Assembly: GCA_009103225.1 (NCBI GenBank)
Contig: RHPI01001715.1
Span: 772,011 to 836,010, forward strand
Source: Chlorokybus atmophyticus
Lineage: Eukaryota; Plantae; Mesostigma and Chlorokybus algae
DNA: 64,000 nt
Direction of reading: 5' to 3'
The position numbers and the translations under genes were made by a program. This document shows positions 1-64,000 of the stretch, piece by piece (position 1 is the first letter of the stretch; each line of letters opens with the position of its first letter). The notes under the pieces were generated by a model. That model was not told where the DNA came from. It saw only the letters and a program-made list of their open reading frames with translations, and made no database searches.

Positions 1-200
1 CTCTCCCTCTCTGCCTCTCTCCCTCTCTCCCCCTCTCCCTCTCCCTCTTTCTCCCTCTCCCTCTCCCTCCCTCCCCCTCTCTCTCTCCCTCTCTCTCCCT
101 CTCTCTCCCTCCCTCTCCCTCTCTCTCCCTCTCTCGCTCTCTCTCGCTCTCTCTCTCCCTCTCCCTCTCCCTCTCCCTCTCTCTCTCTCTCCCTCCTGCC
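1..200. repeat. CT-rich microsatellite / polypyrimidine tract
   Basis: Nearly pure (CT)n/CCCT sequence running into the splice acceptor CCCCAG at 201-206 of the dynein IC gene. Confidence 0.95.
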
Positions 201-206
201 CCCCAG

Positions 207-3200
207 CCACCGGCAGCTGGCGCCAAGCCCGCCTCCAGCGGCGGCAAGCGCGGCGGGAAGGCGAGCGCGGAAGGGGGTGACGCGGTCAAGAGTGCGAAGG
301 ATGGGGCGGAGGGAGTGTCGAGGTCGTCACCCGAAGGAGGAGGGCATGAGGCGGTGCATGAGAGGGGGGGACATGGGCATGGACATGGAGCCAATGACTG
401 GAACCCGGTGAGTGTGGGTGGGTGGGCGTGCGGGGGTGCGCTCGTGTGGGTATGCGTATGCGTGTGGGCGTGTGAGAAGGAGAGCACGCGCCTGCACGTG
501 CGCGTGCTTGTGTGCGCACATGTGTATGCGTGTGCGTGCCTGCGTGCTTTGTTTGTGCGTGGTTACTTGAGTTGTCTGTGGGAACGACTGAGTAAGAGTG
601 AGTGTGCCCTGCTTGCCAGCCTACGAAGGAGGTGGTGAAGCCGCCGGATCAGTTGAGGCTGCCGGAGGCGGAGCTCACGCAGGAAATAACCAAGATGCTG
701 ACCGCTAACAACCCGTAAGTGAGGTGGTGGGCTTTTGTGTTGGGTACGCACACACGCTGGTATCCCATGTCCTCATTCACTCACATACACGCCACACGCG
801 CTCTCTCTTTCTCTCAGCTGTGCTCCAAGCAACGTCGCGCGCTACAACTTCAAGGAGAAGGCGTACAAATTCGAGCCCATGGTCAATCAGGTGTGTACAC
901 GTGTGTGTGTGTGTGTGCATGTGTGCGTGTGTATGTGCCACCCACGCTCGCATCCGCATCTCTGCAGCAGCATCGTATCCTTATACACTAGAGTATGGTG
1001 TGACACAAAGTGTCCACCTTGTATCTGCAGCTGGAAATACACTTCTCGCTGGACGGGTGGCTGATGCACAAGTCATCCGACGAGGCCAAGCGCCAGATCG
1101 AGCTCGACAAACAGGAGGAAGACGCACGCTTAAGGCAACACACATATGCACGATGACGTGGACACTGATGATGATGGTGATGGTGATGGTGTTGATGATG
1201 GTGGTTGGGGCAGGTTTGAAGCAGAGTTGGCGAGGAAGGCGGAGGCGGGAGGTGACGAGGACGACTCCAAGCAGCTTCGAAACCAGTTCAACTTCAGCGA
1301 GCGCGGGCAACAGACAAACAATCAACCCAACAAGGTACTTTATCATTATCACCGTCTTGCCACGTGCACGTAACACAATCCTGAAACCCGACAATACAGG
1401 ACCGGTCTACATCTACAGCACCTCCACCAACATCCACCTTCTCCGGCTTTGCCACGCAATGGGAGATCTTTGACGCGTACATGGAAGATCAAGACCGCCA
1501 ACGCAAGCTCAAAGAGCGCCAACAAAAGTCCACATCCATCAATACCACCACAACCACCACCGCCACAACCCCACCCAACAACACCAAGTCCAACTCATCC
1601 TCAGAGTTCGGCTCCAGCACTAAGAAAACAGACACCAAGGAGAGTAGCATTGTTCACGGCCCGTCTATGGCCCGCGCCGCCAAGGTGATGGAGCGCATGG
1701 TGAACCAGAACTCCTTTGACGACATCGCGCAGGACTTTCGCTACTGGGAGGACGCGTCGGACGCGTACAGGGAGGGGGGGGAGGGGACGCTGCTGCCGCT
1801 GTGGAAGTTCGCGAACGAGAGGTACGAGGAGACATAGGCATGGTGGTGTGCATGCGTGCGTGTGTGCAACCAATCGTAGGCCCTGACCACCGGATGATCT
1901 AGCACAACACACGCACGCGCACACGCACGCGCTCGCACACGCTGAAGGCTGCTGCCTGATTCCACTAGATAGTCACGAAACAAACTCCCAACCTCCTGTT
2001 TCGTGTTTCTATGCAGGGCGCGTCGCAAGCACGTGACTGCCCTCTGCTGGAACCCCGAGTACCCGGACCTCTTCGCCGTGGGTTACGGCTCCCTCGACTT
2101 CTCCCGCCAATCCGGTTCCAGTTCCAGTTCCAGTTCCAGTTCAGGGTCAGGCCTCGTCTGTTGCTACTCGTTGAAGAACCCCTCCCACCCCGAGTACGCA
2201 TTCGTTGCGGAGGCGGGAGCCGGCGTGATGTGTCTCGACTTCCACCCGCAGCACTCGAGTCTGCTGGCGGCCGGGCTGTACGACGGGACCGTGTGTGTGT
2301 ATGATGTGAGGACCAAGACGAGTAGGCCGATATTTGCGTCGACGGTGCGGACGGGGAAGCATACGGACCCCGTGTGGCAGGTGGGGTGCACATGCCAGCA
2401 TAGCACACACACCCACGCGCGCGCATGTATGCACGCACAGAGTTAATCATGTTGTACTCTCCCTCTCCTGTGTGCAGGTGGCTTGGCAAGAGGAGGATCT
2501 CAGCAAGGCGCTCAACTTCTACAGCGTGTCGAGCGACGGGCGCGTGACGCTGTGGACGATGAACAAGAGCGAGCTCCAACATCAGGCAAGGAGACACGTG
2601 GAGGTTGTGTTGAGAGATACAAACATGCAACATACTCATGACACTCCAACATCAGGATGTGATGGAGCTGAAGCTCGTGCCGATGGGTCCAACTGGCGGT
2701 GGCGGTTTGGACTCCGGGATGGGGATGGGTGGTCCCGACACAAACAACAGCAACGTCAACCTCGCCAACGGCGGTGGCAACAACAACGGTGTGGACCTGT
2801 CGGCTGCGGAGGCGGCCGAGGAGGCGTCGCTGGGAGCGCTCGCGGGCGGCCTGTGCTTCGACTTCAACCGACACAGCGACCACCTATTCGTCGTCGGCAC
2901 CGAGGAGGGACTCATACACAAGTGCTCCAAGGCGTACAACTCACAGTACCTAGACACGTACAGGGTAAGGGTGTTGCTTTCTCGCCAGCATGTCACATTA
3001 TGCCTGCTACAAACAAGGACTTTTACACGTATTCTGCAAACACTCCTTCCACTGGTAGTCTCACTACCAGTGGAACACTAGCAGTAAGTTACAATTGCGA
3101 GCTGGCATAGTTGTGTATGCTACTCGCATACGCGTACAACCTGTAGCAGTGGGGGTACTGTGCTCATGCAGTGCGTTTTTTGATGAAGTGTTGCTGATAC

Positions 3201-6200
3201 TCCACTCCTCCCAGGGCCATCACATGGCCGTTTACACGGTCCGCTGGAACCCCTTCCACCCCCGCGTCTTCCTCTCCGCCTCCGCCGACTGGACTGTCCG
3301 CCTCTGGGACCACGCCCGGCCGCCGCCCGGCCGCCCGCCCGTAGCGGCCTTTGACCTCAACGCGCCAGTGGGGGACGCCGCCTGGGCGCCGTATAGCGCG
3401 ACCGTGTTCGCGGCGGTGACGAATGATGGGAAGGTGAGAGCGGAGGGGAGGGGGGTGTAAAACGGATTGGATGGGCTGCGTACAAACGTAACCCCTCCGA
3501 CAGGTGCTACGTGTACGTACCATTGCACCGCAGTGGTATGTGTCGCGAATTCCATTACAAAGTGTGCTCAGCGTATTGCGCGATGCTTGACGTGCTAGAC
3601 AAAATGTACTTGGAACTGTACTGTAGGCTACAGTCTGTAGCTTAAGCAGGAACGGTACGTTGCGCCAGGCTACGGCGTTGAACATGCGTGATTGTACTTG
3701 CAATGGCCTGTTTCTCTGCTTGTTCTACAACGCAGACTGGTAGCCTGTAAGGAAGTCACGCGTGCAAGTAGGCCCGGGGCTAGGGCCCAAGCGTACCGTA
3801 TTATCCGGTCATCAGCCCCCCCCCCCCCCCTCCTCACAGTGTACCCCTATTGGTATTGTAATAGAGGGGCTGAGTTAACATGCACAGCCCCGATATTCGT
3901 ATACCCCCGCGCAAACACCATACTGCGGTCGCTTTGCGTCACGCCGCCTTGCGGCAAGTCGAATTGCGTGTCAGGCGGCCGCTCCAACTTTGAGACAATT
4001 CCTCACTTACTTGCTTGTAGGAACCGCACACTTAAAGACAAACATGCACATTATCAATTAGGAGGAAGTTTAGCAACATAACTTGCCATGTTAAATACCA
4101 CTTGGTACAGTGGCGCGGTATCAAGGGAGCAGCCTAGCATCACCATGCCATGCAAAAAAAGGATGTTCACATTTAGAACACCTTGCCATGCCACCTCAGT
4201 ACTTATGCGCTCACACCAACCACCCGCAAGGCCATCTGCCATGCGGGATTGTAAAGAGGGAAGGCCTCTTAAATAGCTTCAAGCTAGGCACCACACACAC
4301 ACAAGTGGCCCTCTAATAGTGCATATCTTGATGCCCACCCATAAGCTCAAGCAAGCTATACATCGTATACATCAAATGTATACTCACTGATTGCCCTCTG
4401 ACACAACAATGTTCAAGCCTAACATTATGCATCATATGATGGCCTTGTCACTGTGTGCTGGCCTGCCACATGACCCACTATAATGGTTGGGTGTCCATAT
4501 GTAGTATTCATAGACACCTTGATAATAAGCATTGAAATATAAACATGAACACGAGGCACTTGCTTTTTTGAGGCTGATCATAACATGCATAGCGGTACAA
4601 CGGATGGGGCCATGTACATACACAACTAGCTAGGAGTGTAGAAGACGCATAGCAGTGGCTCCTACCATGCACACATGCAATAGCCCCGTCGCGCCAACGC
4701 TATAGTCAGCTACACAGGGTTGAGCAGGCCACTCTCTACTGTAGTGACCAATCCGTTTATCAGTGGCTCACAGACTATCGAGAGAGCAAGGGAGCGAGGG
4801 TAGGGTGGGGTGGGGCAAGACAACGACAGCGGCAGAGGATTACCCGCCAGCACCGCTTAAAGAGGTTATTGAAGCCTGCCGCCAAGCAACATACACGACA
4901 CGACCGCTATGCGACCCAAGGGTATTGCCCGCCGGCAGCCTGCCCCCCNNNNNNNNNNNNNNNNNNNNNNNNNNNNNNNNNNNNNNNNNNNNNNNNNNNN
5001 NNNNNNNNNNNNNNNNNNNNNNNNNNNNNNNNNNNNNNNNNNNNNNNNNNNNNNNNNNNNNNNNNNNNNNNNNNNNNNNNNNNNNNNNNNNNNNNNNNNN
5101 NNNNNNNNNNNNNNNNNNNNNNNNNNNNNNNNNNNNNNNNNNNNNNNNNNNNNNNNNNNNNNNNNNNNNNNNNNNNNNNNNNNNNNNNNNNNNNNNNNNN
5201 NNNNNNNNNNNNNNNNNNNNNNNNNNNNNNNNNNNNNNNNNNNNNNNNNNNNNNNNNNNNNNNNNNNNNNNNNNNNNNNNNNNNNNNNNNNNNNNNNNNN
5301 NNNNNNNNNNNNNNNNNNNNNNNNNNNNNNNNNNNNNNNNNNNNNNNNNNNNNNNNNNNNNNNNNNNNNNNNNNNNNNNNNNNNNNNNNNNNNNNNNNNN
5401 NNNNNNNNNNNNNNNNNNNNNNNNNNNNNNNNNNNNNNNNNNNNNNNNNNNNNNNNNNNNNNNNNNNNNNNNNNNNNNNNNNNNNNNNNNNNNNNNNNNN
5501 NNNNNNNNNNNNNNNNNNNNNNNNNNNNNNNNNNNNNNNNNNNNNNNNNNNNNNNNNNNNNNNNNNNNNNNNNNNNNNNNNNNNNNNNNNNNNNNNNNNN
5601 NNNNNNNNNNNNNNNNNNNNNNNNNNNNNNNNNNNNNNNNNNNNNNNNNNNNNNNNNNNNNNNNNNNNNNNNNNNNNNNNNNNNNNNNNNNNNNNNNNNN
5701 NNNNNNNNNNNNNNNNNNNNNNNNNNNNNNNNNNNNNNNNNNNNNNNNNNNNNNNNNNNNNNNNNNNNNNNNNNNNNNNNNNNNNNNNNNNNNNNNNNNN
5801 NNNNNNNNNNNNNNNNNNNNNNNNNNNNNNNNNNNNNNNNNNNNNNNNNNNNNNNNNNNNNNNNNTTGGGCTTGAAATACACGTGTGTGTATGAGGGGGG
5901 GGGCATGCAGGCGTAGCCACAGGTTCAATGCCAATCCCTATCGATGACGGTAACAGTGACTGACTGTGTTACTCAATCAGGTGCATGTGTTTGATCTGAA
6001 TGAGAACAAGCACGAGCCCATGTGCGAGCAGAAGGTGGTGCGAAAGGCCAAGCTGACAAAGATTGTGTTCAATCCAAAGGTGAGTGCAGTTATTAGCAGT
6101 TGTTCAAAATGTGTTGCGGTTGCCACAACTTGCATCACCCTCGGGCTCAATGTTGTCTTGTAACCATCTCGCAGCATCCTATTATGTTGGTTGGGGACGA

Positions 6201-6348
6201 CCGCGGATGCGTCACGGCGCTGAAGCTCTCGCCCAACCTGCGGAAGCCGACGAAGCCGGAGAACGGCCGCACACCACAGGAGACGGAGGTCGAGAAGCTC
6301 AACCGCGTGCTGGAGGCCACGGCGCAAGCAGGAGAGCTGGAGTTCTAG
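207..6348 (+). CDS. DNAI1: Axonemal outer-arm dynein intermediate chain 1 (IC78/ODA9/DNAI1 ortholog), WD40 protein; 5'-partial (start codon upstream of the window)
   Basis: Exons joined by hand: 207-407, 620-714, 818-890, 1031-1134, 1214-1334, 1400-1821, 2017-2380, 2478-2585, 2656-2964, 3215-3433, 5981-6079, 6175-6348. Translation gives KMLTANNP, QLRNQFNFSER, ERMVNQN, DFRYWEDASD, GTLLPLWKF, YSLKNPSHPEY, GTEEGLIHKCSKAY and ALKLSPNLRK, all matching remembered Chlamydomonas IC78 / human DNAI1 motifs. Confidence 0.95.
4949..5866. other. Assembly gap (N run) inside the long penultimate-region intron of the dynein IC gene
   Basis: Run of N. Other gaps are at 7635-7825, 30872-31015 and 37975-38177. 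Confidence 0.99.
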
Positions 6349-9300
6349 AAGCTACACAACGTGGTGGTTGATGCCTTGTTGTGTACTGCTACCTACATTG
6401 TATATCAGCTGTGTACATCAGTCTGCTGGCATATGCACCCGTTACTGCAGTCGCCTTGACCAAGGAGAAAGTATATCGACCATGCACACGTGTGTATGCC
6501 AACTTGTATAACCAAAGCACATGTGGTCCAGTTATGTGCCTTGGTATACCTACACACACAGCCCATGTTAGCCTGCGCGCACAGCACTGGCCTAATGAAC
6601 GAGTACACACCCGCCACATGCACATACCCCCATTGCAATGTCAAACGTATTCTCCTTGCCTGCAGTAATATGCTTGTGGTTGGTCCGCCTCTCATCTTGT
6701 AGAGTGTTCAGCAAGGGAAGTTGACGCGCAGCCTCGCCCACAATGACGTCATGGGCCCTTGAGTGAGTGATGGCGGGTAAAGGCAGAGGGGGCTACCGTT
6801 GCGCCGTCGGTGCGGGCGAGTAAGTGTGAAGGCCAAGGGACAAGTGCTCACGGTGGCATCAGTCGGTGCTGCAGCTGCCAAAGCCTCCTCCTCTCGTCTG
6901 CAATGGTCTTGGTGGACTGCGCTATGTGTCCAACACCCCGTATGTCAAATATTGGGAACGCTCCCCACCCTAAGTTACCGGCTTCTCACTACAATGTCTC
7001 CGAAGCAAACTTCACTTCAAACTCCTTTGCAACGTACTCTATATTGATAAAGAGGCCGTGGAGTCGTGGCATGTCCTCTACGTTGCCAGTTGTTATCATG
7101 TTGTTGCAGACGCTGAAATATCAACATCAACCGCAGCGGCTACGGTTGATGCTACAAACTTGTGTTCAAACCGAGCCGATCCCTTGCCTTGAGATGGCGG
7201 TGAAGATAGGTCAGCTAGGACTTCAAGTTCTACTTACATGCATCCAGCCTCTTCCTTGTAACCCCTTCATTCAAGACCTTCACATCTCATACAGTTATGG
7301 GACGTAATTCTTAATCTTTCAAGTGATGCAGCAATTGTTCTTTCCTACTCGAATGGTTGACACCGTTAACATTGCAAACATCATATGGTATGTGACAATG
7401 AATTTAAGCTTGTGAATGAAATTGTAAGCGTTATGCATGTGTGTATGATTGCTTATAAGTGCCATGCGCTTCATATGTTAAAATGATGTTTAATATTACA
7501 TTATGAGAAGGTTGACAAACAAATGAACTTCCACTGTACAAGACGGGCCCTAAGTCGGTGTGGTTTGGAAGATGTCAAGGTGGTACCATTTTAAGTTTAA
7601 TTCACTTTACTTACTCGATTACAGCCCCCCCCCCNNNNNNNNNNNNNNNNNNNNNNNNNNNNNNNNNNNNNNNNNNNNNNNNNNNNNNNNNNNNNNNNNN
7701 NNNNNNNNNNNNNNNNNNNNNNNNNNNNNNNNNNNNNNNNNNNNNNNNNNNNNNNNNNNNNNNNNNNNNNNNNNNNNNNNNNNNNNNNNNNNNNNNNNNN
7801 NNNNNNNNNNNNNNNNNNNNNNNNNCCCCCCCCCCTGACATAAAAGGGGGTATTCAAATGGGGGGGGGGGTCAACTCTTTGGGAGGCATGTTGTAACAAC
7901 CATCTCGGCCATGGTATGAAAAGTCGCTATCATGAGAGGAGGCCTAACGGTTTTATAATTCAATATTCAGCATGGTGCTACACATGTAACGATAACACCT
8001 TACGCAAATGCTCATTCAGCATTGGACCTGTAACCTTGCGTGGGAGGTTTTGCACTCGCCTTCCGTTACTTACCCTTCCCTTTCGTTATGTACTCTTACC
8101 AAAGAAGTAGTTTATTGGAATTTAACTCATGCATTTAAATTACTTACATCATAGCCTAACCCCGCTTGGTCAGTGAAACTTTATATACTTTTTACATTAT
8201 GTAAAGGCTCATCATGTGATAAAGCCAATTGTAGCATATTATGGTGTTGAAATGTTATAATTCAAATATGCAACATATTTAAATGTAATATGTATATATG
8301 GGCGTATTCATGTCATATTTAAGTACTGTGAAAAAAACACATATGCAAATACGGATAATGACTTAATGTACATGATATATCTATAATAAATACATAAATA
8401 CTTACATGCTTATAAGCATATGCACACAAATGATCAATGCATACACGAACCTATACACTAACTTCATCGTGGACTAATTGGGCCGCGGCTTTAAACCGGG
8501 TACCTGGTAATCACGGCCTATTACCGGTAGACTTGATGATACCCTCTAGAGCAGAAATGAAAATTATGTTTCCGCGAGCATGCCAGGGTTTGATTGGTCC
8601 ATAAACGGTCAACGAAGCAAGCGCAATCACTCTTGCAATCGGAATGACTAAGGTCACCCTTAGTCAGTCCGATCACCTTACAGGAAAGGGGACTCTCGTT
8701 CCCCCACGCGTCCCCGCAAGCCACAAACTTGTGAGACCAAATCCGCCACCACCAGCTCAGTCTCCAATCACGCGCGGGAAAGCGCACGCTCTGGGTCGCC
8801 GCCGTCACGCCCGATGGATTGCAAAGTGCCAGCAGTGTCGTTTGGCGCCCCCGGGGAGCACAGCTCGATATCCGCCCACCCCGCGGCCACGTGATGATAT
8901 CCGCCGCAAACGTGCGGCTGCTGGGTAGCTTGAGAGACTCGCTTGCCTGCCTTGTGCTTGCCGGCGGCGGAGGCGGAGGAGGAGGAGGAGGGAGCAACCT
9001 CCGGGACGGTGTCAGCGGGTGAAGGACACTCGGGAGCACTAGGGTAGACTGGGTCAGTCGCAGCTTGTTCAGCAGCGACGCATTGCTCTCCTGGTGTCGC
9101 ACGTGCATGCCGTCCACTCGACGCTGTTGTTGCTCTTGCTCGTCAACAGCGAGCTGAGAGCTTCCCCAGCAGGTACGTCACGACGTCTGCCATAGCATGG
9201 TATTGACAATGCTGGACACGATGGTCAATGTTAGGGCACGCTCCTCGTCGTCACATCACAGCTCTCATTCCCCGCTTACGGCAAGCAGGTTGACCGTCCC

Positions 9301-9404
9301 GTCCCGTCAACTATCAACACAGAGTGAGCTGGCAAGCCAGGGCGGCCTGACACCCTAGACCAGACTGCTTGCTGCTGTCACAATTACCATCCATTGCCAT
9401 CAGC

Positions 9405-11953
9405 ATGGCACCGTTGCACTGTTCCGTGCCGGTTGTGCTGCGAGCTTGCCTCCTCATGCTTCTGGGCTGCTGCGCCACTGTCGGTGCTGGCGCTGAGGAG
9501 CAGCAGGCGGAGGCGGCCAAGAAGATCTTTCTCTTCAACACCACAGGGGACGAGCAGAGCCGCTGGGCGCATGCTGCGCTGAACGTCCAGCTGTTGCAGC
9601 GCCAGGCCGCCGAAGGCAATGGCCACTTCTACGGCCCCGCCGCCGCCGAAGCCTCACACGGTGCGAGAGGTGCCTGGAGCGCACAGCTGGATCGAAGAGC
9701 ATTTGTGTTGCACTGTGCTGTGTGTTCCCACAGAGCACTAGTTCAACGTTTCAGCTGTGTCCAGGGGACTGCCCATTGTTTTCGTGCATATGGCATGCAG
9801 TGGTAGCATTTCAACCAGAAAGTTTGTTTCTCAATTGCTTTGTGCGGTAGTAACATTGTGCTGTACATGCGCATCATCGGTGGTGGCTAGGTATGGTGCA
9901 TTTGTGACTGTGTGTGCTGGTATGTTGTGTGCAGAGTTCCCCACATCCGACAAGCCGCACGCGCTCCCGCAGGAGCCCGGATCGCCCACCGTTCCTCTCA
10001 TATGCAGCGGGGACCGTTTGTTGCCCAATGCGATGATTGTTGGTGTCCCAAAGGTACTTACACACACTCGCGTGCAATTACGCGCATTTCCCCAGATCCA
10101 TGTGGCACACATGTATGTGTGTTGGTATGCACGCATGCATGCACACTGGCATATGAGGCAGGCACACTTATCAGCTGCTGTGTTTACTCATCACAATTGC
10201 CTGTTTCCTTTTCAGGCTGCGACAACCACACTCTGGGGCTACTTGGTCCAGTAAGTCACCAGGCTCATGATCACACACAGCATGTCACCATCATCATCTT
10301 CACCACCAATCTTTCTCATCACATATTGAACACGTGCAGCAATGTGACGGGTGCGGGGCGCGTGTGGTCGTACCCCAAGGAGCAGCAGTTCTTTGGGCGG
10401 CCGCAGGACCTATTTTCCAACCCCACCGAACGACTGCACTTATACCGCAAGCTCTTCCCGGAGTGCTCTGCCGCCCAAGATGGGGTAAGCTGAGTACGAA
10501 CAGATTGAGCCAATGTGTGTGTAGCTTGCTGCACACAACTCAGCATCAAGTGCAATGTGAACAAGTAAGCATGTGGTAGTGTGCACGCGCCAGTTGCCGT
10601 GCTATAGCATGCCAACTCACGCTTACCTTGAGTGCACTCGAGTGATCCTACCAACAGCACGCTATGCTGCAATCCCAAACTGATTGATTAACTTTGCTCT
10701 ACACCAGCTGATCTGTCATCAGTCCACTGTGTTGCACAGTGGCAAGGTCCTAGTGTGCACTGTTTATGGTATCAACTTGTTCTAATGTAGAGTATGTTCA
10801 CAAGACAACGTGATAGTGTCACCTGCTCATCGCTAGGCATGACATGTTGATGTGTGTGTCTTCCCCAATGCAGAAGCTCCAATACGTTGTGGACGCGAGT
10901 CCAGACTATATGCTTCACGCTGAGAGCTCCGCGGCTCACATCGCTCAGATGTACGGTCGCGACCTGGCAAAGCAGCTTCGTTTCGTGATCAGTCTCCGCG
11001 ACCCCGTAGACCAGATGTTCAGCTGGTTCAACCACTTGGGTCGCCACAATGGCCGCGTGCCGTGCAATATGAGCTTCGACGAATGGGTCCCGCACCAGCT
11101 CGACGTTGTGCGCAACTGCCTCGAGCAGGTCGATGCGCTTGGGGACATAAGGAGGATGTACCTAGCGTGCCAGGGGAAGCTAGCGGACCGAAATTGGTAC
11201 GCCGCTGCACTGTCAGCGTGGCTGTCGTACTTCTCGGCAGACTCGGTGCTGGTACTTGACTTTGCCAGGATCAAAGAGAACCCACGAGACGCCGTCCAAC
11301 AGGTAACCATGCTTGATGTGGGCATGACATAGCTCTATGAGTGGGATCAAGATCACAGGCTGCCCTACGCAGCTGTAGGACATGCTCTTACACATGAACA
11401 TGCGTGCGTGCACTCTGACTGGTTATGAATATCCTGGCAGTGTGGGTAGAGACCGCGCAGTAGCGGTGTTGTTACCAACACCTCCATGCCATGTTGGTCT
11501 CTATTGCATGCATCATTCTGTGCACCTGATCATTGTTAGTTGACGAGTAGTAGGCAGAGACGATATATGAACACTGTTAGTAGCTCAGGACTATCTTCCT
11601 GCGACCATTAGCACGCCGTACTGCTCGCTTCTCGAGCATCGGCTCTTTATTGCTTACCCTTCCACCTCAATGCGCAGGTGTTTGACCATCTCGGTCTTGA
11701 GCTTGCTGCGGGCGATCTCCCCGAGGAGCACCTCAACGACGCTAGCACACACGTCGACAACCCGTGCGGCAACCAGCCGGACATGCTCCCCTCTACGCGC
11801 GCGGATCTGGAGGAGTTCTTCGCGCCCTTCAACGCCCAGCTGCGAACACTGCTGAAGCAACTGTACCCGGATCGAGATGCACCCGGATTTGCAGAACGAG
11901 ACTATCAGAAGCTGGTTATTGGGAAGCAGTCTTCGATTGACGAGCGGCGCTGA
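9405..11953 (+). CDS. PAPS-dependent sulfotransferase (P-loop fold, heparan-sulfate-sulfotransferase-like) with N-terminal hydrophobic signal/anchor
   Basis: Exons 9405-9660, 9935-10053, 10216-10250, 10340-10484, 10874-11302, 11678-11953 splice in frame. They give 5'-PSB motif IVGVPKAATTTLW, KEQQFF, DASPDY, 3'-PB motif ISLRDPVDQMFSWF and C-terminal LEEFFAPFNAQL. The N-terminus LRACLLMLLGCCATVGA is signal-like. Confidence 0.85.
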
Positions 11954-12496
11954 TGATGATGGTCATGGTTGAGTTGGTGGGTGGGTGGGTGGGTGGGTGA
12001 GATTTGTTGGGATGTAGAGGGTTGGATCTTGCATAGATGAAGAAATAGGGACTTAGCGGGCTGGCGAGTAAGCGTATGCAATCACCAGAGCAGCCCCCAG
12101 ATGATTATAGACACGTTTGCACACAGGTTGAGTACTTAACCAGTTGAGGTACATTTATTGTTATGCAATACATAGTATATGTTGGACAATTGTCTTCCCA
12201 CTGATGAGTGCGCAGCTTCAATGCATGCTCAGATTGTATGGTGATAGACTTGAAGTGCTTCATGTGATCCTGTAGCAAACAGCATATTGTCTATTTCCAT
12301 TCATGACTATGCATGCTTGCTGTGGTGGCCATTGCTGTTGAAGTCGCCGGTCTTCGTGTTGCAGGTACTGGTTTTGCAATGTCGTTATGAACCATACAAG
12401 TGGTAGATGCATGTCACTGCAATTTCTAACTTCTATGCCACACTGCAATACATGAGCACAGCATTGTTCCTAGTTTCACATGTTGCCAAGCTCACG

Positions 12497-15400
12497 CTAC
12501 CTCTTCTGTTTGAGCACCTCATGCATGGACTCGATGCACCGCATCGACCTCATCCTCCCCAGCGCATTTGGATTGCTCGACATTCGTGCGAGGGCTATTG
12601 CGGCGTTGTGCCTTGCGCTCCACGCCATCTTATCATCCCTCATAACACCCACCAATGCCGGCACTAACTCCTCTCCTTGTCCCAACACTCCCAACACGTT
12701 AGAGTCCTTTGCGCACTCCGACACGCACAACGCCGCGTTGCCCGCCACATTGGAGTTGGGCGAGATGAGGGCGTGTTGTAGAGTGGGAAGCCAGGAAGGT
12801 TGGGATGCGAGGGAGTGCGTGCCTTCACGCGTGGTTGATATGGATGCCAAGAGGCGGATGATGCATTCGAGGATGGCTTCGTGGTCGTTGTCTGCATGGT
12901 GTGGTGCTTTGGTAGTTGGAGGGATATGTGCGCATAGCGAGGCGGCAATGCTTTCTTGTGCCAGTTGCTTGGTCACCTGCAGTGGAGCACATGGATATAC
13001 CTCAGTCATCAAATAGAAGTGCAGACTTATAATGCATATGGGTTGTGGGTGTGCACACTGCACGCACACACCCACAACCCTTCAAGGTTCTGCATGTGCG
13101 CCTAGTAAGCAAATGCACTTGCACTCACGCGCATGTTGACATGCCATGCGCTCTTGCATGTGTCTGCAGTAGCACTACATGTGTGCTCGCACAAGTACAC
13201 TCACGCAGGCCCTCACACAGGCACAAACATGTCATTGTGCGATGTTGCGCGCACAACTGACCGTTGGGTGTGCTGCGAGGCGGCAGAGCACGCCCAACGC
13301 AAGCGCGGATATTGAACCTGTTGGCCTTTCGCCGAGTACGCTGAGCCTCAGCAAGGTGTGCGCGATGCCCTCGCGCTCTGCCAACAGATCCCGAAGAGTC
13401 CCTGCATCATCATGCCAGTTCACTGCAGTGTCTAACAAACTCACTGATTGCCAATCCATGAAGCAGGAGTCAACACATGCACATACACAAGCATTGCCTC
13501 ACCTTTTAGGCAACAGTTTTTCAAACACCCCAACACTGCCTTCACCACACTCTCGTCTTGCTTCTGCATCGACACACACAACATGTTACGCAAGTACAAC
13601 ATACATCAACAACAGCGAGCCTGCTGCCATCATCTTACCCTCTCTATCACTTCTGCCAGCACCGACATCGCCGCAGCCCCGATATTGCAATCTGCAAGTG
13701 TGTCCCGCATGCGCGGGTGCATGCACAAGTTGCCCAACAGTGCTGCTGCGGCTGCTGTAATGGAAGGTGAAGACTCTGTCAAGTAGGCAACCACCCGCTT
13801 GAGCGCCTGCACACCAGTGCACAATACATTTGTGTATACATGCAGCTGTGTGCGTGCGCATGTGTGTGTCATGTTGGTCTTACTGATGGGTGTGTAGCAA
13901 ACTGGGTTTGCACCATTTCCTCAACAGCGCAGTTGCGGAGGATACCAATCATGATCCCATGCAAATTGTCATCAACCTTGCTTTCAAGCAAGTTCAGCAG
14001 TTGCTGCGGGTCAGCGCACAGCACACGCCTCCCGCACTCTGTCGCACATCACAACATTTTGTTTGTCGTTATTGATAACCAACACGACACCCAACATGAT
14101 GTCCAACTCACTGTGCGTGCTCGCGGTCTCAAGAAGTTCGGCTACTGCGCGGGTGATGTCCACGTGGTCTGTGGCTTCCGTCTGGCTTTCTTCTTTGGGT
14201 TCCCTCCCCTTTCCAGGCAGTAGCCAAAGCTGTTTCGCGACTGCAGCGAGAGTGCCGTCCTTCGTCAGTTGAGACGCATTGGCTTCTGTGCTTGCAGGAA
14301 AAGAAACCAAGTCCAACTCAGAGTTGGTCGAGTCACCAACCACAGTGGAGTCACAGTTACCTTATGCTATGTCTCAAGGAACTCACTAATCAGTGAGTGA
14401 CACGAGTGCTGGGGACTACCTGGCTTGACATATGTGACTTTGAAGTTGGTAAAGCAGATGAAGCAAGATCATAACTGTAGAAAGGATCAGAGTGCATACG
14501 CACGCGTATGTACATGCGCGTGCACCTGTGCGTGTGTAAGTGCATGCAAGTGCGTGCGCACGCGTGGTATGGTATAGACCCGTGGTTGCATGCATGTGCG
14601 TGTCTACCTTTTTGCGCGTGCGTGTACAGGTGTGTATAAATGAGCATGTGCGTGTTTGATCTCGTTGGAATAACACGAACTCAAAACGTCGTACCTTCTG
14701 TGGCCAGCAAGGCCAACACACGCAGCGCGCCTGCTCTGCACTCGACACTCGCAGACTCTTTGGCGCACGCGGATAGCGCGTGCAACCCCCCCTTCGCTCG
14801 CACGTACGCCATAGTGATGCTCTTGTCTTTGTCCTCGCTCACCGCCTCGTGCATGGCCTTGAGTGAGGCCAATAAGGCTGTCAATGGTGCATGTTGGTGA
14901 TCAGTCATGGCTTGGAGAAGTCCATCAAGCGATGACGTTGGGTCTTTATCGGTATGGATGACGCTCACACGCTGCAAAGCCTCCTCTTCTTGCAGTCTGA
15001 ACACCAGTCATCGACTTATATAAAAGTCACAGACACACACGCACGCGCACACCCATCCACTCATCCACCCACCCCACCCACCCACCCCACCCACCCACCC
15101 ACCTGCCTAACACATCTCTCCTTAGCTCCTCCACCTCCTCCTCGTTCCCTTCCTCCCTCTTCTCGATCGCTAACTCGACATCCCTCATCGCCCCTCTCAG
15201 CAGCTCCGACCTCGCCTCCGCCGTCGCTGACGAGAGGGTGCAGAGGCCCAAGCAAGCGCGCGTGCGACGCAGGAGGGACTTGAGGGAAGAGGAGTCGAGG
15301 GTGAGGGCGGAGTTGCAGTCGGAGAGGGCAGGGGCGAACCTGAGGAGGTGAGTGGGTGTGTTTTGTAGTACAGTGGTGGGTGGGTGGGTGGATGTACTCG

Positions 15401-16380
15401 TTGACTGCTAGAAATGGTGATCTGATGCATGCACGTCGCAACACGCATGGTATGCATGTGACCATGTACTTAAGCAGCACCTCTGGAGTTTGATGTGGGC
15501 TTGCGCGCGGTTGGAGTACAGAACAGCGGTGTTGGTGGTGGTGGTTGATGCCAGCTGGATGGCCTCGCTGTACTTTTCACACGCCTCTTCAAACCTCTGC
15601 TCCTTGTACAACTTGTTGCCCTAGCAGAGATGCTACACCCAATCACTCTCAACCAACAAACAACAAACACTAGCGATAACAACAGTAACAACAACACGCT
15701 TCCCAACCTCTTCTTGGAGCCGTTTGATCTGCGCTTCACTTCTCTCCCTTTGCTGCGCTGCCCTCGCTCTAGCATCAGCCTCAGCGGAAGCCATAAACGC
15801 TTTGGCTTTATCTGGCAAAGCCGCAGCCAAGCCGTCATTTGGGACGTCTTTCGCTCCCACCTCCTCGCTCCCTTCTTCATCCTCCTGCCAGCGCTCCCAC
15901 CGCCTATAATCTGTACAGCCCTTCTTCTTACCCATCAACGCCTGTGTGGTGCATCATCTGTTACAACAAGCAGCACGTGTCGTATAAAAAGTCAACTTGT
16001 GATCCCCCCCAATGAGCAGTGTTCTTCACCTTTTCTGATGTGATGGGGAGGGCTGTCCGGACCGCACTGGTGGTGATGTTGGTGGTTGTGGCAGTTGTGG
16101 CGGTGCTGTGTGCATGAGACGGTGAGGCTGACGATAATGTTGCTGTTGATGTTGATGTTGATTGGGAATGATGAGTCTTCTTGTCAAGGTCGTAAGGGTC
16201 GACTGTTCCGGCACACAGCCCGCGGACGAGCTTGTCTGCAGACAATGTATGTGTGCATGTGTATGTACGCAGGTGTGTGCGTGTGTATGAGTTGTGCAGG
16301 TACAAGTAGTGCTTACCAACGTTGTCCACTCTAGACAGGAAGTCGTCCAGCTCATCCGCCTCCTTCGCCGCCGCCATCAT
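12497..16380 (-). CDS. TTC12: Tetratricopeptide repeat protein 12 (TPR + armadillo repeats; ciliary dynein assembly factor)
   Basis: Multi-exon gene. N-terminal DELDDFLSRVDNV, AFMASAEADARARA, TPR GNKLYKEQRFEEACEKYSEAI..VLYSNRAQAHIKL, and C-terminal NVAGNAALCVSEC..ARHNAAIALARM are collinear with remembered human TTC12 (QKFLKNVD, AFLASVEKDAKERA, VLYTNRAQAYMKL, LVGNAALCLGNC, NAGIALGKL). Internal exon boundaries were not all resolved. Confidence 0.85.
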
Positions 16381-17903
16381 CTGGCTGTTGAGTGACAAGA
16401 GCGGTGTGGGCGCTTAACGACAAGTGTTGGAATTGCCGTTGAAGGCGCCGCTCACGTGACCACCAACGGCGGCAACAAGTCTTGCACCATCTAACGAACT
16501 GTACAGTAACGGCGTGCGAGAGATACTATCACAGGGGGTGCAAGCTCTGCCCTCGGTGTAAAGGATCCCCTTACTGAATAGCCACACACCCATTTGACCA
16601 ATAGATCAAACTCGATCTCTCTATCAACAGGAACATGTACATTGATTGAGCCGTCATTCAGCTGACAACATCAATCGAGAAGCGAAACAAAACCAATAAA
16701 TGTAAGATCGCATATGAATGTCCGATCTTGACATGTGCCGCGACAGTGCATATGTTAAACTTCAAGTGTTGTGAGGGGATGTGGGTGGTATGCGCTAATG
16801 ACATCGCGAATTTTCGTAAACAACATTTGTTAAGAAATTGTTTTACATGTTTTCAACGACTATTTAAGAGCACAAATGTTGCATGCATTTCAGTTTGTGG
16901 TCTAAAATATAGTTGAAGGTAAAGATTAAGAAACTTACAAGTTGCTGCTTGGTCAAGTAGTTTATAGCATGACGGTACTCGTGTATATGCGTATGTATAC
17001 TGCATTCAATAAACATTGCGGTCGCTGTGTGCATTTTGATACACGCGGCAACGCGCATCGTCGCATGTTGCTTTTGCTCGCAAAGCAAATGATGCTTTTT
17101 GCTTGTGATTCCGCGCTCTTTAACCAGAACCGTTGGATTCCATTATACTATGCTCAGCAGCATGAACTATTATAGTTAACGATAACTGGTAAACCAAAAT
17201 GCAAGTTATTGCATTGCAAATGCATTTCGCGTGTGGTAATAGAAGTAACATGTCGACTTGATGCGTTCACACGCATAATCATCTTTTTATGGATGTGATG
17301 TAATCCACGTACAATATATTATTATTTGCATTTTGTAGCTGGTGCATTAATAAAGTGTTACAACTTTATAGTGGATGTGCATTATTGCATACCCAGTGGG
17401 TGGATTGTTGCACATTTTTAATGTACCACGTCTGACGAGCATTTCAACTGTTTTTGTTCACATGATAAGGAGGTCGGTGGCACAAAAGCGCTGATTTGTA
17501 GTCACAGGATAACCTAAGTAAGCCTCAGGTATCTGTGATACCATGCACCGGTAAAGTTGCAACCAAACAAACTGCACGATCAGTTCAGGTGATGTCAGAT
17601 GAGCTCACAATGTTGTGCAACAATAGATGCTATGACACTAACAACATGCCAAAATTAAATCACTTAAGCGGTGAGAATGATCTTGCTCTCATGTTCGTGT
17701 TTGCACTTACATCATCCCTGCTCTGAGCTTTTAAAGCCACTGTTATGTGTTACTAACACATACCATTATCAACATTGTTGTTTTATGTGGTTATTGCCTT
17801 CATACAGGTTGCCAATGCCTTCCGAATCTGTCAACCTGCCCTAATGGACTAACGCCGCTCCATGTGCTTTATTTCCTAAATCTGCCGAAACTTTCATTGT
17901 TTG

Positions 17904-17963
17904 ACTCGGGTAACTCCACCTTTTATATCAAGGGCTTGACATAAAAGGTGGAGCTACCCGAGT
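17904..17963. repeat. 29-bp inverted repeat (2 mismatches, 2-nt loop)
   Basis: ACTCGGGTAACTCCACCTTTTATATCAAG-gg-CTTGACATAAAAGGTGGAGCTACCCGAGT. Confidence 0.9.
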
Positions 17964-19542
17964 TTCAATGGCCTAAGTTGGCATACCATGAGTGATCACG
18001 TATGCTTAATATTATCGTGTGCACATGGACTAGTCAGCGTGAATGGACGTCATTAACATGCCCCTCCCCCNGGTCGTGTTATGATGAGTGCAACAACATC
18101 TAACATAAGGTATTACAGCGATGATGTGGTCACGTGTCTGAAAGAAAAAGAGCATTTTTCTTAGTCTAGATATGCATGAGATGTTTATCAGCACAACGCT
18201 TGTAGCATTTGCCCTCATAAAAAAAAGCCCCGGCGCGTACAACGCCAATGATGTGGCAAGCTCCGTTGCATAATGATACTCCGGCATTTGTTTAGGTCGT
18301 TGTAGCTGGTGCTAGCATATGTGAATCAACATTGCAACTCAATTGTTACTTACATTACTACATATTCTGTCGAAGACAACCCCTCACCCCTCTACCTTAG
18401 GTGTTGTAATAGACATAATACAACACCCCACGTAGATTTTAAAAGGGGGGGGGGGGGGTATGTACCCCCCTTGTACACTCAACACCCCCCATTACAACAC
18501 CCCCCACTGATTGAGGAGGGGGGAAGGGCTTTGTTTGTAAAGGAGGGTTGCAATACGACGCAAATACGGTTATTGCCACAATGGCACCTCGCTATAACAA
18601 TTACACCATATTTCGGCATGGTAACCGATGATAAGGGCCTTGATCAAAGAGCGTAACTGATCTACTTTGGTGTCAGCAAAGTTAACATGACAAACAGAGC
18701 ATTGGTAAGGTAGCCATCGGATGGCTGCCACTGGTAATAGTCGCGAGTCATTACATACGGTAACTTAATACCTTATTTCTCGTGTATTGACGCCATGATA
18801 TGATCGCGGAAAATTTCTGCCATTCTAAGTAATCAAGATCGTGTCTTCACTTAACGTGTTAGTGAAGCGAAGCACGTTAAGTGAAGCAAAGGGCATGAGG
18901 AATATTGCACATTTGAGCAAATGCTCTGGTGGTAAATCATATTTGAGATGCATTTTAGACACGGCTTTGAATTGTACAAATGGCAAGTTTTCAGAGATTT
19001 TTTATGTTTAGCCATTGAATGCGTGCTGTTCAACATCCAGTGGGCGGCAGTGGGAAGTTTGCGGCCTGGTGACATTAACACGAGCTATTGCATGCTTTGA
19101 TGGAAAAGAGGATGAGCAGCCATTCCGCTCAGTTACCGAGAATTAAACTCAATCAAATTGAAGTTACGTGAGGCGAAGGGCGACATGAGAGTTCTCTTTA
19201 TTTCTCTCTCACATTTTATTGAGATTACATCATATAGTCTTCAATTTAAGCACGTTGCTAACATAATTTGCGTTGGTAAATGATGATGGCGATGTTTAAC
19301 CATTTGGTGAGTCAACATGCATATAGCATCAAAATTAACTCTTATGCGCTGCAGTGCGGCGCATATCAACGACGTTTTGAATGACGACCTACTGGCTCAA
19401 CTTTTCCACGAGCTTACATAACACGTAATAAATTACTCATATAGTCGTATATATATGTCATATATAACAACACATCTAAGGTTGAATATGACAATCAGAG
19501 CAGGCGTGAACAAACGGCTAACATCTGACCTAATTGCAGCTA

Positions 19543-19546
<4 letters not shown>

Positions 19547-19600
<54 letters not shown>
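19547..19600. repeat. (GA)n microsatellite
   Basis: Pure GA dinucleotide run. Confidence 0.97.
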
Positions 19601-19606
<6 letters not shown>

Positions 19607-21975
19607 TGAGCTAGGCCTAACCTAAGCACGTAGATTGCTTATGCATGTTAATACGCCTGTGGAACGCACCGTCAGGTAGTTGCCAACAGCAACCACCTCT
19701 CGCTTGCCGTGCCCGCCATGATGGCGATGCCATTACGTGTGCCAAGCCACACGTCAAACGTAGGACATTAACTCAAATTTGATGGTCGATTGTCGGGCCT
19801 GCTCCAGTCAGTCGATCAGCGCCTGTGGTGCTTGATTGATTGCGCCATACATGCCGCCTAGCTGCACCGTTTACCCCCCCCCCCCCCCCCCCCCCCCCCA
19901 NCAGATGAGGTGCATAAGGTATCATACCTTTAAAAGCTTAATAGTGGACGGTTGTGCGTGTGCAAAGCAAAGAACACCAACAACTCAATAACAACAAGGC
20001 ACAAGCAAGACATTTTATGGGGGCCCAAAGCATCGGTCTAACAGGGAGATTATGACACAATTTCTTAAAAAACAATGTGAGTACACCAGGGCGGGGAAAT
20101 GCTGGGCAAGGCAGGACAAGGGCAAGTGGTTACCACTTAGACACCATTTCTACATCATTACCCATTGGTAATATCCGATGATGTAGAATGCAGTGCCCAA
20201 CGACTGATGACCGCATTTTTGCGCGTGTTCGCATGCACGCGTCATATGGCGCGCCTCGACGACTTTTTGATAACTTACCTCGAAAATGGCTTCGTGTCTG
20301 GTTGTGTACATTAATACCTACTCTTATACCTTTCTCAAGTACGTTTTATTTACATGTTTCATTCATCACGTACATGTGGGCAATAGTGTTGCACATACAA
20401 ACATACTAAATCATCAGCTATATATGTTGCATTGTTAGCGTCATGTGGAGATTGGCTCCACTTAATTTATCCACGCACATTGAAAGTTCAACCAATTCTA
20501 TTATATAAAAATTCCGATATTGCACATGTCACGTAACATGTGCAATGACGGATTTAAGGCGGCACTTGGTGCCGCGATATACTGCGGTGTCTCCAATGTG
20601 CTTAGCATGCCTTACATGCAACACACGAGCCGCATCGCATACATTTGTTGAACACTTGTACGTTTGCATTAATCGGATGAAGCCATCTTATGAGTCCTTC
20701 CCCTCTGTCTTTTTAAATGTTATTGCTAAAAGAACACAAACGTCTAATAATGGCGCAAATTATTGGTTTGTGTTTTTTTGTTGCCAGATTGGTGCTATGA
20801 TATACTTGCATTCAAATACGCTTAAATTTGATTAAGTTTTAACAACGAGTCATTCTTTGCTGACAAACTTGGCATCAGTATACACTCAGAGCTGCTGCAT
20901 AAAAACCATCATATACATGTCATAGGAATCATCTCTTATGTTGCGAGGAGGCCTGTGTGCCGAGCAAGTCGTACCCATGCTTGATAGCTGAGAGAGACAG
21001 TGTGCAGCGCAAAAATGTGTGTTTCATCCCAGAAGTTATGGGATGTGGTGACTGTGTGATGGTGCAACCGCTGTATGTATGATGGCATGATAGTGAGCAC
21101 GCACATTGTGGATGAACTTGTGTGCACCTGTTGCACAGATAATGGTTATGCAATAGCCGTACCCCTGCATGAGCATGTCAACCTCCATCAAGCATTGTAG
21201 TTACGTAGCCGGGCATAGTGGTAATCAAATCGATGAAAACACTGTCAGCCCAAAAATCTTTGCAATCAATGAAAGCGGACTGTTATTTTACATCAACTTG
21301 ATAAAATGCATTACAATAGCGCAAGCACAGCATTAAGTATGGAATAATGTAATCCGTTTGATAGTTGGGCAGGCAAAGTGTGGCAACCATGTGCTCTGCA
21401 CAGGTATTCAAGGCTATGCGTTATACATATCACATTGCAAGCACGTGCTGAACGGATCCATCTTACGATCACCACCCTGTGTAGCAACATCAGTGTAGCT
21501 TGATTATGAACTATTGCAATGTCGCAGATGTGGAGTTTGAGCGTACTATTGAACATCAAGAACCCCAGCTCCACAACCACAGCATACATTAGCCAAGACC
21601 ACCTACTCTATCTTGGTGGAAATGGAACAGCGCAACCCAAAGTAACCAGCACCACATGTCACATGTTACAAAACTTCTGCGAATACGTAAGTATTTGTTG
21701 ATACTTCGTTTAAAAAACTCAATCATTCAAGTGCAATTTTTCTGCTTAATCCAACACCCTAGTTTTCAAGCATGCAAAGTGTATATCTCGCTGTGCACAA
21801 CGCACGTTGAATGGCAACCAATATCTTATGTCGACCACTTGTTGAAGTCATGCAACGTTACAAGTCATTGTGATTAGCGCAATGTCTGGCCCCTCATTGA
21901 AAATTTAACAACATCAATTCTACTGCAGAAGCAGCCTTGATGAGGGCAAACTACTACTACTACTTACAGGGAACT

Positions 21976-24900
21976 CTACGCGTGCTTGGGTTTTTTGACC
22001 TGCTGTGAAGTGCCTGGTTGCTGCTGATGTGCTGGTTCCTGCTGTTGTGGCTGCGGTTGCAGCTGGTGGTGGTGGACCCCAGCCGACTTGGGAGTGGCGT
22101 TGTACTGCCCAATCGGCATAAATAAAAAGCCCTTGGGTAGAGCTCTGTTGGTGATATTAGCTTCTTCTGGCGTCATCAAGCGCTCGTCGGGTCTCATGTC
22201 TTCCTCCTGTATAACAGATGTGTTGGAAATATGTGTTGACACATGCAGCCTGCAACGTAGCTTATGGCAGGACAAGCACGAGGCAGACGGTTGCATTGTC
22301 TGATGCTCACCCCTGGTCTGTGGCGTTTCAACAGGGTAGCGGGTGAAGGGGATGTGAGAAAGCCTGGAGAGTACATGCCTGCGGGAAGGGGCATGGGCAG
22401 CTGTAACCTTGGGGGAGCGTGCTGCGCATAATGACGCATGAGAACAGTTGCCCTACACGCGCACAGGTTGTCTACTTTGCCATGAACACCAAACCTGCTG
22501 AAGCGTGCTGAGGGGAATGGCTGGCGCAGGCACAGCTCGGGGTAGCGGTGGAAGTGCGACTTGCTGTTCATCCAACTTTTGCCTGCCAACTTTGTTGACG
22601 CCTGGCTGCACTGGTTCAGCGCCAGGCATATGCAACAATGGTGGCGCTGCTTGACCTGCAAAGCGAAAGTTTACAACACAAACTGACGCGAGTGTCGCAG
22701 TTTGGCACAGGTCATCAAGTGTTGCACAACCTCTTGCAAACTGGTACACAAGCTTACCATCAGAAGTTGATGCGCCATCTTTTCGTGCCATGGCCGGAGT
22801 GCCGCGACGCTTGGATGTACCCCAACCAGATTGTGCCGAGCCACCAGGTGTAGCAGCAGCAGTGGCGTCTGCAGGCGCTGCGATTGCAGCTGCTTGCAAG
22901 CGGCCCGCAAAGGCATCACCAGACGCCTTGACGATCTCATGCTGAAACAACCTTGAGTTAGCATGCGCACAGCGGCAGTAACACAACCACAGTTAATGGA
23001 GGCAAATTACCTTGATCCGCTCACGCCGAACCACTCTTTCACACAACAACTGCACACGCTCGAGATCCAAGCGTATGCGCTTGAGCAATGCGAGCTCCTC
23101 CAAACTGTCTTGGACTTGCGAGTCGACCTGTAATGAAGTTCAGGACAACAGTATTTGGACGAAATCCCATGCGAGAATGAGGGACGGATATTGCTACATG
23201 TTTAGAAAGGCTCATATTACCTTAGCGCGCAGAAGTGGTGAGTGCCGATGACAGTAGATTCTTCGCAAGAACCTCCCTCCCGACAATTCCTTTACAGACA
23301 TGTACAAGCCAGTGCGTCTCGCACACAGCGGATGCAGGCCATGCATGCAGTGGCCGAAGTTGCACTGCAGAATAATGTGAAATCAGTTCAAACTTAACCA
23401 AGTAGATTTGCCTGAGCGACATAGTCTACTCTTTGTATATCATTACCTTCAAGCAGGCACCCTCCTGCCTCCGGCAGACTTCACAGAGCAATGTCCATCT
23501 TTCTTCTGGGACATCGGCCTGCACATCAAAGGCATGTCAGGACAATGCATTCACGGCACAGACTGCTGATAATAAAACTGCCCCCAAAGAAAATGATAAA
23601 AGCAGGCGACACCAACCAAGAGCTTACCAAGTTATGCGCAACTGCTGTCTCATTCCTGGCAATGCTGATTTCTGGTATCCAATCTGCACAGTATGCATGC
23701 ACCCATCGCCCATCTTCAAGCTGCTTGAAAGCGCCTTTCTTGACAGGGCAGAGAACACAGTCGACACTTGCCGACAACCCTGGAACAGGATACAGCTGAT
23801 CAGGTGAACATGCAGGCAAGCCTTTTATGGTCACCTGTCAAGGCACGCATCCAACACTGTTTGTTACCTGGTTGCCTTGTGCATGGTTGACACAACCATG
23901 GGCCAATATGCGAGTCTGGCACCCCATAACAGTGGCTATGTACAGAAATGTGACATCCGTCGCAGCGACGCATGCGGTTCTGTGTGCTCCAAGCTGCCGC
24001 TCCACAGATAACACAAACCAGGTCACCTTCGTTGTTCTGTAAACAATGCAATCCCAGTAAGACCAAAAGTCTGCCCACTGAGAACTTTTAGTAGCAGCAT
24101 ACCTTGAGCACCAGCTCATCCACCATGCGCCCAGCTGGGATTGAGGGTATCTGTTGACCGAAAGCGTCCAGATTGCTTCCATCCCTGCGTACATGACCAA
24201 CGCGTGACGACGCTGCGGCGGTGGCTGCCAGTTGCTTCGCTGTTTGTGCTGCCTCTCGATGACGCTTCTCCTTGCGAGCCCGGCGCGCGACTTCCTTGGC
24301 AACAGCAACAAACTGCGCTGCCTCGGCCTGTGCTTGGGCTAACAGCTGGGCTTTTTCCCGCCGTTCAGGAAGTTGCTCAAGAACCTGCTGCAGTAGTTGC
24401 GTGCAGTGGGCATGGTTGGCTTGCAGTCTGTGCAGAAGCTGTCCCTGTCGGATCAGGAGTTCTGCGGTGATGTCGTCGTCGGGTGCCAACCGAATCAGGT
24501 GCTGCGCATGTTGCAGCTGGTCAAGGGTCCTGTCTTGAGGCTCAACTGGCTCGTCCCCAATCGCCTGTATGGACGCGCCGATCAACGACTCCCTTAACTC
24601 TTTGTTCTCTGCCATGGCCATGGCAGAGCGCTTCCGCTTGCACTGTGCAGGTGCATTTTCTGTACCGCATCGCCCTTTTTTCCAGACTAGGCATACAGAG
24701 CAGCGAGCAGGAGTGGGTGGTGTGGTGGCGCGGCTAGGGGTATCAGGCTGTGAGAGTGGCTTGGCAAAAGCGGCTCCTGCATCACTGCGGAAGGCGTCTA
24801 AGCGGTTGGGAGTGGTTGGACGCAAAGCGCTGGATGTCTCTTGGTCTTGATCAAAGTCCATAGGAAAGGGGTCACTCATTGTATCAGAAACTGGGGACGT

Positions 24901-27690
24901 GACACGCATGTGCTCGTCCGCGCGATGTGGCTGCTGGAACAGCAGCTGTATATATGCATGCACAAGTCCATGCCTCCTAGCTGAATCCGCTGACACAATT
25001 GGAGCCTTGTTGTGTACAGGGGATGGACTACTACGACCAAGCGGACTGGCAAACTGAAGCGCAAACATGGTGCGTGGTGACCCTGGCGTAGCAACTTCTG
25101 TTGCGTTGGGGCCATCAAGGGCAATGGGTGGTTGCAGACCAGGTGTCAACAATGGCGCTGACGCAGCATCAGTAGTTGGATGTGTGTCAAGCTGTGACGA
25201 ACGAGTGTTACGCACCACACATTGTGTGCAACCCACATGCAGAGACTCTTTCAGTCACTAGCTCACCATTGAAGGAACTACACCACCGTCCATGCTTGCC
25301 ATGGAGGCTGGAGGTAGAAAGCCCGCTGCCTGCAAGCCACAGATATCACCAATGGAATACGCATGATGATGATGGGCTATGAGAGAACAGTTGCTGCTGC
25401 CATGCCTGGAAACTCTGTGCTGGTGGTGTTTGGCGCCCTTTGCTGCGAGACTTGGGGCCAACCAAAGATCGCGGACGAGCAGCGCAGACTGGCTCCAACC
25501 AGGCGGCAAGCTTTGCTCGCATGATTGGCAATGTTTTCTTGTATCGTCCCTGCATGACTTGATGAGCTATCTCCAATTTACTATTTTCATGAGTAAAATG
25601 CTTCAACTGATGTAAGTGCAGTGGCCCTGCGTACCTGCATCCAGTGTGACAGCTGACTCTGGCTAGTGCCAAGCTGCTTTGCAACCTGGGTTTGCTTCAA
25701 ACCGCAATCATTCAGGGCCTGTGCCGCAACAAGGGTGTGAGCAACATCGCACGGCAACAACTGCCTTCGCAAAGGTTACAGTACCTGCTTTGCAAGTGCA
25801 ATCAGTCGCACGGGTTCTAAAACAGCCAAAAGACGAGCAGGAGACTGGTCAAACTCTTGTCGACCGCTTGATCCCACATATACAACCTCCATTTTCTCCA
25901 TGCCACGGCCTTGAGGTGCAACAGACTGTCCCATCCCAGAAATAGGCGAAGCAAGACCATGTGTATCATCAGGCACAATGACCGCAGTTTCAATAGTAGC
26001 GCCTGGGATCTCTGCTGTGACTGCTTGAGCGTCACTACCATCTCGCAAGCTGCTCATGTCTGTGTTGCCTGCTGGGGACAAGTGCTGTGCAGCATTGGTA
26101 GGCACGGCACCTTCTGATGCAGGTGCTGCATAAAACCCATTCACAAGGTGATCACCGCGTGGGACAGCTTCAACTTCAGGCGCTGATTGCGTCATAGCAA
26201 CCGCTTGCGTATCCTGCATGACCCCTGGCAGCATGCTGCCAGTTTGCAACTCTGCTTGACTTAACCAGCTGGCCACGTCGTCTCGCTTGTTCAGGGAATC
26301 CCCTGCAGCTGATGCACCTTGCAAAGACTGCAACTTGACCCAATGCTTTCCACAGTACGACCGCAGCTCCAGCTGTTGAACAAGCAATATTTCAACAACG
26401 TGATTTGACAGGTAAGCATCAGCTACGAATGACACCATGTTTGCAAAAGTTCATGCTTTCTGAACCTCACATTTTCGCCTCGTGGACCGCTGACTACTTC
26501 CATGCGAACGCCAGCGCGCCGGGCACACGTTGCATGGTAGGAGACTGCACAATGGCCTGCAAGGGATGCGATTATGTCTATATAAGCACAGTAAGGACAT
26601 TTGGCACCAACTTGACCAAAAACAAACTGAGGACGTCGAACACTGCATACCATAGCAACATTGTATGCACGCTCCCTGGCGTTGACGACACAGCGTGCAG
26701 ACCAACTTCCATCGCTCCCTTGCCACAGCATGCAAGTTGTCCACTGGTTCCATTGCGTCTGTGTCCTCGATGTATGTTTCTGGAACCCACTGAGCACAGA
26801 AAAGATGCGCCCAGTGCACGTGTCCCCATGGGCTACCATCTGGGTTGTCAGCAGCCAGCGTCGTGGGCTTCAAAGCACCTCCTGGGACTGAGCAGAGCAC
26901 GCACTGGCAGGGCAATGGCGGGGGTCTGCGCTCACATCGTGCGCACAACCAAGGGCCAGAGGGGACAATGGAGATTCCATAGCACTGCTGGTGGACTGGC
27001 ACGTTGCAGCAGTCGCAGAAGACGATCAAATTGCCATCTTCAGACTCGAGCTCCCCGCATACATCACAAGCAGCGGTCATGGACTCCTGTGGAGAGATGA
27101 CGGAGGTAATTTGCTCCTCGGCGGCCCTTGCAGTCAGCACAGCAGTCCTCTTCAAAGCAGGGCTGCCTGCCATGGCTCTGCGCTTGGCAGAAGACGCCGA
27201 GCGCTGTGCCCCTGGATTGAAAGCTGCGTCTTCAGCTTCCCATTGCTGCCGGTAATGGCCTCCAAGAAATGGCAGTTTGAAGTCGGGGTCATCGATAATA
27301 TCATGTGAAGTGGCAAGCAGGGGCTGCAAATCCGCAGCCGTAACATCCCTGAAATAGTCCTCCATGTACTGCCAGAATCTGTTCTTATCAATCTGCACTC
27401 CGTCGCCAGCACCTCCATCGCCACTGACAACTCCTTGGATGGGCCGAGGCTCTTGTGGATCAAATCTAGACTTTGTCGGCACGTTGCGCTTGGCACCGCC
27501 AAGCATAACGCTGCATTTACAGCGCAATTGTCAGTGACCAGCAATGCAATGTATTGGCCACATATGCAATGCGCGTGGCTTGCCTGGGAGCAGGGGAGGA
27601 AGCTCGAGAAGGCAGTGCTGTGGGTAAAAGAGATGCAGATGGGTAATCCCACTCCGCCAACCCAGTTGGCAGTGGCAGAGTTGCAGCCAT
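21976..27690 (-). CDS. PHD-finger chromatin protein with two PHD + extended PHD (zf-HC5HC2H) modules and Ada3-like segments; likely ortholog of Arabidopsis AT1G77800
   Basis: PHD1 [37 protein letters not shown] plus e[50 protein letters not shown]2 [27 protein letters not shown] plus [40 protein letters not shown] and C-terminal [23 protein letters not shown] match the plant family as remembered. The start codon (27690) is inferred; upstream exons near 27.8 and 28.4 kb may be 5'UTR. Confidence 0.8.
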
Positions 27691-28876
27691 GGTGCTGTTG
27701 TTGACAACACCAGAAGAAACCAAAGTGCGCACCTGACGACACAGACAATGTAATCTCATTACCGATGTCATATAGATTTGCGAGGCATCACCCCAGGAGA
27801 ATCTGAAACAGCAGACAGCATTTGCAAGCTCCAGTTTCATTTACATCATGAAAATGTAAGCAAGTGACAAGGAATCAACACAGACACAGCTCAGATATAA
27901 TGAGTGCTCTACATGAACCTGTAGAAATGTCGAAAGTCAGGATTTAGATGTATGTATGTACATGGTTATTGTGTGGCAGCGTAATGCATTGTGTTGTACG
28001 CTGCATGCCCGCAACCCTTAAGAGCAGACGACATTTTTCTGGTGCTGACCTCACAGACATTACCTATCCGCGATGCTGAACACGTTCAAGAACAATGCAA
28101 GGAGAACCACCGATCACTAAGCGTTCCAACCTTGAATGTTGATTGCAACAATTTCTTGAGTGTTAAGCTAATCACTTGCAATCGTGCATGCTGTTGAAAA
28201 TGCAGAGTGTTGATGTGGACAGGCACGATTGCACACAACAAGCTATGTGAGCAACAGTCCTTCGACATGCATGCATGCCAGGACGATTGCCATTCCTATA
28301 CTTTGGCCCTCCCATGCATGTAGAGACCACCCAGACCCTCTTACTGACTGCAATATGGGATCAACATGCATACATGCGTACATGCTATCGTGGTAGGCGC
28401 TGGTCATGGAGGGAAAAGCCAGTGAATGCATGTACCTGCTGGAACACATCTTCTTGTCCCGAGGTCATGGACGTGGTCATGCGCCGCTATGCCTTTCGAA
28501 GTACAACCCTCCGAGCTGGCTGAACTCCTAGGACTGTGACTGACTCACACCCCAAACCAGAACCCCAAAACAGCCTCCAGCCAAGCCTACGTGCCTTCCA
28601 TGACGTCCGCTGGCGCAGGCCCCAACTACTCCCTCACTTCAAGCACAGCACTACCCTCCATGCAGCAAGCCATGCTTCACTCTTTGCTCAAATAGCAAAC
28701 CCTAAACAACGCCAGCCCTCAATATTTCCCAACACCGACGTTCGTACGCCTCGCCGGCGGCGTCAGTCACCCCTTCCGTCACGGCAGAGCGGCAGGCAGC
28801 ACCACAAGCACAGACAAGCGCATACTCCGCCGCCACCGCCGCCACCACCGCCGCCGCCGACCCAAGCTTTTCACCA

Positions 28877-28913
28877 AAACCCTAATTCCAAACCCTAACT
28901 TTCCGAACCCTAA
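28877..28913. promoter_or_regulatory. Three telo-box-like motifs (AAACCCTAA x2, GAACCCTAA) in a divergent promoter
   Basis: Motifs at 28877-28885, 28890-28898 and 28905-28913 lie between the 5' ends of the PHD gene (-) and the unknown gene (+). Confidence 0.6.
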
Positions 28914-29083
28914 ACGCAAGACAGAAGCCAATATGCGTTGCATTGAGCGACGGAGCAGTTAGCCAACGGTGACGAGCCCTTTACTCTGTAGGTGTCTACC
29001 CGCCAAATTTGGCAGGAGTGCTCCCTTGGTACTGTTGGGCGCTGCCAAGGGCGGCGGCAGCAGCGGCGGCGGCGGCGGCGGCA

Positions 29084-30819
29084 ATGGCAACGAGTGCATG
29101 CTCCGCTGGCACGGCGAGCAGCTCGGCATCGTCGCTGGAGCGCGTCTTTGACACGGCAGCCGCTGCTTCGCTCGCTCCCCACAAGGTTGGAGCTTGCTTT
29201 TCCCCCCCTCACCTGGGGCTTCACTTGCACAGCTGCCATTGAACATGAAGCATGCCAAAGTCGGTTTTCTCTATTTGTCTACCAAGTTGTTGGGTGCATC
29301 AGAAAGCAATGCCAGCGTCACTCGCTTAGCTTGCCGGTCGCTCGCTGGGTAGTACAGCGCAACTGTCAAGAAAGTATTAGCCATTGTCCCTCTTTTGGCC
29401 CATTGCCTGAGTGGCAACTACCTCTGTTGAGGTGACGATGAGTTGTTGTGTCAGACAATGCAGGCTGTGCGTGCGCGCACCCTTGAAGTCAACTTCAAGC
29501 CCAGCTGGGTGTCACATCGCCGTGCCGGATGCCGACGGTCGAGCCAGGACACGCGCGTGGTGAGCAGATCAGCGCTGGCCTCAGCAGGCGTGGCCACGGA
29601 GGGCGCGCAAGAGTACACCATGAAAGATCTTATTGAAGCTCATCAGTACTTGGACGCTGTTGAGCATGCATGCGAAGGGACGCCGCTTGGAACCTTCAGC
29701 CTGTCCAAGGCTTTTGCAAACACAGATCGGTTGATACCGGAGACGCTGGCTGTCAAGGTAGTTTAATCTCTTTGCTTGGCTGGTCGCCACAAATTGGCCT
29801 GCATATAAAAGCCACCGTTAGCAGCAGGCGACTCATCAGGCAGTTGCTTATTGAGAATGCCTGTATCAGGAGCTGCCATTAAACGATTTGGTGCTCACAA
29901 GCGGATACGCTCCACCTCGCATTGTTGCGGATGCACTCAGGATTCAAGGTAATGAGTCCGGCAAAAATCAGTGTGGGGTTATTGCCTGATGGGGTCCCAT
30001 GCTGCCGAGTTCTCAACATGTGGCCTGGTGCATGGGCAGCCAGCAGATTGTCCTCTCATGTTGAAACCACGCGTCTCATGGATGCCATGTACGCAGCTAT
30101 CCGCTGTTTTGAACGGCGCAACGCTGCCGCTCCACTGCGCACTGTGCAAGCCACATACGCCAAAAAGCCAGCAAAGACTGAGACCGAGAACAAGGTAACA
30201 ACAATGTGAGATCGTGCATATGCCAAATGCGTCCCTTCTTGCTTCTTGTTTGCACGACGTCATTATCCATCTGCATCCCAATTCTTTATTCCGTTGGCAC
30301 CTGACACCTTTGCCTTTACAGCTATGGTGGCTTGCCCATTGCCAAGCGGTACGCGACATTGGTGGCGGAGAGCAAAAGTTCATGGTTGATCAGATTTCAG
30401 AAACTTACTCTGGGCTTACGGTAAGTGTGTTGAGTAAGTGAGTGAGTCTGTTGCAAGTTGCTTCAACGCTCTGTTGATTTGTGTTGTACTTACCCAGCAC
30501 TTGTTCAGACGCTGACATCAGAGTATGCATCTGAAGACATGTACTTCCCTGAGACTGCGGAAGCAGGTATGCGCGCTTCATTGTGGTTGGGATATGATGC
30601 ATTCATGCACGCGTGGTCTCACCCAGAATTTGGCACAGCAAGCTCTCATTATAAGACTATCTACTTGGCGCAGTGACTATCTTGCACCATATGATCGTAA
30701 GCTAAGTGAGCTTGCTGTGCAGCATCTTACGAGTCGTGCTGGTGGGCAATGCAAGCAGCAGGCGGTCAGCTGTTCATGACATGGCCTTCGGTCACCTTCC
30801 AAGGTAAGGTGTACAGTGT

Positions 30820-30861
<42 letters not shown>

Positions 30862-31015
30862 AACAGCAGCTNNNNNNNNNNNNNNNNNNNNNNNNNNNNN
30901 NNNNNNNNNNNNNNNNNNNNNNNNNNNNNNNNNNNNNNNNNNNNNNNNNNNNNNNNNNNNNNNNNNNNNNNNNNNNNNNNNNNNNNNNNNNNNNNNNNNN
31001 NNNNNNNNNNNNNNN

Positions 31016-31052
<37 letters not shown>

Positions 31053-31482
31053 ATATATGTGTGTGTATATATATATATATATATGTGTGTGTGTATATAT
31101 GTGTGTATATATATATATATATATGTGTATATATATAGATATATATATATATATATATATGTGCGCGTGTTTTTGTTTGTCAAGCAGCATTTATGAGTGA
31201 GGTCGCCACAAGCAATGGTAGCTCAGTATCGTGCAGCACTTTAAGTTAACCCATCTGTGCTCTGCAGGCGAGGACATTGTGTTCCAATGGGCTATGTTTG
31301 CGCCATCCAGAAGTGGTCACCGAAGCCTGCTTAATGCCATGGGTTCCACAAAGTTCAGGCGATGCGGTGATGGCAGTGGTGTGTGGGAAAAGTCAGACAT
31401 CACTGCGCACTTTCTGGAGAATATCTATGACCAGTACCTTCGACACGGCATTGATCGGAAAACCAGCAAGGGTAGGCAGTAG
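29084..31482 (+). CDS. Unknown multi-exon protein; Ser/Ala-rich N-terminus (possible organelle transit peptide)
   Basis: GT-AG bounded in-frame exons from about 29084-29185, 29464-29757, 29870-29948, 30048-30193, 30321-30420, 30498-30568, 30675- and 31268-31482 (e.g. [29 protein letters not shown]; [30 protein letters not shown]). No family recognised. Confidence 0.65.
30819..31160. repeat. (TA)n/(TG)n microsatellite with internal gap, intronic
   Basis: Dinucleotide runs flanking N-gap 30872-31015. Confidence 0.95.
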
Positions 31483-31892
31483 TGCCAAACTGTCATGCGC
31501 TATGTATTATAGACAGGCAGGTTTGACTTGCCCGCTGGTGTATATATATACCCTTATTTATGTGTCGTTTGCCACCTGGCAAGGGTTCCGTGTCCCAATT
31601 CCGTCAGGTGTAGAGCTAGCATGCTAAATAAGTAGCATGCATGGTGTCAGGCAGGCACATGTGCTTTCTTGGCATCAACTGGTGCAATTGCTAGTGTTTG
31701 CGGCTTGCTGCCAATGCCGCGCTTGTAAAGAGACGCCATTGTGCTTGATGAGGTAAGCACATCTAGTTAGGTGTTGCTGGTGTTGACACCATGGCAGATA
31801 ACGGTGCTTCTCAACGTTCAGCAACATACAACTCACACATTGACCACTGCATATATTGTACACAACCATTGTGCTATGAACTGCTCTCCTTG

Positions 31893-32124
31893 ATGCAAGT
31901 CTTTATGTGCCTCCAGATGATGAGCCAGGGCTGCTGCCTCCGGCCGTTAAGACCACAATTCAGCCAGCTTGGTAACGCACAAACAACCGCTGCACTGAGG
32001 ACAACCATTGTGATAAAAACTGCTCGCCTTCATGCAAGTCTTTGTGCCTCCAGACGATGAGCCAGGGCTGCTGCCTCCAGCCGTTGAGACCACAATTCAG
32101 CCAGCTCGGTAACGCACAAACACC
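31893..32124. repeat. Diverged direct duplication of about 92 bp (31893-31985 and 32033-32124)
   Basis: Both copies read TGCAAGTCTTT..GTGCCTCCAGA(T/C)GATGAGCCAGGGCTGCTGCCTCC..GACCACAATTCAGCCAGCT(T/C)GGTAACGCACAAAC. Confidence 0.9.
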
Positions 32125-32917
32125 TGACCATTAGCAACCTCTTGGCTTAGACATTTCAGACCATAGTGTTATCTGCCTGTGGATTGCAAGTTCTACAACC
32201 ACTCTGGGCAGAGCACGATTTGGTGAGCCCATGTCATGTATGTTGTGTTGGTCACCATCACCGCGTGGCTTATACTCTACACAGCGCCACCGTTTCATTT
32301 GGTTCCAGGTGAGCACTGAACCGCACGGACTTGCACACTTTCTGCAGCAGTGCAACATGATGAGACACACAGCAGCGTCACGCTTGTAAGTCTTGACGCA
32401 CCAATAAATTGCATCTGACCTTAAGTGGACCGACGTTGCCGTGGAGACATGTGGTTATGACACAGACGCAGAAATCAAGATGGAAGCGTGACAGCGTCCC
32501 GTTGAACTGCACCAGATGTGTGGTAAAAGGTCGCATCAAGCCTGCAAATGTCACAATTGAGGCAATGTGTTAGCAGGTCAGCTACCACATGTTGCCAATG
32601 CACACGATAGTGAGCATCTCGTACAATACATGGGCGCTTCTTGCAAATTTGCGAGCGTTATCATTGCCAGTTGCCACACTGGCAAGGATTTGCTTGATTG
32701 AATCTGTGCGTGGAGAAATCGCTGGCACACCAGTAATGGCAGCATAGCCAGGCGTGTAGCGAACCACCACGCAGGGCAGGAACTAACAAAGATTGTAGCG
32801 CATTCAACAAGCCACTTGCAGCTACCGTACCTGTGCATGCCTGCTGGTAACAATACGTGTGTCGTGTTGCAGGCGATCAAGACAGTCTGCAGCTTCGGCT
32901 CTGGGCTGACACATCAA

Positions 32918-35181
32918 TTACACGCCATGTGCTTGAAACACCTGCAGTTGCTTCGGCTTGCATGTCCAGCTCGAGAAAGGTGAAGGAGGACTTAGCAGTT
33001 GACACCTGGCAGAACAGTAGTCCTTGGCTAGTTCCTTCAAAGCCAAGTAACTGGTTGGTAGATCTGCCTCCCGCAAGAAGTGGTGACAATTGGTTGCTCT
33101 CAAAGTTCCCACAACCTCAAAGAAGCGAGCCTGGTCAGAAAGACACACGCGGTTTGAATGGTATTGACAGAAAGGCAACAGCACTGCATAGTTTCAACAT
33201 GAGAAAGGGCAGCTGCTTGGCCGAAACAACCAATGCACTATGCACCTGCAGTGCTGCCTTGCAGAGCTTTGACCTTGTCTTGGCCGAGAGCAGTCCTCTG
33301 ACAGACGTACCGGCCTTGCGGCCTGTGATGGACACCAGCACCTCGTGTTCGCCAGCTGCATTCCATGCAATGGAAAACCCACAGGCAGTCCGCTCATCGC
33401 GTGCTGCCTCAGCAAGCATTCTTCTGGTCGTCTCTGGCAGTGACGGCGGAACAACACTGAGCACCGGACTAATCAGGCGCGTGTCTGGCTGTGCAGTAAC
33501 AAAGAAGGGGACTAGTCTTCCATGCACGGCACGCGATAGAGCAGAGATAAAGGTACAGTTCCAGTCCGCTCCAACCTTGATATTGATTGAAACTGTGTCA
33601 CTCGCAACAGTGAGACTGGTGATGTGTATGGGGTCTAGAAGCAGTGACAGCAGCGCGCCCTGCACGCCTAGGACGTTCCAGCGAGCTATCTTGTCACTGC
33701 AGCTCATTGACAATGTCGCATCCCCACGGCCTGGCTTGCGCCTTAACACTCCTGGCACCTGCAGCATGATGCAGTCTGTGCATTGGTAAATGTCAAAAAG
33801 TAAGATAAAACAAACCATGCAAGCAACAGCAACACGGCACGTAACTACCCTACAGCGGAGCGAATCGTCCATGCAGTATCACCATGCTCAAGAACAATGC
33901 TGCTGTGTGTGTCTCTAAGCAAGCACTGTTGGCATTTAGGTTTGCCTGTGTGCATTGTCATGATGCCCGTGTTGGCGTCTTGTATGTAGGGTGACAGGCA
34001 CACCAACACAGTCCATCATTGCTCATTAGGCAATACGAGCGGCAGTTACCTGTGCATCTCCGTAACATATGCTCTCCCCAACATCATCCATCAAGAGCTT
34101 AGCACCAGTTCTGCTGAACGCCACTATGCTATCCTCCCTACATGGTTGACAGAAGATGCAGGCGTCGCCACCTAAGGATAGCAAATAGACGTCACCAATG
34201 CACAGCCACAGCAATTGGGCGGTTGATGCTTGCTGAAGTGCGACCATACTGATCTGCACAGCCCTTGTTACCACCACGGCTGCCTCATGCACCACAAGTG
34301 CAGAGCTCAAAACAGTCATCACACTGGCATTGTCAACTGCAGCTGGTGCATGTAGGCGACGTCCAAATGACAACACACTCACAAGGCGGATGGCTAGTGA
34401 AGAGGTGGAGCTGAACATGCTCCTGAACTTGAAACTTGCCCGTTTCCAGATTCAAGCGCAGCAGGTGGCTAACTGACGTGCATGCTCTTTCCACCTGCAT
34501 GCACAACCAGGTATCCAGTGCCAAACGTGTTGGCATGTTCTAATAATCGTTGAACCAGCACAGTCTTGCGGGCTACTCTCATGACGTCGAAGAACAACAC
34601 AGCTGTTTTTGCAACAGAACCTCAGCGTACAGATAGCGTAGAAGTGCGCGGCGTGCAACGACTTCTGCGTGGCAATCGTTCACGACATCGCCCGCAGCGC
34701 TTAACTTGCTGGCTCCGAGACATTTCGTCCCAGTGCCCAGTGCAACCACCTGACGCACACAGAAACAAATTGCTCAAAACCTCACACATACTAACCACAA
34801 GCAGATCAGCTCACACTAGGAGCGCTTGTCCCTGTCCTGACTGACTTTCAAACATGCAAGTCAGGAAGTACTAAATTGCACGTTTCAACATCGCGCATTG
34901 CAAGTGTACTCACTGACTTGCCCGTTAACATCAAGCATGTAAGTCCCTGCATAAGGCACTGCCGGTATGCTTCAAATCACCTGCGGGTTACAGTCTGGCC
35001 CGGCTTGGGCCAGGGTGACTGCGAAAGCTGCGAGAACTGTGTACTCGTGCGGCTGCGGCTTCCCGGTCTTGGGCAGCTGGCGGTACTGCTCCACGGCCGC
35101 CTCCGCCACGGCATGACCAAGACGGGAGGAACAACCACTTCCCTCCGTGTCCTGCTCGTCACCGCTATCATCGCCAGCCAT
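32918..35181 (-). CDS. ADAT1: tRNA-specific adenosine deaminase 1 (A37 of tRNA-Ala; ADAR-type deaminase domain)
   Basis: [77 protein letters not shown] and SY..LK match remembered Arabidopsis TAD1 / human ADAT1 motifs. Confidence 0.92.
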
Positions 35182-35375
35182 AGAACAACCGCCGCCGCCG
35201 CCGCCGCGAAGATAGCGCCAAAGCTTGTGTCGCAACACAGGAATATTATTAGGAAAGCGCAGGGCTGAAGAACGCCGTGGGCACAGCGGCGGCGGAGGTG
35301 GTGGTGGAGGAGGCGCAGGAGGTGTGGGGAGGATTGGCAGGGACGGAGGGTGCTCGGTTTACAGGGTGGGGTGGC
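35182..35375. promoter_or_regulatory. Compact bidirectional promoter/5'UTR region between ADAT1 and SEC20
   Basis: Inferred start codons at 35181 (-) and 35376 (+) are only about 195 bp apart; the region carries GCC repeats. Confidence 0.6.
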
Positions 35376-37149
35376 ATGGAGGACCACGCGGAGAGGATCA
35401 GGCGCGTGGAGGAGCTGCTGGTGGAGGCGCGTCAGGCTTGTGAGGCAATCGCTTCCTCCTCTTCCTCCTCCGGGTCGGCAGTGGCGAGGCTAACCGCTGC
35501 GGTGCGAGACAAGGTGGCTGCCGTCAGGCGGGAGCTCCGGACAATGGAGCTGGAAGCGCAGCAGCAAGACATGTACGCTCTGCCAGCAGGTGCATAGGTT
35601 ATATGCCTATCCTCGCTGACTGTTCCACCCAAAATCCGTTGGCCCAGCTCAAACACTTGAACTCTCAATCCGTTGTGAGAAAGCCATACCAATTGCATTT
35701 TCTTACAAGCCTCTCTGTTGGTTGTCGACAACTACAGAATAGGCAGGTTCAGTCCATGTCCATTGGAAGCTGTATATTGTAACCACACAGTGCGCACTGT
35801 GTGATTGCAATATATTATAGTAATCGATGTATGCTGATGTCTCTGTAGCTACGACATTCGCAACAATGTGCTTCTGCCCGTATTGATGTTTAGCCACACC
35901 TGTTTGTGCAGGGAGAGCGATCGAGATGCCATGCTTGTTGACTGGAAGTCATTCACAGGAGCCCTTGACACGTAAGCCTTCCACATCTGTTAGCCAAAAC
36001 CATGACGGTGACTGTGTGCTTGATTGTGATTGTGAAACAACCAATTGCAGGCTACGTGTACAGCTTAGGAACAGCAATCTGCAAGCAATGGTGAACAGTG
36101 AGAAGGAGCTACAGCGACAGGTATAGCCTTGCGTGATTACTGACGTTGCTTGGAACAAGAGTACAGTATGCGCTCTCCATAACTGGAACATTACCCAACT
36201 GACGTCTATGCGATCGTAGCGAAACGATTTGTTGGCGGGCGCCTCGGACACGCTGCGTGTCCGCAAAGCCCAGTAAGCAAACCTGAAGTGCAGTGATTTG
36301 CTATGGGGCAATGTGCATTGTCACGCATGTGACTGCAACTTGAAAGCGTGTTTGTCACTTTGTTGCTGTTGTGGTTGTTGGTGGTGGTGGTCCATGTAGT
36401 ATGGACATATGGGTACTGAAGGTCCGTGATGGTACCAACAAATGCAACCGCAGGACACAAGCAGAACAGCTAGAGACTGCGGAGGACATCACCCAAAGCT
36501 TGCGGCGAACTCGACAGCTTATGGTGCAGGTAGTGCAGTTGTACATGACACAATGTGGTGCCCGTTTAAGACTTTCACATGCTAGGTGTTGCTCAACGTG
36601 TTAGGGTATTGGTGCTTCGTCACACTTTTATGATTTTATGCTTCCAGGAGCTGGAGCATGGCACGCAACAAATTTCTGCGCTGGGTAGGTGTTCTGTGTA
36701 CATGGCTAGCAAATATCTTCAGTCGCTGGTTACAGCACCTGCTAACAATTGTCAAGCTTGTTACATGAGCAGCAAGCTGGGTTGGCTGTGGCGCAGGTGA
36801 CTCCAACACCAGGCTGCTAAGAACAAAGGATGAGTACAAGTCTCAACAGGGTTTGTATGGAGCGTCAAGGCGATTGTTGACAACATTGCAGCAACAGGGC
36901 GTCATTGACAGGTGCGCTAGCATTGGCATGGTGGCCCATGCAGTCATCACCGTGTGTTTGCAGTATCACCCGGTATGTACAAGCCACACAATCTGCAAGT
37001 CTAGTCACTCTCTGTTGCAAATGTTGCCAATTGCATGCAGGATTGTTCTGGTGGGTGGCTTCTTCCTGTTTATGCTTGTAGCCGTGTACATCTTCCAGAA
37101 ACGGGTCTTGAAGAGAAGGTACAGAGTGACTGATCCTGTGGAAGTGTAA
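35376..37149 (+). CDS. SEC20: ER Qb-SNARE Sec20 (BNIP1 homolog)
   Basis: Exons give RLRVQLRNSNLQA, RNDLLAG, AEDITQSLRRTRQLMVQELE, RRLLTTLQQQGVIDRIVLVGGFFLFMLVAVYIFQKR (C-terminal TM anchor), collinear with plant Sec20. The 3' end is uncertain. Confidence 0.9.
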
Positions 37150-40100
37150 GCTTTAGCTTTCCTGCCTAGCACTGGTTGCAAAGATTTGCATTTGAAATAC
37201 AGCAATTAAAACTGTTCATCATTTGATTTGCGCAACTTCATTCAGGTTTAGCGCCTTATATATCCGGCTTGTCCGTTTAAAAGAAAGTTGTTATTTGAAA
37301 TAAAGTCAACTACAACTCTTATAATTGTGGAAGTTTTCTTGTAAATTGTACATATGCAGCTGTGTAGCTATGTACCGTCTCAAAGTGACTGTACTTATAC
37401 TTATACTTATACTATTACCTCCACAGATTAACCTCTCACAATGTGTTCTTTGAGCATCATTTACACACATTAGCATGATGCTCTAACCAATCAGCTGTGC
37501 TCGCAAAAAATGCTAATATAGGTACACATGCCTCATGCATAGCTAAAAACCACATGTGTTACATAATTGGTCAACTCCTTGTACTGCTAATGTACTTATT
37601 GATTAGCTACTTATAAAAGGCTAAGCATCCTTGATGCATTTCTCATGTCAAACCAGTGTGGGTCAGACTTTAATTATGGCAAAAATAACATTACACATGG
37701 CCACTTCAAAAACATGTATTGTCAGTGGGTTGAACGCCCGAAATTGTGTTATGGTTGATAATGTTATGATTGAATGAATGCATGGATTGTGGATATGGGT
37801 ATTATACATTTTATTATAATTATAATTGTGATTATGGATAGCTAAAAAATGATTCTATGGATTAACAGTCACAAGCTTACAATGTGTATAAACCCCTTTC
37901 GTGATTATGAAAAGGCTGGCGCCGTCCATTAAACAACTTGGGCACTAAATGAACATGCAATTTCGAAACATAAGNNNNNNNNNNNNNNNNNNNNNNNNNN
38001 NNNNNNNNNNNNNNNNNNNNNNNNNNNNNNNNNNNNNNNNNNNNNNNNNNNNNNNNNNNNNNNNNNNNNNNNNNNNNNNNNNNNNNNNNNNNNNNNNNNN
38101 NNNNNNNNNNNNNNNNNNNNNNNNNNNNNNNNNNNNNNNNNNNNNNNNNNNNNNNNNNNNNNNNNNNNNNNNNNNNNGGGAGGCTCCAAAGCTTTGGCAA
38201 GCTGAGCAAGTTTTTTTATATGCGCTAAAAAATTGCATTATCATATGCACAAGATATTTCACATCAAGCTTTTTCAGCATTCCATATCATTGTTCATATA
38301 CTTGCTGATAGTGACTAGCATGCTCATGACAACAATAAGTGACCGCTTTGCGTGGTTTCTCTTTATTCTCCATTATGTACTATCTGCGGCAATGCATGTT
38401 GCATATTAAACAAATAGCCATTGATTGTCAAACATCGTGTGAGGTGCGACAACAGGGTGTACATGCATGACAGCGCAACCTTAACAACTGAATAAGTGGA
38501 TGCTCGCTAGCATGCAACATGTTTGCAATTGGTGCATATCAATACATAGCTATTACGGCTATTAATACATAATACATACCTATTACGGCTCAATGGCGGA
38601 CATCATCATAGCTAACACCTTTATGCTTTGCACTTAGCAACAAATGCATCCGACATATTTACATCATTGCAAAGCAACCAATTACACGTAAATATAAACT
38701 TGTTAAAATATCAATACACTCCAAGTGTTCGGGAGGATACCTTAAGACATGATGCTGATCAAACTTCGTGCGTACACTATGCAATGATGCTGAGCATATG
38801 TAATGTCATACCATACCTTATATATGTTGCCTTATATCCTCGTGTTGATGAACCAATGGTTGAGCCATTGCTACATGCTGCCAGCTGTCCGCCCCACTTT
38901 TATTGCATAACAAAGCACGTAGCAGCAGATATAAGGTTGCCGGTATATGGCTTTGAGTAGAATATCAATTGCTGCCATTGTTTGTTGTGTCTACTCTGCT
39001 TGCCTTGCTATGCATCTCTGTCTGCGCACGCATGTTTGTGCATTATACCATGATCTATACCATATACTCATCATAAGGTAGGCACTTGAAATACTACATG
39101 CATATCGTAGCCATTTGCTCATCCTGTGCAAATGAAATCAATGTTGCTCCCGATGTGGTATGCACTCAGCGAGGTTAAATTGATGACTCATTGGTGATGA
39201 CGCTGGCCAAACCAACAAGTGAGGGACACCAGGTCAGCTTGTGACTGTACTTTACGATATGAACGTAGTGTATGAAATCTCACGCGATGCAAGATGTAAG
39301 TTATAATAGTTGCTAACTACAGTCTTACACTACTGTGCAAAGTTGGGCATGTACTATGACACTACGATCTGTCCTCTTCATAGGTAGGAGTTGTAATAGC
39401 TTTCACAATTGTCTGTACTTGTATTGACCGCGAAGGGCGTACCGATGGCAAGAAAACAATATTCCAATAAGCAAACCCGGGTGTTGCGCGTGACCTCACG
39501 ATCTAGTATATTATACGATCTAGACAATGTTAAAACACAGGTGCTATGTAACCGTTCAATTGCTACATGAATGCAATTGGACGGTAATGATCATCTGAAG
39601 TTGTGCGATCGAGACAACACAACGCTTACGCGTGTCGGCGCGATTGATGTATTACGCACATGATAAGTTAGGGTGTGGCGGGAGGGTCAACAACAAGCTC
39701 AGCCCCGTCCCCGCCGTCGCTGCTTTGCTCAAGCACAACAACAACAACTACTACTACTACCGCGTGCAAGCTTACAGCGCCGGCGCCCTGCGAGGTACGC
39801 TGCCTCAGCTACCAAGTGCGCGGCTCGGGGCTGTGACATTGGCATAGGGTGCAGGCTGAGGGCGTGTTCAACGCCTGCATGCATCCTCGGCGGTGGCAAA
39901 TTCACTAACTGCGGACGTTACGTGCTGTCAGCTAGTGACGTCCATAGTTGAGTATTGGCCAGTGTATGAGCTCAGAGGCTCTCACGCGATGTAAGATGTA
40001 GATTACAATGGTTGCTAACTATTGTCTTACACTCATGTGCAAAGTCAGGCATGTACTATGACACTATAATCTGTCCTTTTCAGTGGCAGGAGTTGTAACA

Positions 40101-40283
40101 GGTTTAGCAATTGTCTGTACTTGTATTGACTACTACCCTCCCTCTCAATATAAATTAGTAGACAACATTGCTAGAAGAGAACAATCGCGTCTGTACATGC
40201 CCAAAAGCAATCTGTCGACACATTGCATTGATTTACATAAGCAGTTGCGTCCACCATCCGTGTTACAAGTCACATGCGCAGGT

Positions 40284-41440
40284 ATGGACTTCGCATGGTC
40301 CCTTCAAGCTGATGCGGAGACCCGACACACACGGCGATTGCACGTCGGCAATTGGAGTCTACTGCAGCGCAACGTGCAGCAACGGGCCATGCTCGCCTTG
40401 GCCAATGTGGAGCGCATCAGTGCTGCAACCACTAGTGAGAATACGCGCGCTCGGCGGGAGCTTGTGTGGCGGAGGAGTTCATGGGCTACTTGCAAGCACT
40501 ACATGTTGCCGTGGCAGATGTCACTCCCACCATGACGGCCTATTCAACCGAGCATTGAAACGATGTGCACATCACCAAAGCCCGACGCAAGGATAAGAAT
40601 GGTGCACTTATGATATCTAACACCACCATTGAGGTGACTATTATGCATTTGAGCGCTGGTTTCAGGTGGCATGGTAATGTGGGCTCGTGGAGCACAAGTC
40701 ATCCCGCAGGCAACCCGTGCGAGTCTGTGGATGTGCCTAAGTATCGCGCTGGCTATGCGAAAGTGACCGCTCAAGCTGGCGTGCAGCCCGTGCCTGCCAT
40801 CATGGCAGTATGATACCGTTGGCTCATGCCGACATGAATATACTGGTATGCTACTTTCAGCGGCATGTAGAGTAATCGACCAGTGCGGGCCACTTATGAG
40901 AGCGCAGTCATTTGGCGTGACTACACATTGTGCATGTATTTGTGGTGCACATGGCAAAGAAGCAGTGAAGGTGCTTGCATAGAAATGGAACATATATATA
41001 TGGACGGCACAGAAGTCTGTACACAAGCCACCCACCTCAAGAACTATAGTGCAGGGCCGGTACAACCTATCAAAGTTTGCAAGAGCGACTTGAGTGTGGA
41101 GTTCTGCAAAGTGCTAGAGTTGTACTTGAGCCATGTACATGAGAGCCCCTTCAGCATCAAAAAAGGCCCCATCTTTCGTCCGCTAGCCCGCAACAAAAAG
41201 CACTGGGAGGAGCGCAGTATCAGCAGTGATTGCGCATATAACGCATTCGTCAAGCACACCAAAGAAGTGGCATCTATCGCCCTCACCTAGGACTGCACTC
41301 ATTCCGACGAGGTGGTGCGCAGCATGCGCTATGCACGGGTGTGTCCTTGGAAGACATTCAAGCTCAGGGGTTGTGGAAAAGAGCACAAAGTATGCATATG
41401 AACTTGCACAGGTATGTACCCCTGGTTCCCATGTAACGTA
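40284..41440 (+). pseudogene. Tyrosine recombinase (YR) of the DIRS-like element, frameshifted
   Basis: WRDYTLCMYLWCTWQRSSE (catalytic R), GPIFRPL, LGLHSFRRGGAQH (H-x-x-R), QGLWK and a downstream Y. Confidence 0.85.
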
Positions 41441-41599
41441 AGCCACAACATACGGATAGGATCCCGGGTTGATGGTATTGTCGGGTACCTTGGCGCCTTC
41501 GTAAACCAGTCCCTGTGCTTGCCCACATGACGCATGTCTCGCTTGCGCCAAGCCATGACAGTGCATGCCAACATACAGCAAAGTGCCATTCTTGCAGCA

Positions 41600-41860
41600 G
41601 CACGATAGCTGCCAGCTATCGTGCTGCTGCAAGAATGCTAAAATGATGCAATTGCTTGATGCAGGAGGGCGAACGGAGGGTGAAACCATAACAGTCCCTT
41701 GCTCGCTTCTATCCTAGCTTGCCTCCAATCGGAGGTGAGTGCATTGCCCACGCTGTCCGGCATCGGCACAGCCGACATAAACGCTGCAAATTTTGCGTTC
41801 CAATCCGCTGCAAACACATCCAGAAAAGGCTTGCCAATAGGGATTAGATCCCAGGAGACA
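41600..41860 (-). pseudogene. Dam-like N6-adenine methyltransferase domain following RNase H
   Basis: PFLDVFAADWNAK..GNALTSDW..LWFHPPFALL corresponds to the DLFA..N.K and (N/F)PPF motifs of the DIRS MT domain. Confidence 0.75.
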
Positions 41861-44084
41861 CCTACGCAGTGGGTGTGTCTGCGAATGCCCAATCCCTTTG
41901 TCCGGCTGCTTCGAGAGCGCATCCTCAGCTGCCAAACTCACACGTGGCTCCCAAGCCATAAAGACCGGCAAATCTCTTTCCCAAGAAACCTGCCATAAAC
42001 GGTGCAATGCGAATTGCACAGCTTGGTGCGATGTTGTCAACTTTATTAGCATGGCCACGGCGGGCTGGCAATCGCCAACAATTCTCACAATGGCATGATG
42101 CAATGCTGGTTATTATTGTATCAACTCTACAAAGACAGCCACATATGCAAATGCCTCCTTCACTGCTGAAGGTAGACCTTGTTGCCAAAGAGCAAAGTTC
42201 CCCGCCATCGCCGCCCATGGGCCTATAGCATCCCAGCCCATGGTGCCAGACGCATCCATGCGCAACTCATGTGCCACTGGCGGCTTCCAGCACGCCGAGC
42301 CATTATATGCCGGCATGCTTCGCTGCAGCCACAACAAAAAGTCAACAACGGTGGTGGTGTAAACTCTTCATCCCTGTCACTCTGATTGGTGGTCAGCTGT
42401 AGCAGCAAGCGCGCATACGGTAGCTAAGGCCAATGTTATTGCCACTAGTTTGCCTGCTACCTTTGCTAACATGCGCTTGGTGATCACGTTTGTGCTCATC
42501 ATCTTGTGCATCAGCTCCCATAACTTCTGTGACGTGGTAGGGGGTATGCAGAACACACCACGCTCGGTGTTCAAGAGTAGGCTCAGTAGCTTGACACACT
42601 GTTGCGACCAAAGCACGCACTTTGTTAGGGTGACAAACATGCCCAGAAGTTTCAGTAGCCGCAATAATTGCATGATGCGCCAGCACATGTGGCGGCGATC
42701 GGCATGGCTGAGGTGCATGTCATCAATGTATGATAAACAGCCTATGCCGAGCTTACGCAAGGGTTTGAAGATTGTAGATATTAGCTTTGCACATAGCCAT
42801 CAAGAACAAGCTCAGCGCCGCCGCCGCCGTCGCTGCTGCTCTGCTCAAGCATAACAACAACAACTACTACTACCACTACGGCGTGCAAGCTTACAGCGCC
42901 GGCGCCCTGCAAGGTACGCTGCCTAAGCTATTGAGAGCGCGGCACGGGGCTGTGACATTGGCAGAGGGTGCAGGCTGAGGGCGCGTTCAATGCCCGCTGC
43001 ATCTTTTGCGGTGGCAAATTCAACAACTGCCAACGCCACGCGCTCAGTCAGGGACGTCGGCAATTGAGTATTGGCCAATACAAGTACAATACAAGGCACA
43101 TCATGGTCCTTGCAGGTAGAACATGGTCTCTTACAGCTACCAGTACGGCTGCTAGTATAAGAGTACGGCAGATTGCAATATAAGAACGATATGTTTTACC
43201 TCACGCATGTTGACGGCTGTAATTTTGTCGATACTGCTCCTAACTAAAAGCATACAGATATCAACGCCCGGTAAAGTTGGCATCACACAAGTGTGCCTAC
43301 GACGTGTTGCCTCTCGTCCATTAAGGGCCGCGCCGATGCAATATCAAACAACATGCGGCCCGCTTAGCGCTGACGCAACGACCGTTGATGACTCAGCGTT
43401 GGAGTTGCCCACCCTCAGGCGTGCGTGGTCCCACGCACAATGTATGGGTCCCTAAGTTCGACAGGATGTTTTGGGGCCCTCTTCCGCACAACCCAAATAC
43501 TGACTAGTGAAGTTTAATGATACAATGTGCACCGGGTCATTTATCACAAATGGCGTTGATGTTAGTCCAGAGTTTGGGGTACATCATTTGTGTGCTGTGA
43601 CCTGGACCAAACCGTCGTTTAATCGGTGTCCATTGCAGCTGGTTTGTAGCAATCATTGACTGTATATTGTGGAAGACCAGTGTCCGACTGAGCCCATGTC
43701 ACGCTGAGACTCTTAGCCGAATATTAACTATTTTCTTCGACTCGCAAAAAGTCTGCTCTTGTAGCTGCACAAGCGTGGGCATTATCGTAACGGTGACGCC
43801 ACCACTAGCGCATACAGCCCTGCAAGCGGGACCGGACCAAGGACGCAGGGTATGCAAGTGCATGCGTTTGCCTTTCTGTGTGTAGGCAGAGAAGATGTTC
43901 AACTTCAAGTCGAGAGCGTGTGCACTAAGCATGCCATTAGCAAGCAGCTTGCTTGCTCTGTCACTCGCTTGGCCGCCGCATGGGAGGGGCAGTTGCCTGC
44001 TGCAGGAGGCGCTACTCCGCGCTCTGTTTGCCCCTGCTGCGACCGACAAAGGTGAGACAAGACGCTGCCCTTCCCCGCCGCCCN

Positions 44085-44830
44085 TTCCAAGTCCATAGTT
44101 CGGAGCTCTCGCCTGGCAGCAGCCACCTTGTCTCGCACAGCAGCGTTTAGCCTCGCCTCTGTCGAGAGGAGGAAGAGGCGATTGCCTCACAAGCCTGACG
44201 CGCCCCGAGCAGCAGCTCCTCCACACGCCCCCCTCCCCCTCCCCTCGCACGTGTCGCGCAACTATTCTTGCTTGTTGGTCGGTTGGTTGGAGGAGGAAGG
44301 CACCGCATATTGTGTGTTTTCGCATGTTGAACGATCTAGCATGTGCAAATTAGTCATGTGCCAGCTTGCACATGATTGACAAGTCCGGCATGCGCGTGTA
44401 TGCATGTGGCACAGGAGCACTTAACAACAGAACAACTTCGTGTCCTGCTCATCAACGCCACCAACAACATGCATCCCACCAGCAAACACCACAACCGCCG
44501 CCGCCGCCGCCGCCACCGCCGCCGCTACTAGCCGCAGCACATTTCTTCAGCTGTGTTGCACAGCACAGCTGAAGAAAGCTGTGGGCACAGCGGCGAAGGT
44601 CGTGGTGGCGCAGGAGGAGGAGGAGGATTAACAGGGGACGGAGACGGTTCTCGGCCCGCATGGTGGTGTGCCATGGAGAGGGTCAGGCGTGTGGAGGAGC
44701 TGCTGCTCGGGGCGCGTCAGGCTTGTGAGGCAATCGCCTCTTCCTCCTCTCGACAGAGGCGAGGCTAAACGCTGCTGTGCGAGACAAGGTGGCTGCTGCC
44801 AGGCGAGAGCTCCGAACTATGGACTTGGAA
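44085..44830. repeat. 145-bp inverted repeat (44085-44229 and 44686-44830), derived from SEC20 exon 1; 456-bp spacer
   Basis: The left arm read by eye is the reverse complement of the right arm (GGCGTGTGGAGGAGCTGCTG...GAACTATGGACTTGGAA). Confidence 0.92.
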
Positions 44831-45440
44831 GCGCAGCAAGACATGTACGCTCTGCGAATAGGTGTATTAGTGGTATGGACAGTGCTTCGCTGACTTGACT
44901 ATTGCAAACATTGTCTTTATACGAAACGCTACCAAACTTTTATTCTTAAACTCTTAACCTGGTGAAGCTGCCCTGTCACAAAATATTTATAAATATTAAT
45001 TGCGCCGTTTACGTATAAGCCTTTTTATTGTTAATCGCTAACAACTACACATTTTCAATCCATGTCCGCATTGCAGACTGTCGAGTTTCCTCACAGTGCA
45101 TGCTATGAGTAGTATGCGATGCCTGGATTGATATTGCTTCAAAGTGTTGCCTCTGTAGCTATAACAGTTGTAACGGTGCGTATGCCCCTTCTGATCGTCA
45201 GGCACACCTGTTTGTGCAGGGAGAGCGACCGCTATGCGATGCTCGTTGTATGGAAATCATTTGCAAGAACACTTGACACGTAACGCCTCCGCGTCTGTTG
45301 TTCCGATGCAAAATCGTTGTATTGAGTGTGATTTGCGCTTGATTGTCATTGTAACACATAACCAATTTCACAGGCTACGTGTATTGCTAAAAAATAGCAA
45401 CCTGCAAGCAACGGTGAACAGCGAGCTACAGCGACAAGTA
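44490..45440 (+). pseudogene. SEC20: Partial genomic duplicate of SEC20 (5'UTR, exons 1-3 with introns), frameshifted
   Basis: Similar to 35185-36121: ACAACCGCCGCC, GCTGAAGAA..GTGGGCACAGCGGCG, RVEELLLGARQACEAIASSSS, CAG|GGAGAGCGA (45220) and CAG|GCTACGTGTA (45372). A deletion in exon 1 shifts the frame into TAA. Confidence 0.9.
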
Positions 45441-45727
45441 TACTCTCAATAACTAACTGGCATTGCTGAATTATACCGCAGCATGCGCTGCTTATTCGGA
45501 ACAGTCGCAGACTGACGTGATTGTTGTTGCAGCCTAGTGCACTGTTGGTGGGAGCCTTGGACACAATGCGTGTTGCGCAATCGGGAGGGACAAACCATGG
45601 ACAATGTATTTATAACTTGTGTAGTTTGTAATACTGTAGTATTTCACGGTTTTGGAAACAACCATTTCCAAAACCGTGAAATACTACAGTATTACAAACT
45701 ACACAAGTGGGAACTCGTCAAGCTACA

Positions 45728-45941
45728 TGTAAAGCCACCCCAGGCTCGAGCACTTAGCTCTCACCTATGAAGCGTCATGCACTCTACTTAGTGCGCACTC
45801 ACACACAAGTGTTAGCACCGTGCATACAATCACACAAACAAGTGCAAGCACGTCCTCCAAGTGTACACACTCACACACAAGTGCTACATAAGGACAAGCG
45901 TCCACACCTTGAGGTTGAAGAGCTTTGGCACCCCCTTGAAC
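45728..45941 (-). repeat. Terminal 214 bp of the outer-element LTR (ends ...GGTGGCTTTACA on minus)
   Basis: Homologous to 62822-63072 and to the reverse complement of about 60085-60268. Confidence 0.9.
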
Positions 45942-46695
45942 AAGTATCTTATATGAAGGATTGATGACCTGTTCGATCAATTTGGCAAAGCAAAGATGTT
46001 TAATGCATTGCACTTGACGGCGGGGTACTCATCATATCAGAATTACTAAAGAGGACACTCGTAAAATCGCCTTCAGAGCACCTAAGGGACATTTGCAATA
46101 CAAAGTGTTGCCGTTTGGTTTGACCAATGCACCCGCTACTTTTCAAGCGGTTATGAACCACATTCTTGCTCTCTACATCAACAAGTTTGTGCTCATCTAT
46201 GTAGACGACATTTTTGTGTATAATGAGAATGAGGAGGAGCATACTGAGCACCTCCAACTGGTGTTTGACATACTACGCAAGCACAAGTTCTATGCTTGCT
46301 TAAAAAAATGTCGCTTCTTTCAAGAACAGGTGTTGTTTCTTGGTCAAGATGTTAGTATCGGCACAGTCAAGGCCGACCTACAAAGGTAGGCGTGGTAAAG
46401 GAATGGCCTTCACCAAAGAATGTGTCCAACTTGCGGTCATTCTTCAACCTAGCCAACTACTTTAGGCGCTTTATCCTAAGGTACTCGGCCAAAGCAACAC
46501 CGCTCACCAAGTTGTTGAGCAAAAACATCAAATGGAGTAGTGAAAAACACAACAAAGAGTCTTTAATGGCATTAAAGATGCATTGATGAATGCACCGGTG
46601 TTGCAAATGCCGGACCCTCCTCCCAACCCTTCGAAGTGAGGAGTTATGCTAGCTTGTACGGCACCGGTGCGGTGTTGTTGCAAGATGGACATCCC
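45942..46695 (+). pseudogene. Outer element reverse transcriptase core and start of RNase H
   Basis: RIDDLFDQ, VLPFGLTNAPATFQ, LIYVDD, LRSFFNLANYFRRFI and GTGAVLLQDGHP, with stops and frameshifts. Confidence 0.93.
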
Positions 46696-46929
46696 TGTCG
46701 GGTTGAGGGGAGTCGAGGGTCACACTATCTCGGGCCGCTACAGGAAGAGACATGCTTGCTAGCCCTGTCGCTGCAGCATGTTATAACATGTAGCAACAGT
46801 AAAAGATAACCCAACTCGTATGGCGAGGAGTTCTTGGTGGAGCTGCTCCGCTGCCGCTGAGTCACACGGACATGTGGAGGCGGTGTCCTCCTTAGTGTAC
46901 ATGCTGTGCTGTAGGACATACAGTCAACA
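46696..46929 (-). repeat. Putative 3' LTR (234 bp, TGTTGA...CCGACA on minus) preceded by polypurine tract
   Basis: On minus, AGAGAGAAGCTTAGGGGGGGTGGCT is immediately followed by TGTTGAC. No matching second copy was found. Confidence 0.55.
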
Positions 46930-46983
46930 AGCCACCCCCCCTAAGCTTCTCTCTGAGGAGGTTCCCGCTCCAGAGCTCAGCTG

Positions 46984-48330
46984 TTAACGTTGGTGAGGAG
47001 GACCGTTGGTGCGGCAATCGTCGCACCAGTACTCCTCCATGGGTATTGCGTCCAATGGGGGCTCCAGACAGTAGCAATGCAGGCCCTTGTTGCAACCATT
47101 GCTGAGCATCATGAGTGCGTCGTCGCCGGCACTGCCGCAGCGTTCACAGCGTGTGCTGCGGGCAGGGCGAGGGTGGTGGATGCGCGCGAAGCCCGCTATG
47201 TAAGGAAGGTGACATGGCACGCAGTTCACCATGTTGTCTTTCAACCTCTCTCCATTCTGACCAAAGAGGTCCAGCACTCCTGTGGGGTACACCTTGAGTA
47301 CCTTGTAGACGGTGCGGCCCACGAAGGTGTCGAGCGTGTCTTTGGTGACTGTCATGCGGTAGGCAAAGTCCCCTGTTGAAACCGCTGTTGGCGCTCCTTG
47401 TAGAAGCCGCTCCGCACGCGCTCGTAGCGCAGGGTGTCGCGGTGCTGTGCGATGCGCAGGTTGTTGAAGGCCACCAGGACGGTGTGCTCGAATAGCGTGG
47501 CGCGTGTGGTAATGGTTGTGGTGCATCCAGTCGGGATCGTCGAGGTTGTTCACCACACGGTCTACTTCCTGCTGTGCACGAAAGGGAAGCAATGGCGGAC
47601 GCGCGAACAGCAAGTAGTATGGGCTGTACTCGTGCAGAGCCGCCTGCTTTGACAATTGGTAACCAAGAGCCACCCACGGAAGGTGGTCGTCCCAGGTGTT
47701 CTCCTTATACTCCAGCACGTACTGACGGAGTGCCTTCTTGATAGTCTGTACTGTCCGCTCGGCGAGACCGTCGGCTTGAAGGTGGTCGCGCGAAGTACGG
47801 CGATGATCAATGTAGCATCTGTCCAGCAGGGTGTCGAACTCTCCTCTGAATTTAATGCTCTGGTTGGTGATGACCTCAGCGCAGCTGCCAACCCGGCTGG
47901 GGACATGGGAGAGGAAGGGTTGAGACACCCCCCTGTTGCTCTTATTGGGTAATGGCACCAGCTCCACCCATTTGGGGAAGTGCTCGATTATGACCAGGAT
48001 GTAGCGGTTGCCCCGTGCCGAGGGTGCCAAGTCCCAAGATGTCGAATCCCCAGCGATATAACAGCCCAAAGATGGGGAGAAGGTGCAAAGTGGCGCTGCG
48101 TGTGTTGGGCTGGCGCCGCCATGTCACACTGCTGGCAGCGATCAACGAACCCCTGCACCTGTTTGAACAGCCCATACCACCAATATTGCGCCCTCACCAG
48201 GCTGAAGGTACGCTTGACACCGAAGTGTCCAAGCTCAGTGTGGAGGGCAGCGATGATGCCCTTGCGTGTGGCTAGTGTTGGCACCTCCTTGTCCTCGACT
48301 TGGACGCGGCGGTACACCTTGTCATCCGCC
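46984..48330 (-). pseudogene. Integrase (HHCC zinc domain + rve core) with C-terminal PHD finger
   Basis: LHTELGHFGVKRT..YWW..CQQC, WDL, GNRYILVIIEHF, DGLAERTVQTIK, then CERC..L(S)NGC..LHCYCLEPPL..PMEEYWCDDC (about 47165-47010). Confidence 0.9.
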
Positions 48331-48779
48331 CACCGATAGTGGCGGATGCGTTGACTGACACGATCTTTCTCTCGTGCACTCATGTTGGAGGGAAGTTGGC
48401 CACTTTGAAGAAAGGAGAGTGATGACTTGTTCAGCCACGAAATCTGCTTGATGCCGGTGGGTGCCAGCTCGGTGTTGTCGACTTCGATGTCGACCGCGTG
48501 GACGTCCCCCAAGGGTGTGATCACTGTGGGGTCGGTAAACTTAAGGGCAGGAATCTCCTTTGTCGCTGAGGTGGTGTTGATCCGGCGCCCTGACCGTAAT
48601 GCGGCAACAGCAAACATGGCCGCCACGGTGGGAGCTGCTGCTGCGGGGCCGAGCTCGTGCCGAACATCCGGTTGCATTGTTGGTGCTGCGGTGAGGGTTG
48701 CGACTGAGGCCATCAGCATCCTGGTTGGTGAGGCCGGCGCGGTGGTCGATCTTGAAGTCATACTCCTGCAACAATTGGG

Positions 48780-49990
48780 CCCAGCGAGCAAGTTTCCCTG
48801 TCAGATGTTGGTTGGTCATCAACCACTTAAATGGCCGATAATTGATGATCAGCTGAAAATTGTCGACCAAAGAGGAAAGGTTTGAAGAAGGAGATAGCCC
48901 ATACTGCAGCGAGGCACCACCCCTCGTAGCTGCTGTGGTTGGCCTCAGCGCTGTTGTTGCTTCCGCTGGCGTACGACACCACCCGCTCCTTCTTGTTCTC
49001 ATCGTGCTGTACCAGCACAGCCCCCATCCCAAGCTTGCTCCAGTTGGTGTGGAGGATGAAGGGCTTGTTGTAGTCAGGATGTTGCAGGATGGGAGCGGTG
49101 GTGAGCCTGCCCTTTAGCTCCTCAAACGCCTGCTGTAGTGGCTTCTTCCACGCAAACTCCACCTCTTTCTTCAGAAGCTCGTTGAGGGGTCGCGCGATCT
49201 TTACAAAGTTCTTCACGAAACGGCGATAGTAGTTGGCAAGGCCCAGAAAGGCACGCAGACGCGTAAGGTCTGTGGGAGCAGGGATAGCCACCAAAGCCTC
49301 CACCTTTGCCTGCTGTACGTACACACTGTGGGGCACAATCATGTGCCCTAGGTAGGGTACCTTGCAAGTGAAGAAGGTGCACTTGTTGGGGTGCACTGTC
49401 ATTCCCACCCCCTTGGTCTTTCGAGCAATTTCTCGATGTGCTGCAGGTGTTCGTCGTTACTGCGACTGAAGATGAGCATGTCGTCAATGTAGCATCGCTG
49501 GAAGTCCAGCCTCTTCAAGGCTTTGTCCATGACGCGCTGGAACTTGGCAGGAGCGTTCTTCAGTCCAAAGGGCATGACCTTCCACTGGTACAGCTGTCGG
49601 TTGCCCCAGAAAGAGGTCTTATGCTTGTCCTCCTCCTTGATGGCGATTTGGTTGTACCCTTGTCGCATATCCAAGATGCTGAAGACGGTGTAGTCTCCTA
49701 CATCATCAATGATACCCTCTGCAGTAGGCATTGGATACCTGTCTTGTTTGGTCTTGTTGTTGAGGGGGCAATAGTCGACGCACATGCGCCGGTCTGTCCA
49801 GTTGTCTGCTGAATCCTGCTTCAGGGGCATGACGGTCGCGGCCGCAAAGTCCGATGTGGACTACTCAATGAGGCTTGCATCTAGCAGAGCCTTGCACCTC
49901 TGCTCCACCAAGTCTTTTTCAAACTTGGAGTCGGTACTGTCGTCGAAACACCGGTTCAATGTCCACCGACTCGATGACCATCTGGTAAAC
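48780..49990 (-). pseudogene. Reverse transcriptase and RNase H of the nested element
   Basis: RMCVDY..LN, LDMRQGYNQI, MPFGLKNAPAKFQR, YIDD, LRAFLGLANYYRRFV, FILHTNWSKLGMGAVL and YEGWCLA. Confidence 0.95.
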
Positions 49991-50269
49991 TGAGCAAATG
50001 CCCAGTTCCTTTACGCTGAAACTGAACTGCCTTCTCCACTTGTTGAGAAGAGCCTCCAGTTGTTCTCGCGTCTGGCCGGTAGCCAGTGGTCCAATGACTT
50101 GGGACCGAGAGGTGGCATTGGCGACTACTGGGATGTCCTCTACAGTGACTGATGCCTGCTCCTCCATACGGGCGATTTTAAGGGCGGTGTGTGCCGCTTT
50201 GGTCTTTTGCACGCGATCGGCCCACCCCCGCGCAAGGTGTTCGAGCTTCTGGAAGGACACATGGCAGTC

Positions 50270-51240
50270 TTGAAGAGCAAAGCACATTTTCAATAACCAT
50301 ACCATGCTGTTCTTATTCATGGCGCGTCCCAACAATTGGCATTGCTTACTGTCGGTCAGCGTGGAACCTGTGATACTGCCTACAGAGAAGCCCATGGCGC
50401 GTTCGCGCTCACGTGCATTGGGTTCCTCCGGCTGGCCTAGGTTGGAATCCAACACCATGCATGCACCATGGTTGCGGAAGGCGTATGATCCTGGGTAAGA
50501 CACCAGAGTGGGGAGCGCACGACGTGGTTGACCAGGCTGGTTGCACTGGTACAAGTGCTGGTGATCGTGTTGAGTGACCAGTTGTGCTTTGCACCCAGAG
50601 GATAGCGTCGATGGCCAGATCTCGTGGACGACTGCTGTGCAGATATTCAGCAGCAAAGAGATCTTCAACTGTTGCTAGGTTGGTCCACTTGGTGCGGACG
50701 CAATGAGCACGGGATCCATGCCGCGCTGCATTAATTCTGAGAGGATGTCCCAGTAAGGAACACACCTGTTGGAAGCTGTTGGCCATGTGATGGCGCTTAT
50801 CGTCCTCGGAGTGCACATTTTCGATGATGTATCCTGGAGGCCTAAACAGCTGGCTGCTGTGCAGGATTTTGATGACACGCATTGGTTCCCAGAACAGTCG
50901 TGAGTGAGGATTAGCGAGTCCTTGGCCGCTGCCTGCTCAGGAGTGTCCTCAACACTCCCATCCTGCTATCAGCAGGTCAATGTTGCCCACCGCTAGGAGG
51001 TGATCCGCAGTGATCAAATGGATGTTCTGTGGTAGTGCCTTCAGACTGCCTTGCCGTGCCAAAAGCGGCAGTCGCTGCGGGTAGCATTTGTGTCAGTGGC
51101 GCAGGTGGTGGCCCAGGGCAATCTGTGCGTGTGGATTAGGGTCACAGTAGAAGTACTTGATGACCGTCGCGCTGGTGTTGAGGACAGCGGCGAGGCCACT
51201 ACCTATTCCTCCAAACAGTTTTAACACGGTGATGCCTTGT
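50270..51240 (-). pseudogene. C5 cytosine DNA methyltransferase domain (DNMT3-like) within pol
   Basis: Motif I VLKLFGGIGSG (51227-51201). Motif IV IDLLIAGW-[1-nt frameshift]-C*GHS*AGSGQGLANPHSRLFWE (about 50980-50885). Motif VI YIIENV (50831-50813). Motif VIII INAARHGSRAH.VR..WTNL. Motif IX ERERAMGF. Motif X QLLGRAM (about 50335-50318). Confidence 0.9.
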
Positions 51241-51757
51241 TGGCGATGGAATACGTGAAACTCCACTACTTCAGTGGCCACCTGGTGTTGTTCCTGGACA
51301 GCAGCTTGGTCCTTGTAGAGAGGGAACCGAAGTGAGCCGTGGTCTGGTCAGTAGTAGATGTGCAACCACCTGTGCGCGCCAGCGGCGTTCCGCTGATTTG
51401 TGGTAAGCCACTTCTTCAGTGGCATTTTTTTGAGACTCGTCGTATGGGATAGGAGAGACTTGGTCCGGGTTGTGGGTGACCACCGCAAGTGATCTGTCAG
51501 TGGTTGTCGAACCCGACCTGTGGGTGGCTGTCGCTGCTGACCTGTTAGTGGTTGCCGACAACGACATAGGTGGCTGTTGCAGCTGACTACCGGTGGGAAC
51601 GAGTGCGAGCTACCAGTTCGAGAGGCAGATATCCTTGAACCTCTCCGTCCTCCTCATCCCAATGAGGACGAAACCATGCCTTCTTTGTCCACCAGTCCAG
51701 CCTTATGCCGACAGGGCAGTTGAATTCCTGTCTCAACAACAGGTCGAAAGATCCTGA

Positions 51758-52036
51758 TCAAATGACCACACACTTCTGTATGACCTCGATGCTGTGGGAC
51801 GGGTCCACTCCTGTCAAGCGCATGCAGAGGGCTTGCTTGGTTATGCCAATCACTTTGTTACGGATGCCGGTTGCGGTGTCGAGTACGTATGGGCACGGCA
51901 TCAGCTCAGCGCTGGTGATGTCAAGGTCGCGTGCGAGGTAACGTTCGATGATGACAGGCTGGGCTCCAGAGTCTAGCATTACACGCTTGGGTGCTCGTCC
52001 ATTGATCGTGACATACTTGGTTTGGCTGGCAATCAT
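51758..52036 (-). pseudogene. Retropepsin aspartic protease of the nested element
   Basis: RVMLDSGAQPVII (D-S/T-G-A motif). Confidence 0.88.
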
Positions 52037-54647
52037 GGCTGCATTGGCGTGGATGCGCAGCCGCTTGAATCGTCGCTAGCGTGTGCGTGGGGTGTTTGTT
52101 GCTGCGATCTCCTCCGATGGTGTCGAGCGCAGTGCGGCAAGCGCCCCTCGACCAGCTGGGTCTTGAGCACCTCCTTGACCGCGGCTTGGCCCAAACCATC
52201 ATTTTCTTGGCTGTTAATAAACACGATGTGGCCTGGGTGCTGGCGGTGCTGCCTGTGGCTGCCCTGGTTGTGGCGCAGAGGAATTGCGTCTCTGTGTGGC
52301 AGGGGTCATTCCTGGCGGCGTAGCCAGTGGCTGTTGGGGAAACCTGTTGAGAGTCATTCCTACATACGATCAGCATCGACCCTCCACACAGGAGTAGAAG
52401 GTCGTAAGGATGAGCACTAGGTCCGGACTTAGCAAGATGGCGTCGTCGGACCAGACTCCGGACTCCAGACTGGAGCCTTACTAACTGCTTCGTATCTCCG
52501 CGTATACTTACTCATATTAGGCGTGTAAGAGCTTGTTGAAAAGCTCTGGTTGTAAGGAAGACAACACAGCTTAAAGCGCGTCAAAAGGCTGAGTATAGCT
52601 TACGCAGTGCTTGCAAACGTAGACGTGTGTGTAACTGGCTGGTTTAAGAACCAGCGGACAACTTGTAATAGATGAATGTGATGTGACTTGTGTATGCTCT
52701 GGTGGCGGTAGCTCTGCCTTTGTGCATCCATGCTTGCCTCAGCTACATGTGCATGCTAGTGCTTCAACAAAACTTTGGAGGCCCGGGTGTTTGTGGGCTC
52801 GCCTCCCGTGCAGCCCGTTCTTCCACATAAGTCCAGCGTACTGCATGAGCTCCCTAACCAGTGTACCTTCCCATGCGGCTGTTGGGTTGTTGACCACGTC
52901 ACTCCAGCAGTGATTCTGAGGCATGGGCTGGAGATACACTGCGCGCAGGAGCCGCGCTCTTATGTCGTGGGTGATGGTGGGAACCCTTGGGATCCCTGCC
53001 ATGTAGGCATCCCATCTGCCATTGACCACTCCCACTTCCAACACCGTTGTTGCTCGCGCTCGCACACAGTGAGGTAAACCTCTGGTTGTCGGACATGCTG
53101 CTCATAAGCAGCTGCGATGCGTCTGCGTTGCCGCACTGCTTCCACCCCTGGCAACCTCAGCATGGCCTCTTGTGCTCCTTTTAAGGTGTCAGTGGCTGCC
53201 GAGGCAACCGCGTCATAGGCTTGCCGTAGCGAGGGCAGGAAGGCGTCCAACCAAAACAATCTGGTGCCGAATGCGAACAGGGGAATTGCAGGGTGATTGG
53301 TGACTAGCCAAGTCACCAGTCTTGCTCGAGCTGCATTACCACCTTCCCGCATCCCCAACATCCGTCTCAGGCCGATGCTTTCTTGTCGGTGCAGCATGGT
53401 TGCTTGTCGCAACAAGGCAGTGCGAAGTTGCTGTTCTCCAATTGAACCTGCTCCATCTCGTTGTGTCCACCCTTGCGGTGTGAGGTAGCCTGGATCCCGT
53501 TAATCTTCAGGCAAGTCTTCCAACAACTGGTTTGTTGGGCCAGCGCTTTCGTTTAGTCACTGTCGGGCCCACCGACAAGAGGTGTCGTACTGGATAATGG
53601 GCCAGCGATTGTGGGTTGAAAAACGCCAGCGCGAGCATCGGCAAGGGCTTGTGCTCTTGCGTCGATTGCTTCTGATTGGTCCTGTCGCCAGGTGAATGCC
53701 TGTTCAAGCGCGGTGTAGCGCTCATGAAGTTGAACGGTATTTAGGGGCCTCAGTGCTTCGCTGTCACCCATAGGCATGTCGGCTGTATCAGCGATGTGCT
53801 GCTGTACGTTGGGTTGCCGATCCCAACACGTGTTTAGTGGGCTGGGCTCAAAGGGTTCATGATGAACTGGTGCGGGTTGGCGTGGCGCCGTCTGCATGTC
53901 GTCATGCAGAGTTCAGAACACCTGTAGTGCCAGCTCCAGTACAACAGGTGTTCTGACTACGAAAACACGGTCTCGCATGGGAGGCGCCGTGCCGGCAAGG
54001 ATTTCATCCTCCAGCTGCCGCTGAGTCTGTACCGGCAGCGTGTGATATTCAGGCAGTAGGAAGACTCGATCATTGCGTTCAACGCGTGTTGTGCGCTCCC
54101 CTCCGCGCTCTGAAGCAATGGTAGTGGGATCTGCTCCACGCATGATGGTCTCCCAAGCACGCTCAGCTTGCTGACCTCGCGGGACAGCTTGAGTGACGTC
54201 GAGGGCGGGCAATGTAGCTGCGCTTGTCGCTGCGGTGGCAGCAGGCTTGACGATGGCACTGCCGGTGGTGGCAAGAGTGCCGCTCAATGGGGCGAGGGTG
54301 GTCTCAACGCTTGCTGACACAGGGTGGTCCTGCAGTTGGAGCGGGACTGGTGCGACCTACTGCTGCAGGGTCGGTGACAGCAGTGGCTATTGCCTGCGTG
54401 CTCACCAGTGTTGGCGCGATGTGCTCACTGGTACACCAACTTCTTGTGAAATTGGAGCAGTTGCTGCTAATGTTGACGGAGTCGACGTCGTAGCCGGTGT
54501 AACTTTTGCTGCGGGTGCAGCACTACTGGTGGCTTCAGAGGAGGTAGCTGTTGACGATGTTGCGGTTTCCCCTCAAACTCGTCGCAATGGTTGAATACGC
54601 GACGGAGTGCTGGTATCTCTCGTGCGCTTTGGAGCCATCAGTGCCCA

Positions 54648-55960
54648 CTAGGCAGAGTAACAGGCGCGGTAGTCCTGCTCTTTGTCTTCCTCTAAGCGTG
54701 CCATACGCGCCATAAGGGCAGCCATATGGTCATCAGCTGGCGGGTTGGCTGGAGCCTTGGCGGCAACAGCAGCAGCGCGCGGACGTCCTTCCAGTCCCTT
54801 ACGCTGAGGAGGGCGATTCTTCCCCCTATAGCCTTGCTCTTCGTTGCGAGCGTTGGCGTAGTTGTTGGTGTTGTTATGGCCTCCGGTGTGATTGCTGTTG
54901 TAGCCGCCAGAGTTGTTGCCATTGTGGCCTCCAGTGTTGTTGCTGTTGTAGCCACCAGAGTTGTTGCCGTTGTAGGTGACGAGTCTCAAACTAGGGAACT
55001 TGAGCCAGCAAACTAACTTCAAGTGGCCTGTCTTGTGACAGTAGTCGCAGACCAGAGTTGAGTACTCTTCGGTGCACTCCTTTTTGTAGTGCCCATGCCG
55101 TCCACAACGACGACACAGCACAGGGGCAGGCAAAGCAGCATGCGCTGACCGTTTCCCTTTGTCGCGTGCTGGTGGAGCGTCCCGGCCACGTTCGCAGTGA
55201 GGAGGCTCGACAGTTGTGCTGGCATCAGGCCGTAAGGCGCTGCGGTTGGTGTCCAGCACTGCCTTCCCATACACCAAGCGCTTATGGATGGCTTGTGCAG
55301 TGTCGAAAGCTTCTTTGAGCGTGTAGCCAAGGGGTCTGCTGTAGTTTCGGGTCATCGCGCGTCGACTCGCTCAAGGTGGCATCCAACTCACTGACATATA
55401 CCACTGCAGCAGCCTCGTCATTAACAATCTTGTAGTCAGTGTCCTTCAACAGACCTTCCAGTCTGGAGTACAGGCGTCGAGGGTCCTCATTGGGCTTGCA
55501 TCGGAATCGCCTTAACTTCTCCACTTTGCTAGTGGTCTGCGGTGGGAGGGTGCAACGAAGTGCAGCGTATAGATCCTTGAGTGGAGAGTCAGAGATGGCA
55601 GCACCTACAGTGATGGCTGGTGCGCGCACTGCAACTGACCCGAGGGTGAAAGCACTGCCTCCCGCACGAGAGCCAGGTGTTGCCATAGGTGAGGGTGTGC
55701 CCACCTCAACGGCTGCAGTTCGTTGTTCTTCAAGGATGGCAGCGGAACGGTTAAGGATCCCGGCCCGTCGTGCGGCCGTCTTGATCTCAACCTCTGCAAG
55801 GGTCAGGTTGACGATCACCAACTCACGTTCCTACTTCTCTGCTCTGTCAATGGCTGCCGTTATAAACAACTCGGTGACTGCAGCGGGAGTGGCAGGTGGA
55901 AAGACGGCTGCTGGACTGTGCCGTGACGCAGATGCTATGGTACTGGCGAGCTCGCCATAG
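54648..55960 (-). pseudogene. gag with two CCHC zinc knuckles and Gly/Asn-rich repeat
   Basis: EKLRRFRCKPNEDPRRLYSRL; CRRCGRHGHYKKEC and CDYCHKTGHLKLVC; (NSGGYNSN[N/H]TGGHN)x2; one frameshift near 55350. Confidence 0.85.
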
Positions 55961-57206
55961 CCATCAACTCGATGCAGTTCAGCAATTTTCAGACATTATG
56001 TGCTTTATGGTCCAGATACTCAGCAGCAATGTGAAAAGAGATCTCATCTGACGAGTCTTTATTCTTCAGAGCCTGCTGTCGCATCTTGGAGTAGAACTTG
56101 ATGATGTATTTGTCCAGCGAGGTAGTGCCAACACGTCCGGAGAAACGCAGGGACGTGGTTGAGCTGGAAGACTTCATCTCGTAGTCATAGTCGTTCTGTC
56201 GGGTGAGAGTGGGGAAGCTCGATGTCGTGGAGTGGACAGGAACATGATTGAAGTCGGAGACAGCACGTGAGCCTCTGCTGCTACAATCGTTGCTCCCGTC
56301 AATGGTCCGCTCGTAGTTGAGGTTGGAGGTTGGGCTCCAGCTACTGAGGTCACCCTCGTCTATTGGAGAGAACGGGTGGGCCTGCTCATACAGCTAGTCC
56401 AAAGGTGAAAGTGTATGCAGGGTAGAGTGTTTGTGCTCTACCGCCTGTCTCGATGCCGCTACCACTCACCACACTAGTGCTTGTGTGCGCACTATGTAAT
56501 GATAGTGATAACAAATGCACATGGATATGTCCCCAGATACAGACTGCACTATCTGATGCAGAATGCAACGCCTTCACTTGAGCAAAGAGGGTGACAATGT
56601 GAGTCCATAAGCCACTACTATAGGTAGTGCTGTTTACACAGTTCTTTGCATGAGCAGAAAGTGTGTTACCCTGTTAAGTGAGGTGGATGAGCAAGCAACA
56701 CGTGGATACTATGACCTTATTGATGCCAACAAACACACTGCAACCAGGCACACCAAGCTCACAGCAATGACAAGCACGATGCACACACGAGCATGCACAG
56801 GCTCTCATACAGTGAGGGGGTTCTTGGTAACCGGGATGGCGTGTTCGCAGTTCAAGTCGTTTCACAAGCTCTTAGCTTTCTCACTTACAGTGTCACCAGC
56901 TGATCCGGTGAACACTGTGACTACTTATACAAGATAAATTATCATTGCTCAGAACATAAGCTAGCGGTCATATCGAGGCTATTTCCACGGCAATTGTCAC
57001 TCGATATATAACACAACTTATAACTGAACTCACAACTGAACAGCTACGCGCGGTGCCTAAGTAGGCTATGGTCGTGAGCTACTCTGGGGTCATGACCTAG
57101 CTACTGGTCAGTGACGCACGCGCGCTGGTATGCGGGTAGGCCGGGCGATGGTTTTGATGTAGCCATGCTCGATGAAGGCTGGTATGCGTGGGCAATAGGC
57201 ATGACA

Positions 57207-59025
57207 TCCCGTTGCTTTTGAGTCACACAAGTTAGTGACGCCGAGCGCAACTACACCACTACCGAGCAAGAATTGCTTGGAGAAATAAACGGCTTGTGGA
57301 AATGGCGTTGTTACTTTGAGGGGGGGTGAAGTTCAAGGTTGTAAACGACCACAATCCCCTTATGTACCTTCCCCAACAACCCAACTTTTCTCAAAGGCAA
57401 GCACGATGGGCCGAGTTCCTATCGCACTTTGACTTTGAGTGGGAGTATAGGCCAGGGAGGATCTATGTCGCGGACCCTCTCAGTAGATGCCCGCCAACCT
57501 CTCAAGCTTTGTGAACCAAGCTATGATCGTTGCGGCAGCGACAAGGTCGCAAGCATAAGTAATATTGAGACTTGAACCGGTTAAAGAGAGCAAGAGAGAG
57601 CCAACCAGCTTGGAAGCTAGAGTGGCAGGTGCTTACCTCACCGATGGTTTCAGGACTTAGACAAGTTCGAACTAGTGCAAGTAGGCAACTATTGGTACAG
57701 GGTGAGGCGGTAGTGGTGCCGGATGAACCGGGCCTTCGAGTGGCATGCATGAGCGAGATGCATGACCCTCCCAGCCGAGGGCACTTTGGCATCAAAAAGA
57801 CCATCAAGCTTGCGCAAAGAAGCTATTGGTGGACTTCAATGACAAGTGGCATTGAGGCGTATGTGAAGACGTGTGACTTATGTCAATGCAAAAAGTCCAT
57901 CAATGCACGCAAGGGTGGCTTGCTTGTACCTCTACCCGTGCCCAATGACACGTGGGAGAGCATGAGCATGGAATTGGTAACGGTGCTACAAAAGACAAAG
58001 CATGGCAACACGGCCATTGTTGTTTTTGTGAATAAGTTAAGCAAGATGGCTCATTTTGCCGCATGTAAGACGGAGATCTATGCGGTTGAGTTTGCTAGGT
58101 TGTTCATAGCAAACGTGTTTAAGCTTCATGGACTCCCGAAGAAGTTGGTCTCGGATAGAGATCCGTGACTCACGGGAGCATTGTGAAACAGTGTGTGTGA
58201 GACATTAGAGATTAAGCAATTCATGTCCACTGCATACCATCCTCAAAGTGGACGGGCAAACGAAGAGGATGAATAGAAACTTGGAACAAGCCTTTTGACA
58301 CTGTGTGTTGGTAGGCCAAGACAATTGGGATGAGCTACCAGATGTAGTGGAGTTCGGCATGAACTCAGCCTATTAAAAATCGGTGAAGGAGAGTCCCTTC
58401 TGCTTGAAATATAGCAAACATCCTGATGTGCCTAGTGAGAAGATTTCCGGCAATAAGGCAAGGGCACCAGCTGTGGGAGAGCTTGCCGCACGCATATTAA
58501 ATGCGCTAAGCAAAGCTAAGGCCGCTATGAAGAGTGCTCAAGGCCGCCAAAAGCACTTTGCCGACAAGGATTGCCGGGAAGTACATTTTAGTGTTTAATG
58601 TTAAGCAACAAGTGTTGCTTAGCACGAAAAACATTACAATTAAGAGTCGGGGAAGTACGAAGCTTCTACCCAAGTGGAGTGGCCATTTCGAGGTGCTTGG
58701 TCCCGTTGGCGCCGTGGCGTATAAGCTTCGCCTCTCGGAGCACTTTAAGATACATGATGTGTTCCATGTATCGTTGCTAAGGGAGTACAAGAGTAATGGT
58801 AGAGTCCAACCCCCACCTCTACCCGAGTGGATGGATGGTGAGTGGGAGTATGAGGTAGAGGCGATATGGGCACGCCGTGGTAGATACCGTTCTCTTGAGT
58901 ACTTCGTACAATGGAAGGGCTATGGTGTAGAACACAACTTATGGGTCTTAGAAAAGGACTTGGCAAATTGCCAAGCGTTGATGCAAGAATTCCTTGCAAG
59001 TCACGGAGACTTAACCCAAACCTAG
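57207..59025 (+). pseudogene. Outer element RNase H remainder, integrase and chromodomain
   Basis: VAFESHKL..YTTTEQELL, DHNPL, HDPPSRGHFG..CDLCQ, LVSDRDP, GPY/F-like KLLPKWSGHF, HDVFHVSLL, and chromodomain EYEVEAIW..YFVQWKGYGVEHNLWV.EKDL. Confidence 0.93.
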
Positions 59026-59190
59026 CTACCCTTTGTGTAGCAATAAGGCCCTTCCAAATGTGCACAAGACATGTGCAAACCCAAGCCAAACCTACTAAGT
59101 AAGAGTGCACTCACGAGAGGCAATTATGGAGGTTGGCCACCTTCGTGTCTCGTTGTTTCTCAAACCTAATATGTGTCGCAGACTGTCACA

Positions 59191-59207
59191 AAGTAGGTGG
59201 GGAGAAG
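59191..59207 (+). other. Polypurine tract of the outer element
   Basis: AAGTAGGTGGGGAGAAG immediately precedes the LTR start TGTAAC at 59208. Confidence 0.85.
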
Positions 59208-60268
59208 TGTAACGTGGCTAGTACTTGTGCTCTCAGTGCTTGAACATGCGTGAGATATATAAGCAATATAAATATATATAAATACAAACATGTGTGTTTG
59301 CTGCTACAAGGTAGACATTGATGTGGACAAGTTAGCCATAAGTGTCTACACTGTAGATATGTACGTCATATATGTACATGTATATGAGACAAACATTGGT
59401 GTGGACTAGTTAGCCACTAATGTCTATAAGGTAGATGTACATGTCTACTAGGTAGACACTTACATATACAAAGGTACGTATGTTAATATCTTGGACATAA
59501 ATGTGGATACCTTCTATGCGATTGTTGACATCGCAGCTTTGATGTCGATATTATGAAGATCCGTAGCAATGTTGATATCGCATATAAGGATGCGGATATT
59601 GTAGCAGTAGATGTCTCTACATTGTTAAGGACAATGAGGTTAAACCACGTGTATTTGTCTTGAAAGCACCAGGTGATGCATATGTTGACATTGTAGACTA
59701 CCATATTGATATCGAGAATACTAGTATTTACAACATGTGGCCAAGTGAATGTGTTGCCAATCGAGGCAAAGCCATGAAGATCTGGTGCGACCTCATTGGT
59801 TGCTCATACCTTTGGGTGAGATACTCTTTAAGATGATTGGTTTAAAGCCTAGTAAAGACACGTGCAAGAGTGCTTGTTGCAAGATGGTTGGCCGCCTTTC
59901 ATTACACTAGGGTCCGAACGAGGCTATGGTAGAGACACCCAATACCCTTGAGTGACTTGATAAGGCACTAGGGGTATATAAGTGAGCATGCTCAGTATGC
60001 AAGACATTGGAGACTTGGGTCTACCTTGCCTTTGCTTGCTCGCTCGTGTGGGACTTCAAGTGGGATGCTCGGGTGAGAGGCCGTTCAAGGGGGTGCCAAA
60101 GCTCTTCAACCTCAAGGTGTGGACGCTTGTCCTTATGTAGCACTTGTGAGTGTGTACACTTGGAGGACGTGCTTACACTTGTTTGTGTAATTGTATGCAC
60201 GGTGCTAACACTTGTGTGTGAGTGCGCATTAAGTAGAGTGAATGACGCTTCATAGGTGAGAGCTAAGT
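59208..60268 (+). repeat. 3' LTR of the outer element (about 1.06 kb; last ~24 nt missing)
   Basis: Reverse-complement homolog of about 62845-63894. Confidence 0.9.
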
Positions 60269-60341
60269 TCCAACGCCTTACAGTAGAGGTTTGCGCATGT
60301 GCGTGGACTATAGGGCTCTAAACAACAACACCGTGAGAAAC

Positions 60342-62700
60342 TAGGCTTTATCAACTTCTTCTCAAGTAGCATTGACATTGCTTCTCCACACGCGTACGCA
60401 ACCGGGCTTGGCCTATACCAAGGCCTTAATGGAGGCTTTGTTCTCATCTTTGAGGGGTATTGTATGCCAAATGTCACGCTCCGGTGGGAGCGAAGGTAGT
60501 TTGTCCATGTATACGTCCATGTTGTTGACAACAACAGGGTGGAGCTCTTTAAGTTGCTTCTCATGTGTAGAAGCATTCCCCGCATGTTGTGCACTACAAG
60601 CTTCACAAATGAGGCCTTCTTCCCCGTCAGGGTGGTAGCTCACCAAAGCAACCAAGCGCTTGTGCGCACCCTCCTTGGATGGGATCTTTCGTTGGGACAC
60701 CAATATCTTATACTTGTGGTCTCCCCTAAACACGGTGCACACTTTCTTGCTCGCGTCTAGTATTGCGCACGTGAGCGCAATTGCCGATTTTAGCCTAGGA
60801 TCACTTGAATGCCTTGCATTCTCATGTCCACAACTCGAAGCAACACCTTTACTAGAGTAGTTGCCTATGTTGACTTCAAGCTCAGCTTGGCCGAGCACCG
60901 ATATACGCGCACCATCAATGGTAGCAAACTTGTCATGACAAGCTCTCAAGCGTACCATTGCACGATTCGACAACCTTATGTCTATAAAGTTGCACACCGT
61001 GCCGGTGTCTACTAGCACACGCACATTCCTATCAAGCATGTTGCCATTAAATACCCATTGTAGAGACTCTTCTTCATGCTCTTTTTGAGCACGGTGACTA
61101 TAGTCATCATGCCATATGATTAATGGTTTGCCTATGCCCTTTTATTCCTTCGACATGACTTTGTATCTTACAAAGGTCTTTAGCATTGCCGACCAAGTGC
61201 CCTCGTATATCGGCATGAAAACAATTGCTCTTGTACTGGGGTTATCACGCTTGTGGTTCAAGTAAGTACTTTTGTATGGCCGGTTTCAACTTGAAAGAAG
61301 GAACATACACGAGCACATTCGCATGCGTTTTCTTCAACTCACCGCATGCAATCCCATGCAAACGAAGTCCAAAGCTATAGCACAAGCAAATTGAAACTTA
61401 TCCATCAAGCCAACACATGGTGTCTTTATAGTTACTGCTATAACCTAGCCACCCTGACTTCCTATCTGCTAGTGCTAGGCTTGTCGGGGCACTCCGCAAG
61501 ACGGTGACCGGGCTTCTTACAAGGAGACACTTGCCCTCCTTAAAGAGCTTTGCCTTCTCGTCCATAGAGGGGTTGAGGGGGATGTAGTTCTCCTTCTTCT
61601 TAGCCGGCTCCTTGCCCTTTGACTTGGAGTGGCCGTTGGGCTTGAAGGGCTCCTTACCCTTGCCTTTGCCCTTGACGAACTTGACTTTCTTCGAGCCATC
61701 ACCACGAGGAGTTGAGTCTCTCTCTCCCTCCTCTCTCCCTCTGTTGTTGACGGTGTTGAGTGCTTGCGCCGCTTTTAAAGTGGCCGCGAATAGGCGATTA
61801 AACTTCTCCCCTTCCCACCGCTTGCCGGTCTTGAACTTTTAATACACCGTTTCGCATGCCTTGTAGCTTGGAGTTGAGCCCACGCTAAAACTTGTGAACC
61901 ATCTCATCGCTACTCATTTGGCCTCCTCCCGCACAGATCTTGGCCACAAGGAGTTTAAAGCGGCGTGCATACTCCTTCGCCGACCTTGACATCTTGTATT
62001 CATCAAGCCAATCGCGTGCATCTTGCACGAGGTCGATGGGAAGGTATTGGTCTCGCAACGCCTATTTGAAGTGCATACAACTATATGTGAGCTCTTCGGT
62101 TGGTGGTCCTTGAGCATGGTACCAAATGGTGAGCGAGTCGGCCTCTAGGAATGCCATCCCCACCTTGACCCACTCCGAGGTCGGCGTGCTTGACAAGTAC
62201 GCCTCTATTTGTTGCAACCATGCGTCGATGCTTTGCCCCTTCTTGCCGGAGAAGTTCTTAGGCTTGTTCACCAACCGGCTCGTGTTGTTGAGATGCTTGA
62301 GAGCCTCCTCTTGCACCCCAACTTTAGCGCGCCATGTGGAGAGGTCTCCTTCAAGCTTACTATCTTGTCCTCGAGCCTACCTACACGCACAAGGAGTGAG
62401 TCGTGCGGTGCCATATGTCTCATGGCCCCCACCCATAGCTGCACGCAATGCATGCATGCTTGCTCCCTCGCATGTGAGCACACGAGTGTCTTGAACCCCT
62501 CCGCTGTTTGCGCCGCCGAGCCTATAGCGATGTTGTTAAACGTAGCCTTCCATGCGGTGTTCAACTCATCTAATGATGGCTTGGTCAATGGTGCCGCCTT
62601 TATGGGGTCATGTGCCGCTCCCTCCGGCGTCCCTTCACTCAAGTTCATGCTCATGAATTGAGTGGCGAGGATGCCTTGAGCCACGTTGCCCGAGTTGGAG
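60342..62700 (-). pseudogene. Outer element gag, protease and RT N-terminus
   Basis: KPKNFSGKKGQSIDAWLQQIE, VLVDTGTVCNFI, LPSLPPER.I.HTIPL and LLEKKLIKPS. Confidence 0.9.
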
Positions 62701-62802
62701 CTAGCTTCCGCTATAGTGCCCTAGCACACACAAACTTGCATGAGTGCCCTCTAAGCAACTCTAGATAGGCCCACAAAACCCAAAGGTTCCCCACAATCTT
62801 AA

Positions 62803-62820
62803 CCTTAGCTCCGGCTACCA
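62803..62820 (-). other. Primer-binding site TGGTAGCCGGAGCTAAGG one nt after the 5' LTR end
   Basis: Position and TGG start are typical of a PBS. It resembles initiator-Met PBS (TGGTA[T/G]CAGAGC), but the cognate tRNA is not established. Confidence 0.7.
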
Positions 62821-62821
62821 A

Positions 62822-63894
62822 TGTGACGCCACCCTAGGCTCGAGCACTTAGCTCTCACCTAAGCGCGTCATGCACTCTTCTTAGTGCACGCACTCACACA
62901 CAAGTGCAAGCACTCTCACACCGTGCACACACTCACACACAATTGTTAGCACCGTGCATACACTCACACATGCAAGTGTAAGCACGTCCTTCAAGTGTAC
63001 ACACTAAACACAAGTGCTACATAAGGACAAGCGTCCACACGTTAAGGTTAAAAAGTTTTGTCACGCCCTTGAACGGCCTCTATCCCGAACACCCCACGTG
63101 AAGTCCCACACAAGCGAGCACGCCAAGGCAAGGTAGACTCAAGTCTCCAATGTCTTGCCTACTGAGCATGCTCACTTATATACCCTTAGTGCCTTATCAA
63201 GTCACTCAAGGGTAGTGGGTGTCTTCACCAATGGTGCCTCGTTCGGACCCAAGTGTCTAAGGCGGCCAACCATCTTGCGACAAGCACTCTTGCACGTGTC
63301 TTTACTAGGCTTAAACCAATTATCTTGAAAAGTATCTTACCCATGGGTATGAGCAACCAATGAGGTCGCACCGGATCCCCATGGCTTTGCCTCCATTGGC
63401 CACACATTCACTTGGCCACATGTTGTTGAATCTAGTATCCTCTAAATTAATATGGTAGTCTACAATATCAACATATACATCACCTGGTACTTTCGAGACA
63501 AATACATGTGGTTTATCCACATTGTCCTTTACAATGTAGAGACATCTACTGCTAAAATATCCGCATTTTTGTATGCGATATCAATGAATCTTCATAATAT
63601 CGACATCAAAGCTGCGATATCAACAATCGCATAGAAGGTATCCACATTTATGTCCAAGATATTAACATACGTACCTTTGTAGATGTAATTGTCTACCTAG
63701 TAGACATATACATGTAGACATTAGTGGCTAACTAGTTCACACCAATGTTTGTCTCATATACATGTACATATTGGATGTCAGTATCTATAGTTTAAACATT
63801 TGTGGCTAACTTGTCCACATCAATGTCTACCTTGTAGCAGCAAACACACATGTTTATTGCTTATGTATCTCATGCATGTTTAAGCACTTAGAGC
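62822..63894 (-). repeat. 5' LTR of the outer element
   Basis: Ends ...GGGTGGCGTCACA on minus directly before the PBS; homologous to 59230-60268. Confidence 0.9.
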
Positions 63895-64000
63895 TTTACT
63901 ATCATACAGCACGACATAATGGAGATTATGCTTGATGATATAAATTTCGAAACAACTAGCTTTGATGCTATTTTGTTAATCTTTAGGCAATGCGTCTATA

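Follow-up and report, generated by a model that had tools for sequence, protein, structure and literature searches.

Cytosine methylation is usually directed at transposons, and a transposon that keeps a DNMT3-type methyltransferase of its own under selection allows one to ask directly whether methylation can be of use to the element itself. Such a case seemed to be present in Chlorokybus atmophyticus, an early-branching streptophyte alga, in a stretch of 64,000 nucleotides (the whole of which we call the window), where motifs of a C5 cytosine methyltransferase (DNMT) appear among the pol frames of a retrotransposon. Is this domain a true part of the element, and what would such an enzyme do for it? 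The copy in the window is a decayed, dead Ty3/Gypsy retrotransposon carrying a DNMT3-like domain in its Gag-Pol.

The element spans 46696-57206 on the minus strand (10,511 bp) with the termini TGTCA...GACA, and reads in the order gag with zinc knuckles, protease, DNMT, reverse transcriptase (RT), RNase H, integrase and PHD finger. Its borders are fixed because the RNase H of a chromovirus is interrupted there, the left flank reading ...LLQDGHP and the right flank PVAFES.... This insertion into a chromovirus, the lack of an LTR pair at the ends and the PHD finger had gone unnoticed in the initial annotation. The parts are as follows (here and below, L numbers denote related metagenome loci and P numbers homologous proteins):

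57207-57210, minus strand: 5' copy of the target-site duplication, GGGA (4 bp)
56600-57206, minus strand: half-repeat A, the putative promoter-R-U5 part of a permuted LTR, with the same layout in L026 and L002
56929, minus strand: TATAAG within half-repeat A
56888-56898, minus strand: candidate self-primer, 31 nt past the TATA-like box, with an inverted copy ahead of it
56600, minus strand: inner ...CA end of half-repeat A, placed by comparison with relatives
56589-56599, minus strand: candidate primer-binding site, next to the CA end of A on the coding side
54648-56210, minus strand: gag, broken (PF00098, E 1.2e-4), with CCHC-type zinc knuckles at 55115 and 55049
52780-54640, minus strand: long, coding-like and partly low-complexity spacer between gag and protease
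52345-52769, minus strand: later solo-LTR-like insertion, TGTTGA...TCAACA, with a 5-bp duplication agreeing at 4 of 5 positions
51683-51991, minus strand: aspartic protease (PF13650, E 1.3e-5, and a profile match), LDSG at about 51976
50276-51239, minus strand: DNMT3-like C5 cytosine methyltransferase, motifs I-X, with three in-frame stops and one frameshift
49384-50065, minus strand: reverse transcriptase (PF00078, E 1.2e-23; tblastn of P0061 and P0062), YIDD at 49491-49480
48778-49150, minus strand: RNase H (PF17919, E 2.6e-30)
47581-48270, minus strand: integrase, H2C2 zinc domain and core (PF17921, E 5.4e-15)
47002-47148, minus strand: C-terminal PHD finger (PF00628, E 4.4e-6, above cut-off)
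46986-46984, minus strand: pol stop codon
46935-46954, minus strand: polypurine tract; an AGGGGG-type tract is also present in L002, L012, L015, L016 and L026
46696-46929, minus strand: half-repeat B, the putative 5' part of U3, with its TG start just past the polypurine tract and a GACA end
46692-46695, minus strand: 3' copy of the target-site duplication, GGGA (4 bp)
45985-46691 and 57211-59025, plus strand: the interrupted chromovirus, an older Ty3/Gypsy element (RT, RNase H, integrase, SH3, Chromo)

The gag, the order of protease, RT, RNase H and integrase, and the DDE-type integrase (its core reaching E 2e-57 with a homolog-built profile) bear out the Ty3/Gypsy identity proposed in the initial annotation. 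TG...CA ends, a target-site duplication and a polypurine tract are all present; two full LTRs around the coding region are not. No repeat common to both ends and no long internal repeat was found within the window, and an ordinary LTR pair was rejected for this reason; permuted halves stand in its place, in the form A-coding-B. Membership in the DIRS, Ngaro or PAT groups was also rejected, since the element has a DDE integrase and none of the 16 ORF pieces scanned from it matched a tyrosine recombinase. A chromovirus has a chromodomain at the integrase end, where this element has its PHD finger instead; the chromodomain found at about 58850 is that of the interrupted chromovirus (RT at 45985-46386; integrase and chromodomain at 57572-59022, plus strand). 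The gag has weak similarity to the gag parts of P0055, P0056 and P0082. Read depth is raised across the span of the element, and is higher over the solo-LTR-like insertion, which is missing from some sibling contigs, than over the rest. The spacer between gag and protease amounts to about 600 codons and includes a globular-looking piece of 179 aa; the spacer had no match in Pfam or among the 198 homologs described below, and the 179-aa piece no usable match in the Atlas.

Outside the element, the window holds four host genes and several other repeats:

1385-3460, plus strand: WD40 protein, dynein intermediate chain-like by eye
10817-11332, plus strand: sulfotransferase
21979-27738, minus strand: Jade/BRPF-like PHD protein
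33135-33878, minus strand: adenosine deaminase domain

The Jade/BRPF-like PHD protein matches a protein of the Chlorokybus atmophyticus genome (jgi/Chlat1) at 91%, and the exons that align cleanly agree with it at 100% identity. A degenerate element at about 40000-42800 has a weak RT match (PF00078, E 5e-4) and frames that by eye resemble RNase H and a tyrosine recombinase, and is probably a DIRS-type remnant. Dispersed direct repeats about 9.3 kb apart (35259-36113 and 44563-45436) and long inverted repeats (59286-60268 and 63009-63855) are probably remnants of other transposons.

The methyltransferase domain lies between the protease and the RT. There we recovered, in canonical order, the motifs that the initial annotation had listed:

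51227-51201, minus strand: motif I, VLKLFGGIG
50981-50931, minus strand: motif IV, followed by SRLFWE at 50903
50828, minus strand: motif VI, IIENV
50711-50676, minus strand: motif VIII
50410, minus strand: motif IX, ERERAMGF
50335, minus strand: motif X, LLGRAM

Motifs I-VIII share a single frame, which is broken by in-frame TGA stops at 51095-93, 50951-49 and 50939-37. None of the three stop-free DNMT pieces matched PF00145 when taken singly; the motif I-VIII frame repaired with X at the three stops matched it at E 1.1e-7 and 32 bits, above the curated cut-off of 22 bits, and the domain thereby passes the profile check proposed for it. That the copy is inactivated is right, given the three stops, the frameshift and an altered arginine in motif VIII, and an intact catalytic frame is absent. 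The initial annotation had put stops and a frameshift at the catalytic motif: stops do fall in it, and the frameshift lies later, at 50598-50572, past motif VIII and ahead of motif IX. In motif VIII, Cys stands in place of the first Arg of RxR, which is a further sign of decay. All three stops being TGA would fit deamination of methylated CpG. Motif IV reads E-C in place of P-C, and this is, judging from the homolog counts given below, a natural variant.

Downstream, motifs IX and X open without a stop into the N-terminal segment ahead of the RT in ORF 49919-50674, so that the shared frame first noticed at this point is confirmed; a second frameshift near 49929 parts this ORF from the Pfam RVT_1 portion. 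The domain is accordingly a part of pol and no passenger, as had been argued, since the frame is open to the RT segment and DNMT and RT lie in a single ORF in P0061 and P0062.

The DNMT3-like character of the domain was also upheld. The best PDB sequence match of the motif I-VIII piece is DNMT3A (E 8.5e-4), and a five-row family profile ranks DNMT3A/B/C (E 5e-18) ahead of HaeIII (3e-8), DRM (5e-7) and DNMT1 (0.5). For fold we used the intact relative P0086 in place of the window's own domain: its predicted structure (pLDDT 95) is closest to DNMT3A/B (E 2e-20, TM about 0.7), and DNMT3 structures make up 37 of 37 chains among the matches listed. In this comparison of sequence and fold with PDB structures, DNMT3 appears to be the nearest kin of the domain, ahead of DRM, DNMT1, DNMT2 and bacterial enzymes.

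To what extent do other copies and other elements carry the domain? Contigs on 44000-60000 of the window number 1917 and 1013, from two of four sequencing runs. Across the DNMT bins the depths add up to 80-103 in the one run and 37-50 in the other, against 0-5 in 57350-60000; such depth does not count copies, and the window itself may derive from the best run. One sibling contig, differing at 97 of 576 letters, spans motif IX to RT, and another, with 56 differing letters and no gap, covers motifs IV-VIII. Siblings therefore carry the domain joined to the RT, and a one-off insertion, the outcome named as fatal to the idea, was not what we found.

Protein searches with the domain gave 8 matches among 2027 candidates and 45 among 7996, and 421 protein clusters matched at E<=1e-30. 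Pooling these searches, with the best 150 of the 421 clusters included, yielded 198 distinct homologs, most of which (146 of 198) have retrotransposon domains in the same protein as the DNMT. The window's order, with DNMT after the protease or before the RT, occurs in 49 homologs, and P0062 has the full domain order of the window element in one ORF. In 97 others the DNMT follows RT/RNase H or precedes the integrase, while 52 consist of the DNMT alone. The sister lineage with the order RT-RNase H-DNMT-integrase-PHD comprises P0002, P0008, P0009 and 94 other homologs. Of all 198 homologs, 62 carry a PHD finger at the integrase end. Some proteins of the sister lineage (P0008, P0069 and P0072) also carry PF01585 (G-patch).

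Among the homologs that could be scored, 174 of 175 keep the catalytic Cys, 160 of 179 have ENx and 161 of 163 have RxR; the residue before the Cys is E in 88 and P in 73 (198 homologs, 23 unscored). Among four relative loci with open frames, three pairs were saturated, and the DNMT had a dN/dS of 0.095-0.118 in all three unsaturated pairs, similar to the protease and above RT or integrase in the pair L002/L003. On these estimates the domain is under purifying selection in the relatives L001-L003 (dN/dS about 0.1), which are metagenome loci and not Chlorokybus copies.

Both the RT tree and the DNMT tree separate the two domain orders (66 rows; support 96 and 99), with the long-branch row P0084 as the sole exception; further trees, among them a quick DNMT tree, agree, and a tree with two outgroup RTs stayed unrooted. 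Mean DNMT identity is 42% within the orders and 35% between them, against about 24% to DNMT3A, which suggests, in trees that hold no host DNMT3 sequences, one capture followed by one relocation of the domain, with two captures as the alternative. Three Marchantia-labelled proteins fall on the window's side of the DNMT tree together with the Chlorokybus element. This placement suggests that the capture is as old as streptophytes or has spread sideways between them, and would be no Klebsormidium oddity.

As to donors, P0003, one of the top homologs, carries the label of a bacterial MAG protein. It is identical to L001, where the DNMT stands between protease and RT, so the label likely reflects bin contamination and a bacterial origin was rejected. 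As deposited, P0003 is a retrotransposon Gag-PR-DNMT fragment and could mislead claims of transfer. A viral donor was rejected as well, because the 55 viral loci gave only distant matches (E>=2e-14), of which 54 are partial and one is near full length at 25%.

The ends of the element are unusual, and the relatives help to read them. We searched 51 metagenome loci (34 independent), in most of which shortness or decay hides the ends. One complete locus, L026, reads target-site duplication AAGG, A1, coding region, polypurine tract, B1, GACA-GC-TGTC, A2, CA-AT-TG, B2, target-site duplication. The B-A-B arrangement at the 3' end recurs in six independent loci, and a 4-bp duplication is found in L026, L022 and the window element. 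In the L026 family, A follows directly on unique flank at seven of seven independent 5' ends; the mirror form A-B-A-coding-B, which would also be expected from a circle cut at random, occurs in none of the seven, so a simple circle model is incomplete. The full layout A-coding-B-A-B is thus found in relatives, while the window copy has A-coding-B, and L012 and L015 likewise end after a single B. In the window's own family, GACA-GC-TGTC links the 3' end with the 5' end in four sibling contigs (three from run X1, one from run X2), and in a single contig of low depth the inner ends are joined, A to B. Since B starts at the polypurine tract and A ends at the primer site, the true LTR would be B+A, with insertion at the palindrome between B and A. 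The A2/B2 join, which is CA-AT-TG in L026 and retains a remnant of the primer site in L022, looks like a two-LTR circle junction.

The primer site itself points to self-priming. In L026 and L002 a sequence of at least 11 nt after A is perfectly complementary to a site about 30 nt past the TATA-like box. At the same place in the window element, 56888-56898 is complementary to 56599-56589 at 9 of 11 positions, a match that is weak alone, as four inverted 11-mers with at most one mismatch occur within 800 nt; from its position, the candidate site is likely a self-priming site.

Some related subfamilies have a further signal between DNMT and RT. A stop-CAR-YY motif in the linker was counted in 23 of 27 loci with 400-800 nt spacing (15 of 18 independent), these being raw counts in which related loci are not independent events. 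In five independent loci this is the only linker stop and the RT continues in the same frame (a single in-frame TAG-CAR-YYN at L001 2081, L002 5083, L003 4661, L004 4509 and L026 6940), and four of them read TAG-CAR-YYA. The coding region of L002, for instance, is a single frame that the readthrough-type stop divides into two long ORFs, the only ones there. CAR YYA after UAG is the readthrough signal of TMV (PMC2754532, in its available text). In these subfamilies Gag-PR-DNMT would be the main product and the DNMT as abundant as Gag, which predicts a measurably high enzyme dose in the particle. The stop also explains the many database Gag-PR-DNMT proteins that end shortly after the DNMT. It is absent from the window element, where the frame is open, and from P0059-P0062.

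What, then, would an intact enzyme do? Considering the conserved catalytic residues, the selection, the position in Gag-Pol and the active related SymbioDIRS-Dnmt3, we lean towards the reading that the predicted DNMT of intact copies travels in the particle and methylates the element's own new cDNA or circle. The domain would be packaged with Gag-Pol and freed by the protease, while the RT would prime itself and make an ordinary linear cDNA that has B+A on either side, and whose two ends would be joined. The integrase would cut the palindrome GACA-NN-TGTC between B and A and insert the DNA as A-coding-B-A-B; the A-coding-B form seen in the window could go back to a one-LTR circle, to two cuts, or to recombination between two B copies at a later stage. 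The enzyme would modify the cDNA or circle, probably at CG sites as other DNMT3s do, and the new copy would arrive methylated. Two facts count against cDNA methylation. The Klebsormidium nitens Gypsy domain showed no methylation in yeast, a result its authors call inconclusive (available text of PMC5890265). Besides, the CpG observed/expected ratio is 0.74 in the element, 0.67 in the neighbouring DNMT-less chromovirus and 0.70 in the DIRS-like remnant; CpG is no scarcer in the element than in the elements around it, so that composition gives no self-methylation signature and CpG depletion was rejected as one.

The enzyme, if active, might instead act on chromosomal DNA, at the insertion site or on inserted copies, guided by the PHD finger of the integrase and tuning the silencing of the copy or its neighbourhood. 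The PHD finger of the window element and its homologs, the insertion of the window copy into another retrotransposon, and the effects on insertion-site chromatin and host benefit raised in 2018 (PMC5890265, as far as its available text goes) would all suit this account; nevertheless we think it rather unlikely, for a DNMT placed after the protease, and on the Gag side of the stop in some subfamilies, suits a particle protein, and the K. nitens methylome is described in the same text as plant-like and not altered. Comparably unlikely is that the domain persists because of some non-catalytic or non-DNA function such as nucleic-acid binding, particle scaffolding or RNA methylation. The inactivity in yeast, a PC motif whose P is replaced in more than half of the homologs scored, and an abundance that in readthrough subfamilies would reach the level of Gag and exceed the need for an enzyme fit such a role, whereas the near-invariant Cys, ENx and RxR are residues whose loss would be expected of a purely structural domain. 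Finally, this copy might have picked up a fragment of a host or bacterial methyltransferase in a single event, or be a chimera of the assembly, as the bacterial label of one top homolog might hint; this account is extremely improbable and is refuted by the identity of P0003 with L001, the sibling contigs that bridge DNMT and RT, the agreement of the RT and DNMT trees, and the distant nature of the matches in 55 viral loci.

Joining methylation of the element's own cDNA or circle with the other observations, we sketch, tentatively and with more doubt than belief, an old Gypsy lineage of green plants (Chlorokybus to liverworts, hundreds of families) that would prime itself, join its ends, insert at a palindrome and pre-methylate its circle with a particle DNMT3, with a readthrough-set dose at Gag level in some members and a sister lineage carrying the DNMT behind RNase H.

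How does this compare with known systems? The suspected link to the retrotransposon DNMTs of de Mendoza et al. 2018 (PMC5890265) is supported. The suggestion that family and architecture might be undescribed is not supported, as a Gypsy element with a Dnmt3 inside its Pol ORF was already described there as KnitGypsy-Dnmt3 of Klebsormidium nitens, and the Chlorokybus element adds a new host to a known kind. For retrotransposon-encoded DNMT3s in bryophyte or charophyte Gypsy elements, our literature search returned only that paper. Streptophyte retrotransposon DNMT3s are mentioned in two later works (PMC12344493, 2025; bioRxiv 10.64898/2026.05.21.726589, 2026), in the available text of which Chlorokybus is not named. 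In the literature searched, with most subscription journals outside its reach, we found no description of a Chlorokybus DNMT3 retrotransposon. Nor did we find in print TG...CA ends and a 4-bp duplication without an LTR pair, as here, or the A-coding-B-A-B ends of the relatives (by title or abstract, work on permuted LTR or circle ends in algal Gypsy elements did not concern this lineage), the likely self-priming site of Gypsy-DNMT3 elements, the two domain orders that split both trees, or the TMV-type readthrough stop, for which no retrotransposon site of CARYYA type was found.

KnitGypsy-Dnmt3 is the nearest system. Both are elements of streptophyte algae with an unrearranged, intronless Dnmt3-like domain in a Gypsy Pol ORF, a description that the window element fits, and the available text of PMC5890265 reports purifying selection and DIRS-like split repeats (Fig. 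4c legend). The window element differs in its host and in having A-coding-B ends only. Nothing is said in that text of a domain order, a PHD finger, a priming mode, a readthrough stop or a target-site duplication (the words "PHD" and "protease" are absent from its main part), and no Klebsormidium-labelled protein was among the 8 matches of 2027 or the 45 of 7996, so the comparison is by description.

The catalytic domain of mammalian DNMT3A/3B (PDB 6w89, 5yx2, 6kda) is the best match in sequence and fold, with the I-X order likewise unrearranged; the retrotransposon domain differs from it in its identity of about 24%, the lack of PWWP and ADD, the EC or PC of motif IV and a longer target-recognition region. 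SymbioDIRS-Dnmt3, which methylates CG de novo in yeast, shares the DNMT3 type and the place inside Pol and also occurs in two domain orders (available text of PMC5890265). SymbioDIRS, SymbioLINE-Dnmt and the EpiLTRs of Cymbomonas and Euglena are likewise retrotransposon-borne C5 methyltransferases (available texts of bioRxiv 10.64898/2026.05.21.726589 and PMC5890265). As far as these texts describe them, DIRS use a tyrosine recombinase, in contrast to the DDE-type integrase, PHD finger and target-site duplication here; LINEs lack an LTR-type pol; and the EpiLTR DNMTs, with DAM and a chromodomain, are sister to DNMT4, unlike the window element.

With regard to priming, the chromoviruses Tf1/sushi and Tcn1 have a primer-binding site complementary to their own 5' region in place of tRNA (available text of PMC6317226), a feature that is perfect in L026 and L002 and a candidate here; the window family differs from them in its PHD finger for a chromodomain, its permuted ends and its DNMT. 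The same text states that no other plant chromovirus group self-primes, and its survey met with no non-chromovirus Gypsy elements in algae.

To the published kind, then, are added a host, the size of the family, two domain orders, an end structure and a readthrough site. Permuted ends with a normal target-site duplication cast doubt on the rule by which LTR circles lead nowhere, and what the enzyme methylates, the question of the 2018 paper, is now easier to test with many natural intact domains.
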